Positions 1-64,000 are shown, counted from the stretch's first letter. The stretch: 64,000 bases of DNA from a virus (IMGVR_UViG_3300044624_002142:32001-96000); one strand, 5' to 3'. Program-made: numbers and translations. The notes: generated by a model from the letters alone, not told the origin.

Positions 1-2
1 CA

Positions 3-521
3 TCAATTAAAAGTTTATTTGGTATGTTTCCTTCTATGTTTGAAAACGTAGTTTCTATACTTAAATCATTTGGATCCGTGTTGTATAAAGTATTCATTCA
101 ACCATGGGTCGATGCTTGGGATTTTATATCAAATTTGTTTGTTGGTAGAAGTAATTCCACACTGGGTAATGGAATTATCAAAGGATTGATTGGCGTTGGA
201 ACTGCAATATTGAAAATCTTTACGTCTCCCTTTGAATTTATATTTCAAATGATTATGACAGGATTTACGTCAATCGCAACGTTCGTACAAAACGTATTGA
301 GTGTGCCATTCAAGATTGTAGGCAAACTAATAGGAGTTGATACTGGAGGAATCGGTGGGGGTGTTGAAGCGGGTAACACGTCACAATCTGATACGATTGC
401 TGCAATAGAACAAACCAATCAAAAACTTGATACTCTTATCAGTTTAATGATGAACGGTGGTATTGCTGTAAATCTTGATGGTAGAAAAGTAAGTGAACAA
501 CTTGCTATTGCAAGTTCATAA
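3..521 (+). CDS. Tail tape-measure-like protein, C-terminal part (5'-truncated by window edge)
   Basis: Frame is open from base 3. Amphipathic G/I/F-rich repeats and C-terminal 'NQKLDTLISLMMNGGIAVNLDGRKV' typical of tape-measure ends; lies upstream of baseplate genes. Confidence 0.65.
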   Translation, partial: SIKSLFGMFPSMFENVVSILKSFGSVLYKVFIQPWVDAWDFISNLFVGRSNSTLGNGIIKGLIGVGTAILKIFTSPFEFIFQMIMTGFTSIATFVQNVLSVPFKIVGKLIGVDTGGIGGGVEAGNTSQSDTIAAIEQTNQKLDTLISLMMNGGIAVNLDGRKVSEQLAIASS

Positions 522-530
522 TTATAGAAT

Positions 531-3155
531 ATGGCTGATCAAATTCAAAGAAACTCAATTGCGTTTCCACTAGAAACTCGTTATAACAACGCATCTAGTT
601 CACCAACGCCTGGTAGTGAACCAAGAGATAGTCGTAGAATGGTACCACCAATTAATACGATACCTAAAGATTATCCACTTGGTGCTGCTCCCGGTAAAAT
701 TGAGAAACTGTATATTGCTAACAATAAACAAATTTTAACAAGATTCAGTGCAAAAACTGATTATGCTAATAGTTTGTTGAAGTTCGGTCCACGTCAACCC
801 TTTCTTTGGTATAACCCAAATGAAGGTAATGGTGGAACCAATGCAATTAAGAAATATGACAGTCGTGCATTTCCAATTGGATCTACATTACAAGATGTGG
901 TTCGTATCTCCAAATATACTGTATCTGGAAATGGTGTCACGTTTTTATTGAAACAAGCACTAATTCAAAATTTACAACCATTCAATGAAACGGCGTTATA
1001 CAATCCAGCCGTGCCTATTGTCGCTGCATTACGGCCAGGATCGCTTGGGTTACTTCCAAGACCAACAAGACACATTGATTTGAGTGGCGGTATTTTAGGT
1101 GCATTAGCAAGTGTTGTAGGCTTTAGTGTAAATAACGGTACATCGTCACCAAAGGGTACTGTAGGAAGCGGAAAGCCAGATGAATCTGATAACTCTCCTT
1201 TATCAAAACAATCAATCGGCGGTGGCAAAGGTCTTTTGAGAGCAAAAACCGCATCATCTGGATATAATTCTTTAGCTTCACGTTGGGGAGGTAATGCAAA
1301 TAAGAACAGTTTTCTAAAATCCATAGTTTCATCTGTATTTCCTTCATTAATTAAAACAAATCAACCGTCAAAAACAGGATATAGAGCGGATGAAGGTGCA
1401 TATGGAATGATGATTTCGGATATCAAAGGTAAGTTTACCAAACGAAATGTCATTACCAATGTAGAAATACCATTAAACCAATTATGGATCGCTGGAAGCA
1501 GCGATGGTGGAGAAAAGAATATTAGAAAAAATGGCAATGAAGTGCCACAAAATCGTAAAATTGTGTTTGTGGACGGTACAGAACAAAAAATTTCAGGTAC
1601 CGACATAAGTGGTCCAACAATAAACGGTGGAACGACTGGATTTAAGTTTGAAAAAGATGTAGATAATGTTGAAAAATACGGAAAATCAGTTGGTATAGAG
1701 CCATATCGTAAAGACAGTTCAAATAATTTCAAGTTTTCTGTGATGTTGATGAACTATAAAAAGTTTATCGACAAGACAAACCGTTTTCCAACCAAAATGG
1801 ATGGTCCTCCGTTGGACTTAACCAATGCGGATGAACCAACTATCATACTATCACAGAAAAATTTCTTCAAAAAATACGGATTCGACACGATTCCTCAGGT
1901 TTTTGTCATCAAAACGATGCCAAATATACCAACACGTCAAGGAAGTGGTGACGAAAATCGATCAGCATACTTAGTTGATGGAACATATTCGAAAAATCGT
2001 AAAGATGCTGGTGGAAATGGTAATCTTTCCGAGTTTTTGAAGAACATGGAGGACAATAAACTTCAAAATGTACCTTCCGAAGTCACTGATTTGCCAGATC
2101 GAATCAATGCAACGCTTCAAACCAAGAAAGAAGATCCAATTAATGCAAAACGTGTTGATAATCTTAAAGAATTGGTCACAAAAATCAAAAACGCGGGATA
2201 TTCGGTGTCATTTTCAAATGTTGATACTAGAGTTATGTCTAGCCCCGACTCGACTGTATATGGTATAGAGAAGTTAAAACAAACAAACATCACCGATAAA
2301 AAATATTCAGACAATTATAAAGAAAGTACCCAATTATTAGACGGTCTTAATAATTCACGTAAGAACAGTCGTAAAATGTCTGGGACTTACAAAGGTGATG
2401 ATCTCAATAAGTTGACTATTTTGGATAAACAACGTAGGATTATTGATGAAACAGATATATCTGGGTGGAATGTATACGAACCATATAATGATGATTTGAT
2501 TGCTTTCTACTTTTATGACATGGTAAATGAAAAACATATACCATTTCGAGCAAGTGTAACCGGAATCAATGATAGTTTTCAAGCAGACTGGGCAAATTAC
2601 AAATATATTGGTCGTGCTGACAAACTATATGTGTACGATGGTGTTACTCGTCAATTAAGTTTTAGTTTCAAGGTAATTGCTAATAGCATTAAAGAATTGC
2701 TTCCAATGTGGAAACGTATTAATTATTTGTGTGGATTAACATTACCTGCTAATTACACATCTGCACCAAGTCAACAAGATGGCAGTGAGAATCAGTTTAT
2801 GATTCCATCATTTGTTTTGTTGACGTTAGGTGATATGTATAAAGAACAACCCATTATAATTAATCGTGTAGGACTTACCATACCAGAAGGTGCGTCGTGG
2901 GAAACTGTGAGTGAAAACTCGGAACAAGATTGGTCATATTTGAATAACATTATTACATGGACTGGTTCAAAAGGAAAAGTTGCTCAATTTCCAAGAGAAG
3001 TTGAAATATCAGTTGATTTGACACCATTGTTCAAAGAACGACCTGTCACTGGAATGGCAAACTTTGGACATGCTCCAAGAGATCTTAAGAACATTGGATT
3101 GGTTGGAGGATTTAATAATGAGTTTTCAGAAGCCTTAACGGTTAATCGTGTATAA
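531..3155 (+). CDS. Baseplate / tail-tube-initiator-like structural protein
   Basis: 874 aa; C-terminal 'IPFRASVTGINDSFQADW..YIGRADKLYVYDGVTRQLSFSFKV...LTLGDMY' resembles tube-initiator domains of contractile tails; synteny. Confidence 0.55.
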   Translation: MADQIQRNSIAFPLETRYNNASSSPTPGSEPRDSRRMVPPINTIPKDYPLGAAPGKIEKLYIANNKQILTRFSAKTDYANSLLKFGPRQPFLWYNPNEGNGGTNAIKKYDSRAFPIGSTLQDVVRISKYTVSGNGVTFLLKQALIQNLQPFNETALYNPAVPIVAALRPGSLGLLPRPTRHIDLSGGILGALASVVGFSVNNGTSSPKGTVGSGKPDESDNSPLSKQSIGGGKGLLRAKTASSGYNSLASRWGGNANKNSFLKSIVSSVFPSLIKTNQPSKTGYRADEGAYGMMISDIKGKFTKRNVITNVEIPLNQLWIAGSSDGGEKNIRKNGNEVPQNRKIVFVDGTEQKISGTDISGPTINGGTTGFKFEKDVDNVEKYGKSVGIEPYRKDSSNNFKFSVMLMNYKKFIDKTNRFPTKMDGPPLDLTNADEPTIILSQKNFFKKYGFDTIPQVFVIKTMPNIPTRQGSGDENRSAYLVDGTYSKNRKDAGGNGNLSEFLKNMEDNKLQNVPSEVTDLPDRINATLQTKKEDPINAKRVDNLKELVTKIKNAGYSVSFSNVDTRVMSSPDSTVYGIEKLKQTNITDKKYSDNYKESTQLLDGLNNSRKNSRKMSGTYKGDDLNKLTILDKQRRIIDETDISGWNVYEPYNDDLIAFYFYDMVNEKHIPFRASVTGINDSFQADWANYKYIGRADKLYVYDGVTRQLSFSFKVIANSIKELLPMWKRINYLCGLTLPANYTSAPSQQDGSENQFMIPSFVLLTLGDMYKEQPIIINRVGLTIPEGASWETVSENSEQDWSYLNNIITWTGSKGKVAQFPREVEISVDLTPLFKERPVTGMANFGHAPRDLKNIGLVGGFNNEFSEALTVNRV

Positions 3156-3165
3156 TTATTGATAT

Positions 3166-3462
3166 ATGAGATATGACAAAAGTGTCAACATAAAGAAAAG
3201 ATGGGATGGTAAAAGATATTTTGGTACACGATTGTATCCAAATATTCCAGTCACTTCATCTGATATGTATGTTGTAACAAACGAAAGTGACACGTTGGAT
3301 AATTTAGCGTTCAAATATTATAAGAATCCTTCATTGTGGTGGATTATTGCTCAAGCAAATAATATTGGAAAAGGAAAATTGTCGGTGCCTGCTGGATTAC
3401 AACTACGTATACCTATAAACGTGACTACAATTTTAAATAATTATACCGTTCTTAATTCATAA
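3166..3462 (+). CDS. LysM / tail-X (gp53-like) baseplate protein
   Basis: 'DTLDNLAFKYYKNPSLWWIIAQANN...GLQLRIP' LysM-type signature. Confidence 0.8.
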   Translation: MRYDKSVNIKKRWDGKRYFGTRLYPNIPVTSSDMYVVTNESDTLDNLAFKYYKNPSLWWIIAQANNIGKGKLSVPAGLQLRIPINVTTILNNYTVLNS

Positions 3463-3467
3463 CAGTT

Positions 3468-5921
3468 ATGTCTACTCGATTCGTAGCGCCATTTGAAATT
3501 CAACCGTTTCCAAAATACATTCGTGACGAACTAGAACGTCGTGAAAAAGATATTGGAATGAACTTTATTTCCAACACTATTGCTAGTTGGGATGATGACG
3601 GTAACTGGAATACATACAAAGGACCAATGCGTTGTTGGGTTCGTGTATGTTCCAATGGTATTGGTGAAGAAAAATATGGTTCCAAAGAAGGTTTTGTAAT
3701 GGGTGGTGCAAATGGTTTTTATAAAGACTACGGATTTGATCCAACAACTTACAACAAAACTGAAACTGTATTGGGATTTACTCCGTCTGGAGTTGAACAT
3801 AGTATTGTCGGTGAAAACAATCAAAATGGAATTATAAATAAACATGTTCCACCACCGGGTATTATCAGCATCGATGCTATAATGCAAAAGTCGATGTATC
3901 GTCAGATTACTATCAAGTGGAAGTGTTATTCTAAAGATCATTTGAATTACATGACGCCGTACTTTATGTCCCCTGGCGTTTCAATGTTTATTGAATGGGG
4001 TTGGAATCATTATAATCCCAAGTGTTTGTTAAACTTAACCGATATTGGTCAACCAGCAAAAATGAAGGAGTCTGTTGACGATAAAACACCCGGACCATCT
4101 GGAGATCCTGAAGATCCCAGAAAGACTAAAGGATTTGGTTTATTGGGAATTTACACCGATCCATTGGAACAACAATTGATTGTTGAAGACGGTAAAGGTC
4201 TGTATGATTTAACTTGTGGTATTATAAGTAATTTTGATTATTCTTTACAACCAGATGGTTCATACGACTGTACCACGGAGGTAAAGAGCAATAGCTTCAT
4301 ATATAGTGGCGTTCAAACTCGTAGTAACGCTATGGCATCAACGTCACCGGCTGATAGTAAAGGAAACAAAAAGCCAGAACCGGTTAAGACTCTCAAAGAA
4401 TACATCCAGAATGACTTTAAATCGTTACCAAAGACCGTATTAACCGGTTTGAATGGTAATACTCCACTATTCCCTATTACGGGATGGCCGGGACCAGAAA
4501 CCCGTGTATTTATTCCACGTAACTTGGATACTTCTAATGATCCACGTACAAAAATTGATAATGTAACAAAATACAGTTTTGACTCTGGTGCAAACGATGA
4601 GTTTTGGATTACTATGGGTTTATTTGTAGACTTGATTAACAAGTTCTGCACAGCAGAGTCACAGAAAACTGGCGCTACATTTAATCAAGTTGACATCAAA
4701 TCATCGTGGATTGGCGGACATAAAAATCTAATAAGTATTGATGGTAAGGTATTGTTGATACCAAATTCTCAGGCACCTAATATTTCACCATCTGTTGAAG
4801 ATCGTGGAAACTCAAAAAACTATACAACACCTGACACGCAAAAGGACGGTAAGGATCCATCTGCAATTAGCGAGGCGGATAAAACTCTACAGTCGATATT
4901 CAATAGTACAACAAGACAAGATCTCAATGAAATTGTTAACTATTTTAGAATAAAGAACGGTGGCAAAAATCCTGCTGATGTTGAATTTCCATCAAAACAA
5001 TATGATTATAATTTGGGCAAGTTGGAGAACTTGTATATTCATAAAGATGTCGTTATAAAAGCGGTTGAAAAATCAGAAACGATTACCGACATATTGAACT
5101 TCGTTCTGAATAAGATTTCCGAATCTGTCAACGGCCTTTGGAAGTTTAACCTTATTCAATTTGGACCTTCTAATTCTTTGTTATCCATTATTGATACCGA
5201 TTGTTTTAGTTTGAAACGTTTACAAGAATTGAATTCGGATAAGCGGCCGTATTTGTATTTCTTCAAAAATAGAGCCAGTAGAAACAATATTCAGGCATTG
5301 AATTTTAGTGTTAAATTAAGTGATAAGGTTGCTACTTCGGTCATGTTTAATTCACCAAATGATAATAAAACATCTGTTCCTTTGAAGAATCCGTTTAGAT
5401 TTGTAATAAGAGATAGATTCTATAAGACTATAAACGACGCATCGTATTTGTCTCCGAAAGATCAACAAACTTTAATTAAAGATAAACAAAATCTTGAATT
5501 GGAACGTAAACGGTTGGATGAAAAACGTCAAGATGCTATTAAAAAGGAACGTGATGTAAAGGATGGTGCGTACATTTATGGTGTTGTTACCCGTGAAAAT
5601 GGTGAAGAAAAGACTTATATTCGTAAGTTGGTACTGACTCAAAAAGACTTATTGACTTTATTGGTTAATGATAAAGATCCGTATAATGGTTCGATCAATT
5701 CGTTTCCACAACCGGGAATAAAAGCGGAAATTACGGTGACAGGAATTGGGGGACTAAAAACATTTCAAATTTTTGGAATTGACAATTTGCCAGAACCATA
5801 CGATAAAGACATATTGTTTCAGATAGAAGATGTAAAACATAGTTTACAAAGTAATGGTCAATGGACTACTACTATTACTGCTGGTATACGTCCTACAAAA
5901 GGATTAAACGTTAAATCATGA
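3468..5921 (+). CDS. Baseplate hub-like protein
   Basis: 817 aa after the LysM gene; 'FIEWGW' and C-terminal 'FQIEDVKHSL..GQWTTTITA' beta-barrel end typical of gp27/gpD-like hubs. Confidence 0.55.
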   Translation: MSTRFVAPFEIQPFPKYIRDELERREKDIGMNFISNTIASWDDDGNWNTYKGPMRCWVRVCSNGIGEEKYGSKEGFVMGGANGFYKDYGFDPTTYNKTETVLGFTPSGVEHSIVGENNQNGIINKHVPPPGIISIDAIMQKSMYRQITIKWKCYSKDHLNYMTPYFMSPGVSMFIEWGWNHYNPKCLLNLTDIGQPAKMKESVDDKTPGPSGDPEDPRKTKGFGLLGIYTDPLEQQLIVEDGKGLYDLTCGIISNFDYSLQPDGSYDCTTEVKSNSFIYSGVQTRSNAMASTSPADSKGNKKPEPVKTLKEYIQNDFKSLPKTVLTGLNGNTPLFPITGWPGPETRVFIPRNLDTSNDPRTKIDNVTKYSFDSGANDEFWITMGLFVDLINKFCTAESQKTGATFNQVDIKSSWIGGHKNLISIDGKVLLIPNSQAPNISPSVEDRGNSKNYTTPDTQKDGKDPSAISEADKTLQSIFNSTTRQDLNEIVNYFRIKNGGKNPADVEFPSKQYDYNLGKLENLYIHKDVVIKAVEKSETITDILNFVLNKISESVNGLWKFNLIQFGPSNSLLSIIDTDCFSLKRLQELNSDKRPYLYFFKNRASRNNIQALNFSVKLSDKVATSVMFNSPNDNKTSVPLKNPFRFVIRDRFYKTINDASYLSPKDQQTLIKDKQNLELERKRLDEKRQDAIKKERDVKDGAYIYGVVTRENGEEKTYIRKLVLTQKDLLTLLVNDKDPYNGSINSFPQPGIKAEITVTGIGGLKTFQIFGIDNLPEPYDKDILFQIEDVKHSLQSNGQWTTTITAGIRPTKGLNVKS

Positions 5922-6295
5922 TTGAACTAAGTAAATATATTAATTTGGCAGGCAACGTAATACCTCCAGTATTTCCACGTGCATATTTGTTTTCATCTTC
6001 TGACATTGATTATAGCATTCCATACACTCGTCGTTATTTTGTAAAAAAGGTCAACGATAACGATGTTATTGAGGTTGAGGGTGACAATTTTAAAAATGTA
6101 CCAGATAATATCTATCAAAAAGTGAGTATCAACTGGCAAGTTTCAGGAATTCAACGTAGTGTCATTAATGATGGCAAGGTGATACAAGAAGGCGCTTACG
6201 AGTATAATCGTAAACAAGTTAAGTTGGCAGAAAAATACATGCCGGGGTTAACAATGAGAATTAGTGAAAAATACTTGGCAGGATTTAAAAGTTGA
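5918..6295 (+). CDS. Hypothetical phage protein (tail module)
   Basis: 125-aa ORF with ATGA overlap to the upstream gene. Confidence 0.6.
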   Translation: MIELSKYINLAGNVIPPVFPRAYLFSSSDIDYSIPYTRRYFVKKVNDNDVIEVEGDNFKNVPDNIYQKVSINWQVSGIQRSVINDGKVIQEGAYEYNRKQVKLAEKYMPGLTMRISEKYLAGFKS

Positions 6296-6320
6296 CTTTT
6301 TGAAAAGATCACGATATGTT
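6292..6320 (+). promoter_or_regulatory. Putative sigma70-like promoter
   Basis: TTGACT-17nt-TATGTT just upstream of the PolA-like gene. Confidence 0.45.
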
Positions 6321-6328
6321 ATTGTCAA

Positions 6329-7669
6329 GTGAACCAATTGACAAAAATTTCATCTGAAATAGGAAAAAAAGATATTATTATGGATGTTATTCCGTTATCG
6401 GAATCTACGCATCCTACGGTTACACAACCGTGTTTGGTTCTGATTAAGATAGTACTCACTGATCAATTTTACTGTCTTCATATCGACAGTTATGATGACT
6501 TTACATGTTACAAAAAAAGTGAAATTGAACAATTTTTGAATAAACGTCGTGGACGTATTTTTTGTTTTTCAAAACGAAAGGTTTTGCATCAACTAAACGT
6601 CAATAATCTTTTGGATTTATCTCTGGTTTGTTTTATTGAACAAGGTGACACTATTGAACAGGATGACTATGACACGTCATCACATTTGTTTTTTAAAAAC
6701 AAATATCAAAACCACAATGAGATAAATAAAATTATTCCAGCCAACAATCACATATCACGGTTTCTGGATATGTGTGAAGACGTTAAAGTTTATGTCAAAA
6801 AGAAATATGACGATTCATACCATGTTGTAAATAGTGCAATTATTGAAACTCTTCAATCAATTGAATCACACGGATTGCAAATTGATTCGGAACAATTTGA
6901 GAAACACTTTCCAGAAAGGAAACACTTGGTTATAAATAATAAAGTATATACCGAGTATAATATTTTTACATCAACTGGACGGCCAAGTAATCGATTTGGA
7001 GGTATCAACTATTCGGCACTCAATAAAGACAATGAATGTCGTAAAAGTTTTGTATCGCGACACGGCAATGATGGATTATTGGTGATGTTGGACTATAGTG
7101 CGTATCATCCACATATCATTGGAAAGTTGATTCGATACAATTTTCCGGAAGGAGTAAATATTTATCGTTATTTGGGTCAATATTATTTCAAAACTGAAGA
7201 TCTTTCCGAAGATCAGTTGAAGAAGTCGAAAACGTTAACGTTTCAACAATTATATGGGTCCATTTCAGAAGAATATGTTAAAATTCCTTATTTTGCGAAG
7301 ATTCGTGAATATATTCAACATCGATGGGAATTTTTTAATGAATTTGGGTACATTGAAACGCCAATTTTCAAGAGACCGATTACCAAGAATCACTTGAAAG
7401 ACGCAAATCCAAATAAATTGTTTAATTACATTCTACAAGCGTCTGAAACTGAGTTTTCAGTTCAAAGTTTGATGGATATCAATCGATATTTAACAGACAA
7501 ACTGACAAAACCGGTTCTGTATACGTATGATTCAATTTTGTTTGACGTAAATAAGTTTGAAGGAACAACGGTGTTGATGGAAATTACAAGATTAATGCAA
7601 AATCAAGGATTTCCCACCAAGTGTTATTTTGGACAGAATTATCATGACATGCAAACTGTAACTATTTAA
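6329..7669 (+). CDS. Family A DNA polymerase-like protein (polymerase domain only, degenerate motifs)
   Basis: 'TSTGRPS', motif A 'LDYSAYHP', motif B 'KTLTFQQLYG', 'NYILQASETE', motif C 'YTYDSILFD'. Confidence 0.8.
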   Translation: MNQLTKISSEIGKKDIIMDVIPLSESTHPTVTQPCLVLIKIVLTDQFYCLHIDSYDDFTCYKKSEIEQFLNKRRGRIFCFSKRKVLHQLNVNNLLDLSLVCFIEQGDTIEQDDYDTSSHLFFKNKYQNHNEINKIIPANNHISRFLDMCEDVKVYVKKKYDDSYHVVNSAIIETLQSIESHGLQIDSEQFEKHFPERKHLVINNKVYTEYNIFTSTGRPSNRFGGINYSALNKDNECRKSFVSRHGNDGLLVMLDYSAYHPHIIGKLIRYNFPEGVNIYRYLGQYYFKTEDLSEDQLKKSKTLTFQQLYGSISEEYVKIPYFAKIREYIQHRWEFFNEFGYIETPIFKRPITKNHLKDANPNKLFNYILQASETEFSVQSLMDINRYLTDKLTKPVLYTYDSILFDVNKFEGTTVLMEITRLMQNQGFPTKCYFGQNYHDMQTVTI

Positions 7670-7719
7670 AAAGTTCAGTTTTGGTAAGATACACAATATT
7701 TATTAGATATTGTGTCGTC

Positions 7720-9333
7720 ATGAATAAAAATAAAATTATAAAAGATATTCTAACTGAGTATGCGTTATTAGTTGAAGATGGTGGAATCTCCAAAGTTGAT
7801 GCTGACAAGTTATTAACCGCTATTGAAAACTGTGGATATAGTGAGTATTTTTCACCAACAACTGTTCAGAAGATTGTTGAGGCTGACACAAAGATCGGTT
7901 CTTCGAAATATTTGACCGATGATGAAATTAAATCGTTCAACGTCATGGTTGGACCATTGAGACGTGCTGGTGATTTCAATGACAATGATTTGAAGCAAGT
8001 TGATCTAAGTTTGGCTTATAACAAGCCAGCAGAACGTTTTCCGGGCGATGTTCATGTACCCAATGGTTTGACCTACGACGAAATGGTTGACTTGGTTTCA
8101 AATCCAGAAAAACGCAAAGAGTATGGAATCCCTGAAAACCTTGAATTAAATTTCACAAATTCAAACACAAAGTTAAGACTTAAGTTTGGACCCAAGTTGG
8201 TCTCAATGATCAACGTGCCACAGGGATTGAAAATTGGCACTCCCGGTTGGAGATCTGTTTTGTTGTATTTGCAATTGTACCGTTCACTTGGTGATTTGTT
8301 GAAATCAAAGACAGTTAAGGCAAGTGGCATTGAACAAGAAAAGATCAAGGCTGATCAACTTAACGAGTGGCTCAAAGAAAACAATCCAGAGAAAGTTGTA
8401 TTTGATCTTCATGTTTGGGACAAGGGAGAACACGTTAACACTGGTGTAAAAGTTGATTCTGCTATACACCTACAATTGGGTACTGGAGAAAAGGCAGACA
8501 TTGCCATGTTGGAACGTGGGCGTGAAGTATTTTGGATTTCCTTCAAGGGTGGTGATTTCAAGGAGGGAATGAGTACCAGTGAATTGGCAAATGTTGATTT
8601 TCCACAATATGGTGGATTCGTTGGATTGGATGACATTTATAAGACTGACAAAGTATGGTTGAGTGTCAAATCAAAGATGGTATCTGGTATTGTTAAGAAC
8701 TATCCAAATCGTATTGAAGTCAATCCAAAGACTACTACATTTGATGAAAAGGGCAATCTTGTTAATTTTAACGGTGTTCCCGCCATTGAATCACTAAAGG
8801 GTCAAGGTGAAATGTACAATCTATTGATTGGTGCATTTAAGAAGGGATTTTATCGATTTGTTACAGATCCTAACACTAAACGTAAGTATCTGTACATGAT
8901 GAACAACTTTGATGCTTATTTGGATTTCTTGGATGGATCACCAAAGACCAAAGAAATTGCAGGAAAAGCAATTTATGGTACCGATTTCACTTTGGATAAG
9001 AGCAAGCCATTTAGTCGTCAAAATTGTAGTATTTTGATGCAATCAAGAACTCCTTTGATTATGTCGAGAATTCCTAGCAAGTCAAAGAAAAATATACAAT
9101 TGTTGATTAGAACAGATGAAAACGGACACGTGTTGTTCAATCCAAATCTTCCTTTGCCAAAGAACGCTCAAGATCCATTTCAAAAGTACAAACCGGTGAT
9201 GTATTTTAGAAGTGGAACAAACGAACAGTTTACTACGAATTACAATGGTGATGGATATATGTTCATGAGAGCCAGAATCGTAGTCATTCCAGCAGCTAAG
9301 ATTGCTCCAAAGGCAATTAATCTTGCAAGTTAA
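7720..9333 (+). CDS. Hypothetical protein, possible PD-(D/E)XK-like nuclease domain
   Basis: ATG at 7720 after TATTTATT; 'EKADIAM...WISFKGGD...FPQYGG' resembles a variant restriction-endonuclease fold core. Confidence 0.4.
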   Translation: MNKNKIIKDILTEYALLVEDGGISKVDADKLLTAIENCGYSEYFSPTTVQKIVEADTKIGSSKYLTDDEIKSFNVMVGPLRRAGDFNDNDLKQVDLSLAYNKPAERFPGDVHVPNGLTYDEMVDLVSNPEKRKEYGIPENLELNFTNSNTKLRLKFGPKLVSMINVPQGLKIGTPGWRSVLLYLQLYRSLGDLLKSKTVKASGIEQEKIKADQLNEWLKENNPEKVVFDLHVWDKGEHVNTGVKVDSAIHLQLGTGEKADIAMLERGREVFWISFKGGDFKEGMSTSELANVDFPQYGGFVGLDDIYKTDKVWLSVKSKMVSGIVKNYPNRIEVNPKTTTFDEKGNLVNFNGVPAIESLKGQGEMYNLLIGAFKKGFYRFVTDPNTKRKYLYMMNNFDAYLDFLDGSPKTKEIAGKAIYGTDFTLDKSKPFSRQNCSILMQSRTPLIMSRIPSKSKKNIQLLIRTDENGHVLFNPNLPLPKNAQDPFQKYKPVMYFRSGTNEQFTTNYNGDGYMFMRARIVVIPAAKIAPKAINLAS

Positions 9334-9335
9334 AA

Positions 9336-10037
9336 ATGAAAAAGATTTATAAGAACATTTCTGAGTTGTTATCCGAACTTTGTTTAGACAAACGAGTTCA
9401 TGATGGCACATTTGATATTTTCAACAATAACCACATGGATATTTTGCGAGAAAAACTTGCAGAAATGGAAATTCCATCAAATGAAATTGTTGAATTAGCC
9501 AATAAAGTTATCGAAGGTAAGTATCCAGAACGTCAGGCATATAATGCCAAGGGCATTTTGGTTACGTTTCCTAACGCTGAATATAAACAACGTGCGATAC
9601 GTCGTGGAACACATTTTGAAGAAGATCCTACAAAGGGTCAACACAATTTGGATTTTTCGACACCATCACAAACAATACAACAAGAACCGACATCATCTAA
9701 TGAAAAACCTATTGAAATTGAGCCAGGTGTTCAAGAACCTAATCAACAAACTGTTCAACAAAACATCAGTACAACCGATCAGTCAACCAGTCAATCCACC
9801 AGTCAAGGTCAATCCGGAGTTGACACAACCGATCTCGAAACCAGAAGTGCCGATCAAAAAGAAAAAGACGCCGAAGAAGTCGAAAAAATCCTAACGACAG
9901 AATTTACGTTGGAAGAGGCTGTAAATAACAACTGGATCAAAAACAAAGGTCGTTGGTATAATTCTGACGGACTATTAGTTGGTTACGAATGGTATAATGT
10001 AAATAGCCAAAAAACCACAATATTGTCCACAAGATGA
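9336..10037 (+). CDS. Hypothetical protein with Q/S/T-rich linker (possible virion protein)
   Basis: 233-aa ORF closely packed with its neighbours. Confidence 0.55.
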   Translation: MKKIYKNISELLSELCLDKRVHDGTFDIFNNNHMDILREKLAEMEIPSNEIVELANKVIEGKYPERQAYNAKGILVTFPNAEYKQRAIRRGTHFEEDPTKGQHNLDFSTPSQTIQQEPTSSNEKPIEIEPGVQEPNQQTVQQNISTTDQSTSQSTSQGQSGVDTTDLETRSADQKEKDAEEVEKILTTEFTLEEAVNNNWIKNKGRWYNSDGLLVGYEWYNVNSQKTTILSTR

Positions 10038-10426
10038 AAGATACACAATTACTTTGTACGTTTTCTATACCAACTGAATATAAGTTGATATTGGAACAGA
10101 TCAAATCTTTTTATAAATTATCAAACAATAAGATTTTTGTTTTTAATAATGAAAAAAACAATAATGAGTTATATTTGACTTATAATATTGTTTACACAGA
10201 GTCCGGTTTAAAAAAACTGCCTAATACTATTTCTATACATCGTAAAAAACAAACCAATACTTTGTATACGTTAAATGCCATGAATAAGTTGATTACTGAA
10301 GAAAACAATGGCGTTTTTGATAAGTCATATCAGTTAAATTGGGAGTATTATAAAAACTCATTAATTATAACAAATGAGGTATCGGTTAAAATAATTTCTT
10401 TGAAGATTTTTGACGTAATAAGTTGA
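10034..10426 (+). CDS. Hypothetical phage protein
   Basis: 130 aa, 'TQLLCTF...TISIHRKKQTNTLYTLNAMN'; ATGA overlap; upstream of SSB. Confidence 0.65.
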   Translation: MKDTQLLCTFSIPTEYKLILEQIKSFYKLSNNKIFVFNNEKNNNELYLTYNIVYTESGLKKLPNTISIHRKKQTNTLYTLNAMNKLITEENNGVFDKSYQLNWEYYKNSLIITNEVSVKIISLKIFDVIS

Positions 10427-10451
10427 CTTTTTCGAGTACGTTCACTATAGT
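10423..10451 (+). promoter_or_regulatory. sigma70-like promoter of the SSB gene
   Basis: TTGACT-17nt-TATAGT. Confidence 0.65.
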
Positions 10452-10472
10452 TATACCAGAATTAGTTACACT

Positions 10473-10537
10473 GTTTGATTTCGAGTGAAATCGAACTATA
10501 TACTAATTACTACTTAACAATTAATAAATAAATAATT
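10473..10537 (+). promoter_or_regulatory. Leader hairpin plus AU-rich stretch, putative autogenous translational operator
   Basis: GTTTGATTTC-GAGT-GAAATCGAAC 10-bp stem followed by a ~40-nt G-free A/T-rich tract up to the SSB ATG. Confidence 0.45.
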
Positions 10538-11407
10538 ATGGCAATCGACTTGTCTAAAATCAAGAGCCGTTTGAACTCCCTTTCAAACACAAATAATAAG
10601 ACTCAAATTATTTGGAAGCCAAAGCCCGGTAAGCAAACTATTCGTATCGTACCTTATCGATATCAACCAGATACCCCGTTTATTGAACTCAAGTTCCATT
10701 ACGGCATCAATAACAAGACTTATCTATCGCCTGATAGCTTTAATCGTCCTGATCCTATCGTCGAGTTTAGCAATAGACTCAAGAAGACTGGCTCCAAGGA
10801 AGATTGGCAGACCGGACGTAAGATGGAACCCAAGATGCGTACTTTCGCGCCAGTGATCGTTCGTGGTGAAGAACATGAAGGTGTCAAGTTCTGGGGATTC
10901 GGAAAGCAGGTCTATCAAGAGATTCTATCGGTTATGGCTGACCCAGATTACGGTGATATTAGTGATCTATCGTCAGGACGTGATATCGTTGTTGAGTTTC
11001 GTACCGCTGATGACAGTGGTAAGAGTTATCCGGAAACTTCAATTCGTGTAAAGCCTAACTCTACACCAGCTGTTGATCCTAAGGATACTAAGATGATTGA
11101 GGCAATCAAGAGTCAGCCAGACATTCTTGATTTGTTCCCAGAACCTAAGTATGATGAACTTAAGGAGGTTATGAATGCATGGCTAAATCCAGAGGAAGCT
11201 CAGTCTGAGACCGTCACTAACTCAGTTGTTGACGAAGAGGATACTCAACCAGTCGCTGTAGCAGCTATTGCTCAGTCGGACGATGTGAGTACTAAGTCTC
11301 CAACTCCTAGTAAGCCCGCAAGTACTGGTAAGTCTCCAAGTGCTAGTTCAGCAAAGTCAAACACCGAAGACCTAACAAAGGCGTTTGATAATTTGTTCAG
11401 TAATTAA
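10538..11407 (+). CDS. Single-stranded DNA-binding protein (T4 gp32-like)
   Basis: 'WKPKPGKQTIRIVP', 'GVKFWGFGKQVY', 'DYGDISDLSSGRDI', acidic tail 'AFDNLFSN'; next to UvsX. Confidence 0.85.
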   Translation: MAIDLSKIKSRLNSLSNTNNKTQIIWKPKPGKQTIRIVPYRYQPDTPFIELKFHYGINNKTYLSPDSFNRPDPIVEFSNRLKKTGSKEDWQTGRKMEPKMRTFAPVIVRGEEHEGVKFWGFGKQVYQEILSVMADPDYGDISDLSSGRDIVVEFRTADDSGKSYPETSIRVKPNSTPAVDPKDTKMIEAIKSQPDILDLFPEPKYDELKEVMNAWLNPEEAQSETVTNSVVDEEDTQPVAVAAIAQSDDVSTKSPTPSKPASTGKSPSASSAKSNTEDLTKAFDNLFSN

Positions 11408-11418
11408 TAAATCACAAT

Positions 11419-11455
11419 AGGAGAGGTGATGGGCAAACTGTCACCTCTCCTTTTT
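11419..11455 (+). terminator. Rho-independent terminator
   Basis: GGAGAGGTGA...TCACCTCTCC stem followed by TTTTT. Confidence 0.85.
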
Positions 11456-11471
11456 AGTTTTCAAAAAAGTT

Positions 11472-12668
11472 ATGACAGAAGATACACAAAAAAAGAAAAA
11501 GAAATCAACTCATGTAACTCATGAAGTTGAATCACAACGAGATGAACTAGTTGAGTCTCTCGCTGATGTTCTAAACAAGGCCAATAAAGACGCAGGCAAG
11601 TGTGCGTTTTTCTTGGATCAAAAGGAAGATCCATCCACGATTACGGATTGGATCAGTACAGGTTGCGACATATTGGATCTCGCAATTTCAAATCGTCCAC
11701 ATGCAGGTATTCCAGTTGGACGTATAACCGAAGTTACTGGACTTGAAGCATCGGGTAAGAGTTTGTTGGCAGCTCATTTGCTTGCGGAAACTCAAAAGAA
11801 GGGCGGACTTGCAGTGTTTATTGACACAGAACAATCAGTTTCACAAGACTTTTTGGCTGCAATTGGAGTTAACGTACCAAAGATGTTGTATGTTGATGCT
11901 CACACGGTAGAAGACATCTTTGAAAAGATTGAAACACTGATTGCTCATGTTCGTAAGTCAAATCGAGATCGTCTTGTTACAATCGTTGTTGATAGTGTTG
12001 CTGCTGCATCAACCAAGGGAGAATTGGAAGCAGATCATGGTAAGGATGGTTTTGCTACTGGTAAGGCAATTATCATTTCTAAGGCGATGCGTAAGATTAA
12101 CGATATGATTGGTAGACAACGTATTGCGTTGATTTTCACTAATCAGCTACGTGTAAATCTTCAGGCAGCAATGTTTGGAGACAAGTATACTACTAGTGGT
12201 GGTAAGGCTATTCAGTATCATGCTAGTGTTCGTCTTCGTTTGAAGGGTATGGGAGCACTGAAGGTTACTCAGAATGGTGAACCAGCCCATATTGGTGTCA
12301 AGACACGAGCAGTCGTTGTAAAGAATCGTATGGGTCCGCCTATGAGATTTGCTGACTTTAATATCTACTTTGATAGTGGCATTGATAATTATGGTAACTG
12401 GATTGAGGTGTTGAAGAAACACTCAATTATTACAGGAGCGAAATCACCATATTCTTATACTAAGAACAATGGTGAAATTGTTAAGATCGATACCAAGACG
12501 TTTGCTAAGGACGTAAAGGTTGATAACGAACTTCGTGAGGAGCTGTATCAAAAGATTGCTGATGTTACGATCATGAAGTATAAGTCACCTGACAGTGAAA
12601 TTCGTGAGGATGTGGAAGTAGATTCTTCTGAAGATGCAGAAGAAGTTGGTGGAGAAGCTGAAGAATAA
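11472..12668 (+). CDS. uvsX: RecA/UvsX recombinase
   Basis: Walker A 'GLEASGKS', 'FIDTE', 'VVDSVAA', 'FTNQLR', 'SGGKAIQYHASVRL', 'VVKNRMGPP'. Confidence 0.95.
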   Translation: MTEDTQKKKKKSTHVTHEVESQRDELVESLADVLNKANKDAGKCAFFLDQKEDPSTITDWISTGCDILDLAISNRPHAGIPVGRITEVTGLEASGKSLLAAHLLAETQKKGGLAVFIDTEQSVSQDFLAAIGVNVPKMLYVDAHTVEDIFEKIETLIAHVRKSNRDRLVTIVVDSVAAASTKGELEADHGKDGFATGKAIIISKAMRKINDMIGRQRIALIFTNQLRVNLQAAMFGDKYTTSGGKAIQYHASVRLRLKGMGALKVTQNGEPAHIGVKTRAVVVKNRMGPPMRFADFNIYFDSGIDNYGNWIEVLKKHSIITGAKSPYSYTKNNGEIVKIDTKTFAKDVKVDNELREELYQKIADVTIMKYKSPDSEIREDVEVDSSEDAEEVGGEAEE

Positions 12669-12674
12669 TAATAT

Positions 12675-13739
12675 ATGAGTTTTAATCAAGACGAAAAAAA
12701 GAGATTGTTCTCTATCTTTGAAAATATTTCACAAGAAGATAAGAATAAAGTATCTAATCGAAATCAAAATTCCGATATTCTCTTGATCGATGCGCTCAAT
12801 ACATTTATTCGTGCTTATTCGGTAATGCCATCCATGAATGAAGATGGTCTTCATACGGGTGGCATTGCCGGATTTCTTAAAAGTATGGGATATGCAATTA
12901 AATTGCTTAACCCTACCCGATGTGTTGTTATATTTGATGGTAATGGTGGAAGCATGAAGCGTCGTAAGATTTATCCACAATACAAAGATAAACGACACAC
13001 AAAAATTCGTCTTAACAGAGCATATTCAGAGTTGTCTACATCTGACGTAGAAGAAAAGAATATGAAATCTCAATTGTTGAGGTCAGTTCATTATTTGGAT
13101 TGTTTGCCAGTTTCAACTATGGCAATTGACCACATTGAAGCAGACGATACTATTGCTTATATTGCGCAACAATACTGCAAGGATAGTAATGTTACTATAA
13201 TGAGCGCTGACAAAGATTTTCTACAATTAGCCAGTGAAAAAGTCAAGATTTGGAGTCCTACTAAAAAGAAACTATATGGATGTGCTGAGATTCTAAATGA
13301 ATACGGCGTTAGTTGTCAAAATTATATTTGGTATAGAGTTTTAGAAGGAGACGTATCTGATAATATCGACGGCATACAAGGAGCTGGCTTAAAAACGGTC
13401 ATCAAGTGTTTTCCTTTTTTTGCCGAGAATCGACATGTAGAACTAGACGAGATTTATAATTACTGTGAAAATAATCAAAGTAAGTATAAATTGTATCGTA
13501 CCATACTTGAAAACAAAGATGTTGTAGAACGTAACTATACGTTGATGCAGTTGAAAGACACGGAGGTTCAAAGTTTCTCACAACTCCGTATTAATGAAAT
13601 ACTAGATAAGCCAACACAGAAGCTGGACCGAGTTAGTTTTTCTAAATTGGTCACTGAAGATAAAATGTGGAGTAACATTCCCAATTACCAAATATGGCTC
13701 AATGAATGTTTTGGTAAGTTGACCACGTTGGTGAGATAA
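12675..13739 (+). CDS. 5'-3' exonuclease / flap endonuclease (T4 RNase H / PolI N-terminal-like)
   Basis: 'LLIDALN', 'FDG', 'YKDKR', 'EADDTIAY', 'SADKDFLQL', 'GDVSDNIDGIQGAGLKT'. Confidence 0.92.
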   Translation: MSFNQDEKKRLFSIFENISQEDKNKVSNRNQNSDILLIDALNTFIRAYSVMPSMNEDGLHTGGIAGFLKSMGYAIKLLNPTRCVVIFDGNGGSMKRRKIYPQYKDKRHTKIRLNRAYSELSTSDVEEKNMKSQLLRSVHYLDCLPVSTMAIDHIEADDTIAYIAQQYCKDSNVTIMSADKDFLQLASEKVKIWSPTKKKLYGCAEILNEYGVSCQNYIWYRVLEGDVSDNIDGIQGAGLKTVIKCFPFFAENRHVELDEIYNYCENNQSKYKLYRTILENKDVVERNYTLMQLKDTEVQSFSQLRINEILDKPTQKLDRVSFSKLVTEDKMWSNIPNYQIWLNECFGKLTTLVR

Positions 13740-13811
13740 TAAATCAATAAAATAAGTATACAAATAGGAAAATATAACCTACACTGGTTATGTAGTAAAA
13801 TATTATTAATT

Positions 13812-15197
13812 ATGAGTGAAAATCACATTATAGACAATTTGAAGAAGTTTGGATCTGAATTCCAAATCAAATGCATATCTGGAATTCTTAGCGATAAGAC
13901 TTTCTTGGAGAGACTTTCTGATATCATTGATCCAACTTCATTTGAATCAGATGCACATCAATGGATTGTAAAACAAACTGTATCGTACTTTATGCATTAT
14001 AAAGATCTACCTACACTTAATGTATTTAAGATAAAGGTGGATGGAATTGAAAACAACGTATTGAAGGAAAGTGTTGTTTCACAACTTCGTAATGTGTATC
14101 AAAAAATCACAGATAGTGATTTGAAGTTTGTTAAAGAACAGTATCTTGAATTTTGTAAGAGTCAAAAACTCAAGAGTGCAATTATGGACAGTGTTAATTA
14201 TCTGAAACAGGGTAATTATGAACAAGTCAAAGCATTGGTTGACAATGCAATGAAGGCTGGAATGGAACGTAATATTGGTCATGACTATATGACTGAAGTT
14301 GAAAAACGTATGAGTGTTATGGCCCGTAACACGGTAAAGACCAACTGGAACGAGGTTGATACCATTATGGACGGTGGACTGGCGGCTGGTGAACTTGGAA
14401 TTATTACGGCTTGTGCTGGTGCTGGAAAAAGTTGGGTTCTTGCCAAGATGGGGGCTGAGGCGATGAAACAAGGTAAGAACGTAGTTCATTTTACTCTTGA
14501 GTTGAATGAAAACTATGTGGGTCTTCGTTATGATAGTTGTTTTACCGGAATTGATTTCCAAAATATTCGTAACAATGTAGATATTGTCCGTAAGAAGATC
14601 GAACAAGTGCCTGGCAAGTTGTTCATCAAGTATTTTCCAATTAAGACTGTCAGTGCACATCATTTGAAGATGCATGTCGAACGTATTGCTATGTTGGGAA
14701 GTAAGATTGATATGATTGTCGTCGATTATGCTGATATTCTACGACCTTATCAGAGTGACCGTAATAGCAATAGTTACAGTGAAGCAGGTGGTATATATGA
14801 GGAACTTCGTAGTGTTGCGGGTGAATTGCAAGTACCTATTTGGAGTGCTTCACAGAGTAATCGTGCTGCTATGGATGAAGATATTATTCAGGCAAACAAT
14901 ATTTCGGATTCATATCGTAAGATCATGACAGCTGACTTTGTTATGTCACTTAGTCGTAAAGTTACCGATAAAGTTGCTAATACTGCACGGTTTCATATTA
15001 TTAAGAATCGTTTTGGTCCTGATGGACTGACATTTCCTGCCAGAATGAACGCTGGATGTGGTGATATTCAAATTTTTGCTGAAAATTCGAAGGATGGTAT
15101 GGCTATTATTAACGAAATGGGAGACAGTGAGAATTTGGTTAAGAAGGCATTGTCAAACAAGTGGAATACTCACATGGGAGATGATGATGATGAATGA
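13812..15197 (+). CDS. Replicative DnaB-family helicase (gp41-like)
   Basis: Walker A 'ACAGAGKS', 'FTLEL', 'VVDYAD', 'SASQSNR', 'KNRFG'. Confidence 0.92.
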   Translation: MSENHIIDNLKKFGSEFQIKCISGILSDKTFLERLSDIIDPTSFESDAHQWIVKQTVSYFMHYKDLPTLNVFKIKVDGIENNVLKESVVSQLRNVYQKITDSDLKFVKEQYLEFCKSQKLKSAIMDSVNYLKQGNYEQVKALVDNAMKAGMERNIGHDYMTEVEKRMSVMARNTVKTNWNEVDTIMDGGLAAGELGIITACAGAGKSWVLAKMGAEAMKQGKNVVHFTLELNENYVGLRYDSCFTGIDFQNIRNNVDIVRKKIEQVPGKLFIKYFPIKTVSAHHLKMHVERIAMLGSKIDMIVVDYADILRPYQSDRNSNSYSEAGGIYEELRSVAGELQVPIWSASQSNRAAMDEDIIQANNISDSYRKIMTADFVMSLSRKVTDKVANTARFHIIKNRFGPDGLTFPARMNAGCGDIQIFAENSKDGMAIINEMGDSENLVKKALSNKWNTHMGDDDDE

Positions 15198-15294
15198 TAG
15201 TATGTAACAGTCGGAAAACATTAAAAAAATTATAAAAAATCAACATCAACATATAAAATTTAGAGTGAAAGTATCATAGTTATTTTTTGTCTAT

Positions 15295-17595
15295 ATGAAA
15301 AAAGAAATCTTTATTAAAAAAAGAAGCGGATTATTGGAAAAATTCAATGCTGATAAAATCAACAAGGTTTTACAATGGGCAACTGAAGGTATTAAGAATG
15401 TCTCGTTTGAAGAAGTCGCAATGAACGCACATTTGTCGTTCTTTGATGGAATGTCATCTGGTGCAATTCATGCAATGTTGATTGAAGCTGCCTCAAATTT
15501 GATTTCAATCGAAAAGCCAAATTATCAATTTGTGGCATCAAGGTTGATGAACTACCAACTTCGTAAAAAGGTGTGGGGAGGAAAGAATCCTCCTAAGTTG
15601 TATGATCTTTTAAAGACCAATATTGATAAGTTGGTGTACGATGACGCTATCTTGGATTGGTATTCCAAAAAGGATTTTGACAAATTGGATGAATATTTGA
15701 AGCATGATCGTGACTTTGATTTTTCTTATGCTGGAATCAAACAGTTGTGTGACAAGTATCTGATTCAAAACCGTAGTACTAAGGAGATCTACGAGACTCC
15801 GCAATTCGCTTATATGCTAATTGCAATGACTTTCTTCAAGGACTATAGTGATAACCGTATTGAGTACGTCAAGAAGGCCTATAACTACTTCAGCAAACAT
15901 AAGATCAACCTTCCAACTCCAATTATGGCAGGTGTTCGATCAGTTATGAAGAGTTATGCTTCATGCAGTTTGTTTACCGTTGATGATACACTCAAAAGTA
16001 TCTTCAGCAACAACACTGCTGTTGGATTTGCAACCGCTAGTCGTTATGGAATCGGACTCAATTTGAGTCGTTTGCGTGCTACAAACGCCCCAATCCGTAA
16101 TGGTGAAGTGATTCATACCGGCCCAATTCCTTTTGCCAAGGCTTTTGAGTCTACTGTGAAGTGTTGTCACCAGAATGGTATTCGTGGCGGTAGTGCAACA
16201 GTCAATTTTGCATGGTTTCACTACGACATCATGGATATTTTGGTATTGAAGAACAACGCTGGAACGGATGATAACCGTGTTCGTAAGTTGGATTACTGTA
16301 TTGGTCTTGATAAGTTGATCTTTGAACGCTTCTTGGAAAACAAGGACGTGACATTGTTCAGTTATCATGAGTGTGCAAGTCTCTGGAACACATTTGGATA
16401 TCCCGAATTTAAGGAGAAGTATGAAAAGGCTGAAGCTAACAAGAACATCAAGTTCAAGAAGACGGTCAAAGCTCGTGAATTGATGGGTCTTCTTGCTAAG
16501 GAACGTCTTGAAACCGGGCGTATTTACACAATGTTCGTGGATCATGCAAATGAACACGGTAGTTGGTTAGATCAAGTTGATACGAGCAATCTTTGTCTTG
16601 AGGTGAATCATCCTTTGATTCCTATTGAGGATGTGAATGATCCTAATGGTGAGATTGGCGTGTGTATTTTGGCCGCTGTAAATTGGTTGGAGATCAAGGA
16701 TGACGATGAAATGAAGAACGTTTGTGACGTTATCGTTCGTATGTTGGATTCTTTGATTGAACACCAGAACTATTTCGTTCCTGCTGCTGAAAACTTCGCT
16801 AAAAAGCGTCGTAGTCTTGGTGTTGGAGTGAGTAACTTGGCTGCTCTACTTGCTAGAGAGGGTTTGAAGTATTGGGATAAGGATGCTCCAAACTTTGTTG
16901 CCAAGTGGATGGAGAAGATGAGTTACTACTTGATTGAAGCGAGTGTTGAAATGGCTAAGGAACGTGGTGTATGTGAAAAGTTTGATCGTACTAAGTTCAG
17001 TAAAGGTATTTTGCCAATCGATACATACAAGAAGGACATTAATGAATTCATTACTGAACCATTACACATGGATTGGGAAGGATTGCGTGTTAAGATTAAA
17101 CAACATGGAATGCGTCATAGTACATTGACTGCTTGTATGCCTGTTGAATCCAGCAGTGTTATTCAGAGTAGTACCAATGGAATCGAACCTCCACGTAGTT
17201 TGATTAGTTACAAGGGCAGTAAGGCTAACATTTTGCCGGTAGTGGTACCTGGCATCGATAAGTATAGTGAAAATTATACGTTTGCGTTTGACATGCCGGA
17301 TAATAGTGGGTACCTTAAGGTAGCAGCTGCTATTCAGAAGTTTACTGATATGAGCATCAGCACCAATACGTACTATGTTCCGTCACGTTATTCTCAAAAC
17401 AAAGTTCCTGTTCAAGAGGTAATTAAGGATATTTTGTTGGCATACAAGTATGGTATCAAAAATCTGTATTATGCTAATACAGATGACGGTGACAAACAGA
17501 CTGCAATGGAAGATAATAAACAAAACGTTAAAGTTATTGAACCTAAAATTGAAGAAGAGTCAACTGGGTGTTCCAGTGGGGCTTGTGCTATGTAA
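15295..17595 (+). CDS. nrdA: Ribonucleotide reductase class Ia alpha subunit with ATP cone
   Basis: N-terminal ATP cone 'IKKRSG..EKFNADKI', 'PTPIMAG', 'ASC', 'SNLCLE', 'NGIEPP', C-terminal 'CSSGACAM'. Confidence 0.97.
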   Translation: MKKEIFIKKRSGLLEKFNADKINKVLQWATEGIKNVSFEEVAMNAHLSFFDGMSSGAIHAMLIEAASNLISIEKPNYQFVASRLMNYQLRKKVWGGKNPPKLYDLLKTNIDKLVYDDAILDWYSKKDFDKLDEYLKHDRDFDFSYAGIKQLCDKYLIQNRSTKEIYETPQFAYMLIAMTFFKDYSDNRIEYVKKAYNYFSKHKINLPTPIMAGVRSVMKSYASCSLFTVDDTLKSIFSNNTAVGFATASRYGIGLNLSRLRATNAPIRNGEVIHTGPIPFAKAFESTVKCCHQNGIRGGSATVNFAWFHYDIMDILVLKNNAGTDDNRVRKLDYCIGLDKLIFERFLENKDVTLFSYHECASLWNTFGYPEFKEKYEKAEANKNIKFKKTVKARELMGLLAKERLETGRIYTMFVDHANEHGSWLDQVDTSNLCLEVNHPLIPIEDVNDPNGEIGVCILAAVNWLEIKDDDEMKNVCDVIVRMLDSLIEHQNYFVPAAENFAKKRRSLGVGVSNLAALLAREGLKYWDKDAPNFVAKWMEKMSYYLIEASVEMAKERGVCEKFDRTKFSKGILPIDTYKKDINEFITEPLHMDWEGLRVKIKQHGMRHSTLTACMPVESSSVIQSSTNGIEPPRSLISYKGSKANILPVVVPGIDKYSENYTFAFDMPDNSGYLKVAAAIQKFTDMSISTNTYYVPSRYSQNKVPVQEVIKDILLAYKYGIKNLYYANTDDGDKQTAMEDNKQNVKVIEPKIEEESTGCSSGACAM

Positions 17596-17598
17596 AAT

Positions 17599-18657
17599 AT
17601 GAAAACTGTATTGAATAAAAAGAATATCGACCAACTGAGAAACCCAATGTTTTTCGGTGAAGATCTATCTCTTCAGAGATATGATAAAATCAAATATCAA
17701 AAGTTCTATGATCTTTATGATCAACAACTCAACTTTTTTTGGCGTCCTCAAGAAGTGAACCTTGTAAAGGACATTAGTGACTACAAGGTGTTGTCTGATG
17801 AGGAACGGTTTGTGTTTGATAGCAATCTTAAGTTTCAGACCATGACCGACAGTATGTTGAGTCGTAGTATTCACGAATTGATGAAGCATTGTACAAATCC
17901 AGAACTGGAAATTTGTATGAATACTTGGTCGTTTTTTGAAACTATCCACAGTAACAGTTATACATACATTCTTAACAATGTTTATCCAGATGCTACCAAG
18001 TTCTTTGATAGTGTATTAGAAGACGAAGAAATTGTAAAACGCGCTAAAGCTATTAGTAAGAAGTATGACGAACTATTGGCACCATCAGATGACGTTAAAC
18101 AACAGTTGTTTGATGCTATTCTTGCTACGCAGATCACTGAGGGATTGATTTTCTATGTGAGTTTTGCTTGTAGTTTCTATTTTGGATTTCGTGGAAAGAT
18201 GGAGGGTAATAGTAAGATTATTAAGTTTATTAGCCGCGATGAAAATCTACACGTGGCTATTACCCAAAATATTATGAAGAACTGGATTAATAACCCAGAA
18301 GAAGGATTCCAAGATATTGTTAAGAAGAACGAAGACAAAATCTATGCTGCATATGAAATGGCAGTTAATGCAGAAAAAGACTGGGCTGATTATCTTTTCA
18401 GTAAAGGTAATCTAGTAGGTTTGACCAGTGAAAGTCTAAAACACTATATTGAATGGTTGGCAAACAATCGTTTATCTAGTATGGGATACAAAAAGATTTA
18501 CAGTAATGCTAAGGTAAATCCTCTATCTGGATGGTTGGATAGTTATTATGATAGTAAAAAGTTACAAGTTGCTCCTCAAGAAACAGAATTGAGTAGTTAT
18601 GTCAAAGGAGTGGATAATACCATCAATGATGATGCTTTTGATGGATTTAAACTCTAA
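17599..18657 (+). CDS. nrdB: Ribonucleotide reductase class Ia beta subunit
   Basis: 'FFWRPQEV', 'ETIHSNSY' (radical Tyr), 'EGLIFYVSF', 'RDENLH', 'QVAPQETE..SY'. Confidence 0.97.
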   Translation: MKTVLNKKNIDQLRNPMFFGEDLSLQRYDKIKYQKFYDLYDQQLNFFWRPQEVNLVKDISDYKVLSDEERFVFDSNLKFQTMTDSMLSRSIHELMKHCTNPELEICMNTWSFFETIHSNSYTYILNNVYPDATKFFDSVLEDEEIVKRAKAISKKYDELLAPSDDVKQQLFDAILATQITEGLIFYVSFACSFYFGFRGKMEGNSKIIKFISRDENLHVAITQNIMKNWINNPEEGFQDIVKKNEDKIYAAYEMAVNAEKDWADYLFSKGNLVGLTSESLKHYIEWLANNRLSSMGYKKIYSNAKVNPLSGWLDSYYDSKKLQVAPQETELSSYVKGVDNTINDDAFDGFKL

Positions 18658-18672
18658 TTGAGGTCAATTGTC

Positions 18673-18707
18673 AAAAAGAACACCCTCTAAAAGGGTGTTC
18701 TTTTTTT
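18673..18707 (+). terminator. Rho-independent (likely bidirectional) terminator
   Basis: AAAAAGAACACCCT-ctaaa-AGGGTGTTCTTTTTTT. Confidence 0.85.
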
Positions 18708-18729
18708 GTTATTATATGTAAACTTCGTA

Positions 18730-18737
18730 TATTTATA
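18730..18737 (+). promoter_or_regulatory. Putative late promoter (TATTTATA)
   Basis: Same motif at 24889 and TATTTATT at 7697, each just before a start codon; analogous to T4 late TATAAATA. Confidence 0.4.
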
Positions 18738-18745
18738 GGTATAAT

Positions 18746-19429
18746 ATGAAAATTGACCAATTCCGCCAACTTATTTCTGAGAGTATTAAGGAAGTTCTTG
18801 TAGAACGTGCTGAAAAAAAGAAACGTTTAAATGAAAACAAAAAACTTTCTGTATTGTTAAAGAGTTTGATTGCTGAAATAATTGAAGAAAAAACAATAGA
18901 GTTTGATAAAACATGTGTCCAGATGGAAGAAGAATTGAATAGATTGGCACAAGGCATCAATAAAACATATAGTGTTAAGAAAAACGATGCTGGAAACTTT
19001 GAATTATGTGGATGTGAACCATATCACATTCATATTAGACCACGTTGGAACAACAATTTTGAAATTTTGGCATACAAAGACAAAATTGATAGAACTAAGA
19101 AGATTGGATGTGATTATGACGAAGTAAAAGACTTTCTAAAGTCGTTTTTGACTAGCGATAAAGAAAATTATATTAATGCTGCATATAACAAATCAGCAGA
19201 AAATAGCGTTGATAAGGAAAAAAAGAAGAATCAAGGAGATAAACCGCAAGAAACTGATGAAAAAGTGGTGGATGCTGTTAAAAAGGAAGAAGATTTGCCA
19301 GATAAACCAATGCAAGATGTGAATCTTAAGAAGGTTGAAAAGCAATCTGATCACTCTTTGAAGGGCGAAAAGGCCAAATACAAGTATCCTAAACAAAAGG
19401 ATGACAACTTGACTGTTAAGTTTAAGTGA
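18746..19429 (+). CDS. Hypothetical charged protein, possible internal head protein
   Basis: N-terminal 'LISESIKEVLVE..LNE..LIAEIIEE' repeats; preceded by TATTTATA. Confidence 0.5.
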   Translation: MKIDQFRQLISESIKEVLVERAEKKKRLNENKKLSVLLKSLIAEIIEEKTIEFDKTCVQMEEELNRLAQGINKTYSVKKNDAGNFELCGCEPYHIHIRPRWNNNFEILAYKDKIDRTKKIGCDYDEVKDFLKSFLTSDKENYINAAYNKSAENSVDKEKKKNQGDKPQETDEKVVDAVKKEEDLPDKPMQDVNLKKVEKQSDHSLKGEKAKYKYPKQKDDNLTVKFK

Positions 19430-19483
19430 GTTGATCGAATATGGGTACAGTCTGTATGGTCAAACCACTGTCGGATAAAACCT

Positions 19484-19786
19484 ATGAAAAAAATTATTAC
19501 TAAATCATTGTTAGTTGCCGCATTACTCAGTACTTTTTCTGTTAATGCCGGTCACTTCAGTTGGGGAGTTTCCATTGGATTTGGTGGACCAGTATATTGT
19601 CCACCACCAGTTGTTTATGCTCCCGTGGTTTATCAGCCACAAGTGGTCGTAGTCCAACAACCGGTGGTTCAACATGTAGTGTATCCACAACCAGTGGTTA
19701 TAGTTGCTCCACCGCCGGTAGTTTATTATCCATCTCCTACGATCTGGATTGGTGGTGGTCACCATCATCATGGACATAGACGTTAA
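19484..19786 (+). CDS. Secreted Pro/Val-rich (PXPV-repeat-like) protein
   Basis: Signal peptide 'MKKIITKSLLVAALLSTFSVNA', 'WGVSIG', PPPVVY repeats, His-rich tail. Confidence 0.7.
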   Translation: MKKIITKSLLVAALLSTFSVNAGHFSWGVSIGFGGPVYCPPPVVYAPVVYQPQVVVVQQPVVQHVVYPQPVVIVAPPPVVYYPSPTIWIGGGHHHHGHRR

Positions 19787-19809
19787 ATTTGATTCAAAAA
19801 ACTACTTTG

Positions 19810-19839
19810 AAAGCCGCTGAAAAAAACAGCGGCTTTTTT
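19810..19839 (+). terminator. Rho-independent terminator
   Basis: AAAGCCGCTG-A7-CAGCGGCTTTTTT. Confidence 0.85.
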
Positions 19840-19840
19840 G

Positions 19841-19868
19841 TTGACTTCTTTTAAAGTTGGTGTAGGAT
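19841..19868 (+). promoter_or_regulatory. sigma70-like promoter of AAA+ gene
   Basis: TTGACT-16nt-TAGGAT; shares TGGTGTAGGATA with the promoter at 20842. Confidence 0.55.
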
Positions 19869-19884
19869 AAAGAAAATTAAGTTT

Positions 19885-20832
19885 ATGAAAAACACTAACA
19901 AGTCATTCAATCAAATCCTCGATTCTGCTCTTTCTAAGAAGCCGGATAATGTTATTATTTCGGACATCAAGTGGAAGTATCTCGTTCGATCCGTTCTTTA
20001 TGGAAAGAACGTGTTGATGGTTGGACCTACCGGATGTGGCAAGACGCTTGCTGCCCAAACAGTTGCCAAGACATTTAACCGTCCATTCTTTTACTTCAAC
20101 ATGGGGTCTACCCAAGATGCTCGTAGTGCTCTTATTGGTAATACTCACTTTGAAAAGGAAACGGGAACAATTTTCAGTGAATCTACTTTTGTAAAGGCAA
20201 TTCAAACTCCAAACGCTGTTATTCTGTTGGATGAAATTAGTCGTGCTCATCACGACGCTGCAAACATCATGATGACTGTACTTGATACTCTTCAACGATA
20301 TCTTCGATTGGATGAAAAGAAGGACAGTGAAGTTGTTAATGTTGCATCTGGTGTATGTTTCATTGGAACGGCTAATATTGGCAATCAATATACTGCTACC
20401 CGTGTTATGGACCGTGCTCTTATGGATCGATTCTCTGTTAAGATTGAAATGGACTTTCTTGACAAACAGTCCGAATTCACTTTGATGATCAATCGATTTG
20501 GAATTGATACAAATGATACGAATTTGGTTAATACGATTACTTCTATCTGTGATATTTCCGCTCATACCCGTGATCAATATCGCCAGGAAGATGGCAAGAT
20601 TACCAACTTTGTTTCAACTCGAGCGGTTTGTGAAATGGTTGAACTTGCCAAGGATGGATTTAGTCTTAAGGAAATTGCTGAAAGCGTAATCTATCCGGAG
20701 TTTTCTTCTGATGGTGGAGTTGATAGTGAACGTACTTACATCAAACAAGTTGTTCAAAAGTATGTTCCAAGTGAAGCTACAAATGATCCGTTGATGAACG
20801 ATCCGTTGAAGAAGAATCAACCTCCTTTCTAA
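19885..20832 (+). CDS. MoxR/CobS-like AAA+ ATPase
   Basis: Walker A 'GPTGCGKT', Walker B 'ILLDEISRA', 'GTAN', 'DRALMDRF'. Confidence 0.9.
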   Translation: MKNTNKSFNQILDSALSKKPDNVIISDIKWKYLVRSVLYGKNVLMVGPTGCGKTLAAQTVAKTFNRPFFYFNMGSTQDARSALIGNTHFEKETGTIFSESTFVKAIQTPNAVILLDEISRAHHDAANIMMTVLDTLQRYLRLDEKKDSEVVNVASGVCFIGTANIGNQYTATRVMDRALMDRFSVKIEMDFLDKQSEFTLMINRFGIDTNDTNLVNTITSICDISAHTRDQYRQEDGKITNFVSTRAVCEMVELAKDGFSLKEIAESVIYPEFSSDGGVDSERTYIKQVVQKYVPSEATNDPLMNDPLKKNQPPF

Positions 20833-20841
20833 AAAAAGTCA

Positions 20842-20870
20842 TTGACTTTGTTATAATGCTGGTGTAGGAT
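20842..20870 (+). promoter_or_regulatory. sigma70-like promoter of VWA gene
   Basis: TTGACT-17nt-TAGGAT. Confidence 0.6.
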
Positions 20871-20879
20871 ATTAACACA

Positions 20880-22931
20880 ATGAAAAACAAATCTACTATT
20901 CACTCTGACTTTTGGTTGGATGAGTTTGATGACTTTGATGATTCCGTTACGATGGACGATACTACTCGTCTGATTCGTCTCAACATGAATCGTCGTGCTG
21001 TTTCAAATTTTGTTAGTATTCTCACCAGCAAGTCTATTCCTGTCGTTTTTAACGACGAAAACGTAAATGCAACCAATGGAAATATTGTTCATCTATCCGC
21101 TGATATTGAAAAGGCTGAAGACTTTGACAGTACTGTTGGACTTGCCCTACATGAGGGATCTCATATTTTGCTCAGTGATTTTCGATTGATTGCTGATATT
21201 TGGCAGAACGTTCCTCGTAGTCTATATAATATTGCTGAGACTAAAGGTTTCAGCAAAACGGAAGTTGCTTCATATATTAAGACTATATTGAATATTATTG
21301 AAGATAGGTATATTGATAACTTTGTTTACAATTCTGCTCCGGGATATCGTGGTTATTATTTGGCATTGTACGAAAAGTACTTTAATAGTCCACATGTTAA
21401 GACACTGTTGACTACTGATTTGTATCGGTCTACCACGGTTCAGTCGTATGAAGCGAGACTGATCAATCTAATGAATCCTCATACTGATTTGGATGCATTG
21501 CCTGCTTTTAGAAAGATTGCTGAGTGCATTGATGTTGCTAATATCAGCAGACTTAAGACTCCTAAGGACCGTTACGAAGTGGCGTTGCAAGTTTGTGAAA
21601 TGATTTATGAGAATGTTAGTATTGATGACCAACAAAAAGAGAATGAGTCTGCTCAATTGGAAATGAGTGGCAGTGGCAGCAGTAATGAATCTCAAGTTGT
21701 GGTTGTAGTCAATTCCGGATCAGATGATGGTTTTGGTGGAATTGAAACAGAAACAAATCCAGTTGGTACTGACAAGTCTGAAGAAAAGACAAAGAAAGAC
21801 AATGATAAGACGTGCATTTCCAAGAGCAAATTGAAAGCAATTGAGAAGGCTCTTAATAAACAACGTGACTTTTTGTCTGGTAAAATCAAGAAGAAGAAGG
21901 TTAACAGCCGTGAAAATTGTATTCTTGAAGACTTGGAGAAGGCAGGTGTAACTATTGTGAATGTAGGAGCCAATCTAGATGATACTACAGTTATTACTAA
22001 CGGTGTTGACTGTGTAGTCGTGAAGAATTTTACCAAGGAATTTGCTTTGTCAGATAGTTGTCCTTGTGTATTGGTTGATAGGGATAAAAATCCATTTCCA
22101 AAGAATGTTGATGCTGTAAATCGTGGCATTCAACTTGGTAACCTTTTGGGAAAACGTCTTAGTATTCGCAGTGAAATTAACACTACTAAGTATATGAGAA
22201 AGTCTACTGGTAAGATTGATCGTCGTGTACTTTCTGATTTGGGTATTGATAATGAGAATGTTTTTTATCGTATTGACACAGATCAGTATAAGAAAGGATT
22301 CATTCATATTTCAATGGATGCTAGTGGAAGTATGCAACACGCTAATAAGTGGACTAATACAATTACCAGCGTCACTGCTATTTGTAAGGCAGCATCCATG
22401 ATCAGTAACATTCGGGTTAGTGTTAGTATGAGAACTACTGGACAGAATGGTCTTCCATATATTGCTATGGTGTATGATTCTGCCAAGGATTCGTTTAACA
22501 AGGTTCGTACTATTTTTCCGTATCTTTATTGTAACGGAAGTACCCCCGAAGGATTGTGTTATGAAGCCATTATGGATCTACTCAAGGAATGTGGCGAATA
22601 CGAAGACTGTTATTTCCTAAATTTTTCAGATGGCGAACCCACATATAGTTATAATAAAAGTGGTAACTACATGTCTTATGGTCCCAAAAATGGAGGTATT
22701 CATACTCGTAAACAGGTGAATAAGATTCGTGGAAAGGGATATAAGGTGTTGTCATATTTTATTGCAGAAACAGCAATTAATAAAATAAAGGTTGACAGTG
22801 CTAGTTATGGACCGTATGTTTGTTTCAAAACAATGTATGGCGCCGATGCAAGATTTATTGATGTAACTAACATCATTAGTGTTGCTAAGACAATGAATGA
22901 AATGTTTTTGAGCAGTAATAGTAAAATTTAA
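20880..22931 (+). CDS. CobT-like protein: HExxH metallopeptidase-like N-domain, acidic linker, VWA domain
   Basis: 'LALHEGSH', 'NIIEDRYID', MIDAS 'DASGSM'...'GSTPEG'...'SDGEP'; follows AAA+ gene. Confidence 0.85.
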   Translation: MKNKSTIHSDFWLDEFDDFDDSVTMDDTTRLIRLNMNRRAVSNFVSILTSKSIPVVFNDENVNATNGNIVHLSADIEKAEDFDSTVGLALHEGSHILLSDFRLIADIWQNVPRSLYNIAETKGFSKTEVASYIKTILNIIEDRYIDNFVYNSAPGYRGYYLALYEKYFNSPHVKTLLTTDLYRSTTVQSYEARLINLMNPHTDLDALPAFRKIAECIDVANISRLKTPKDRYEVALQVCEMIYENVSIDDQQKENESAQLEMSGSGSSNESQVVVVVNSGSDDGFGGIETETNPVGTDKSEEKTKKDNDKTCISKSKLKAIEKALNKQRDFLSGKIKKKKVNSRENCILEDLEKAGVTIVNVGANLDDTTVITNGVDCVVVKNFTKEFALSDSCPCVLVDRDKNPFPKNVDAVNRGIQLGNLLGKRLSIRSEINTTKYMRKSTGKIDRRVLSDLGIDNENVFYRIDTDQYKKGFIHISMDASGSMQHANKWTNTITSVTAICKAASMISNIRVSVSMRTTGQNGLPYIAMVYDSAKDSFNKVRTIFPYLYCNGSTPEGLCYEAIMDLLKECGEYEDCYFLNFSDGEPTYSYNKSGNYMSYGPKNGGIHTRKQVNKIRGKGYKVLSYFIAETAINKIKVDSASYGPYVCFKTMYGADARFIDVTNIISVAKTMNEMFLSSNSKI

Positions 22932-22958
22932 CAAAAAATAGAAAGGTAAATATATAAC

Positions 22959-23369
22959 ATGAAAAAGACAAATCGACAGAATAAGACAGGACTCAGCGTT
23001 AACTGGCCTAATGGTTTTTATACCATGGATATCAGTGAGTCTCACCCCAACATTACAAACCTCTGGGATCAGAACCGGCATTTTGCCGCTTTGATTACGC
23101 TTCGGGTTCGTCTCACAAACGCACTTGAGGATAATCAAGTTGTTAAGTTGGGTACAATCAAGGGAAGTAAGGGTCGTCCTAAGTTGGTTTTTGCCAACGC
23201 TCCTGTTTCTCAAGAAACCATTGATGCCGCTCGTACTGCAGGAGTTATCCTTGAGGATAACATTCCTAATGTGGTGAATGTTGTTAATGTTAAGCCAACT
23301 GAGATTGAGACTACTGAGAGTGTTGAAACCACGGTTCGTACAGAAACCTACGTTCCTCAGACTGTTTAA
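22959..23369 (+). CDS. Hypothetical protein, possible winged-helix DNA-binding
   Basis: 136 aa; 'KGSKGRPKLVF' wing-like motif. Confidence 0.5.
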   Translation: MKKTNRQNKTGLSVNWPNGFYTMDISESHPNITNLWDQNRHFAALITLRVRLTNALEDNQVVKLGTIKGSKGRPKLVFANAPVSQETIDAARTAGVILEDNIPNVVNVVNVKPTEIETTESVETTVRTETYVPQTV

Positions 23370-23426
23370 AATAAAGATGGTGGTGTCATTTTCTTCTATG
23401 TATATGAGTTGTAAAAACTCATTACT

Positions 23427-23708
23427 ATGAAGAGAAAACATTACTATTATTTTGAATTGGCTAAGGGAGATGGTTATCTTTTATATGATGGGGAGAATCT
23501 AATAAAATTAGATTCTCCTCTTTCTATTGGCGATGAACGTGAAGTTAAGAATGCAGTAACTAAACTTCCTAAAGATAAAAACGGTAAAATGCCAATTGTG
23601 ACTTATTCTGAACTAACAGATGTTAAGATATCATCATCTAAGATAGTGTTTGACTTTAAGCGTGGTACTACTATAGACTTTGAAGAACGAAACAAAAAGA
23701 AAACCTAA
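23427..23708 (+). CDS. Hypothetical protein
   Basis: 93-aa ORF, TAATG overlap with next gene. Confidence 0.55.
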   Translation: MKRKHYYYFELAKGDGYLLYDGENLIKLDSPLSIGDEREVKNAVTKLPKDKNGKMPIVTYSELTDVKISSSKIVFDFKRGTTIDFEERNKKKT

Positions 23709-24883
23709 TGAATCAATTTTTCCAAATAGACGATTTTCCATATGACGTAGAAAAACAAAAGTTCATAGACAATATGAACTATTTGAAGTCTATGAGCGTA
23801 GAAGAAGCTACGTTTTATAAGAAATGGGAAGAGGTCAGAGAATATCGTAACTTTGCGTCCCGATCAGATGATGTTAAGTATAAAATCTGGAAGCCAACTG
23901 ATATTTACAATGAAGAATTGACGTTGAAAGAATTGGATGAATTGAATCCTACTATGGTTCATGTTGAAACGGAACAACAAGAATTGGATTGGTTGATGTT
24001 GCGTGTATTTTGTCATACGATGGAGTTTAGTCAAACTCCGGGTAGGTTTTTGAAGTTTCTCATCACAGACGGTAACAGTGAGCGCACACGGTACCTAGGA
24101 GCGGTTTCTGTATCAAGTGACGTTATTACCATTACGGATCGTGACAAGTATATTGGATGGACTCCAAAGAACAAGTTGGAAGAGGGCAAATTGACGCATA
24201 GTGCGATTGGAAGTTGTATTATGAGTACTCAGCCGTTTGGATATAATTTTTTAGGTGGTAAGTTGGTTGCGTGTTTGGTCACATCATCTGTGGTTAGAGA
24301 TGTTTGGAAGAAACTTTATAATCAAACTTTGGTTGGCATGACTACTACTAGTTTATATGGTAGTTATAGTATGTATAATAGTTTGAAATGGTGGCACAAG
24401 TGTGGTACAAGTACTGGTAAAATACCTATTAAGCCAGACGACCATGTATATCAGATTTGGCATGATTGGATCAAGGAGAACAAATCTGAGGAATATACCA
24501 AGAAAATGACACAAAAGGATGATGTGTCTGGACCAGTAACAGGTGCTAAACAGCGAGTTATAAGCATGATATTTCAGGAATTGAATATTAAAACTCAAAA
24601 TTATGTTCATGGGTATGAGCGTGGTGTCTACTATAGTAGTTTTTATGAAAATACCAAGGAATTCTTACAAAACAAGGTAAATGAAGACCAACTGGTGATG
24701 AAAAAGTTGTTTTTTGATGATAAAAAGGCTATTTTGGACTGGTGGAAAGTAAAAGCCAAAGATAGATATTTGAAATTGAAGTCTGAAAATAACCTTAAGA
24801 AGGACATATTGTACTATAACTCTATAATGGATATGTCATATAACACCGCTAAGAGTAATTTTTTTCAAGAGGTTGGTAGATAA
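23708..24883 (+). CDS. DUF4338 / DruA-like (Mom/GNAT-like fold) protein
   Basis: 'PGRFLKFLI', 'RDKYIGW', 'QPFGYNFLGGKLVACL', 'TTTSLYG..SMYN', 'GTSTG'. Confidence 0.7.
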   Translation: MNQFFQIDDFPYDVEKQKFIDNMNYLKSMSVEEATFYKKWEEVREYRNFASRSDDVKYKIWKPTDIYNEELTLKELDELNPTMVHVETEQQELDWLMLRVFCHTMEFSQTPGRFLKFLITDGNSERTRYLGAVSVSSDVITITDRDKYIGWTPKNKLEEGKLTHSAIGSCIMSTQPFGYNFLGGKLVACLVTSSVVRDVWKKLYNQTLVGMTTTSLYGSYSMYNSLKWWHKCGTSTGKIPIKPDDHVYQIWHDWIKENKSEEYTKKMTQKDDVSGPVTGAKQRVISMIFQELNIKTQNYVHGYERGVYYSSFYENTKEFLQNKVNEDQLVMKKLFFDDKKAILDWWKVKAKDRYLKLKSENNLKKDILYYNSIMDMSYNTAKSNFFQEVGR

Positions 24884-24919
24884 GTTTATATTTATATAGC
24901 ACAAGAAACAGGATTTTTT

Positions 24920-25549
24920 GTGTTAGACTTTATTTCTTATAACAGATTCAATACGTTTATTGATCGTTTAGTCACAGTACGTACTACTGTGACTTCTACG
25001 TCTTACGTAGATAACTCTCCAAATGATTTGTTTACCAGTCCAACTGGTACAATTCTTCAAAAGAGAGGAAATGTATTTTCATATAAATATCCAGGCGATT
25101 CTGACTTTACTACTATCAATTATGCCAATAATTCGATAGAAAAACTGTGTAAGAAATATGAGGTGTTATTAAGTGGCGGGGTTAATAGAAATGTAACTTG
25201 GATTAAAACGGATAATAGTCCTAATAAAACGTGGGCAAATCGTGGTGTTAGTGTACAAGAGTGTATTATTTGTGAAATAGCACCTTCAGCACCATGTGCA
25301 ACACCTATTGTTACATATATAATTCCTACGTATCCAATTCCTACGTATCCATTGCCAAATTGTTGTGGTGATTTGGGTGATTCTGTGACTATCAATACAT
25401 TGAGAGTTACTACGTTGATTGTAGACAGCACTACAGATTGTCCTCCATCAACGGCTGGAACGTATGGACAAATCTCAGTTTGTGAAAATTATTTATATAT
25501 TTACGACAGTGCTGGATGGAAACGCTTTGAACTTTCTAATTATTATTGA
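24920..25549 (+). CDS. Putative virion/fibre-associated Cys-rich protein
   Basis: C-terminal 'STAGTYGQISVCENYLYIYDSAGWKRFEL' fibre-type module; TATTTATA upstream; GTG start. Confidence 0.5.
   Translation: MLDFISYNRFNTFIDRLVTVRTTVTSTSYVDNSPNDLFTSPTGTILQKRGNVFSYKYPGDSDFTTINYANNSIEKLCKKYEVLLSGGVNRNVTWIKTDNSPNKTWANRGVSVQECIICEIAPSAPCATPIVTYIIPTYPIPTYPLPNCCGDLGDSVTINTLRVTTLIVDSTTDCPPSTAGTYGQISVCENYLYIYDSAGWKRFELSNYY
25321..25350 (+). repeat. Perfect 15-bp tandem duplication (encodes IPTYP x2)
   Basis: AATTCCTACGTATCC repeated twice. Confidence 0.9.
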
Positions 25550-25551
25550 TT

Positions 25552-25743
25552 ATGGCAGACACATGTGATGAAATTATAGCGGGAACTGCGACAATCACAA
25601 CATTAATTGTGAATGATCCGGGTTCTTGTACACCTACACCAAGTACTGCTGGTACGTTTGGACAGATTATTGTTTGTGAAAATTACATTTATGTCTACGA
25701 CGGCGTTCAATGGAAACGTGGTGAGTTGAGCGTATTTTCATAA
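25552..25743 (+). CDS. Small paralog of the C-terminal module of the upstream gene
   Basis: 'TTLIV...STAGTFGQIIVCENYIYVYDGVQWKRGELS' closely matches the upstream C-terminus. Confidence 0.7.
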   Translation: MADTCDEIIAGTATITTLIVNDPGSCTPTPSTAGTFGQIIVCENYIYVYDGVQWKRGELSVFS

Positions 25744-25750
25744 AAAATAC

Positions 25751-25779
25751 TTTACATAGAACTTTACGCATGATAAAGT
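25751..25779 (+). promoter_or_regulatory. Putative sigma70-like promoter of uvsE
   Basis: TTTACA-17nt-TAAAGT with TGn extension. Confidence 0.45.
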
Positions 25780-25785
25780 ATTGTC

Positions 25786-26733
25786 ATGCGTAATTTACGT
25801 TTCGGACTTTGTTGTATTTCCCTCAAACTTCAAGAACAGGGAATTCAATCATCTACCATGACTAAAACTCGTTTCCTTCAATTGGAACGAGTCAACGCCG
25901 AACGTATTGTTGCGGATCGGACCCTAAACAACGTAGTTGTAACACGTAAAACCCTAGAGTATTGTGTGTCTCGTAAGTGGAATTACCGTATCAGTAGCGG
26001 TATGATGCCGTTGGAAACACTTCCAGAAGCAAATCTTTCAATTGAAACCACTTACAACTTTGACAAAATCAAACGTGAGTTTGAATTGTGTGCATCTGTA
26101 ATCAAACAAAATAACATTCGTTGTTCGACACATCCCGATCAATTTGTGGTTCCTGCTAGCGCAAATCCCAATGTAGTTCAAAAATCTGTTATTGAGTTGA
26201 AAGCTCATGGAAAAATGATGGATTATCTAGGACTTCCACAATCTTATGATGCACCTATCAATATTCATATGAATTGTTTCAAAGGTGCTGATATAAAAGA
26301 CATCGCAAAGCGTTTTATTGACGTATACAACGATCTTCCTGTGAATGTGAAGAGTAGATTGGTTTTGGAAAACGAAGACAAGCCTAACAGTTGGAATGTG
26401 GAACAACTGTATGAACATGTTTATCAACAGACTGGAATTCCCATTACTTACGACAATTTGCACTTTCGGTGTAATCCGGGTCGTCAAACTGCCGACGAAG
26501 CAATTTCTATGGCAAAAAACACATGGCAACAATATGTTCCGTTGTTTCATTTTAGTGATAACGACCCCACTGAAAAAAACGTGCGTGCTCATGGATATTA
26601 TGTCACGTCATTTCCCGAAGAATTTCATAATGCCAATTGTCCGTTGGATTTGGAAATGGAGTTTAAAGCCAAAGATTACGCTATTGAAAAGTTTCAAATC
26701 GAATTCAATAAAAAAATGAATTTAGTTGACTAA
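25786..26733 (+). CDS. uvsE: UV-damage endonuclease (UvsE/UVDE)
   Basis: 'YRISSGMMP', 'STHPDQF', 'INIH', 'RLVLENED', 'YDNLH', 'FHFS', 'RAH', 'EFKAKD'. Confidence 0.92.
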   Translation: MRNLRFGLCCISLKLQEQGIQSSTMTKTRFLQLERVNAERIVADRTLNNVVVTRKTLEYCVSRKWNYRISSGMMPLETLPEANLSIETTYNFDKIKREFELCASVIKQNNIRCSTHPDQFVVPASANPNVVQKSVIELKAHGKMMDYLGLPQSYDAPINIHMNCFKGADIKDIAKRFIDVYNDLPVNVKSRLVLENEDKPNSWNVEQLYEHVYQQTGIPITYDNLHFRCNPGRQTADEAISMAKNTWQQYVPLFHFSDNDPTEKNVRAHGYYVTSFPEEFHNANCPLDLEMEFKAKDYAIEKFQIEFNKKMNLVD

Positions 26734-26753
26734 GACAATAGTTATGATATGAT
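26726..26753 (+). promoter_or_regulatory. Putative sigma70-like promoter
   Basis: TTGACT-16nt-TATGAT with TGn extension. Confidence 0.5.
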
Positions 26754-26806
26754 AGAGGTAAGTTAGTTCTAAAACTAATGAAATAAATAAAAAATATAAA
26801 AGTTAT

Positions 26807-27043
26807 ATGAAGATTATTAATGATTCACGTCGTAAGACGTATTTTGTTCAACGAAAGAATACAACAATTAACACTTATATTGCTGGCCCAACGAATGGCG
26901 CACATCGTGCGACTCGTATGACTATTCAGTCGGGAAAGACTCGATTGGATCTTAACGGTCGTCAGATTCGAGCAATTCGTGAAGTACTTGATGCAAGTAA
27001 GAATGTTGCTGGTGTTCGTACTCGTAAGAACGTTAAGAAGTAA
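26807..27043 (+). CDS. Small basic hypothetical protein
   Basis: 78 aa, Arg/Lys-rich, behind a promoter and A-rich leader. Confidence 0.65.
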   Translation: MKIINDSRRKTYFVQRKNTTINTYIAGPTNGAHRATRMTIQSGKTRLDLNGRQIRAIREVLDASKNVAGVRTRKNVKK

Positions 27044-27062
27044 ACACTAAATTATAGAGAGT

Positions 27063-27209
27063 ATGGGAAAGACTTATAGACGCAATTCGGATTCTTTTGA
27101 ACGTAAGCGTAAGAATAAAAATCGGATGGAAAACTTCAAAGGAAAGTCTAAACCGATGAAATTTGACAAAAATCGTATTTCTGGAAAAGACGACGAAGAA
27201 TATGCTTAA
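27063..27209 (+). CDS. Small basic protein (48 aa, not in ORF track)
   Basis: MGKTYRRNSDSFERKRKNKN...GKDDEEYA*, fills the gap and overlaps the next ATG. Confidence 0.55.
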   Translation: MGKTYRRNSDSFERKRKNKNRMENFKGKSKPMKFDKNRISGKDDEEYA

Positions 27210-27519
27210 AAAGATTATAATTACACTATTAGTAATATTATCTTTGTTAACCTATAAGTTTCAATCACTGATACCACTGGGATTTATTCTGGTGGTATTT
27301 TATTTGGCACAGGTCGATAAGATGTTACTGATCAATAAAAATATTATTGATGAAAATACAGTTCACACTAATAAGGTTATAACAACTTTACTAAACAATC
27401 AAAAAGTGTTATTGTCAGATCTTAAACTGTTAAGAAACGAAATCAATAAAAACCATAAGAATGGCAACAAAAAAATCATCAGTAAAGAAGTCAAAAAAGG
27501 AATTGACAGACAACAGTAA
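27202..27519 (+). CDS. Hypothetical membrane protein with coiled-coil tail
   Basis: Two N-terminal hydrophobic segments from ATG 27202. Confidence 0.55.
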   Translation: MLKKIIITLLVILSLLTYKFQSLIPLGFILVVFYLAQVDKMLLINKNIIDENTVHTNKVITTLLNNQKVLLSDLKLLRNEINKNHKNGNKKIISKEVKKGIDRQQ

Positions 27520-27976
27520 TGTACCAAAAGCATTAGGTTTGTTTGATCATGTCAATCACATTCGTGGTGTACAAAACCCAAAATATTTTTCAACACTGAG
27601 TGATGCTGATAAAAAGAGTTTTACTCATGTGATGTTGATGAAGTTTTTGTCAATGGATCGTAATGCTCTTGATTCACTTTCTTATATTGGAAAGTATCAA
27701 GATAGTATGCCCTCTGAAAATTTTTATACTGTATTGACGGCTATAGTACCACGTACCAATCAGTTTCATAAGTATATTAAAGCGGCTAAGAACAATTACG
27801 ATGACGAGTTTTACAAACTATTGGCGAGGTGGTATGAATGTTCATCATCAGAAGCAGAAGAATATTCTGAGATTCTTGGACAAACGGATGATGGAATCAA
27901 AGAAATGATCAATATATGTAAAGCATATGGTTTGACGGATGGTGAAGTAGAAAAGTTAATGACTAATGAAAAATAA
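27461..27976 (+). CDS. Clamp loader small subunit (T4 gp62-like)
   Basis: 'LFDHVNHI','KFLSMD','VPRTNQFHKYIK','WYECSSSEAEEYSEIL' match the gp62 pattern. Confidence 0.6.
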   Translation: MATKKSSVKKSKKELTDNSNVPKALGLFDHVNHIRGVQNPKYFSTLSDADKKSFTHVMLMKFLSMDRNALDSLSYIGKYQDSMPSENFYTVLTAIVPRTNQFHKYIKAAKNNYDDEFYKLLARWYECSSSEAEEYSEILGQTDDGIKEMINICKAYGLTDGEVEKLMTNEK

Positions 27977-28631
27977 ACTTTATATTGGAATATCAGGAGT
28001 AGCAAGATCTGGAAAAAATCTGTTTTGCGACATTTCTAAGAAAATTATATCTGAAAAATATGGATTGACATGTAGTTCATATGCACTTGCATTTTCTTTA
28101 AAGAACGATTGTAAAGAGTTTGTCAAAGATAAATTGGGATTGGATGTATTTACAGAAGAGACTGAAGAAAAAAAGATCTTTAGAGAAATGCTTGTTTGGT
28201 ATGGTGATGTCAAACGTAAACAATCACATGGACGGTATTGGACTGAAAAGCTTCAATCTGAAATGGAAAAGGATGATTCTGATGTTATTTTTATAACTGA
28301 CATACGTTATAACTTTTATCCTAAAGATGAGGTATATTGGATCAACAATGATTTGAACGGTAAGTTGATTCACATATCAAAATACACATATGGTTTCCCT
28401 ACTGATGGTAGACGTATTCGTGGTGATATTGCTAATACAAATCAAAAGATTTGGGTAGAACCTGTCAATGATCATGAACGATGGAACGATCCGAAGGTTA
28501 AGGCTGAAGCTGATTATGTTGTCGAATGGCCTCATGTAAAATCAGAAGGTAAAACTTATCAAGATATAATTAATGATGATCAATTAAATAAGATAATATC
28601 ACCTATATATGAACGTATATTTTCCGTATGA
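27966..28631 (+). CDS. Deoxynucleoside monophosphate kinase (T4 gp1-like)
   Basis: P-loop 'GISGVARSGK', 'ALAFSLK', 'REMLVWYG', 'ITDIRY'. Confidence 0.8.
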   Translation: MKNKLYIGISGVARSGKNLFCDISKKIISEKYGLTCSSYALAFSLKNDCKEFVKDKLGLDVFTEETEEKKIFREMLVWYGDVKRKQSHGRYWTEKLQSEMEKDDSDVIFITDIRYNFYPKDEVYWINNDLNGKLIHISKYTYGFPTDGRRIRGDIANTNQKIWVEPVNDHERWNDPKVKAEADYVVEWPHVKSEGKTYQDIINDDQLNKIISPIYERIFSV

Positions 28632-29470
28632 AAGGTATTATTTTATCAGGCGGTACAGGATCTAGGTTATATCCATTGACAACAGTTGTTAATAAACAAT
28701 TGTTGCCGGTATATGATAAACCGATGATTTATTATCCACTATCAACATTAATTTCTTGTGGAATCAAAGATATTTGCATCATATCATCATATGATTTTCT
28801 TCCATTGTACCAAAAGTTATTTGGTGATGGTGAACATTTAGGATTGAATCTGACCTACAAGGTACAACCAAAACCGGATGGTATTGCACAATCGTTTTTG
28901 ATTGCTGAAGACTTTATTGGTAACGACAGTGTTTGTTTGATTTTGGGTGACAATGTGTTTCACGGATTCAACCGTATGAAGGTCGATTTCACCGGTGCGG
29001 TAATATTTGCTTATAAAGTAAACAATCCTCAAGAATATGGTGTAATTGAGTTTGATTCTAACGGCAAAGCGTTGTCTATTGAAGAGAAACCAAAGATGCC
29101 TAAAAGCAAATATGCGGTTCCTGGCCTATATTTTTACGACAATAATGTAATTGAATATTCTAGAATATTGAAACCTTCCAAACGTGGTGAATATGAGATC
29201 ACCGATATCAACCGTAGATATATGGAAGAGGGGAATTTGAATGTAGTAAAAATGCCAAAAGGTACGGTTTGGTTGGATGCAGGGTCACCAACAACATTGG
29301 GACAAGCAAGTAATTATGTACAGACTGTACAAGACCGTCAAGGATGTAAAATTGCATGTATTGAAGAAGAGTGTTTAAATCAAAAATTTATCGATCAAAC
29401 ACAATTTGTTAAATTGATAGAAAAAACGCCAAAATCGGAATATAGAAATTATTTAGAATCTGTCATATGA
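28628..29470 (+). CDS. rmlA: Glucose-1-phosphate thymidylyltransferase
   Basis: 'GIILSGGTGSRLYPLT..NKQLLPVYDKPMIYYPL', 'LILGDN', 'EEKP', 'RGEYEITD', 'WLDAG'. Confidence 0.95.
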   Translation: MKGIILSGGTGSRLYPLTTVVNKQLLPVYDKPMIYYPLSTLISCGIKDICIISSYDFLPLYQKLFGDGEHLGLNLTYKVQPKPDGIAQSFLIAEDFIGNDSVCLILGDNVFHGFNRMKVDFTGAVIFAYKVNNPQEYGVIEFDSNGKALSIEEKPKMPKSKYAVPGLYFYDNNVIEYSRILKPSKRGEYEITDINRRYMEEGNLNVVKMPKGTVWLDAGSPTTLGQASNYVQTVQDRQGCKIACIEEECLNQKFIDQTQFVKLIEKTPKSEYRNYLESVI

Positions 29471-29485
29471 TATATATGAACAGTT

Positions 29486-30352
29486 ATGATTTTACTATTA
29501 GGCGCATCTGGTTATATTGGCCACGAATTCAATAAACAATTATTTCAAAACGGTCTTCCAGTTAGAACGTGTTCAACTCCTACCAAGGAGTTGACGTATA
29601 CTCATTTGGATCTGTTACATAAAACATTAAAGTTAACAACTATAGTTAACTGTGCTGGATATACAGGCAAACCAAATGTGGATGCTTGTGAAACTGATAA
29701 ACACAATACCATTTATGGAAACGTTGTAGTTCCAGAGATGTTATCAATATTTTGCCGTAACAACGGAATTTTACTTGGACATGTATCGTCTGGGTGTATT
29801 TATACAGGACGTAGATCAGATGGTACGCCATTCACTGAAAACGACCGTCCAAACTTTAGTTTTGAACAAAACAATTGTAGTTTTTATAGCGGAACTAAAG
29901 CACTTGCTGAGGATGTCATTCGACACAATTGGGGCAATCATTATATTTGGAGACTACGTATTCCATTTGAAGAAAAACACAATCCTCGAAACTATTTGTC
30001 CAAGATGTTGAATTATAAGAAACTTTTGGATGCTGAAAACTCTATATCTAATAAACAAGATTTTGTTAACGCTTGTGTACAAACTCTTGTTAAAAAGGTT
30101 CCATACGGAACATATAATGTTACAAATACTGGTTTTGTGACTACTAAACAAGTTATTGAAAAGATGCAAAAAACAATTGCTAAAGACAAGATCTTTGAGT
30201 TTTTTGACAATGAAGATGACTTTTATAAAACGGCTGTAAAAACACCACGTTCAAACTGTGTGATGAGTAATCAAAAGTTGTTGAATGTGGGAATTAAAAT
30301 GAGAACCGTGGATGAAGCATTGGATAATTGTTTAGAAAATTGGAAAGAATAA
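29486..30352 (+). CDS. NDP-4-keto-6-deoxyglucose epimerase/reductase (RmlD-fold, NRS/ER-type)
   Basis: 'LLGASGYIG', 'AGYTGKPNVDACE', 'SSGCIY', 'SFYSGTK', 'RLRIP'. Confidence 0.8.
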   Translation: MILLLGASGYIGHEFNKQLFQNGLPVRTCSTPTKELTYTHLDLLHKTLKLTTIVNCAGYTGKPNVDACETDKHNTIYGNVVVPEMLSIFCRNNGILLGHVSSGCIYTGRRSDGTPFTENDRPNFSFEQNNCSFYSGTKALAEDVIRHNWGNHYIWRLRIPFEEKHNPRNYLSKMLNYKKLLDAENSISNKQDFVNACVQTLVKKVPYGTYNVTNTGFVTTKQVIEKMQKTIAKDKIFEFFDNEDDFYKTAVKTPRSNCVMSNQKLLNVGIKMRTVDEALDNCLENWKE

Positions 30353-30353
30353 T

Positions 30354-31613
30354 ATGAAATACACTGAAAAAGTTAAAAGTTGTAGAGTATCAAATGACCC
30401 ATTGGTTTCATTGTTTACTTTAGGCGATTTGTTTATATCAAACTTTCTCAAGGACCAACCATCGGATGACTATAGGTCGGAAATGAAATTGATGTATTCT
30501 CCTACATCAAAGTTGGTTCAGTTGGAACAAGGCGCAGATCCTAACAAAATGTATGGCCAATATTGGTACCGTTCCGGTACGAATCAGACGATGCGTAATC
30601 AACTTAAGAACGTGGTTGATAGTTGTATGATGGTTCATACTCCAACTGATAATCCACTATGGTTAGATATTGCGTGTAATGATGGAACATTGTTGAGTTA
30701 TGTACCATCACCATATTCACGTTTGGGTATTGATCCCGCCGACGATTCTTATACCAAAGAAAGTGTTAAATTTGCTGATCAAGTAGTTCAGGAGTATTTT
30801 TCAAAGAATACGTTTGATCGAAGTATTTTTAAAGGACGAAAGTGTGATGTGATTACATGTATCGCAATGTTTTATGATCTTCCGGATCCAGTTGCTTTTC
30901 TAAATGATGTATATGATGTGTTACACGATGAAGGTTTGTTTGTAGTACAAATGAGTTATACGCCGTTGATGGTTCAACAAATGGCATTTGACAATATTTG
31001 TCATGAACATTTGATGTATTACTCGTTACATTCATTTAAACATGTTATAGAAAAAGCCAAGTTTAAGATTGTAGATTGTGAGTTGAATGATGTTAATGGT
31101 GGATCTTTCCGAGTATACTTACAGAAAGATATTGCTAAGGTTACATCATTTGCAACTGCTCCATACCGTGATGTTGCACGTTATCGTATTAACTCTACTT
31201 TGGAGTATGAAAACAAGATTGGAGCAAATACAGTTGAGTTTTATATGAATTTCTATAAGAAACTTCAGGAGTTGAAGGAAAAAACATATAACTTTATCAA
31301 ACAAGAAAAAGAAAAGGGTAAGAGCATTTGGGTCTATGGCGCATCAACCAAGGGAAATACTCTTCTTCAATATTTTGGATTGGATAAGACTTTGATTGAT
31401 GGTGCAGCAGAACGTAGTCCATATAAGTTTGGACTAAAGACTGTGGGAACTGATATTACAATTTATTCCGAACAAGATATGAGAAAGGCTAACCCAGATT
31501 ATCTTTTGATATTGCCATGGCATTTCATTGATGAATTCAAGAGACGTGAGGCTCCATATCTAATGAGTGGAGGTCATTTTATTGTACCTTGTCCTGTATT
31601 TGAAATTGTATGA
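30354..31613 (+). CDS. NDP-hexose C-methyltransferase
   Basis: 'YWYRSG', 'LDIACNDGTLL', 'FDNICHEHLMYYS', 'NGGSFR', 'YGASTKGNTLLQY', 'PDYLLILPWHF'. Confidence 0.88.
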   Translation: MKYTEKVKSCRVSNDPLVSLFTLGDLFISNFLKDQPSDDYRSEMKLMYSPTSKLVQLEQGADPNKMYGQYWYRSGTNQTMRNQLKNVVDSCMMVHTPTDNPLWLDIACNDGTLLSYVPSPYSRLGIDPADDSYTKESVKFADQVVQEYFSKNTFDRSIFKGRKCDVITCIAMFYDLPDPVAFLNDVYDVLHDEGLFVVQMSYTPLMVQQMAFDNICHEHLMYYSLHSFKHVIEKAKFKIVDCELNDVNGGSFRVYLQKDIAKVTSFATAPYRDVARYRINSTLEYENKIGANTVEFYMNFYKKLQELKEKTYNFIKQEKEKGKSIWVYGASTKGNTLLQYFGLDKTLIDGAAERSPYKFGLKTVGTDITIYSEQDMRKANPDYLLILPWHFIDEFKRREAPYLMSGGHFIVPCPVFEIV

Positions 31614-32572
31614 CTAAAAAAAACATATTAGTCACAGGTGGATGTGGTTTTATTGGATCACATTTTGTTGAAAAGTTAATAAACAACCCAGACATTGGGT
31701 GTATTGTTAATTTTGATAAAATGACATATGCTGCTAATCGTGAATTGGAATTTCATAAAGACGAACGATACAAACATTACATTGTTGATATCAACGACAG
31801 TGTTGCTGTTTATAATGCGTTAAAGGAACATCAAATTACACATGTAGTACACTTTGCTGCTGAAAGTCACGTTGATAATTCAATTTACTCTCCTGATGCT
31901 TTCGTTGAAACAAACGTTGTTGGGACATTTAATTTGATGAAAGCTGCATTTGATTATGATAAACTTGAAAAGTTTATTCATATTTCAACTGATGAAGTAT
32001 ATGGATCTTTGAATACAAAAGAATCTGCGTTTACTGTGGATAGTCCATATAGACCCAACAGTCCATATTCTGCTACAAAGGCTGGAAGTGATTTGTTGGT
32101 TCGTAGTTATTATCATACATACAAGTTTCCAACCATCATTACAAATTGTAGCAATAATTTTGGACCAAGACAACACTTTGAAAAGTTGATTCCAACGTGT
32201 ATTAGAAAGTTGAAAAACAATGAATCAATTCCAGTTTATGGAAATGGGTCCAATATACGTGATTGGATTTACGTTAAAGATCATGTAAATTGTATTTGGA
32301 ATGTTCTTGAAAACGGAGATGTTGGAAATCAATACTTGATTGGCGGAAATAATGAAATGACCAATCTTGAATTGATTGAAAACATTAAGATTGCATATGA
32401 AGAAGTTACTAATACAAAAGTAGATTATGATTACATTCAATATGTAACAGATCGTAAAGGTCACGATTTACGTTATGCCATTGATATGTTTGACTATGAA
32501 CAAAAGTTTGGTAAATTACAATATTATAACTTTACAGAATCATTGAAACAGACTATTATCAGTTATCTATGA
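31610..32572 (+). CDS. rmlB: dTDP-glucose 4,6-dehydratase
   Basis: '[10 protein letters not shown]', '[10 protein letters not shown]', 'STDEVYG', 'PYSATKA', 'RDWIYVKDH', '[10 protein letters not shown]'. Confidence 0.95.
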
Positions 32573-33894
32573 GTGAATTTTTTGAAACGACGTGGGACGA
32601 AAAGGAATATAAACACAAAATTTTGGTTTGGCCTAATATCACATACTCTGATGATCTTGAAAAGGATTCATATGTAATTGTATTATCCAATATTATTCGT
32701 AGTTTAAATTCGATACGGAATGATATATTCTGGACTATTGTTACACCCGGCCCCGTTAAATTGCTACAACATGAAAATACTGAACAGATCTTTTATAAAT
32801 TGCCTACGTATCCGAATTCAATGCGAATTCATTTTGATGTGGCTAAAGTGGCAGATATTCTTGATTTATATAACCAAGACTATGATGTAATTTATTCACA
32901 TCTTCCCGAACATACTCTTCAACTTTCAAATTTTGTGTACAACAATGCTGGTATTAAGCCAAAGATTGTTGGATATTGTCATTGGTATGAAGTGGCTGAA
33001 AATACTGGATATCCTAAGAATGTATTTGATTTGAATGTTTTGGGAACTCTTGAAATGGAACAATGTGGAGTAAACTCACAATGGCTTAAAAATCTGGTTC
33101 TTGAAAGAGCTGAAGAACGATTTAATATTTCGGTTGTAAAGAAGCTGAATCAGATAATTCAACCTCATTATCTTGGCACCGATAGTGACTTTGACGGATT
33201 GAGTCTAATTAACAAATCTATTTTCTTCAATCATCGTCCAAATGAATATACTGGATGGAATGACTTTTTGAAAGTTATGGACAAGTTGTATGAAAAACGT
33301 CAGGATTTTACTGTATATGTAACATTGGCAGATGAATGTCGTCCATATATCAAGAGAGTCGAATTGGAACGTAACAAATACTATGACTTCATCAAACAAA
33401 TGCATGTGGGTGTGGGATACTTTCAAACATATTCCGCGTGGTCATTGTCAGTTACAGATGGTTTGAGTCGTGGCCTACCTTATTTGTTGCCAAAGAAATT
33501 GTGTTACCCAGAAATGGTTGGTCATGATTATCCATTATTTTATGAAAACGAAGCTGAGTTTTTGAATAAGTTAGAAGCAGCTTTGGATGACAAGTCATTC
33601 AAGAACAATTATTTGCCACTTTTGAAGAAGATTGTAAATGATCTTCAGTGGAAGAATACCGTGAGTTCTTGGTTTAATAACTGGGACATTCTCAATGAGT
33701 ATGAAGGAATTAAACGTAGCAAATCGTATACTGATATTGTAAATTACATTAAGTCAAAACGTAGTGTATCAAAGAGAGAAATCTTGAATCATCTCAACTG
33801 GGGACGACAAATATCATTTACGCCATATCGTAATGCACTAAGAGAAGATCCCAGAATTATATTGACCAAAGACAGGTATATTTACAAGGGATAA
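32569..33894 (+). CDS. GT-B glycosyltransferase with possible C-terminal winged-helix
   Basis: '[11 protein letters not shown]', 'FFNHR', '[23 protein letters not shown]'; basic C-terminal ~60 aa. Confidence 0.7.
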
Positions 33895-34181
33895 AACTCT
33901 TTGATAATTGACTGATTGTTTTGAATGAATTTTAAGTGTTGATCATTCAATGATGTTTTGAATAGGTTAATATTATTCAACACGTCTGTATTTACCAATG
34001 TTCTATAACGGCTTTCACATTCTAGTTTAAGCCGTTGTTTTTCACTGTTGCGGCAACTACAAGTATTTTTAAACCGTTCAACCAAAAAAATAAATTCTGA
34101 TAAACTGGAAATTGTTTGCGTTATATTTGGATGAGTTTTAAGTAGAGTATAAAACTCAGTAAAATTTTGAATGGTCACCAT
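33882..34181 (-). CDS. Hypothetical protein
   Basis: 99-aa ORF with 'CSC' motif; ends the minus-strand block. Confidence 0.55.
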
Positions 34182-34182
34182 A

Positions 34183-34527
34183 TTATCTAAAAAATTGTTT
34201 TACTATTTGTAGATATATAACAAGAGTTGCCACATAAATTACTGGAAAAATATAAATAGTATATAAAAATAGTGAGACTGTTAGTGTAAACCAAAAACCA
34301 ATACACCATGGACAGTTAATTAGTTTTGTAAAAAAGTTTGGATATGACGATTTTAACCACGGTAAATACTCCAATGTAAAATCTTTGTTGTGTGCTGTTT
34401 CAAATTCATTTATCTTTAGAATTTTAGATAGTTTGAATAACTTTCCGTATTCAATAAATGCTTCAGTATGAAACCATACAATTAAAAATGCCACGCCCAT
34501 GAAAATTGAGTTTAATAAGTCTATCAT
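34183..34527 (-). CDS. DUF1360-like membrane protein
   Basis: 'KLINCPWCIGFW' between transmembrane segments. Confidence 0.6.
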   Translation of the reverse strand: MIDLLNSIFMGVAFLIVWFHTEAFIEYGKLFKLSKILKINEFETAHNKDFTLEYLPWLKSSYPNFFTKLINCPWCIGFWFTLTVSLFLYTIYIFPVIYVATLVIYLQIVKQFFR

Positions 34528-35429
34528 ATTGATTTGAATGAGTATTGGTTTTTGTTAACAAAGTCTCTCAGGCAGTCGCCTAACGCTGCCTCTGCATTGC
34601 TCTTAAAGTTGTTTCTGTCTTCAAAATATGTAATGTAGTTTTTATATGGATTGTGTCTCAATAAATAGTTCTCAGCTACAATAATATTCTCCATCAAGTA
34701 TTGTTGAAAATCTACTCTATTGAGTTTCATTATTTGAGCCGCAAACATAACATAGGTATCATCAACACCATACGGTCCCAGAACGTCTGGAATATCCGTA
34801 AACGTCAACAGATTGGAACTTATAAGGTTAAACCACCCACCACCAAATTTGGTAGGATCACAGTTAATTAAGTTGACATTACCACTATATGACTTACGGT
34901 TAACTTCAAAATATGGATTGATAATGCGTTCACTTCCATATTTGTTGTTAATAAATTGGTGATTTACTAAATGATCCCACGTTTGATCCCAAATCTTGGT
35001 GATCTGAGGTGAAATAATATAATATTTGTTCTTTACCTGAGTAGCACAGTGTATCGAATATGACAAAGTTGCTGGAGGGAATACCAAGTCTGAATCCAAG
35101 TATATAAATGCGTCTACATCTTTACCGTATTTACGTATGCTATTACGACGTTTGTCGTTGATACCTCTACAGGTACCATGATCATCTATATCAAAGATAT
35201 AGTTTCTTGCCCAACTGGTGTGAGTAACATACTTTGACAACGATGTGAACTTCTCAATAAAGAAATCTTTTGGAATTTTTGTTTTATTCCAATCAACGGT
35301 GTTCAAATTCAATGTAACATCCAAGATGACTTCATGTGAATCAATCAGTTCTTGACTCAATACGGTTAACTGACGTTCAAATTCATCCAATTCGTGGGGA
35401 AGAAGGTGTGTAACAATTTGTACTTTCAT
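34524..35429 (-). CDS. GT-A fold glycosyltransferase
   Basis: 'IYLDSD' DxD, 'GGGWFN', 'YGVDDT'. Confidence 0.7.
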   Translation of the reverse strand: MKVQIVTHLLPHELDEFERQLTVLSQELIDSHEVILDVTLNLNTVDWNKTKIPKDFFIEKFTSLSKYVTHTSWARNYIFDIDDHGTCRGINDKRRNSIRKYGKDVDAFIYLDSDLVFPPATLSYSIHCATQVKNKYYIISPQITKIWDQTWDHLVNHQFINNKYGSERIINPYFEVNRKSYSGNVNLINCDPTKFGGGWFNLISSNLLTFTDIPDVLGPYGVDDTYVMFAAQIMKLNRVDFQQYLMENIIVAENYLLRHNPYKNYITYFEDRNNFKSNAEAALGDCLRDFVNKNQYSFKSI

Positions 35430-35451
35430 AGTTTTACAGGTGTGTGATTAC

Positions 35452-36399
35452 TTACTGTGAGATAATTTGATTAACCACGTTCATATATTGTTTTACGACG
35501 TTTTCCCATGCAAATTTTGTGATTCCATATTCACGAATTGCGTCACGGTGTAACAAAGATTGTTGTCTATTTGTTTCAATTACACCTCGGATATAATTCA
35601 AATCATAAATTTTATTTTCTGGTACTACACTAATATATGGTTTTGACAAATCCAAATTGGCAATAGAACATTCTGAAATAACCACACCTAAACCTGCAAT
35701 CAACGCTTCTTTAGTTACAAGTGGATCTGCTTCACCGTCACTTAACAATATTAAGTTGGCATAATTGGTGAGATTGTCATACAATGTAGACTTATCCCAT
35801 TCTCCAATATAGTTTGGACGAGAGAAATTAAATCGGTTATCATCTTTATTACCAATAAAGTCAATGTTATTGATGTTTTGATACATCCACTGACGTTTTC
35901 TATCTGTAATTTTAGCGAGATAAACACTCTTTTCGGGTTTAGATGGCGTTGATGTATATCGGAACATGTCTTGTCTTGCACCGTTACACACTACGTACAA
36001 TCTATTTTCATTGGCACCATATTGTTTATACACGTTTTTGATACCTTCTGACAAACAGATGACGTTGAAGTCTCCACGAAGGAATGCGTCAAAGATTCGA
36101 GCATATCCGCCGTAACGATGTGGTTGTTCTAGGTAGCCATAATGGGTGGTTGCTGCTTTGTGTTTACATTTGATATACGGCAACACATCAAACAAGTCGT
36201 CGTATTGAAGATGTACAAAGTCAGGATTATATTGATTAACTTGATCAATAATCTCTTGACGATTTTGTGTGTTGACAATTTGTACATCGTGACCAAGTTT
36301 TTTTAATTCGATGTTATAATCCCATATCAGAGATTCTACAGCACCCCATCCTTTAGGAGGAATGGGCATAATTCCGGGTCCAATAATTGAAATTTTCAT
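35452..36399 (-). CDS. GT4-like glycosyltransferase
   Basis: 'PIPPKGWGAVE', 'RKRQ', 'EADPLVTKEALIAG'. Confidence 0.85.
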   Translation of the reverse strand: MKISIIGPGIMPIPPKGWGAVESLIWDYNIELKKLGHDVQIVNTQNRQEIIDQVNQYNPDFVHLQYDDLFDVLPYIKCKHKAATTHYGYLEQPHRYGGYARIFDAFLRGDFNVICLSEGIKNVYKQYGANENRLYVVCNGARQDMFRYTSTPSKPEKSVYLAKITDRKRQWMYQNINNIDFIGNKDDNRFNFSRPNYIGEWDKSTLYDNLTNYANLILLSDGEADPLVTKEALIAGLGVVISECSIANLDLSKPYISVVPENKIYDLNYIRGVIETNRQQSLLHRDAIREYGITKFAWENVVKQYMNVVNQIISQ

Positions 36400-37016
36400 A
36401 TATAAATGTCACAGTCGTTAATTCTTATATCAAACTTATAACCTCTCTCGGTCATATATTCACGATATGAGTTTTCATTAAAGATATTTTCTAACATAAC
36501 TACTTTTGGTTTGAGTAAACAAAGTCCTTTCATGACTTCTATCTCCCAACCTTCAGTATCAACTGAAAGAATATCGAGTTGTTCGATATTCGCTTCTTTA
36601 ATTATTGTATCTAAACGACGTTGTTTAACTTTAATTTGGGTTTTATTTAATTTATTTACCCATCCATTCGATATTGACTGGTATGATTCTTTGATTTTTA
36701 ATGATGAAAATGCGTGATCGGTAACACTACCACCAGTGATGTGAACAATCGTAAAATCTACATTATCTTCATCAGTTTCAGACGCTGCGTATTCATATAT
36801 TTCATTTCCAATATCACGATGCATTTTAGCAAATGTCGGATTTGGTTCTACAATAACAGTTCTCCATTTGTTTAATGTAAAGTGACGAGATACAGATATA
36901 AACTCAGGAGTTGCACCACCGACTTCAATCATAGTACCCTTGTAACTATAATCAGGAAAGTATTTTACTCTTAAAAATTGATCTTCTTTATGTTCTGCAA
37001 AAAATGATTCGTTCAT
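36396..37016 (-). CDS. FkbM-family methyltransferase
   Basis: 'IEVGG','VEPNP','RRLDTI','LSVDTEGWEIEVMKG'. Confidence 0.88.
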   Translation of the reverse strand: MNESFFAEHKEDQFLRVKYFPDYSYKGTMIEVGGATPEFISVSRHFTLNKWRTVIVEPNPTFAKMHRDIGNEIYEYAASETDEDNVDFTIVHITGGSVTDHAFSSLKIKESYQSISNGWVNKLNKTQIKVKQRRLDTIIKEANIEQLDILSVDTEGWEIEVMKGLCLLKPKVVMLENIFNENSYREYMTERGYKFDIRINDCDIYI

Positions 37017-37051
37017 ATAACTATTTTTTATTATCTGTTGTAAATTATATT

Positions 37052-37828
37052 TTAATGTATTTTAAATTGGTTTTTGTCAGTTCTATGAGTGAACAATAAT
37101 TTCCAAAATCTTAACAGTTCGTCATGATAATGACGACCCATTTCATTCATAATTTGTTTTTCAGTAGCACAATTTCCATATTTTTCTGGCCATTGACTTT
37201 TTGCAAGTTCATGATCCCATGACATTGATTTTGGATGAAATCTTTCTAATAGATATTGATAAACCGATATAGGACGTTGATATATTAATTTTTTTGAAAC
37301 GCTGAATGTTGGACCATGATCGTTGGTATATATTTTTCCCGGAAAACTACCTTTACCAAATATATGATTGTACCAATCGATATTTGAATCAGAATTAGAT
37401 TTGTACCATCCTTTACGAACGCCTTTGACATTATTAATGTTTACATCGATACATAACTTTTCTGGGACCGTACCATCGTGCCAATTATAACATCTTGAAT
37501 CTCTCCCTATTTCTATATAATCATATTCGACGCAATTTTTTATTATATACGAAAAATCAAATCTAGGCGGTGGATTATACCAGTGAATTTTTGTAAAAAC
37601 AGTTACATCATTCAATGTATAGTAGTTGTTGATAATGTGTAACAAAAATGCATAATCACAACGTCCAATATTTGGAATATTAATATAACCATCCTTGACA
37701 AATGATTCGTCTATGTTTAAATCGTCGTTCTTTTTATAAATTATTAAATTACAGTTTTCAACATAATTTTTCCAAGTGAGGTTGTGAATGTCATTATAAA
37801 AAGAAGTTACTACATCTATTTTTTTCAT
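37052..37828 (-). CDS. DUF3431-like putative glycosyltransferase
   Basis: 'IPNIGRCDYAFLLHIINNY', 'FSVSKKLIYQRP..Y', 'RFWKLLF'. Confidence 0.65.
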   Translation of the reverse strand: MKKIDVVTSFYNDIHNLTWKNYVENCNLIIYKKNDDLNIDESFVKDGYINIPNIGRCDYAFLLHIINNYYTLNDVTVFTKIHWYNPPPRFDFSYIIKNCVEYDYIEIGRDSRCYNWHDGTVPEKLCIDVNINNVKGVRKGWYKSNSDSNIDWYNHIFGKGSFPGKIYTNDHGPTFSVSKKLIYQRPISVYQYLLERFHPKSMSWDHELAKSQWPEKYGNCATEKQIMNEMGRHYHDELLRFWKLLFTHRTDKNQFKIH

Positions 37829-38574
37829 ATTAAAGATTTCAATATTGGTAAATGTTTACTGTTCAATCTTACATAAATGTTAAATAAATAGGGATTACGT
37901 TTAAATATATATGCTAATGCAATTTGTTCATTGTTAATCATATTTTGATCCAACATTTCTTCTTGTAAAAATTTAAGTGTTAAATCTGATACTTGAATGA
38001 CATATTCACGTGGCCCACCGAAGAAAGTGCCAACTAAAATACAATCTGATATCCATTTGTAGGTTTCGTCAATTGGAATACGGTTAGTATTCATATTCCC
38101 TTGAATTAAGAACTTTGAGGGTAGTTTATTTGAATTCGGAAACGTTAATGGTAATCCGTCAAAGAATCTGCTGCAACCAGCGTCCATCCAAAAAAAATAG
38201 TCTGAATTAAATGGATTTTCTTCGATGGTACGTTTTAACCATTCAAACTTAGAATATTGAATGACACTGTACATTGGTAATACACATTCAACTCTATTAG
38301 GATCTTTGATTTTTTGTAGATACTCTGAATTTTTTAATATACTTTGAATCATTGTACATTTATTGTACAATGGAATTTGTTTTGTTGTAGTAACAATAAC
38401 TTTAATGTTAGGTTTTTGAGGAATGTAAGGAACTACACCTTGTTCTGTATATATGACATAATTACACGACAATGATAAAGTTTCTGGAAGCCATTTTAGA
38501 TAATCTTGAAATGACCTACCATCACCATTTTTTTCACGATTAATGTCATACAACGCTGTTACGATTGTTGTCAT
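37825..38574 (-). CDS. HtrL/YibB (WlaTC)-family glycosyltransferase
   Basis: 'TIVTALYDINR', 'SKFEWL...NPFNSDYFFWMDAG', 'GTFFGG', 'NNEQI'; start at 38574. Confidence 0.8.
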   Translation of the reverse strand: MTTIVTALYDINREKNGDGRSFQDYLKWLPETLSLSCNYVIYTEQGVVPYIPQKPNIKVIVTTTKQIPLYNKCTMIQSILKNSEYLQKIKDPNRVECVLPMYSVIQYSKFEWLKRTIEENPFNSDYFFWMDAGCSRFFDGLPLTFPNSNKLPSKFLIQGNMNTNRIPIDETYKWISDCILVGTFFGGPREYVIQVSDLTLKFLQEEMLDQNMINNEQIALAYIFKRNPYLFNIYVRLNSKHLPILKSLI

Positions 38575-39292
38575 AGAAATATTTAAATTGATGTACGAGT
38601 GGATGTGATGTTTTTTGCCAATATGGATTTCGATTACATTCAACGATCTCACTATTAAATACTTCTTGTTCTCCTTGCAATGCAAATAAAATTGGGAGAA
38701 TCACATCATGCGCAAAAATAGCGTAAAAAGTTTTTGCAATACGTGGTAAAAAAGTTGGATCTTGTTCCATCACATACTTATGTGATTTCAAAAATGTTTC
38801 ACAATGAATTATTGCGGGAGTTGCTCCCCAACAATCAATATCGATTGCACCCGATGTTTCTTGAAGTATTTTTCTTAGTGTCCATGGTAATCCGACGTTT
38901 ATTCTTGATCCTAACAATTTGGCACCGTCTGGAAAAGACAATTCGCCACGAACAAGAGTATCGGGATCCATCAATAATAAATAATCAGATTGACAATATT
39001 CTATGGCTTGTTTTACACGATTTAAAAAAGCGTTAGTTGCTACTAATATTTTTTCCTGAAAATGATATTCTAAAAAATTTTCGTGAGTTATTTTAGGAAT
39101 GAAATACATTGTATCTTCTACATGATTGATACTAATATGGTTTAATTTAAGTAAATTACTATAATCCGAAGTTTTACTTTCGGTAGTAAGATAAATCTTT
39201 GTTGTCGGATATATTTCTCTAAAAGATTTTAAAGAATATTCTACCGCACGTACTTCATTATAACATGTAACTAAAACTCCAAACATGGTCAT
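38546..39292 (-). CDS. GT2-like glycosyltransferase
   Basis: 'VTCYNE', 'LLMDPD'. Confidence 0.6.
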   Translation of the reverse strand: MTMFGVLVTCYNEVRAVEYSLKSFREIYPTTKIYLTTESKTSDYSNLLKLNHISINHVEDTMYFIPKITHENFLEYHFQEKILVATNAFLNRVKQAIEYCQSDYLLLMDPDTLVRGELSFPDGAKLLGSRINVGLPWTLRKILQETSGAIDIDCWGATPAIIHCETFLKSHKYVMEQDPTFLPRIAKTFYAIFAHDVILPILFALQGEQEVFNSEIVECNRNPYWQKTSHPLVHQFKYFYDNNRNSVV

Positions 39293-39331
39293 ATCACGAT
39301 ATTATGAATAACGTTTTTAAATGAAGTAGTT

Positions 39332-39922
39332 TCATAGATTGGAAATAATATCCTCAGGAAATAAATTATCAAAATAATAATGATTTTTTTCAAGAGATGG
39401 ATGTATCCACCAATCTTCAAATCCAACATTTTCTTCTTTTCTACCATTTTTACCTCTTGGAACTTTTACGTTGGATCCAACCAAATGATATCCCTTAGAC
39501 AATAGAAATTCTCGTTGTCTCTTTTTATATTTATCCCCATATATATAAAAATCGTGTTCTATAGTAATTACATTAAAAGTATAATCGTTGTGGGGAAGAA
39601 TCAAAAGAGCGTCCAAACTTAATTCATCAATATCTAAAGACAAATAATCAATTGTTTTTGGAAAATTTTCTTGTTCAAAAACATTTTTGTAGTTTATCTT
39701 CAATGCGTCTTGATTGATAAATTTACATGTTCTTGAAACATAACTTTGTGTGTATGATGGGTTAATTTCTACACAAATACCTCTCCATCCAAGAGACTCA
39801 AAGAAGTATGTATTGTTGGAGTTAATTGCACCACAACTTCCAATATCTAAGAAATAACCATTACGTTTTCCGTTTAGAATTTTGTGTACAAATTGATCTT
39901 GAAACGCGTCTGATTTAAACAT
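39332..39922 (-). CDS. FkbM-like methyltransferase
   Basis: 'QDQFV','FLDIGS..NSNNT','WRGICVE','IDYLSLDID','ITIEHD','FEDWW'. Confidence 0.85.
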   Translation of the reverse strand: MFKSDAFQDQFVHKILNGKRNGYFLDIGSCGAINSNNTYFFESLGWRGICVEINPSYTQSYVSRTCKFINQDALKINYKNVFEQENFPKTIDYLSLDIDELSLDALLILPHNDYTFNVITIEHDFYIYGDKYKKRQREFLLSKGYHLVGSNVKVPRGKNGRKEENVGFEDWWIHPSLEKNHYYFDNLFPEDIISNL

Positions 39923-39925
39923 AAA

Positions 39926-40888
39926 TTATAAAATTGAAAATAAACTATTGATTCTGTTTATATATGTATGATTTTCTTTTACGTACAACATTGATTTTTT
40001 GATAAAATCATAATTTTTACGATTTTGCATACCTATACTAAAAAGTTCGGTAGGATCGGAATTGTATAAACAATTTCCTTCCATTTCATTGTATATTTCT
40101 TGAGAATTAGTTAATCCAATATGTCCATAACTGACGTTTTTGAATATTCTGCACGTAATTATGCCGGTCTTAACGTGTTCCGGTCCACGAATATCAATAC
40201 CCAACAATGATTTTTGAACAAGTTCTTTTACTTTGTCGTCTGATATTGGATTTTTCCATGGATCGTTGTGATAGAACGTAATGTTATTGTGTTTACATTG
40301 TTGTATAAATGGAAACCAATTACTCATATTTTCACATACGCCTGAATTTGAAAGACTTCCGCAGAAATAAATTGCGTTTTCTCTAGGAAGATAAACATCA
40401 TCAAGATTAAATTCTTGTGGTAATAGATTTGTTGCCCAACTCAAATAAAATTTGTCAAAATCATCAATGGTATAATCAACATAATCGTTTTTGATACGTA
40501 CTTTATCGTTGGTTTTTGGAATAAAATAACATGATGGTCCAACTTTTTGAGTTGTATTTTTGTCAACTGAATATTCATGAATGTGATCTTTGTGATTTTT
40601 TGCTACACATCTAACATCAATATATCGTTTAACACCTGCATCTAAATACTTCTTTGGAGACGGACAATACATCACAAAGTATGTACTTGTATTATTTAGA
40701 GGAATGTTCTGATCAGCAAATCCTTCAGTGATAAAAATACAATTGGAATAGTCAAAATCTTTGGGATAATCTTTGTCATGAAACCAATGTACTTCGTGAC
40801 CCATATGAGACGCTGCTTTGTAGTATGAAGAATGAACATACGAATGAGTATGTGAATAAAGAGGATGACCCCAAATAACTATTTTCAT
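39926..40888 (-). CDS. GT-B glycosyltransferase (CgeB-like)
   Basis: 'HTHSYVH', 'CRIFKNVSYG', 'VKENHTYINR'. Confidence 0.65.
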   Translation of the reverse strand: MKIVIWGHPLYSHTHSYVHSSYYKAASHMGHEVHWFHDKDYPKDFDYSNCIFITEGFADQNIPLNNTSTYFVMYCPSPKKYLDAGVKRYIDVRCVAKNHKDHIHEYSVDKNTTQKVGPSCYFIPKTNDKVRIKNDYVDYTIDDFDKFYLSWATNLLPQEFNLDDVYLPRENAIYFCGSLSNSGVCENMSNWFPFIQQCKHNNITFYHNDPWKNPISDDKVKELVQKSLLGIDIRGPEHVKTGIITCRIFKNVSYGHIGLTNSQEIYNEMEGNCLYNSDPTELFSIGMQNRKNYDFIKKSMLYVKENHTYINRINSLFSIL

Positions 40889-41595
40889 GTGAGTGACGCT
40901 CCTTTAAATCGTGGATATTCCACCATATTTTTATCTTTATGAACCATTAGTTTGTTAACAGGCAAATCCCAATGTTCTGGATATGACATACTAGGACTTA
41001 AAATAGCCGTATCGGTTCGATGATCAACTATAAATTTGTTTAGGTGAGATTCATCATGCCATACTGCAATGATATTGTTTTGAAGATCCGTACTGATGTT
41101 ATTCTTCATTAAATTGACCATATATTCGATGTGACTTCCTTTTGCACCCCATACACATCCTTGAACGTATACACAATTATGTTTTTCTGGAATATATGCG
41201 GTTGAATTAACATTAGTCTCGACTGGCCAGAACTTTTGATTTAAAATCACAGACGGATGACAAACCGCAAAATACTTCTTTTGTCCAACATCAAAATTAC
41301 TCAATGTATCTACAAATTCCATATCACTATCAATATAGAAAATATAATCATATTGAGACAACTCTTTTAAACATTCGGATATAAATTCAAATCGTTTGAG
41401 AGTAATATATGGCCATGGTTCATGATTGATCTTGTACCACTTTATAGAATCATCAAACCAGTCTAATTTTTCATCGGTAAAGAAGTAAAAGTCTTTTTGA
41501 ACATGTGGAATAAAATATTTTTGGATAGAAGTCCACAATGGATGTAGAAACGTTTTATATTTATTTGTGGCCAACGTAATAACGGCAATCTTCAT
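40885..41595 (-). CDS. GT6 (ABO-type) glycosyltransferase
   Basis: 'LATNKY', 'FFTD', 'WPYITLKRF', 'YIDSD', 'WHDESHLNK'. Confidence 0.9.
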   Translation of the reverse strand: MKIAVITLATNKYKTFLHPLWTSIQKYFIPHVQKDFYFFTDEKLDWFDDSIKWYKINHEPWPYITLKRFEFISECLKELSQYDYIFYIDSDMEFVDTLSNFDVGQKKYFAVCHPSVILNQKFWPVETNVNSTAYIPEKHNCVYVQGCVWGAKGSHIEYMVNLMKNNISTDLQNNIIAVWHDESHLNKFIVDHRTDTAILSPSMSYPEHWDLPVNKLMVHKDKNMVEYPRFKGASLT

Positions 41596-41598
41596 AAC

Positions 41599-42429
41599 TT
41601 AATAATTGGTCAGATACTTGACATCTGTATAATAGGTATTTAACTGATCTTGATTCATATCACTCAGTTTTTTATATAAATCGTTGTTAGATTTAAAGTA
41701 TGGGTTTTTGTCGCTGGAATCAGATCCACGACAATGTTCAACATGATATACAAATCCTTTATCAAGATGGGTAACCATAGTATCAAATTTTTTGAATCGT
41801 TCATATCGTTCACGATCTTCTGGACCATATGAGATAAAATGTTCATTCTCCCAACCATACTTTTTATATGTGGAAGTATTAAAGAACTGACAGTGACCGT
41901 ATTCCGAAATACAATCCGAATAATCATGAGAGGTAAGTTCCACAAGTGACCCTTGGTTTAATAACTTTTCTCTACCAGATGTGTTAACTTTCTTTTGAAA
42001 CTTGCCTATTGCAAATGGATAAACTAAATCATGATTTTGTCGGATGATCTTTTTGTACGCTTGTAGATATGATTCTATTGGAAGAATTACATCTGCATCA
42101 TAATTAACTGTTATTGTTGTGTTTGATAACGATAACATTCGGTTTAAGTATCTTGTTCTATGAAACGAGTCATCTGGTACGTTTTGATGAATGTATGTTA
42201 CGTCATCTTTGATTACCGATGGTATAACCGCTTCTTTTGAACATTCATATACGATGATGTTTGTTTCAAAATTACGACGTAAATATTCATATACAATAGT
42301 GAAGTTTTTCTTTCGGTCTTCACTTTCAATACAAACGGGTATGATAAATGTACAATCTTGTAATGGAATTAAACCATCTGTGATTGTTTTCGCTTTTTGT
42401 ATTGTTTGAATTTCTTTCGGAATTTTCAT
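41599..42429 (-). CDS. GT2/GT7-like (galactosyltransferase C-domain) glycosyltransferase
   Basis: 'FIIPV','NYDAD','GWENEHFISYGPEDRER','YHVEH'; start at 42429. Confidence 0.8.
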   Translation of the reverse strand: MKIPKEIQTIQKAKTITDGLIPLQDCTFIIPVCIESEDRKKNFTIVYEYLRRNFETNIIVYECSKEAVIPSVIKDDVTYIHQNVPDDSFHRTRYLNRMLSLSNTTITVNYDADVILPIESYLQAYKKIIRQNHDLVYPFAIGKFQKKVNTSGREKLLNQGSLVELTSHDYSDCISEYGHCQFFNTSTYKKYGWENEHFISYGPEDRERYERFKKFDTMVTHLDKGFVYHVEHCRGSDSSDKNPYFKSNNDLYKKLSDMNQDQLNTYYTDVKYLTNY

Positions 42430-43241
42430 ATTACAATCCAACCGGGAACATATAAATCTTTTGTGTTTAACGGAACATTTGGACCAAACCATCGTGATGG
42501 AGCAATAACTTTTTTATTTGTATTTACATTTAACCACGCACCCCACCAACTAAATGTACTGTTAGCAATAATGTTATGATTACATAGTGTCATAAGACAC
42601 ATATCAACAAACTGATTGTGAGATTCTGATATAAAAAAGTTATCACTTCCTACAAATGTAGACTTTGCCCATTCAATATCATCAGATACAACAATGAAAT
42701 TGTACGACTTATCCGTGAAATGACTTAATGCATTTGTATAATAGTTTAAATCACATGTGCCGTGATGTTTATATTTTAAATAATCACCTCGACGAACATG
42801 GATTGCAACCGTTTCATATTCTTGTTTATCTTTGAGATATGAATTTGCAGTATTAATGATTTCTGGTCTAAACGTGAATTCTGAACGTACCGATGATTCA
42901 ATGTGTTTAAAATACTTTTCCGTTTGAAAGTATCCATTTAAATGTACATTATCTCCCGTGTTAAAAAATTGGGGAATAAAATGATAGTTAGAATATTCTT
43001 CATTGATAATATTGTACTTTTCATCACAATGTAAGGCCGACAATTGAAATGGCTTTGTTAAAACCAATGTATTTTTATTGATTTCTTCGTCGTCTGTAAA
43101 ATCATTCCATGAAATTTTATTACCATTATAGTAATTAATTCCATATAAACAGTTTTGTTTAGTTGCAATACCCATTAATGATGCGTATTGAAACATTTGA
43201 TTACCAAACCGCCCATTCGTTCCAATAGTTATTGTGATCAT
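42426..43241 (-). CDS. GT11 alpha-1,2-fucosyltransferase-like
   Basis: 'GRFGNQMFQYA','GYFQTEKYF','HVRRGDY','SDDIEW','ANSTFSWWGAWL'. Confidence 0.92.
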   Translation of the reverse strand: MITITIGTNGRFGNQMFQYASLMGIATKQNCLYGINYYNGNKISWNDFTDDEEINKNTLVLTKPFQLSALHCDEKYNIINEEYSNYHFIPQFFNTGDNVHLNGYFQTEKYFKHIESSVRSEFTFRPEIINTANSYLKDKQEYETVAIHVRRGDYLKYKHHGTCDLNYYTNALSHFTDKSYNFIVVSDDIEWAKSTFVGSDNFFISESHNQFVDMCLMTLCNHNIIANSTFSWWGAWLNVNTNKKVIAPSRWFGPNVPLNTKDLYVPGWIVI

Positions 43242-43891
43242 GTTGCTCTGTAATTGTCTTCTGTTGAGAATTCACTGATATATCGTTTATTATCTTCTCT
43301 CTGTTTTTTAATTGTTTTATTATGAAACAATGACAACTCTTCCATAGCCGGAATACGAGTAAATTCTTTAAATCCTACAATTGTTTCATGTAATTTACGA
43401 TCCCACTTAATATTAGGTAAGTTTTTGTAAATACGTGATTGATAGTCTGGCCAATTAATACGACCTTTGTCATCAACTCGCCATCCGTAATTTCTAACAT
43501 CTTCTTGAGTAACTCCATAAAATGCATTAACTCTAGGAACCCAAAACATTTCACATGATGGATTTGATTTTAATAATGTGTATAAGTTTACCAACAATAT
43601 TTCATTAGGAAGTTCATCTGCATCTATTTGAAATACATATTCACCATCACATTGTCGTGTTCCATAAGTTTTGTGTGCACCATAATCTTTATTGAGATGG
43701 TGTGCAACCAATTTAACACCAACTACTGATTGATATTCATGTAATACTTCTAAAGTAATTGGATCGGTAGAATAATCATCTAATACTACAATTTGATTTC
43801 CGTCTGAGTACTTTAATAATAGAGATAAAAGGGTGCGCAATTGTGCACCCTCATTATGACATGTAACTAAATAAGATATAAATGGTATCAT
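43238..43891 (-). CDS. GT2 glycosyltransferase
   Basis: 'VTCHNE','LDDYSTD','FQIDADE','WPDYQSR','LHE'. Confidence 0.85.
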   Translation of the reverse strand: MIPFISYLVTCHNEGAQLRTLLSLLLKYSDGNQIVVLDDYSTDPITLEVLHEYQSVVGVKLVAHHLNKDYGAHKTYGTRQCDGEYVFQIDADELPNEILLVNLYTLLKSNPSCEMFWVPRVNAFYGVTQEDVRNYGWRVDDKGRINWPDYQSRIYKNLPNIKWDRKLHETIVGFKEFTRIPAMEELSLFHNKTIKKQREDNKRYISEFSTEDNYRAT

Positions 43892-45207
43892 ACCGATATC
43901 TTAGAAACTGGTGGAAGTGATGGAAGTTTTAATTGTGGAATCACAATTTTTTGTTCAATTGCAAATTGAGGAACGTATTTGTCAAGAATTCCATGTAGTA
44001 CTTTATCCATAGATTGTGTAGAAAAAGATTCAGCATTTCGTTTAGCAAGTTCCAATGCGTTTGTTTTCGTTTTGTGATTCAGACTAAAATAAATCTGTTT
44101 CATACGTTCTTCTGCCAAACTATATGATACTGTAAACCATGCTGATTCTTTGATTAACCATTGATTTACAGATGCCGGATTGATTGTATCAACTTTACCC
44201 GGCAATAAACATTCTTTATTGGAATTCAAGAAATCCAAATGTCCACTCCAATCAGATGCAAGAATTGGTTTACCACTGAGCGAGGCTAACAACAGAGGAT
44301 GCCCAAATCCTTCACCGTGTGTAAAATTTATATGACACTTCACTTTTTCATGATTGAAAAGTGCATTCATTTCAGTGTCAGTAAGTTCTCCATGAATCAA
44401 ATATATGTTAGGCTTATCACCCTTAATTTGTGATTCAATTGATTTGATTTTATTTAATATTTCATCTTTATCTATCTTGGAATAATTAACACCACTTGTT
44501 TTTAAGATCAAACATGGTTTTTGAATACGATCTTTAAATACGTTAATAAAGGTTTTAATCAAGTTGCCAATATCTTTGCGGTCATGATATGGATTCGAAT
44601 GTGTCCATTGACCAACAAACAAAAATGCAAATGACTCTGGAATTGTTGACATAATTTGTTCAACCGATTGAACTTTTTCATTCGTAATTTTATATAGATC
44701 AGTATTGGCTCCCCAGAAACACACTTCCATGGGTTTTATGTTACGTAGTTGTTCTTTACGTCCACTTCCGTCTTTATATTCCTTAGTATAGTCTGCATCA
44801 TCAAATACCTTCTTGGAATGACGAGATGTAACAATGTTCATGTCCATTTTGTTTAGACCTTCAATCCATTCTCCTGCAGCTGCCGTGGTTTCAATTCCAG
44901 CCGTCATTCCAATATTGTACTTGCCAATAGGTTTAAACTCATTTGGAATTGATATTTGAATAAACAGATCTGGTTGACGGTTAATAGGTTCTTTCAACAT
45001 CTTATCAAATAACGCAAGGTTGAGTGGATCGTTATAATCCAAATCATCTTGAAAACGTTTCACGGGATTTGCACCCCACTTGGTGTTTGCAATTCTTAAA
45101 TCGTACTTATCGTAACGTAGAATACTTTTAGCAACATCTTTTGCCCAGTCACCGTAGCCACTTCGACTAAAGACTGGTCCTTGTATAACACATAACGGTT
45201 TACTCAT
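43888..45207 (-). CDS. GT4-like glycosyltransferase
   Basis: 'SRSGYG','TAGIET','DRKDIG','GEGFGHPLL','WSGHLDF'. Confidence 0.85.
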   Translation of the reverse strand: MSKPLCVIQGPVFSRSGYGDWAKDVAKSILRYDKYDLRIANTKWGANPVKRFQDDLDYNDPLNLALFDKMLKEPINRQPDLFIQISIPNEFKPIGKYNIGMTAGIETTAAAGEWIEGLNKMDMNIVTSRHSKKVFDDADYTKEYKDGSGRKEQLRNIKPMEVCFWGANTDLYKITNEKVQSVEQIMSTIPESFAFLFVGQWTHSNPYHDRKDIGNLIKTFINVFKDRIQKPCLILKTSGVNYSKIDKDEILNKIKSIESQIKGDKPNIYLIHGELTDTEMNALFNHEKVKCHINFTHGEGFGHPLLLASLSGKPILASDWSGHLDFLNSNKECLLPGKVDTINPASVNQWLIKESAWFTVSYSLAEERMKQIYFSLNHKTKTNALELAKRNAESFSTQSMDKVLHGILDKYVPQFAIEQKIVIPQLKLPSLPPVSKISV

Positions 45208-45208
45208 A

Positions 45209-45784
45209 TTAATTTCCAAAAAGTTTGTTGTCTCTTTCTTTAATCACTTCACTATATTTTTTAATGTTAGTATCAAAATTTGCTTCTTTTATTTTAAGCA
45301 AATCTTCAATAGTTTTTCCTGATGTAGTTGGTGTTGTAGTTGACTTGTTTATGTCAGTACTTCCAAATCCACCAACACCACGTTGAGTCGAATTCAAATC
45401 ATCAACCTCGATAAAACCTCCTACTGCGGTGCCACATCCTTCTATAATAATTTGAGCAATAGCGGTTTCTTTATCATCCTTAATAATTGGTAATTTAACG
45501 GGTTTATCACCTAGATTGATAAGGGCAACTAGTATTTCTCCACGATAGTCACTATCAATAACTCCTGCGAGAACATCGATACCGTACTTTACAGCAAGTC
45601 CGCTACGAGGTGCAACTCGACCATAAAAACCTTCTGGAATAGCTAATGCAATATCGGTCTTAAAAGCCTTACGTTCACCCGGCTTTAGTTCGTATGATTC
45701 TGTAGTATACAAATCATAACCAGCAGCACCAACGCTTCCTTTGTTAGGAATAACCGCTTTATCAGATAGTTTTTTTATATTCAT
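45209..45784 (-). CDS. dut: Trimeric dUTPase
   Basis: 'AGYDL','RSGLA','AGVIDSDYRGEI','AQ','RGVGGFGST'. Confidence 0.96.
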   Translation of the reverse strand: MNIKKLSDKAVIPNKGSVGAAGYDLYTTESYELKPGERKAFKTDIALAIPEGFYGRVAPRSGLAVKYGIDVLAGVIDSDYRGEILVALINLGDKPVKLPIIKDDKETAIAQIIIEGCGTAVGGFIEVDDLNSTQRGVGGFGSTDINKSTTTPTTSGKTIEDLLKIKEANFDTNIKKYSEVIKERDNKLFGN

Positions 45785-46752
45785 TCTATTTCCTTTTTTA
45801 CTTTTTCAATATCTATTTTTCCAAAATTAACTCCCATACAATTATCAGGTTGTGAGTGTCCAACGTGTTCTTTAGTGGTATGAATACTAAATGGATTACA
45901 TGGAATAAAGTTTTGTAATGTATAGTCCATTGCTTTAATCAATTCATTACACATATGTTTTGAATTTAATCCACCTTCGTTCAAAGCCCATTTACGACCT
46001 TCTTCACCACGTCGTATACGTTCTTCATTTGGGATTAGATACCAATACATCATTGCTTCAGCGATATCACGACAATCTACCATGTCGTCAAAAATATATG
46101 GAGTTTGATTACTTCCATGAGTATCCAATACCTTTGGCCAAATTGGCTTTGCCCAAACACCATGCTTCTTATACTTTCCAATGTTATTGGTAGCAAATTC
46201 CTTAGTAAATTCTACTGGGTTTCCATCATCATCCATTTGACCGATTTGATCTTGAAGTCCACCTGTTACATTAACAATTACAGGTGTTCCCGCCATAATT
46301 GATTCTGCAATACTCAGACCAAATCCCTCATTACTTGAAACATTAATTGTAACATCTGCCATATTGTACATTAAGTTCATGTCATTTGAACTAATTTTTT
46401 GGTTTGAAAAATAAACATCATAATCGTAACAAAGTGATTCTTTAACCGCTGGAAGATCTGTACCATGTCCAGCTTGACCAATAACTTCTGTATGAAGAAC
46501 CAAACAAACTTTTTTAGACTCTTCTTTTGGAAGACTATCGCAGAATATACGATATGCCAAAATTACATTTGATACTTGTTTGCGTTTGACATTACGACTA
46601 TTAAAAAATATAATGTAGTTATATTCATTACCCTTAAAGAATTTCTTTACACCTTCTGAAAAGATTTTATCTGTTTTTTCAATGGGTTTGAATACCTGAC
46701 TATTAATTCCATGAGGTACATAATGTAAAAGTGTTTTTCCTTTAACTGACAT
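45781..46752 (-). CDS. GT4 glycosyltransferase, C-terminal half
   Basis: 'YVPHGIN','RNVKRKQ','SSNEGFGLSIAES..GTPVIVNVTGGLQDQ'. Confidence 0.85.
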   Translation of the reverse strand: MSVKGKTLLHYVPHGINSQVFKPIEKTDKIFSEGVKKFFKGNEYNYIIFFNSRNVKRKQVSNVILAYRIFCDSLPKEESKKVCLVLHTEVIGQAGHGTDLPAVKESLCYDYDVYFSNQKISSNDMNLMYNMADVTINVSSNEGFGLSIAESIMAGTPVIVNVTGGLQDQIGQMDDDGNPVEFTKEFATNNIGKYKKHGVWAKPIWPKVLDTHGSNQTPYIFDDMVDCRDIAEAMMYWYLIPNEERIRRGEEGRKWALNEGGLNSKHMCNELIKAMDYTLQNFIPCNPFSIHTTKEHVGHSQPDNCMGVNFGKIDIEKVKKEIE

Positions 46753-46753
46753 A

Positions 46754-47305
46754 TTAAGCGTTCTCCTTTATGATATTACCGTTATTATCTAGATCACCAT
46801 AAATTGTGGTACAATTGTTTGGTCCTAATACCCACTTGTTAATATTGTATGTTTGTTTGCTAATGCTAAATAATGTATCACAACTTTCATAAAATGGTTT
46901 ATTCCACATAGGATATGGTAGATCATCCCAGATGTTTAAATATGTAAGAGGAATCTTCTTTCTAATTTCACGTTCAATCGCATATAACCATGTCCAATAA
47001 CGTGGATCGGTAAAATGCATTATTGCATCGGGATTTTCACGTGCCATAACAGCGTATAGAAAATCTTCATTACCATAACCGGATACTGGATACAAAACAA
47101 GAGATGCATCTTTGACGTTTGTACTTTTTTGTATTTCCTCACTTGCGTTAATTGATTTACCTTGATCCGGGTGATTTACTGCCCCTGCGATTTGTACCCA
47201 ATCATAATGGTGAATAGTTCCCATGATCAATTCACGACTCATAGTAGATACACCACTATGCATACGCATATCATCACTCAATAATAAAATTTTCTTTTTT
47301 GCCAT
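46754..47305 (-). CDS. GT4 glycosyltransferase, N-terminal half
   Basis: 'KILLLSDDMRMHSGV','PDAIMHFTDPR','YLNIWDDLP','ISKQT'. Confidence 0.75.
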   Translation of the reverse strand: MAKKKILLLSDDMRMHSGVSTMSRELIMGTIHHYDWVQIAGAVNHPDQGKSINASEEIQKSTNVKDASLVLYPVSGYGNEDFLYAVMARENPDAIMHFTDPRYWTWLYAIEREIRKKIPLTYLNIWDDLPYPMWNKPFYESCDTLFSISKQTYNINKWVLGPNNCTTIYGDLDNNGNIIKENA

Positions 47306-47319
47306 AACTTTTAATAAAT

Positions 47320-47547
47320 TTAATCGGCTGTACGTTTTATACTTGGTAGTATCGTTTTTTGACTTTCTTGTGATAACGAAGAAATGTTATAGTTATATAC
47401 TGTGTTTCTAAAAGAATCATCTTGAAGATACAAATATAACGAACGATTTACCAACTCTTGAAAATTAAATTTTTGGTTTATATTTAATTCTTTAAATTTA
47501 ATGTAAGCGTCGTTATCAACTTTAACGCTAGTTAGTACTTTTGACAT
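47320..47547 (-). CDS. Ribbon-helix-helix-like DNA-binding protein
   Basis: 'LTSVKVDNDAYIKFK...FQELVNRSLYLY' strand-helix-helix pattern; start at 47547. Confidence 0.55.
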   Translation of the reverse strand: MSKVLTSVKVDNDAYIKFKELNINQKFNFQELVNRSLYLYLQDDSFRNTVYNYNISSLSQESQKTILPSIKRTAD

Positions 47548-47548
47548 A

Positions 47549-47576
47549 GTTTTGTATATACGTATATATACAAAAC
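47549..47576. promoter_or_regulatory. Perfect 12-bp inverted repeat next to the RHH start codon
   Basis: GTTTTGTATATA-cgta-TATATACAAAAC. Confidence 0.6.
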
Positions 47577-47590
47577 AAAAAACTTTATTT

Positions 47591-48508
47591 TTAATTGTCT
47601 TCGTTTTCGTCTTTAGTTTCTTTAGCATCACAATTGGTTTTGTAATGTGTACAATACTTACAATTTTTCTTTGCCTTACCCGGAACCTTTGGATAATAAC
47701 CATCTTCTTTATACGTTCCTTCAGAGGTAAAACATTCGTCGATAAACGATGTAAATGTCACTAATGATTTGGCAACATAATTTTTGGAGTTTGATGGTTC
47801 AAATATTTGAATTCGACTTTGTGGAAAATTTGAATTTTCATACAACTTGCGTTTCAAAATGAAGAACTCAACATCAATTGCATCAAGAGGAACATTAAAC
47901 TGTTTTGAGTAAAATGCCTTATATAACAACAATTGAGAATATTTGCTTTCATCTGCGGTTTGATATTTGTTCCAACCCATTGCACTTGTTTTAAAATCCC
48001 AAATTTTATATTTGCCGGTGGTTTTGTCACGTAGAATCAAATCAACATACGCAATAAACCGAATATTATTCTTGATAGGAACATCCAATGGAAGTTCAAC
48101 CCCAATGAATTCATATTTTCTACTGGGGAAATACTTGATTCGATTTGCGGAGCTACTAAACGTTTTCAAGATATCTTCACCGTCAAATAGAAATTCAGTA
48201 ATATCATCATCTGTAAATGGATCTTTGATAGTATGTTTTTCTTCGGCCAGAATTTGATTAAATTCGTCACGAAACTTTTTAATCAAATCAATTTTATCAG
48301 AGATTTCAGGCCCTTCTGTATAAAGTGATTTGATATACTCTTGAATTGTATTATGAATTGCGGTGCCAAAACAAGTACTTAAACTTGCTTCATATACCCG
48401 TAAACCCTTTAAATAATTCAGATACCAACTGTGTGGACACTTGAACCACCCAGAATATTGTGAAAAGCTTACGGTTTTTTTATTTTTTTCTTCTATAATC
48501 TCAGACAT
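47591..48508 (-). CDS. Cas4/RecB-like PD-(D/E)XK exonuclease with Fe-S cysteines
   Basis: 'SFSQY...KCP','GTAIH','E','VDL','WDFKTS','QLLLY','CKYC....C'. Confidence 0.88.
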   Translation of the reverse strand: MSEIIEEKNKKTVSFSQYSGWFKCPHSWYLNYLKGLRVYEASLSTCFGTAIHNTIQEYIKSLYTEGPEISDKIDLIKKFRDEFNQILAEEKHTIKDPFTDDDITEFLFDGEDILKTFSSSANRIKYFPSRKYEFIGVELPLDVPIKNNIRFIAYVDLILRDKTTGKYKIWDFKTSAMGWNKYQTADESKYSQLLLYKAFYSKQFNVPLDAIDVEFFILKRKLYENSNFPQSRIQIFEPSNSKNYVAKSLVTFTSFIDECFTSEGTYKEDGYYPKVPGKAKKNCKYCTHYKTNCDAKETKDENEDN

Positions 48509-48514
48509 ACTTAT

Positions 48515-48543
48515 ATAGTATCAGACAATCTATTCAAAGTCTA
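48515..48543 (-). promoter_or_regulatory. Putative sigma70-like promoter of the nuclease gene
   Basis: Minus strand TAGACT-17nt-TACTAT with TGn extension. Confidence 0.45.
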
Positions 48544-48557
48544 TATCTTATAACTTT

Positions 48558-49313
48558 ATGAAAAATATAATATTCACGCTCTTGTTTGGCTTTAATGTTT
48601 ATGCTAATGGTGTTTTTTATGTTCAAAAAACAACAGGTGATGTTGTTTTAGAAAATGTGACAAATAATGTACTTTCAACGAATGCGCCGACCATTGGACA
48701 AACCTTTATGGTCAACGGTCAAAACTATGCATTTAAAACATCAACAAATTCGGATGTAACTGTGGCATTTTCAAATGATGTCTTTGTTAAAATTAAAGAA
48801 TCAACTCATATTACCGTTGATAACTTTGATCAAAGTTTCATTAATACAAATTCATTGCCCGAAAAGGCCAAGTATGAAACCTATTCCAAATCGGTATCGT
48901 TAATTGAAGGTGAACTTGATGTTTATTCCAATCAAGAAGGTAATTCTGAATCTATTGATAATATTAATACTAAACTTGCATCAATAATATTGTCAAAAGG
49001 TAAATTTGTAATACAGGCAGATGATCGAACCACGGTTATTATTATTCTTGATGGATCCGCTGTTATTTTAGACAATTATTCCAAACGAAAAGAAAATGTT
49101 AAAGCTGGTCAAACCGTGGTAATTGTTCCTGCTCCAAAGTTTCAAGGTCGTGGTGTTGAAACTATGAGACGTGGCAATATTTTTTCAATTAAAGAAACTG
49201 TAAATGGTGATGCTGAATCATATCTATTAGGTGTAAATTCGGTTGTTGATGCTTCTAAAAATGTTAGATTTTGTATAATAGATAAAACCATCCGTGGTAT
49301 TAAAATTAATTGA
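48558..49313 (+). CDS. Secreted FecR-domain-like protein
   Basis: Signal peptide; 'FKTSTNSDVTVAFSNDVFVKIKESTHITV','LIEGEL','INTKLASI','LDGSA','VKAGQ'. Confidence 0.65.
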   Translation: MKNIIFTLLFGFNVYANGVFYVQKTTGDVVLENVTNNVLSTNAPTIGQTFMVNGQNYAFKTSTNSDVTVAFSNDVFVKIKESTHITVDNFDQSFINTNSLPEKAKYETYSKSVSLIEGELDVYSNQEGNSESIDNINTKLASIILSKGKFVIQADDRTTVIIILDGSAVILDNYSKRKENVKAGQTVVIVPAPKFQGRGVETMRRGNIFSIKETVNGDAESYLLGVNSVVDASKNVRFCIIDKTIRGIKIN

Positions 49314-49338
49314 CATTTCGACCATCTTAGAATAAAGT
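49310..49338 (+). promoter_or_regulatory. sigma70-like promoter of the PolB unit
   Basis: TTGACA-17nt-TAAAGT. Confidence 0.6.
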
Positions 49339-49344
49339 TATAAA

Positions 49345-49578
49345 ATGACATTGGAAGAATTGTACTCACTTAATGATGATGAAACGTCAATGTTGTGGTA
49401 TATCGTAAATAAAATTGATAGACCCGCAATATATGGCATAGAATTAGAACCATCTTTGTTTCCATCAATTAATCGTCATTGGTTGACTGAAAAAATTTTA
49501 AAGGCAAAAGACTCTGTTCAACCAGAACATCTAACAATATATGAGAGTCTAACATCGAAGTTGGGTTATATTAAATAA
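49345..49578 (+). CDS. Hypothetical protein
   Basis: 77-aa ORF between the promoter and PolB. Confidence 0.6.
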   Translation: MTLEELYSLNDDETSMLWYIVNKIDRPAIYGIELEPSLFPSINRHWLTEKILKAKDSVQPEHLTIYESLTSKLGYIK

Positions 49579-49581
49579 GTT

Positions 49582-52125
49582 ATGTATCAAAACATTTATA
49601 TAGATAAGAAAACAGAAACAGTGCACCTTTGGGATGACCAGAAGGGACATGTTACATTTCCAGTTCCTAAGTATGCGTATCGTAAGAAGTCAGGTGGACG
49701 TTATCGTTCTGTTTACGGGGATGAACTAGAAAAGGTTACAAACTTTAACCGTAATGATCCTTCAATCTTTGAAGGTGATGTTCCTCCCGAAACACGGGTG
49801 TTGATTGACGCGTACGAAAACAGTGATGAACCGTCCAAAGGACATCGTATTGTCTTTTTTGACATTGAGGTTAGTTCCGAAGGTGGATTTCCCGTTATTG
49901 AGGAGGGTGATAAGGAACTCACCGCTATTGCTTTGTACGATAGTGCTACATCCAAGTACACGGCGTTTATTTTGGATAAAGATGGCAAACTTCAAGACAG
50001 TGAAACAACAGATACAAGTATTCAAAGTTTTGACAATGAGGAATCATTAATTAGTCATTTTATGAATAAGTGGGAGGAAATCCAACCCACGATTATTACT
50101 GGATGGAATATTGATGGGTTCGACGTTCCATATCTGTATAATCGTATCAAGAGAGTGATGGGTGCCAATTTTGCTAAAAGATTGAGTCCGATTCGGGAAT
50201 GTTATTATAATAACTTTGCAAAACGAATGGTTTTAGCTGGTATTTCATGTATGGACTATATTACATTGTATCAGAAGTTTAGTGGAAAAAATGAACCAAG
50301 TTATACTCTTGGTGCTATCGGTAAGAAGGTGGTCAATATCGACAAGATCACTTATACCGGAAGCCTTAATGATTTGTATCGTGATGACATTCAAAAGTAT
50401 ATTGAATACAACCTTAATGACGTTAAGATTGTGGTTGCTCTTGATAAGAAGTTACAATTCATTGATCTTGCTCGTCGTATCTGTCACACCGGGCATGTTG
50501 GTTATGAACAATTTGGAACTTCATCACGATACCTTGAAGGTGCCATATTGATGTATTTGCGTCGTCAAGGACGTGTTGCTCCGAATAAACCATTAGATGG
50601 ACGTGAAGAATATGAACAACAATTGGAAGACGGAGAAGAAGGATTTGAAGGTGCGTTTGTTAAACCTCCTGTGCCTGGTAGGTATGATTGGGTGTTTGAT
50701 TTGGATCTTACATCAATGTATCCGAATATCATTATTAGTCTTAACATTAGTCCTGAAACTAAAATAGCTAAAGTTGAAAACTGGAATGCAGAAGACTTTG
50801 TTCGTGGCAAGTTGACAGATGTAGTATTAAGCGGACAAAAGTATTCATCACAAGAATTCAGTGACATGTTGATTCAAAATAATCTTAGTGTCGCTAGTAA
50901 TGGAGCTGTCTATAAACTTCCAAAAGGAGACGGACAAGAAGGTACGATTCCTAGTATTTTGATCAAGTGGTTTAATGAACGTAAAGAAATGCGTAAGTTG
51001 GCCAAGAAGCACGCTGATGCAAAGGAATGGGAATTGTATGAGTTTTATGATCAACGTCAGAAAGTTCAAAAGATTTTGCTAAACTCCATTTATGGTTGTT
51101 TGGGTCTGCCAGTATTTCGATTTTATGATAAGGATAATGCTGAAGCAGTAACATTGAGTGGTGTCAGTATCATTAAGACTGCAAATATGGCCATCAACCA
51201 ATATTATAAGAATGTTCTTGGTGATGAAGCAAAAGGTAAGGATTATGTTATTTACGTTGATACCGATTCTTGTTTTACTAGTGCTTTGCCTATTATTAAG
51301 AAAACGATGCCTGACATTGATGTAAATGACGAAAAACAAATGACCGAAGCTATTCTGAAAGTTACTGCAGAAGCTCAAACATATGTTAACCAAATGTTTG
51401 ATATTATGGCTCTTCGATTATTTAACGTAAAACAACATCGTTTTGATGCAAAACAAGAAGTAATCGCCAAGTCGTCGTTTTGGTTGGCTAAGAAACGTTA
51501 TTGTCAGTTCATTATTAATAAGGGTGGGGTTGAATGTGATGAACTTGAGGTCAAGGGAATTGACGTGGTGAGAACATCCTTTCCTGCCAAGTTTAGAACT
51601 TTCATGAAACAATTCTTGATTGATTTGTTGAAAAACGTTGATCAAGAAACTATCAACAACAATATTCTTCAGTTTACAGAAGATATGAAGAACTTTGGAG
51701 TGATTGAACTTGCTAAAAATACAAGTGTGAAGTTCAAGAGCGAAAAGACTAAAGCTGATTATAATCCAAAGAGTCGTCAACCATTTCAGATTGTTTCTGG
51801 AACTCCTGCCCAAGTTAAGGCAGCGTTGTATTACAACGATTTGTTGGCACAGTTTAATTTGACCAAGATTATTCCTCCGATATTTCATGGTCAGAAAATT
51901 AAGTGGGTATATCTTAAACAGAATGAATATGGAATTGAATGTTTGGCGATGAAAGCAGATGGAACTGATCCTCAACAAATTATGGATATTATTACAAAAT
52001 ATATGGATCGTGATACTATGTATGAACAAGAGTTGAAGAGTAAACTTGTTGATTTCTATAAAGTTTTGAACTGGGAATATCCTAATTCAAACTGGAAAGC
52101 TGCATCTGCATTTTTTGAATTTTAA
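49582..52125 (+). CDS. Family B DNA polymerase (T4 gp43-like)
   Basis: ExoI 'FDIE', ExoII 'GWNIDGFD', ExoIII 'YNLND', 'DLTSMYP', 'KILLNSIYG', 'YVDTDS', 'KKRY'. Confidence 0.97.
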   Translation: MYQNIYIDKKTETVHLWDDQKGHVTFPVPKYAYRKKSGGRYRSVYGDELEKVTNFNRNDPSIFEGDVPPETRVLIDAYENSDEPSKGHRIVFFDIEVSSEGGFPVIEEGDKELTAIALYDSATSKYTAFILDKDGKLQDSETTDTSIQSFDNEESLISHFMNKWEEIQPTIITGWNIDGFDVPYLYNRIKRVMGANFAKRLSPIRECYYNNFAKRMVLAGISCMDYITLYQKFSGKNEPSYTLGAIGKKVVNIDKITYTGSLNDLYRDDIQKYIEYNLNDVKIVVALDKKLQFIDLARRICHTGHVGYEQFGTSSRYLEGAILMYLRRQGRVAPNKPLDGREEYEQQLEDGEEGFEGAFVKPPVPGRYDWVFDLDLTSMYPNIIISLNISPETKIAKVENWNAEDFVRGKLTDVVLSGQKYSSQEFSDMLIQNNLSVASNGAVYKLPKGDGQEGTIPSILIKWFNERKEMRKLAKKHADAKEWELYEFYDQRQKVQKILLNSIYGCLGLPVFRFYDKDNAEAVTLSGVSIIKTANMAINQYYKNVLGDEAKGKDYVIYVDTDSCFTSALPIIKKTMPDIDVNDEKQMTEAILKVTAEAQTYVNQMFDIMALRLFNVKQHRFDAKQEVIAKSSFWLAKKRYCQFIINKGGVECDELEVKGIDVVRTSFPAKFRTFMKQFLIDLLKNVDQETINNNILQFTEDMKNFGVIELAKNTSVKFKSEKTKADYNPKSRQPFQIVSGTPAQVKAALYYNDLLAQFNLTKIIPPIFHGQKIKWVYLKQNEYGIECLAMKADGTDPQQIMDIITKYMDRDTMYEQELKSKLVDFYKVLNWEYPNSNWKAASAFFEF

Positions 52126-52170
52126 TTTTTAATAATTTTTTATAAAAAAAATTTCATAGTTATATATCAA

Positions 52171-53070
52171 ATGAGTGATTTTACGTTTATAATTCAAGGA
52201 CCATACAACACTACACATTTATTGATGTTAGGTAACCTTAAAAAAGAAGGAAAAGTTGTTTTGTCATGTTACATGTCTGATTTAGATAAAATTTCTGACC
52301 CAAGTGTGTATGACATGATAATACTCAATGATATTATCGATACCAATATAGAGAAAATTTACAATTATGATAACGTATATCATCAAGTGAGATCCACGAA
52401 AAGAGCATTGTGTTCTATAAACACTGAATATGCTGTTAAGTTCAGATCTGACTCTTTTTATTCCGGAATACCATATGTAGTAGATTCTATAAGAAAAAAC
52501 TCAGAAAAGTTATCATGTGTGCCCATCAATATTAATCCAGTATGGCCATATCAGTTTTGTGACCATGTAATGGGTGGACGAACTAAAAATTTGAAGGATA
52601 CATTTGAAATAGCAGAGTCTATAATATTAACTCAAGACTTTATTTATGATGAAATTGATACTAGATTATGTCCTGTAGTATTACTTTTTGCATCTTGGCT
52701 TAAAAGTAAGAACATAAAAGGTGATGAACCTATATTTAGTTATTGGATTAAAGATTTTTATGGTACCGATCCTAGAATGGCATGGAGTCCAGACAACAAA
52801 ATAAGTGTTATGGTATATCAGAACTATTTTGATACTGTAGTAAATAACTTAAACATACTAGATATATATAATATGGAACCGTTTTTTGCTAAAAGCAACA
52901 CTGTTAAAAAAACATTCACTAAAGCAATAGATGCGATATCATGGCATGACAGTGTGTGTAAAACCGGACATAAAATGCGTGATATGAATTCATATATAAA
53001 AGCATTTTATGAATGTCATTCTGATAAAACTAAAAACTTTATTAAACCAGTAACACACTATATAAAATAA
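52171..53070 (+). CDS. WavE-like putative glycosyltransferase
   Basis: 'FIIQGP','NVYHQVRST','VKFRSD','DHVMGGRT'. Confidence 0.6.
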   Translation: MSDFTFIIQGPYNTTHLLMLGNLKKEGKVVLSCYMSDLDKISDPSVYDMIILNDIIDTNIEKIYNYDNVYHQVRSTKRALCSINTEYAVKFRSDSFYSGIPYVVDSIRKNSEKLSCVPININPVWPYQFCDHVMGGRTKNLKDTFEIAESIILTQDFIYDEIDTRLCPVVLLFASWLKSKNIKGDEPIFSYWIKDFYGTDPRMAWSPDNKISVMVYQNYFDTVVNNLNILDIYNMEPFFAKSNTVKKTFTKAIDAISWHDSVCKTGHKMRDMNSYIKAFYECHSDKTKNFIKPVTHYIK

Positions 53071-53073
53071 ACT

Positions 53074-54282
53074 ATGAATAAAAAAGTTATAAACGACATA
53101 GTATTGGTATCAAGTACAAATAATAACAACGGTAACATTGTCACATACGATGTTAAATCAAAAACTAATCTTTGGGATGCTGCATATGCAATTGCAGTTG
53201 GACAGAGTGTTGGTAATCCTGAAAAAAGATCTGAGTTTGAGTCTCGGGAATTGTTTGAAACGTATTGTGCAAAGATAATTGATACCAATAATTTTTCTGA
53301 AAAAGAAGGGTTGATTAATATCTATTATCCTGACAATAATTTCAACTACAAGGAAGATGGAATTACTCATTTCTTGACCACAATTATGGGTGGACAACTT
53401 GATATCGATATTATTCAGAAATGTCGAATTACAAATATTGAATTTTCAAAAGAGTTTGATCAGATATTCAATGGACCAAACTTGGGTCTAAAAGAAATGA
53501 GAAAATACTGTGGTGTAGATGAAAACTATCCTTTATTTGGCGGAATTATAAAGCCAAAAATTGGTTTGAATGTTAAAGATTATGTTGAGGTTGTAAAGAT
53601 TTACGCCGATAACGGATGTAACTTCATAAAAGAAGATGAAATTCTTTCCAATCAGTCATTTTGTTCTATAGAAAAACGACTTGAGAAGATTGGTGATTAT
53701 CTCAGAACTAATAACATCAAAATGGTATATGCACCATCTATAACTTGTGATCATTTATATTTAGAGGATCGTATTCGTAAAGTACATAACTTAGGTATCA
53801 ACGGACTTCATATCAACATTCATAGCGGATATGGTGCGTATAAAATGGTTAAGGATTTAAGATTGAATTTGTATCTTCATTATCAAAAGAGCGGAGATAA
53901 GATGTGGACAAATCCTCAACACAATTATTCTATCGACGAATCTGTTTTGTTTGAGATCGCAAGTCGATGTGGATGTTCTACTCTTCATGTTGGTATGATT
54001 GGTGGATATTTGGATAGTGATGAAGATAGTTTGGTTCGAACAATTAATAAGTTAGTATCATTAAATTCTGTTTCAGCATTGAGTTGTGGAATGCATCCCG
54101 GATTGGTTCAATATATTATTAATAAGTTGGGCCATTGTAATTGGATGGCTAACGTTGGTGGCGCTATATCGTCACATCCGATGGGGAGTGCAGCTGGAGT
54201 TCGTGCAATGAAACAGTCGATTTCTGGAGAACATGGTAAGGAATATCGTAATGCAATTAAAACATGGGGACTTAAATCTTGA
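53074..54282 (+). CDS. RuBisCO-like protein (form IV, RLP)
   Basis: 'GGIIKPKIGL','FIKEDEIL','LHVG','SCGMHPG','VGGAISSHPMGSAAGVRAMKQ'. Confidence 0.92.
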   Translation: MNKKVINDIVLVSSTNNNNGNIVTYDVKSKTNLWDAAYAIAVGQSVGNPEKRSEFESRELFETYCAKIIDTNNFSEKEGLINIYYPDNNFNYKEDGITHFLTTIMGGQLDIDIIQKCRITNIEFSKEFDQIFNGPNLGLKEMRKYCGVDENYPLFGGIIKPKIGLNVKDYVEVVKIYADNGCNFIKEDEILSNQSFCSIEKRLEKIGDYLRTNNIKMVYAPSITCDHLYLEDRIRKVHNLGINGLHINIHSGYGAYKMVKDLRLNLYLHYQKSGDKMWTNPQHNYSIDESVLFEIASRCGCSTLHVGMIGGYLDSDEDSLVRTINKLVSLNSVSALSCGMHPGLVQYIINKLGHCNWMANVGGAISSHPMGSAAGVRAMKQSISGEHGKEYRNAIKTWGLKS

Positions 54283-54284
54283 GT

Positions 54285-55001
54285 ATGAATGTTGTTATAC
54301 CAGCTGCTGGATTGGGTACTAGGTTTAATACCACAATTCCAAAACCATTGTTGGATGTTAATGGATTGCCGATGTTAGCTAGAGTTATAAATAACTTTTA
54401 TAATAGTGATGTAAAGTTTTTTGTATGTATTCTTAAAGAACATCAACAGAAATTTAATATTATAGATAATGTAAAAGACTACTGTGATACATCGATGGTT
54501 AAATATTTTATTATTGATGAACTGACAGATGGGCCGGCAAGAACATCATATTTTTCAAAACCACATATTAATATTAATGAACCGTTGATTATAACAAACT
54601 GTGATCAGGTTATTTTTGACTTAGACTTAAATCGATTGATGTCTTTTGCCGAAAAGAATTCGGCAGATGGTGTACTTGGTACGTTTTATTCAAATAGTCC
54701 TAAAAACAGTTACGTTAGACTAAATGATGACGGATTAATTACACAAGTTAAAGAAAAAGAAGTAATAAGTAATTATGCTACCAATGGTCTTCATTTTTGG
54801 ACAAAAGGATCTTCTTTCTTTGATTCGTGTGATGAAATGTTTTCACGAAACGACAGATCAAACAATGAGTTTTATGTTGCACCAAGTTATAACTATATGA
54901 TAAAAAAAGGAATGAAAGTAGTTCAGTATTTTTTCAATGAACACTTTCCTATTGGAATACCACAAGATTTAGATAAATTTAGAAAGTTAAATTATATATG
55001 A
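54285..55001 (+). CDS. Sugar-phosphate nucleotidyltransferase-like protein
   Basis: 'VIPAAGLGTRF..PKPLLDV','TDGPA','NCDQ','EKEVIS..AT.G','NNEFYVAP','GIPQDL'. Confidence 0.85.
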   Translation: MNVVIPAAGLGTRFNTTIPKPLLDVNGLPMLARVINNFYNSDVKFFVCILKEHQQKFNIIDNVKDYCDTSMVKYFIIDELTDGPARTSYFSKPHININEPLIITNCDQVIFDLDLNRLMSFAEKNSADGVLGTFYSNSPKNSYVRLNDDGLITQVKEKEVISNYATNGLHFWTKGSSFFDSCDEMFSRNDRSNNEFYVAPSYNYMIKKGMKVVQYFFNEHFPIGIPQDLDKFRKLNYI

Positions 55002-55633
55002 ACAAACAATTACAAAATGATTTTGTACGATACACTTCCAATGGACAATTGATTCTATCCGAATACCACTGCGGTCCCGGATCTACGTTATGGTATACAC
55101 GTCCTATTAGAAGTGTATTTGTAGAGTTTTTAAAAAAACACAATATTAACAGTATGTTAGATGCTCCATGTGGAGATCATCAATGGATGAGTTTAATAAA
55201 GTTCCCAAATGAATTTGATTATATTGGAGGAGATCTTCATGAAGATATGATTTCTAGAAATAACAATATATATGGAAACAAATTTATTCAACTTGATATT
55301 ACCGAAGATCAATTACCTTCAAAAGATTTGATTTTTGTGAGAGATTGTTTGTTTCATCTTACCGATGATATGAAAAGAAAGTTTTTTAGTAATTTATTGA
55401 AAACAGACTTTAAGTTTTTACTTACATCAAATCATCCAAGATGTAATATTAATGTTCCTAATATTATAAACGGTGAAACGTTTCAAGAAATTAATTGGAA
55501 TATTTCCCCTTGGAATTTCCCAACTCCAATTGATACTATCGTGGATTATAATGAATCTGATGATAGATTTAATCCATATCCATATCGAACAATGGAACTT
55601 TGGTCTAAAGAACAACTCGAAACAATTTTATAA
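54998..55633 (+). CDS. Class I SAM-dependent methyltransferase
   Basis: 'GPGSTL','MLDAPCGD..W','YIGGD','DLIFVRDCLFHL'. Confidence 0.8.
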   Translation: MNKQLQNDFVRYTSNGQLILSEYHCGPGSTLWYTRPIRSVFVEFLKKHNINSMLDAPCGDHQWMSLIKFPNEFDYIGGDLHEDMISRNNNIYGNKFIQLDITEDQLPSKDLIFVRDCLFHLTDDMKRKFFSNLLKTDFKFLLTSNHPRCNINVPNIINGETFQEINWNISPWNFPTPIDTIVDYNESDDRFNPYPYRTMELWSKEQLETIL

Positions 55634-55638
55634 ATGAT

Positions 55639-55965
55639 ATGCGAGTATTTGATTCTAAACCATTTATGGATAAAGGTGGTTGGTTTATTGGAGATTTTGA
55701 ACCAACAGTGTTTAAAACCACATCATTTGAGGTATCATATAAACTTCATCATAAAGGAGAAGATTGGCCAAAACACTATCATAAGATAAGTGAAGAAATA
55801 AACTTTCTAATTCGTGGAAAAATGACTATTAATAATACAGTTATTGATGCAGGAACCATATTTATCATTGACAGATATGAATCTGTAAAACCTATATTCT
55901 TAGAAGATTGTGAACTAATTGTTGTAAAGGTTCCATCTTCAAAGAATGACAAATACGAAAATTAA
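55639..55965 (+). CDS. Cupin-fold protein
   Basis: 'GWFIGDFEP','HYHKISEE','GKM','VVKVPS'. Confidence 0.75.
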   Translation: MRVFDSKPFMDKGGWFIGDFEPTVFKTTSFEVSYKLHHKGEDWPKHYHKISEEINFLIRGKMTINNTVIDAGTIFIIDRYESVKPIFLEDCELIVVKVPSSKNDKYEN

Positions 55966-55967
55966 TT

Positions 55968-56600
55968 ATGTTTACGATAGATCAAAATTTATATACTCAG
56001 ACCCCATCCAATATCAATGGACTTTCTTATCTTCCATCTTTCAAAAATGAAGCTGATAACGATGTTGATTGGCCAGGACATATTGCACCATTTAATGAAA
56101 TTATAGAGGAAATCACTGATGCTAATAAAGAAGCATTGGATGATATATTGAGTAAGGTTAATGTAAAAAATGTTATTGAAATTGGTATTGCTCGTAATAA
56201 TAAAAGATCGTTTACTACACAATTACTTTACGCCAAAAAAGGTATTTATTGTGGTATTGATCTTGATGACAAGACTTTTTTGAATGATGATTTGAATCGT
56301 GTATACACAATCAAAGCTAATTCACATGATCAGGTAAATATACGTTCTTATTTAAATACCATCGGACTTCATAAGTGTTCAGTGTTGTTTATCGATGGAT
56401 GGCATTCAGTGAATACTGTTATTAATGACTGGACATATACTGACTTACTTGATGATAAAGGTGTAGTTATTTTTCATGATACTAACTATCATCCGGGACC
56501 AAATCTTGTTGTACCAGCAGTTGATCGATCTATGTATAGAGTTGTAAAGTATTGTGATGGAGGATCTGATTGGGGTATTGCTGCCGCATACAAACTGTGA
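55968..56600 (+). CDS. Class I SAM methyltransferase (Methyltransf_24-like)
   Basis: 'VIEIG','GIDL','FIDGWHS','GVVIFHDT'. Confidence 0.8.
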   Translation: MFTIDQNLYTQTPSNINGLSYLPSFKNEADNDVDWPGHIAPFNEIIEEITDANKEALDDILSKVNVKNVIEIGIARNNKRSFTTQLLYAKKGIYCGIDLDDKTFLNDDLNRVYTIKANSHDQVNIRSYLNTIGLHKCSVLFIDGWHSVNTVINDWTYTDLLDDKGVVIFHDTNYHPGPNLVVPAVDRSMYRVVKYCDGGSDWGIAAAYKL

Positions 56601-56626
56601 AGGATCTAATATTACAAAATTAGTTT

Positions 56627-57388
56627 ATGAATATAGCAATTATCATTTCTGGAAGAATAGATTTGTTTGAACAATCAGTTTTTGAAAATTATAATAATAT
56701 AATTAATCCATTAATTAACAATGGACACACAGTAAATATTTTCATGTCTATATGGAATCATCATGATCAAGATATGTTGTTAAGAGCATATCAACCATAT
56801 GTAAAAGTTTTTGATACTGAAACTTTTACTGATTATACAGCTGGATTGATAAAGGATATGGTTCCGTATGAAATTCTTGTAAAGTTATTTGGTCATTCTG
56901 AAGAAAATAAAGTTTCTAATACACTATACTGGATGTATAAATTAAAGCGTGCATATAAATTTGTAAAGGAATATGAACGTGTTAATAATATTGAACATGA
57001 TTTGTACATTCGATTAAGACCCGATGTAACATGTTGTGATCCTATTGATATACATCAACTTACTACGTTGAATGATTCATCAATTATAGTTCATGTAGAT
57101 CACATTTTGGTAAAAGATGATAAATTTTATGGATGTGGAGAAGGTTGGATCGATGATAATTTATGTATTGCAAAACAACGACCATTTGAAACATTTTGTA
57201 ATACATATGACGATATAATAAATTTATGTTTAATGACCGGATCTTGTATATCACATATATTGTTACAAAAACAATTTGAATTAAATAATATAAAAACAAT
57301 AAGACCTAATTCTCCATTAATTATTTATCGAAAAGGTGATATTAATAATCCTGTTTTAAAATTTTATCATTTTGAACATTGTTATTAA
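56627..57388 (+). CDS. Putative glycosyltransferase-like protein
   Basis: 'IAIIISGRI','IFMSIW','YIRLRPD','DDNLCIA' pattern of glycan-locus proteins. Confidence 0.5.
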   Translation: MNIAIIISGRIDLFEQSVFENYNNIINPLINNGHTVNIFMSIWNHHDQDMLLRAYQPYVKVFDTETFTDYTAGLIKDMVPYEILVKLFGHSEENKVSNTLYWMYKLKRAYKFVKEYERVNNIEHDLYIRLRPDVTCCDPIDIHQLTTLNDSSIIVHVDHILVKDDKFYGCGEGWIDDNLCIAKQRPFETFCNTYDDIINLCLMTGSCISHILLQKQFELNNIKTIRPNSPLIIYRKGDINNPVLKFYHFEHCY

Positions 57389-57398
57389 ATGTACTTTT

Positions 57399-58766
57399 AT
57401 GATAAAATTAATTGTTTTTGATTTAGACGGTGTTTTGGTTGAAACTAAAAAACTTCACTATGATGCTTTAAATAAAGCGTTACGTGATGTCGATCCAAAG
57501 TATGAGATTTCATACGATGAACATCTTGCTAAGTATGATGGACTTAGTACTCATAAAAAATTAGATTTACTTGGTCGTGAAAAAGGATTATCTGGAATGG
57601 AGTTTGAAAGTGTATGGTTTCGTAAACAAGTATACACCTCACAAATGTTACGTGAATTGACTCCGGATACAAGACTTATAGAAGTTCTCCGAAAGTTAAA
57701 ACAAAAATATACTATTGCTGTTGCTAGCAATAGTATTCGTGATAGTGTTAAAATAACTCTACTAAAGTTGGGGTTATTGGAATACGTTGATTTTTATTTG
57801 TCTAATGAAGATGTAAAACATCCAAAACCACATCCTGAGATCTATTTGAGATCAATGATTCAATCAGGTGCAACACCAAAAGAAACCATTATAATTGAAG
57901 ATAGTGTTATTGGACGTAATGCTGCAAACAATAGTGGTGCTTATTTACTGGGAGTAAATAATCCAACAGATGTAACGTATGAAAATATTACGGAACATAT
58001 AGATTGTATCAATAAAAATACTAAAAGACCAAAATGGCAAGGAGGAAAAATGAATGTTTTAATACCAATGGCAGGCGCAGGTAGTCGATTTGAAAAGGCT
58101 GGATATACATTTCCTAAACCTTTGATTGATGTACGTGGAAAGCCCATGATTCAATGGGTAGTTGACAATTTGAACGTAGACGCCAAGTATATTTTTATTG
58201 TTCAGAAAAGTCATTTTGAAAAGTACAACCTTAAAGATACACTTGATAATTTCTGTCCAAATAATAAAATTGTTCAGATTGAAGGAATTACCGAAGGTGC
58301 TGCTTGTACGACACTATTAGCAAAACAATATATTAATAAGGATGAACCTTTGATTATTGCCAACAGTGATCAATTTGTTGAGTGGAATAACGAAGAGTTT
58401 ATTTATACATCTACCACTGGAGATTTAGATGGTAATATTCTTACGTTTAAATCTACACACCCCAAGTGGAGTTATGCAAAAATCAATGAATTAGGATATG
58501 TGACTGAAGTTGCTGAAAAACGTCCTATAAGTGATATTGCGACTGTAGGCATATACTATTGGAGAAAGGGCAGTGACTATGTTAAGTATGCTGAACAAAT
58601 GATTCAAAAGAACATTCGTGTCAACAATGAATTTTATGTGTGTCCGGTCTTCAATGAAGCCATTTCTGACGGTAAAAAGGTTCGTACATTTAATATTGAA
58701 AAGATGTGGGGTCTTGGAACCCCTGAAGATTTAGAAAATTTTTTAAAAAATTACGAAAAACATTAA
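57399..58766 (+). CDS. HAD phosphatase fused to sugar nucleotidyltransferase
   Basis: N-terminal 'FDLDGVL','ASNS','KPHPEIY','IEDS'; C-terminal 'IPMAGAGSRF..PKPLI','NSDQ','NNEFYVCP','GTPEDL'. Confidence 0.88.
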   Translation: MIKLIVFDLDGVLVETKKLHYDALNKALRDVDPKYEISYDEHLAKYDGLSTHKKLDLLGREKGLSGMEFESVWFRKQVYTSQMLRELTPDTRLIEVLRKLKQKYTIAVASNSIRDSVKITLLKLGLLEYVDFYLSNEDVKHPKPHPEIYLRSMIQSGATPKETIIIEDSVIGRNAANNSGAYLLGVNNPTDVTYENITEHIDCINKNTKRPKWQGGKMNVLIPMAGAGSRFEKAGYTFPKPLIDVRGKPMIQWVVDNLNVDAKYIFIVQKSHFEKYNLKDTLDNFCPNNKIVQIEGITEGAACTTLLAKQYINKDEPLIIANSDQFVEWNNEEFIYTSTTGDLDGNILTFKSTHPKWSYAKINELGYVTEVAEKRPISDIATVGIYYWRKGSDYVKYAEQMIQKNIRVNNEFYVCPVFNEAISDGKKVRTFNIEKMWGLGTPEDLENFLKNYEKH

Positions 58767-58768
58767 AT

Positions 58769-59557
58769 ATGCTCGGTGATTTTACATTTATAATTCATGG
58801 AAATTATGATGAAACGCACATTCCTATGTGTGCCGAATTAAAACGATTTGGTAAAGTCATATTATCGACCAATAAAAAATATATGGACCATGTTTCACAA
58901 CATGCAAATCATTATGATAAAATAATATGTGAATCGGATATAGATGTTACCAATATATACAATCATCAGAATATCTATCTTCATATCAACTCAGTATTAA
59001 ATGGATTGCGTCAGTGTGATACTCAATATGTTGTAAAAGTTAGAACAAATCATTGTTATTCAAATATTCAATATCTTGTAAATAAAGTAAGATCAAATAT
59101 AAATGATAAATATTTGTGTAGTAATATTGCTGTAAATCCAGAATTTCCATATCATCCATGTGATAATATTATTGCTGGAACTAAAGAATTGGTTTTTTCT
59201 ATATACAAAACAGCTTATAGTAGTATATTAGCTGAAGATTTTATATATCAAGACAATGATATACGAATGTGTGCTGAAGTTTTATTGTTCATTTCATATC
59301 TTAAATATAAAAACATTAAAATAAATAAAATCAATGGAAACTCATATTTTTATGTTGATGGTATAAGAAATGGTATGGTAATTCATGGTTACATTAGTGA
59401 TCAATACAGATCTATAATGAAAGAAAATTTAGAATTAATTGACGTTGAGAATTTAGCACCATATGTTATAAATTTTAATAGTCATACATTTGATGTTATT
59501 TTTAGAAATATTAAAAATGTGGATGAACTATTAAGTAAAACAAATTTGAACTTTTAA
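58769..59557 (+). CDS. WavE-like protein, paralog of 52171..53070
   Basis: Aligns by eye: DFTFII.G.Y..TH, GKV.LS, IYN..N.Y, VK.R, NP..PY..CD, R.C..V.LF.S.LK. Confidence 0.6.
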   Translation: MLGDFTFIIHGNYDETHIPMCAELKRFGKVILSTNKKYMDHVSQHANHYDKIICESDIDVTNIYNHQNIYLHINSVLNGLRQCDTQYVVKVRTNHCYSNIQYLVNKVRSNINDKYLCSNIAVNPEFPYHPCDNIIAGTKELVFSIYKTAYSSILAEDFIYQDNDIRMCAEVLLFISYLKYKNIKINKINGNSYFYVDGIRNGMVIHGYISDQYRSIMKENLELIDVENLAPYVINFNSHTFDVIFRNIKNVDELLSKTNLNF

Positions 59558-59573
59558 GTAAAACGAATTGTGT

Positions 59574-60035
59574 ATGAAATACATCTCTCATAGAGGCAAT
59601 CTAAGTGGTCCAAATTCAGACAAAGAAAATCATCCCGATTATATTAAAAAAGCATTAAAATTGGATTATGATGTTGAAATTGACGTGTGGTATACTGATG
59701 AAAAGTGGTATTTGGGACACGATAGTCCAACGTATCAAGTAAAATATGATTTTCTAACAGATCGAAGATTTTGGTTACATGCCAAAAATGGTGATGCATT
59801 TAATTTGTTGGTACAAGACTATACAGTAAATGTATTTTGGCATACCACTGAAGATTGGGTTTTAACCAGCAAGAGATTTATATGGACGTATCCTGGCAAG
59901 CAATTATATCCTGAAAGTGTGTGTGTTTTGCCAGAACACTCATGGGTGGGAGATCTTACAAAATGCCACGCAGTATGTACTGACTTTGTAAAAGAATTTC
60001 CAGAACAGTTTGAGGAAGAATACTGGATAAATTAA
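59574..60035 (+). CDS. GDPD/PLC-like phosphodiesterase
   Basis: 'ISHRGN','EN','DVEIDVW','LGHD','WLHAKN','VCTD'. Confidence 0.75.
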   Translation: MKYISHRGNLSGPNSDKENHPDYIKKALKLDYDVEIDVWYTDEKWYLGHDSPTYQVKYDFLTDRRFWLHAKNGDAFNLLVQDYTVNVFWHTTEDWVLTSKRFIWTYPGKQLYPESVCVLPEHSWVGDLTKCHAVCTDFVKEFPEQFEEEYWIN

Positions 60036-60036
60036 G

Positions 60037-60065
60037 TGGACAAATCAAGGTAGGTAGAATATAGT
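60037..60065 (+). promoter_or_regulatory. sigma70-like promoter of the clamp operon
   Basis: TGGACA-17nt-TATAGT. Confidence 0.5.
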
Positions 60066-60086
60066 GTGAGGAACAATTAAAAAGTT

Positions 60087-60830
60087 ATGACAAAGACAAA
60101 TCTACAAAAATTCATTAACAAATACTCTCTTAATGGAGAGGTACCATCAGTCAAGTGGAACGTTTCCGCTAAAAACAAGCAACTCAGTTTGAGTGCTATT
60201 ACTAACGATAAGAGTTTGATTTATGACGTTACTTGGAAGAACGTTGAAGAATTGAACGCCGAATATGAGATCGGTGTTTATGACACTGACAAGTTGCAGA
60301 AGATGTTGAAGGCTCTAGGTGAAGAAATTACCATGACCGTCAATGAAACTGATGGACGGGTTACATCTCTTTCATTCTCCGATGGAACATCTGAAATTCA
60401 GTTTATGACCGCTGAATTGACAGTAATTCCCAAGTCTTCTCGTCTCAAGTCTACACCTCCATATCATTTTGAAATTGATCTTACAGAGGAATTTATCGCT
60501 AAGTATCGTAGTGCGAAGGATGCTCTTTCTGAAGAGAGTAAGTTTACATTGTTGATGAACAAGAAGAGTAAGAAGGTTCAGTTGGTTCTTGGCTATGCTT
60601 CAATCAATAGTAACCGTGTTACTTTGGATGTTCCTATCAAGGATGGAACAGCTAAGTTGGAAAAGCCTTTGAATTTCAACGCTGATTTCTTCAAGTCGGT
60701 GTTGGATGCAAACAACGAGTGTGAAAATGCTGTGTTGAAGGTGTCTGAAGCCGGATTGGCGTCAGTTGAATTTAATACTGATACATTTTCTGCTACGTAT
60801 CACTTTGGTCCGGTCCAACCTAACGAATAA
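60087..60830 (+). CDS. DNA sliding clamp (gp45/PCNA-like)
   Basis: 247 aa, 'EIGVYD..KL', 'LNFNADFF','LKVSEAGLASVEF'; directly upstream of clamp loader. Confidence 0.75.
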   Translation: MTKTNLQKFINKYSLNGEVPSVKWNVSAKNKQLSLSAITNDKSLIYDVTWKNVEELNAEYEIGVYDTDKLQKMLKALGEEITMTVNETDGRVTSLSFSDGTSEIQFMTAELTVIPKSSRLKSTPPYHFEIDLTEEFIAKYRSAKDALSEESKFTLLMNKKSKKVQLVLGYASINSNRVTLDVPIKDGTAKLEKPLNFNADFFKSVLDANNECENAVLKVSEAGLASVEFNTDTFSATYHFGPVQPNE

Positions 60831-60835
60831 TTCAT

Positions 60836-61804
60836 ATGGATGCCTTTTTTGAAGAGGTGAGTCATACCGACGATAAGAAGGTTCATAGTTTGTGGGTTGA
60901 AAAGTATCGACCCACAATTATTGAAGATTATATCGGAAATGAAAACATCATAACCACAATTAAGAGTTATATTGACCAGCAGAACATTCCACATTTGATG
61001 TTGTATGGCGGTGCTGGTACTGGAAAGACAACGTTGGCTAAACTGTTGACTAAACAGATCAACTGTGATGTATTGTATATCAACGCATCTGATGAAAATA
61101 AGGTTGAGAATGTTCGAACCAAGATTAAGAGTTTTGCATCATGTGTGGGTATCAAACCGCTGAAGATTATTATTCTGGACGAGTGTGATTATATGTCACC
61201 AGAGGCACAAGCGGCTCTTCGTAACCTTATGGAGACGTTTAGTATGTCTACGAGGTTTATTCTGACATGTAACTATCATGAGAAGATGATTCTTCCCATT
61301 GTATCACGTTGTATGACCTTTGAGATTGCTCCGATGACTAAGGTTTCGGTTGCGGTACATTTGACTAAGATTCTTAAGTCAGAAAACGTTGAATATCAGA
61401 ATGATGATTTGGCGTATATCGTAAACACATATTATCCGGATATTCGTAAGATTATTAATGTGGCACAACAATCTACTTTTGAAGGTAAGTTGAAGGTTAA
61501 TAAGGATTCTTCGTTGAAAACTGACACACATCAAAAGTTGGTGGACATGATTAAGAATGGTATTGGTAAGCCAAATGCCTTTAATGATATTCGACAATTT
61601 GTTGTGGATCAGCGTATCAAAGTGTATGATGATTATTTCTCAGTGTTGTATCAGAAGGTTGATGATTATGCTAATGGTAAGCAGGCAATAGCTACGATTA
61701 TTATCTCTGAGTATATGTATCAATGTAGTTTGTTGATTCCTCCATTGAAAGAAATTGCTTTGATGGCATGTATTAGTAAACTTTTAACAGATTTGAGAAA
61801 ATGA
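60836..61804 (+). CDS. Clamp loader ATPase (gp44/RFC-like)
   Basis: 'LWVEKYRP','GGAGTGKT','INASDE','ILDECD','AQAALRNLME','SRC','PDIR'. Confidence 0.95.
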   Translation: MDAFFEEVSHTDDKKVHSLWVEKYRPTIIEDYIGNENIITTIKSYIDQQNIPHLMLYGGAGTGKTTLAKLLTKQINCDVLYINASDENKVENVRTKIKSFASCVGIKPLKIIILDECDYMSPEAQAALRNLMETFSMSTRFILTCNYHEKMILPIVSRCMTFEIAPMTKVSVAVHLTKILKSENVEYQNDDLAYIVNTYYPDIRKIINVAQQSTFEGKLKVNKDSSLKTDTHQKLVDMIKNGIGKPNAFNDIRQFVVDQRIKVYDDYFSVLYQKVDDYANGKQAIATIIISEYMYQCSLLIPPLKEIALMACISKLLTDLRK

Positions 61805-61989
61805 AACTAACAGAAAAAATCTCAAATAAATTTAGAAAACGTTTATGGTATAACCGTTTGGAAACGGGCTTCAATAAACGTGAGTTTATTATTTATTGCA
61901 ATTATTATCCTTACACCGAGGATGGTGTCGTGTATGATTTTGCTAAAAAAAATAAAATTAAAATAATTATACGTCCAATTGGAACGTAA
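61801..61989 (+). CDS. Hypothetical protein
   Basis: 62-aa ORF with ATGA overlap. Confidence 0.45.
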   Translation: MKLTEKISNKFRKRLWYNRLETGFNKREFIIYCNYYPYTEDGVVYDFAKKNKIKIIIRPIGT

Positions 61990-62013
61990 TATATATATAT
62001 ATTCACATAAATT

Positions 62014-62385
62014 ATGGTAAAAATAAGTGTTGATGAAGGTTATGCGTTTGATATTTTGAGTATTTTTCAAGTTAAGATACATAATTGTACAGATCCAATT
62101 AAAATTGAAACAAGCAAACGGGGATTTTCCGTTCTTTATGAAGAACTGAAAGCTCAGTTGGGCCAAGAAAAGTTATCAGAAATCATAAACTCAAGTGAGT
62201 ATGATGAGTTGTATACAGAAAATCAAACAACGTTTGTATTGGTAGATGCAATTCGCGCAAGTGATGAAAACTCTATTGGCAAAGATATTGATTTGAACAA
62301 TCTACGTCGTTTTGAATGTAAACGTAAATTGCATAATAAATTCTTTGATTCTCAAATGTTAGAAACTAAAACAAAATATGAATAA
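62014..62385 (+). CDS. Hypothetical protein (DUF6165-like)
   Basis: 'ISVDEGYAFDILSIFQVK...N..RFECKRKL...ETK'. Confidence 0.5.
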   Translation: MVKISVDEGYAFDILSIFQVKIHNCTDPIKIETSKRGFSVLYEELKAQLGQEKLSEIINSSEYDELYTENQTTFVLVDAIRASDENSIGKDIDLNNLRRFECKRKLHNKFFDSQMLETKTKYE

Positions 62386-62581
62386 ACGTCAAATTTTAAA
62401 AGATGTCTGGGATACTTGGGCTACAAAAGAGTGGTTTAAATATGCTAACTACGAAAATGAACAATCCAACAAAATTGTGATTCAAGCCAGTTATTATCCT
62501 ACATTGGAAATGGCTCAATTCAGAATGTTTATGGGTAAGTATACTGATGTTCAATACGAAGTGACATATCCAAAGGGATGA
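62378..62581 (+). CDS. Hypothetical protein
   Basis: 67-aa ORF overlapping the previous stop. Confidence 0.5.
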   Translation: MNKRQILKDVWDTWATKEWFKYANYENEQSNKIVIQASYYPTLEMAQFRMFMGKYTDVQYEVTYPKG

Positions 62582-62588
62582 ATAAATT

Positions 62589-62828
62589 ATGGAAATAGAA
62601 CTAACCATGAAAGATAAGGTAGTCAACAAAATCATTATTCAACATGATGATTTGAAGTTTGATGGCAAAACTATTACTATCCCAAGTTATTATGACAGTA
62701 TTATTTATGATTATCTAAAGTATGTGGATACTAAAAATATGAATGATGCAGATAAACAAGATTATCTAGCATTCTGTAAATTTTTTGAAGATGTTATGGA
62801 TTATAAGTCAGATAAAGTTATTAACTAG
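62589..62828 (+). CDS. Hypothetical protein
   Basis: 79-aa ORF in a tight array. Confidence 0.55.
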   Translation: MEIELTMKDKVVNKIIIQHDDLKFDGKTITIPSYYDSIIYDYLKYVDTKNMNDADKQDYLAFCKFFEDVMDYKSDKVIN

Positions 62829-62831
62829 TTT

Positions 62832-63416
62832 ATGGGAATGTATGATGACATAGTATGTAAATACCCTCTTCCTTTACCAGAAGATACTAAAGGATTTCAC
62901 CCATGTGGATTTCAAACCAAAGATTTAGATAATGCTTTAGATTGTTATGAAATCCGTGAAGATGGCACACTATGGTTGCGTGAATGTGAACGTGAATATA
63001 CTGAAGGCAATCCGGATGGTAAAACATGGTCAGAAAAGTTTGGTATTGTAAAAGAAATCAAAGTTTGGTGGACTCATGTAAAAACAACCAGAACCATACG
63101 TATCTATGATTATAACAATTATAATGATGGACCATATGACTATTGGGTTGAATTTGAAATTGAATTTGTTGACGGCGTTATTAACAAGATTAACCTTGTA
63201 AAGTTTGAAGCCACTGATAACGCTAAAAGAAAAGAAAATGATAGACGATTCATTGAAGAACTTAAAAAGAACAAAGAGTTTGAATCTACTAATTTTTATA
63301 AATTACTAATCAAACCATATAACAAAGTAGTTAGATTTTGGACAAGACAAGTGAGTAAATTTGCCACTCTTTTGTTAAGTGTTTGTTATAAGATTGAAAG
63401 AAAACTGGTTATATGA
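62832..63416 (+). CDS. Hypothetical phage protein
   Basis: 'MGMYDDIVCKYPLP...FQTKDLD...YEIREDG.L','WVEFEIEFVDG'. Confidence 0.65.
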   Translation: MGMYDDIVCKYPLPLPEDTKGFHPCGFQTKDLDNALDCYEIREDGTLWLRECEREYTEGNPDGKTWSEKFGIVKEIKVWWTHVKTTRTIRIYDYNNYNDGPYDYWVEFEIEFVDGVINKINLVKFEATDNAKRKENDRRFIEELKKNKEFESTNFYKLLIKPYNKVVRFWTRQVSKFATLLLSVCYKIERKLVI

Positions 63417-64000
63417 ATTTGAAAATGTTTGATATTTTGCCGGAATATATTCAGTGTATGAACCAGACCGATGGTGTTTGTTATATATACCAGTCGGGTG
63501 TTAGTGGCTATGCTAATGCAGCTAAAGGTTATATCTATGATTTATTAAAAAAAGTAAACGTAGTTACTAAACCGTGCGAATTTGATCAAACTCATGTAAT
63601 TGAGTCTGGAGAGTTTGAACAAACAATTAAAACACTTACAAATAACAATGTTGTATATAAAAATATAATTGTTCATTCTACACCGGACATGTGGGATTAT
63701 TTGATTGATAAGACCGAAGTTAAAATTCATAATCGAAATATCATTGGTAGAACTGTTTGGGAGTTTGATCCTCTTATTCCAAATTGGGTAAATGCAATAA
63801 ACAAAAGCATTGTAAAAATTGTTAGTGTTCCTACAGAATGGAACAAACAGGTTTTTGAACGTAGCGGAGTTACAAAACCTATTATTGTTGAACCACATAT
63901 AAATGTTACGTTTCCATATACTAAGGTTGATTTAAAGAAACTAATTGAAGATAAAGGAGAAGTCCTTTACAATGGAGATTTTTCTCAATTTGATTTACAA
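63413..64000 (+). CDS. GT4-like glycosyltransferase, N-terminal part (runs off window; not in ORF track)
   Basis: Open frame from ATG 63413: 'SGYANAAKGY','HSTPD','IGRTVWE','VPTEWNKQVF..SGV..PI.V.PH'. Confidence 0.8.
   Translation, partial: MNLKMFDILPEYIQCMNQTDGVCYIYQSGVSGYANAAKGYIYDLLKKVNVVTKPCEFDQTHVIESGEFEQTIKTLTNNNVVYKNIIVHSTPDMWDYLIDKTEVKIHNRNIIGRTVWEFDPLIPNWVNAINKSIVKIVSVPTEWNKQVFERSGVTKPIIVEPHINVTFPYTKVDLKKLIEDKGEVLYNGDFSQFDLQ

Follow-up and report, generated by a model that had tools for sequence, protein, structure and literature searches.

Several known systems combine a RuBisCO-like protein (RLP) or a nucleotidyltransferase (NT) with partners resembling those found here. MtnW (YkrW), the 2,3-diketo-5-methylthiopentyl-1-phosphate enolase, is an RLP that uses the carbamate–Mg centre for enolisation only, and works with MtnX (a HAD enzyme) and MtnD (a cupin) in methionine salvage. 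The DeepYkr RLP of Rhodospirillum rubrum is a 5-methylthio-ribulose-1-phosphate isomerase, which is followed by a cupin methylsulfurylase in the MTA-isoprenoid shunt, whose product DXP later meets the nucleotidyltransferase IspD. In the activation/transfer pairs LicC/LicD (phosphocholine), TarI/TarJ and ISPD/FKTN-FKRP (CDP-ribitol), and AbpA/AbpB (CDP-xylulose to CDP-arabinitol), a non-anomeric phosphate is activated by a GT-A-fold NT, and the phospho-unit is passed on by an enzyme of the LicD family; there is precedent for nucleotidylating a pentulose 5-phosphate. The type II phosphomannose isomerase/GDP-mannose pyrophosphorylases (ManC/AlgA), finally, are bifunctional NT–cupin enzymes.

The phage locus analysed here and its relatives share features with each of these. 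Like the MtnW pathway, the phage locus holds an RLP, a HAD enzyme and a cupin, but the NT is the invariant partner, HAD genes are rare and glycan genes stand in place of mtn genes. Judged by description, a proposed carbonyl-shifting RLP followed by a cupin enzyme resembles the R. rubrum shunt, whereas NT and GDPD partners and a glycan context are found here, with no sign of MTA-derived substrates. A licD gene near RLP and NT in locus L063 is reminiscent of the LicC/LicD-type pairs, which in contrast are not known to involve RuBisCO-fold, cupin or GDPD-like proteins. ManC/AlgA is matched by the NT-then-cupin order of fusion proteins (L016, P0270/P0271), by a cupin fold similar to minimal archaeal phosphomannose isomerases and by recurrent GDP-mannose-4,6-dehydratase-like neighbours, although the ManC/AlgA system is not known to include an RLP or GDPD and the present cupin has no MannoseP_isomer match in Pfam.

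Phage 'form IV-like' RuBisCO-related proteins have been published with their function left open (Jaffe, Castelle, Dupont and Banfield, Mol Biol Evol 2019; PMC6389311), and these homologues, some from Myoviridae, are described there as highly divergent, devoid of conserved catalytic residues and grouping with Beckwithbacteria. The original prediction knew of no characterised viral RLP, but viral RLPs as such were already in print (PMC6389311). By that description the published proteins are like those studied here, and a Beckwithbacteria-labelled locus (L028) falls in the present clade and carries the same cassette. Members of the clade were also met in records with SAR11, Legionella, Actinomycetota, Verrucomicrobiota and DPANN labels. 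In the present analysis the clade is tied to a cassette of NT, cupin and miniature GDPD-like protein (mini-GDPD); the passages on these proteins in PMC6389311 give no neighbourhood or fusion analysis.

A ten-gene island among replication genes

ORF calling of the window, the whole 64,000-nucleotide stretch of phage DNA that was analysed, placed ten plus-strand ORFs over 52171–60035 (Table 1), tightly packed and co-oriented as had been described; neighbouring genes overlap by as much as 4 nt (54998/55001) or are set apart by up to 26 nt (56600/56627). The predicted spacing of 2 nt between the RLP stop (TGA) and the NT start was also found. Alternative TTG start codons to the ATGs of the NT, HAD–NT and mini-GDPD genes lie at 54279, 57372 and 59568, respectively.

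Table 1. Genes of the island, with the principal evidence for each.
Feature	Coordinates	Strand	Evidence
WavE-like protein 1, 299 aa, variable accessory, putative transferase	52171..53070	+	Pfam WavE 18 bits, cut-off 27
RuBisCO-like protein (RLP) P0001, 402 aa, phage 'IV-like' clade	53074..54282	+	PF00016 6.5e-28
Sugar-phosphate nucleotidyltransferase (NT), 'NT-A' branch, 238 aa	54285..55001	+	PF00483 39.6 bits
Methyltransferase 1, 211 aa, variable accessory	54998..55633	+	phrog_3382 7.3e-38
Small metal-binding monocupin, 108 aa, core partner in viral loci	55639..55965	+	HxHx4E motif, predicted fold
Methyltransferase 2, 210 aa, variable accessory	55968..56600	+	Methyltransf_24 22.7 bits, cut-off 26.3
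'c5'/DUF7796-like protein, 253 aa, putative glycan transferase	56627..57388	+	phrog_13607 5e-11
HAD (beta-phosphoglucomutase-like)–NT fusion, 'NT-B' branch, 455 aa	57399..58766	+	HAD_2 3e-29, PF00483 4.7e-10
WavE-like protein 2, 262 aa, variable accessory	58769..59557	+	Pfam WavE 20 bits, cut-off 27
Miniature GDPD-like phosphodiesterase, 153 aa, core NT partner	59574..60035	+	HRG..EN..ExD..HD motif

The island had been placed between PolB and a sliding clamp. PolB was confirmed upstream (49582–52125), but the supposed clamp (60087–60830) gave no match in Pfam and no credible one in the PDB, and its family, phrog_12062, is of unknown function. Directly after it follows an RFC/AAA clamp-loader-like gene (60836–61804), while a DnaB-like helicase and RNR are encoded upstream of the island, and a position between replication genes is common to the relatives L002 and L003.

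The gene names differ in strength. The RLP is firm and was also matched by PF02788 (1.3e-5), the NT, likewise firm, scored well above the PF00483 cut-off (21.2 bits) and matched phrog_3980 at 4.7e-52, with the NDP-sugar pyrophosphorylase 4evw as its best PDB match, and both domains of the HAD–NT fusion were firm by Pfam, its TIGR02009 match (3.9e-29) being under cut-off. The cupin was only weak in Pfam, with no ARD or MannoseP_isomer match, but its identity was confirmed by motif and fold: H37, H46, H48, E53 and G60 (HxHx4E..G) were invariant across 13 sequences, and the AF2 model (pLDDT 88.2) led Foldseek to small monocupins, including the Thermococcus phosphomannose isomerase 7zvm (TMq 0.71), ARD being absent among the matches listed. 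The mini-GDPD had no Pfam match. Its catalytic motif is intact, with H6, R7, E18, E35, D37, H49 and D50 invariant, its profile matched the solved GDPD 7e0v (E 0.0039) and its HMM cross-matched full-length, Pfam-positive GDPDs in DPANN loci. The AF2 model (pLDDT 93.3) aligned by VIA-align with GDPDs at Z scores spanning 10.2–7.4, the Pyrococcus enzyme giving Z 10.2 and an rmsd of 3.8 Å over 145 of 153 residues.

The conserved module and its variable surroundings

Linkage was assessed in the best 80 of 275 confirmed viral RLP loci, 60 of which had at least 5 kb on both flanks. Within 5 kb of the RLP, the NT was found in 59 of these 60, the mini-GDPD in 55, the cupin in 50 and all three together in 46. 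Among clade loci drawn from genome records, an NT match adjoined the RLP in 47 of 51, and it did so in none of eight loci of RuBisCO relatives of 25–30% identity. The RLP–NT linkage is clade-specific, and the conserved module consists of four genes only: RLP, NT, cupin and mini-GDPD. Several of these are also fused, as RLP–NT (P0124), RLP–NT–cupin (P0270, P0271), NT–cupin (L016:7815-8873) and mini-GDPD–RLP (P0180).

The remaining genes behave differently. A HAD gene was near the RLP in just 6 of the 60 viral loci. The HAD–NT of the window is 56% identical to that of the cultured cyanophage S-CAM9; by its NT domain it belongs with the RLP-fused NT of P0124 and the RLP-adjacent NTs of SAR11. The two WavE-like genes are true paralogues, as proposed (36% identity, E 1e-44 by BLASTP), the WavE label itself being weak in Pfam; the ORF cluster of the first (c171) was found in the window alone among 17 viral loci. 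Methyltransferase 1, weak for Methyltransf_25 and named from its phrog 'methyltransferase' family, had no tblastn match in 16 viral loci, while homologues of methyltransferase 2 were present in L002, L003 and L008. For the DUF7796-like protein, named 'GT-like' before, Pfam gave no match and the lead came from a language-model atlas ('capsular polysaccharide biosynthesis protein'/DUF7796 clusters, 0.97); its family is a frequent neighbour, with a member no more than 5 kb from the RLP in 33 of 60 viral loci. Both methyltransferases, the WavE-like pair and HAD–NT differ between near relatives and are variable accessories. The original prediction is therefore upheld for the recurrent linkage of RLP with NT, cupin and GDPD, but not for HAD and WavE, nor for the ten genes as a single conserved pathway. 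The closest RLP homologues were found outside methionine-salvage and catabolic operons and show the clade-specific NT link, so the neighbourhood test set by that prediction does not refute it. The finer chemistry that it put forward, with a ketose (bis)phosphate as substrate, trimming by HAD/GDPD and WavE-like enzymes as transferases, is conjectural.

Seen from the mini-GDPD side, the picture shifts. The NT was present in 46 of 47 full-flank viral mini-GDPD loci, where the third component was HAD in 27 and RLP with cupin in 10, both occurring within 5 kb in none. The NT and mini-GDPD are thus the wider invariant, with RLP plus cupin or HAD as alternative feeders, and since 37 of the 47 cassettes lack an RLP, it is an optional feeder rather than the heart of that cassette. 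The cupin was called in 7 of 29 cellular clade loci, and many of those without it carry a second NT instead, so its role is not universal.

Active site and phylogeny of the RLP

The RLP scored far under cut-off against all NCBIfam RuBisCO/RLP models. Its best solved relative is the form III enzyme of T. kodakarensis (5e-31); the form III model TIGR03326 gave 150 bits (cut-off 497), and an MtnW model ranked third among the NCBIfam matches with 124.6 bits (cut-off 409), the other MtnW model giving 98.1 (cut-off 513.6). The phylogeny called for in the original prediction recovered a monophyletic clade (support 0.995), in which the Parcubacteria-named protein P0077 also falls. K175, K177, K201, D203, E204, S379, G381 and G403 were kept in all 25 clade representatives, and H327 (Q in the other two) and G404 in 23 each. 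H294Q, K334Y and E60G, on the other hand, occurred in all 25, and at R295 eighteen representatives had K and seven R. By this alignment the clade retains its Mg-carbamate core together with the two phosphate sites, whereas the carboxylation residues are gone, which suggests that the protein performs only the first half-reaction of RuBisCO; it is proposed to be an enolising isomerase, not a carboxylase.

Glycan context, proposed role and alternatives

Glycan loci with SAR11, Legionella, CPR and DPANN labels also hold the module, several of the 'cellular' loci being MAG or SAG contigs that are possibly viral or mis-binned. Viral neighbours include GDP-mannose-4,6-dehydratase-like genes (near the RLP in 26 of 60 loci), FkbM and TylF methyltransferases, GT2, GT10-like and UDP-GlcNAc 2-epimerase genes, and cellular ones GT2, GT17 and full-length GDPD. 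GT9 and CTP_transf_3 lie at the cassette locus of a complete Pelagibacter chromosome, GT61 at the RLP locus of a SAR11 SAG contig, and LicD (Pfam 7.4e-43) 586 nt from RLP and NT in L063, in an ORF cluster shared by four Legionellales loci (L061, L063, L065, L066). As glycan islands are mosaics, neighbourhood alone cannot assign a step.

From these sequence features we favour, with some confidence, the reading that the RLP acts on a ketose phosphate by enolisation or isomerisation and that the NT activates the product for glycan decoration. The island itself is rather likely to serve the making of a glycan or sugar donor for the phage, with the four-part cassette at its core, and in this lake phage the cassette probably supplies an unusual building block, in activated form, for surface sugars. 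We infer each chemical step, as well as the order, substrate, nucleotide and acceptor. Proton abstraction by the RLP would turn a ketose phosphate, or its NDP derivative, into an enediolate; reprotonation or elimination would then yield an epimer, an isomer with a shifted carbonyl or a deoxy-diketone. The metal cupin may isomerise or process this product further, after which the NT would join the phosphate to an NMP, giving the activated donor. The mini-GDPD, perhaps replaced by LicD in Legionellales, would perform phosphodiester chemistry on the donor or the transfer product, while the variable genes (two methyltransferases, two WavE-like, DUF7796-like and HAD–NT) may modify the unit and attach it to a glycan of the virion or of the host surface.

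The location of the island inside the replication module, the same in L002 and L003, could also reflect co-expression with replication if the sugar donor were made for hypermodified phage DNA with glycosylated bases rather than for a surface glycan, and the contig also has a gene for a ThyA-family protein that bears a large insertion. This is unlikely, however, since the ThyA-like protein retains the Asn of 'PYNI', which we take as the mark of enzymes acting on dUMP and not on dCMP, neither a DNA glycosyltransferase nor a base hydroxymethylase was found, and the cassette also occurs in chromosomal glycan loci of one complete Pelagibacter genome and of isolates of Legionella beside LicD, GT9 and GT61. 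The near-invariance of the NT/mini-GDPD pair, its intact GDPD motif and the GDPD–RLP and RLP–NT fusions, which suggest a closed metabolic sequence, could instead point to a free small molecule: after activation of the RLP product by the NT, the GDPD-like protein would cyclise or cleave the donor with release of NMP, following a logic like that of IspD/IspF. Cyclising phosphodiesterases are known in the GDPD superfamily, for instance sphingomyelinase D, whose family is among the fold matches of the mini-GDPD (1xx1, Z 6.6). Yet glycosyltransferase, methyltransferase and GDP-mannose-dehydratase-like neighbours recur, LicD, of a phospho-group transferase family, may replace GDPD in Legionellales, and neither a kinase nor a receptor-like partner was seen, so that this route appears improbable, and a cyclic phosphate metabolite acting in host takeover, signalling or counter-defence a doubtful product.

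The fold trio of RLP, HAD and cupin matches the MtnW/MtnX/MtnD set and the R. rubrum RLP–cupin pair, and the island holds several SAM-dependent methyltransferases, which together with the MtnW match could indicate a methionine-salvage- or MTA-shunt-like recycling of SAM by-products during infection. We regard this as very unlikely, and put little faith in the corresponding roles of MtnW-type enolase or DeepYkr-type isomerase for the RLP, MtnX-type phosphatase for the HAD and ARD-type dioxygenase or methylsulfurylase for the cupin: the MtnW scores are far below cut-off, the HAD is rare and of a beta-phosphoglucomutase-like group with no MtnX among its NCBIfam matches listed (25 of 48), the cupin lacks an ARD match, and the invariant partner, the NT, has no known role in such pathways. 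Nor was an MtnA-, MtnB- or MtnK-like gene found by Pfam among the recurrent neighbour clusters or in one Legionella and one Pelagibacter locus. Least credible by far, despite form III providing the best models and structures, is a working form III-like RuBisCO fixing CO2 in nucleotide salvage as in archaea and CPR bacteria, given the three clade-wide substitutions, the low TIGR03326 score and the lack of an IF-2B/R15P-isomerase or AMP phosphorylase partner. True form III-type IF-2B fusions (P0151, P0154) keep all the residues in question and lie outside the clade.

For the favoured glycan-donor role, clues to the donor type conflict. An NDP-aldose glycosyl donor, with a PMI-like isomerase role for the cupin, a mutase role for the HAD and a GMD-like dehydratase acting downstream, would suit the NT, which over its full length is most like anomeric sugar-1-phosphate NTs (AglF, GlmU, HddC, RmlA) and closer to these than to the LicC-type enzymes. 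An NDP-linked ketose or polyol phosphate, transferred as a phosphodiester, has LicD, GDPD and an NT–DHBP synthase fusion in its favour, all pointing to a non-anomeric phosphate. In this fusion, from the cultured cyanophage S-SKS1, a homologous NT is joined to DHBP synthase (PF00926, 5.4e-65), another enzyme that enolises a ribulose phosphate.

Family placement and active-site residues of the RLP

The RuBisCO-like protein (RLP) of the window belongs to the RuBisCO large-chain superfamily, as both Pfam domains score over their gathering thresholds (see table). Among the NCBIfam models for forms I–III, the form III model TIGR03326 performed best (score 150.4, cut-off 497), followed by NF003252 (138.5, cut-off 438) and NF010002 (104.5, cut-off 489). 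The MtnW models NF007095 and TIGR03332 scored 124.6 (cut-off 409) and 98.1 (cut-off 513.6), respectively, and the model for OiaX, the 3-oxo-isoapionate-4-phosphate decarboxylase RLP of apiose catabolism (NF042437), scored 98.2 (cut-off 700). With all models far below their cut-offs, the protein fits none of the named RuBisCO or RLP families.

An exhaustive search of 1.84 billion representatives yielded 723 hits at E ≤ 0.001, of which 41 reached E ≤ 1e-30. A tree of the RLPs, one of the checks proposed with the original prediction, was built with FastTree from 114 of 154 selected sequences (those of at least 330 aa), and 25 of the 114 formed one monophyletic clade with the window RLP (support 0.995), the deeper position of which was unsupported (parent node 0.0). 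The ten nearest RLPs outside the clade were likewise under every NCBIfam cut-off, which leaves the clade without a named neighbour. A tblastn search of 50,697 GenBank phage records with the RLP gave no match; relatives came, by contrast, only from IMG/VR and metagenomes.

Taking the carboxylase residue set (spinach numbering) to be E60, N123, K175, K177, K201, D203, E204, H294, H327 and K334, we found K175, K177, K201, D203 and E204, together with S379, G381 and G403, conserved in all 25 clade representatives. Equally invariant were the replacements E60G, H294Q and K334Y. Residue 295 was K in 18 and R in 7 representatives, position 327 was H in 23 of 25, and the N123 position of the window RLP corresponded to G106 (HMMER alignment) or Q107 (our reading of the MAFFT alignment), N in neither case. 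The residues for CO2 addition are thus consistently lost, with the Mg-carbamate centre and the phosphate-binding glycines kept. This pattern speaks for a conserved chemistry of the enolase or isomerase type in the clade, distinct from the known ones. A carboxylase function, as in bona fide RuBisCO forms I–III, is rejected on the model scores, the residue set and the partner genes, and the same three lines of evidence lead us to reject an MtnW-like role in methionine salvage; in Pfam scans, the neighbour clusters that recur gave glycan genes and none of the mtn type. The combination of an RLP with a cupin may resemble that of the DeepYkr RLP and the cupin methylsulfurylase in R. rubrum.

Two types of fusion outside the window were encountered among the homologues. 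One protein (P0177, 583 aa) has an N-terminal TIR domain (TIR_2, 3.3e-13) fused to a complete RuBisCO-family protein, which is 26% identical to the window RLP and falls outside the phage clade, with F in place of K201; this hints at a defence- or signalling-linked RLP. In two others (P0151 and P0154), an IF-2B-family domain (PF01008), which we take to be the family of ribose-1,5-bisphosphate isomerase, is fused to a RuBisCO matching the bona fide enzyme at those catalytic positions where the alignment columns are sound. These are predicted to be a nucleotide-salvage pair on a single polypeptide.

A conserved four-gene module around the RLP

The interval 52171-60035 is filled by ten ORFs on the + strand, adjacent ones overlapping by up to 4 nt or lying at most 26 nt apart by ORF coordinates, which bears out the tight, co-oriented packing of ten genes put forward in the original prediction. 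The RLP stop codon (TGA, 54280-54282) indeed precedes the ATG of the adjacent nucleotidyltransferase (NT, start at 54285) by 2 nt.

Coordinates of the island genes and the two flanking genes, with profile evidence
Feature	Coordinates	Strand	Profile evidence
PolB	49582-52125
WavE-like gene 1	52171-53070	+
RLP	53074-54282	+	PF00016 98.3 bits (cut-off 30.1), 6.5e-28; PF02788 25.8 bits (cut-off 20.7)
NT	54285-55001 (ORF 54279-55001)	+	PF00483 39.6 bits (cut-off 21.2)
Methyltransferase 1	54998-55633	+	weak in Pfam; phrog_3382 at 7e-38
Cupin	55639-55965	+
Methyltransferase 2	55968-56600	+
DUF7796-like gene	56627-57388	+
HAD-NT fusion	57399-58766 (ORF 57372-58766)	+	HAD_2 3e-29; PF00483 39.9 bits (cut-off 21.2)
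WavE-like gene 2	58769-59557	+
Mini-GDPD	59574-60035	+
Putative sliding clamp	60087-60830

The partner genes could be placed with differing precision. Both NTs are sugar-phosphate nucleotidyltransferases, with the motifs 'PAAGLGTRF' and 'PMAGAGSRF' at the N-terminal G-x-G-x-R nucleotide loop that we take as the hallmark of PF00483. The HAD domain of the fusion scores 102.8 bits with HAD_2 (cut-off 23.8) and has 'FDLDGV' at the DxD motif I, and its score of 102.2 with TIGR02009, the model of the beta-phosphoglucomutase-like subfamily, is under the cut-off of 153, which makes it a candidate member of that subfamily. The cupin combines an invariant H46-x-H48-x4-E53-x6-G60, in line with the superfamily's HxHx(3-4)Ex6G metal motif, with the double-stranded beta-helix fold (AF2 pLDDT 88.2; 191 PDB matches at E ≤ 0.001 in Foldseek, the top rows being cupin-fold proteins and small monocupins). 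Assignment to ARD/MtnD or type II phosphomannose isomerase (PMI) had only a weak Cupin_7 match and generic small-cupin fold matches, archaeal PMI included, which are too unspecific for a subfamily. The two WavE-like genes were below the Pfam cut-off, yet are clear paralogues. For the DUF7796-like gene, a language model led only to capsular-polysaccharide/DUF7796 clusters; profile comparison with the PDB and hhalign comparison with the WavE-like gene gave nothing.

The 153-residue mini-GDPD has no Pfam match to the full-length PF03009 barrel (about 240 aa), but H6, R7, E18, E35, D37, H49 and D50 are invariant in 11 sequences and align with the HRG..EN..ExD..HD stretch of the solved GDPD 7e0v (profile E 0.0039). 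Its AF2 model (pLDDT 93.3) gave a weak Foldseek match (1.9e-3), and in VIA-align GDPDs came out on top (Z 10.2 to 7.4), including the GDPD domain of phage K gp155. As 145 of its residues map over residues 12-252 of 7e0v at Z 10.2, the mini-GDPD is a compacted GDPD. Complex prediction for the RLP and the mini-GDPD scored 0.00 and gave no verdict, and is evidence neither way.

Comparison of viral loci reduced the ten-gene pathway originally proposed to a conserved module of only four genes: RLP, NT, cupin and mini-GDPD. In the first 16 viral loci searched by tblastn, the NT and the cupin each turned up in 15 and the mini-GDPD in 13, so that these links to the RLP recurred as proposed, whereas the HAD-NT was found in 2 and neither the WavE-like genes nor methyltransferase 1 had a match. 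Two of the loci (L004 and L014) end within the RLP, and one (L016) lacks the mini-GDPD. In L002 and L003, where PolB is ~94% identical, an island of different composition occupies the same place.

Scoring of RLP neighbourhoods, likewise proposed with the original prediction, was extended by a wider profile scan, which gave at least 275 confirmed viral RLP loci. Within 5 kb of the RLP in the 60 loci with at least 5 kb on both sides, taken from the best 80 of the at least 275, the NT was present in 59, the mini-GDPD in 55, the cupin in 50 and all three in 46. The same 60 loci held a DUF7796-like family member in 33 cases, a GMD-like gene in 26, HAD in 6, DHBP synthase (3,4-dihydroxy-2-butanone-4-phosphate synthase) in 1 and LicD in 0. 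Further glycan neighbours in viral loci were FkbM and TylF methyltransferases, GT2, GT10-like and UDP-GlcNAc 2-epimerase genes. ORF-cluster counts are lower bounds, as the greedy ORF caller missed some genes found by tblastn (among them the GDPD of L013 and the cupin and GDPD of L053), and the locus sets (first viral loci, mini-GDPD census and wider RLP scan) share contigs and are not independent samples. One of the best 80 loci (L210; IMG/VR GVMAG-S-3300013094-109_000001, 93271-110461) has a clade RLP, 44% identical, on a 172-kb giant-virus MAG contig.

The strongest evidence that the four proteins act in one pathway comes from gene fusions: RLP-NT (P0124), RLP-NT-cupin (P0270 and P0271), NT-cupin (L016:7815-8873) and mini-GDPD-RLP (P0180, cut at the contig end). 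Each of the three partners is thus joined to an RLP on one polypeptide in at least one fusion. In a tree of the NTs, the stand-alone NT of the window groups with cupin-linked viral NTs and NT-cupin fusions, and the NT domain of the HAD-NT groups with the RLP-fused NT of P0124 and the RLP-abutting NTs of SAR11 and DPANN.

With at least 579 viral stretches, the mini-GDPD far outnumbers the RLP. Of the 47 full-flank loci among the best 80 of these, 46 had the NT within 5 kb of the mini-GDPD, 27 had HAD, 18 the cupin and 10 the RLP. The combinations were NT and HAD (25), NT, RLP and cupin (10), NT and cupin (6), NT alone (3), NT, cupin and HAD (2) and none (1). The near-constant presence of the NT makes NT and mini-GDPD the broader invariant core, for which RLP plus cupin on the one hand and HAD on the other look like alternative feeders. 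In the cultured cyanophage S-CAM9, a HAD-NT (56% identical to that of the window) and a mini-GDPD (41% identical) are present, and RLP and cupin are absent. In another cultured cyanophage, Synechococcus phage S-SKS1, a homologous NT is fused to DHBP synthase (L017:6007-7434; PF00926, 5.4e-65), and a stand-alone DHBP synthase lies inside the RLP cassette of L190 (10523-11143). DHBP synthase likewise starts by enolising a ribulose phosphate on Mg, and its product here may go to the NT instead of into riboflavin synthesis.

Cellular carriers and the proposed function

A scan of cellular genomes, one per species, gave 59 loci, of which 51 had RLPs at 33-51% identity and 8 at 25-30%. An NT match adjoined the RLP in 47 of the former and in none of the latter; of the four exceptions, L026 alone is full-flanked, the other three being contigs that are short or truncated. 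Among the carriers are a complete Pelagibacter chromosome (L024), many SAR11 SAGs, three Legionella type strains, Nonomuraea rosea, Azospirillum oleiclasticum, a complete verrucomicrobial MAG, Patescibacteria with a Beckwithbacteria MAG, and Woese-, Nano- and Micrarchaeota. Some of the MAG and SAG contigs may be viral or mis-binned, but the isolates and complete chromosomes are neither. In the cellular loci, too, the neighbours were glycan genes, with GMD-like SDRs (resembling GDP-mannose-4,6-dehydratase), GT2 and GT17. The Pelagibacter locus holds GT9, a 2-hydroxyacid dehydrogenase and CTP_transf_3, and a SAR11 contig holds GT61 together with the housekeeping gene LepA. The DPANN loci are without a mini-GDPD and have a full-length, Pfam-positive GDPD (5e-23), which the mini-GDPD HMM cross-matched. 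Four Legionellales loci, which are related and count as one observation, have the RLP and NT only, with no GDPD and a LicD-family gene 267-2171 nt away (Pfam 7.4e-43 in L063).

Starting from the observed folds, motifs, loss of carboxylase residues, linkage, fusions and glycan context, a sequence of steps can be outlined. A ketose phosphate or NDP-ketose would be turned by the RLP into an enediolate, and from this into an epimer, an isomer with a shifted carbonyl or a product of elimination; all three outcomes are known, either as side reactions of RuBisCO or as the main reactions of other RLPs. The cupin would isomerise or process the product, and the NT would form an NDP- or NMP-P-linked donor. 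Phosphodiester chemistry would fall to the mini-GDPD or LicD, by transfer of a phospho-unit or by cyclisation or hydrolysis of the donor, and accessory transferases and methyltransferases would install and tailor the unit. A glycosyl donor is favoured by the full-length likeness of the NT to sugar-1-phosphate enzymes, the PMI-like cupin fold, the possibly beta-phosphoglucomutase-like HAD and the GMD neighbours, and a phospho-alcohol-type donor by LicD, GDPD and the DHBP-synthase fusion.

Taken together, we tentatively propose, as a possible rather than a probable reading, that the RLP clade performs an undescribed reaction of the RuBisCO superfamily, in which a pentulose or hexulose phosphate is enolised or rearranged for biosynthesis. 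After nucleotidylation, the product would become an unrecognised substituent of surface glycans, perhaps attached as a phosphodiester through the mini-GDPD or LicD, in carriers that include SAR11 (among the most abundant aquatic bacteria), Legionella, DPANN/CPR episymbionts and their viruses. RLP plus cupin, the HAD domain and DHBP synthase would each be able to feed the one NT/phosphodiesterase core in place of the others. The position of the island within the replication module could instead point to a donor for hypermodification of phage DNA, but the same cassette occurs in chromosomal glycan loci, and we regard this use as unlikely. That the cassette yields a free cyclic-phosphate metabolite seems similarly unlikely to us.

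RuBisCO-fold enzymes are known to serve in carbon fixation, in the salvage of methionine and MTA, and in the catabolism of sugar acids. If the surface-glycan reading is true, the biosynthesis of activated glycan units would add a new functional class to a fold that ranks among the most intensively studied in proteins. Surface glycans serve as the principal receptors of phages and are hypervariable in SAR11, so a cassette for a rare substituent shared by phage and host would bear on host range and on the strain-level diversity of aquatic bacteria.

Jaffe et al. 2019 (PMC6389311) described some 80 'IV-like' RLPs of phages, along with sequences from Beckwithbacteria, the function being left unclear in the parts of the paper covered here, and the covered part of the GOS paper notes new RuBisCO-homologue branches. 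Our clade, with its at least 275 viral loci and its well-supported monophyly (0.995), matches the 'IV-like' phage/Beckwithbacteria group by its description, being phage-borne and divergent in its catalytic residues; in keeping with this, a Beckwithbacteria-labelled locus (L028, 42% identity to the window RLP) has the same cassette. No paper tying an RLP to an NT, cupin or GDPD cassette or to glycan synthesis was found in the literature covered; gene maps may be shown in the supplements of Jaffe et al. 2019. Given the size of the clade and its cultured carriers in Legionella, Nonomuraea and Azospirillum, the function of the phage RLPs is directly testable with ordinary enzymology and glycan analysis.

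The source record and genes outside the island

The source record, a viral contig from IMG/VR, is 126,384 bp long and has 34% G+C and a CheckV completeness of 40%; no tRNA genes or end repeats were found in it. Besides PolB, whose nearest match among GenBank phages is Microcystis phage Mel-JY01 (44.7% identity), the window encodes an RFC-like AAA protein, a PD-(D/E)XK nuclease, a DnaB-like helicase and a ribonucleotide reductase large subunit. The putative sliding clamp had no Pfam match and no credible match in a PDB sequence search, and fell into phrog_12062 (function unknown). Between 49000 and 61000, 73 promoter-like sites (72.4 expected) and 8 terminator-like sites (4.0 expected, sd 2.2) were counted, and no operon boundaries could be drawn from either.

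Near-identical DNA was present in 20 lake-water metagenome DNA runs (at least 64% of sampled words in each), eight of which may be the source; no RNA run holding window DNA was among the matches listed. Contigs from four other lake metagenomes match the island flanks, and several break or diverge after the PolB stop and near the mini-GDPD (59650-59900). Loose contig ends at ~52106-52140 in three DNA runs suggest strain divergence directly past the PolB stop, and the breaks at both flanks, seen in contigs only, would weakly fit an island that varies among strains. In run X18, contig cover was absent in bins 52472-52905 and 59850-60283, which, from contigs only, proves nothing, and a single low-depth contig joint (52139->59649), with 24 letters on one side, is too weak for claiming an island-free variant.

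Directly upstream of PolB, a 251-aa FecR-domain protein (48558-49313, + strand; PF04773, 3e-5, barely over the cut-off) is encoded, an odd domain within a phage replication module; the protein is also kept in the relatives L003 and L004. Two minus-strand ORFs (43888-45219 and 45781-46752) match phrog_2170 'glycosyltransferase' and form, with 46754-47305, one ORF cluster that recurs in 7 of 17 viral loci. It lies inside a minus-strand block (~34-48 kb) with lower G+C and reversed skew, and may represent another group of glycan genes in this phage. Outside the window, a 403-aa ThyA-family ORF (record positions 109886-111052, minus strand; PF00303, 1.1e-80) has a long internal insertion and 'ACH' in place of the usual 'PCH', with the Asn of 'PYNI' kept; ThyX was looked for and not found. 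Also outside the window, the contig begins (record positions 1-200) within a long run of imperfect 9-nt repeats of the GGTAC(A/T)TC(A/G) type, which looks like the coding sequence of a collagen-like or Gly-Thr-Ser repeat protein, perhaps a fibre.
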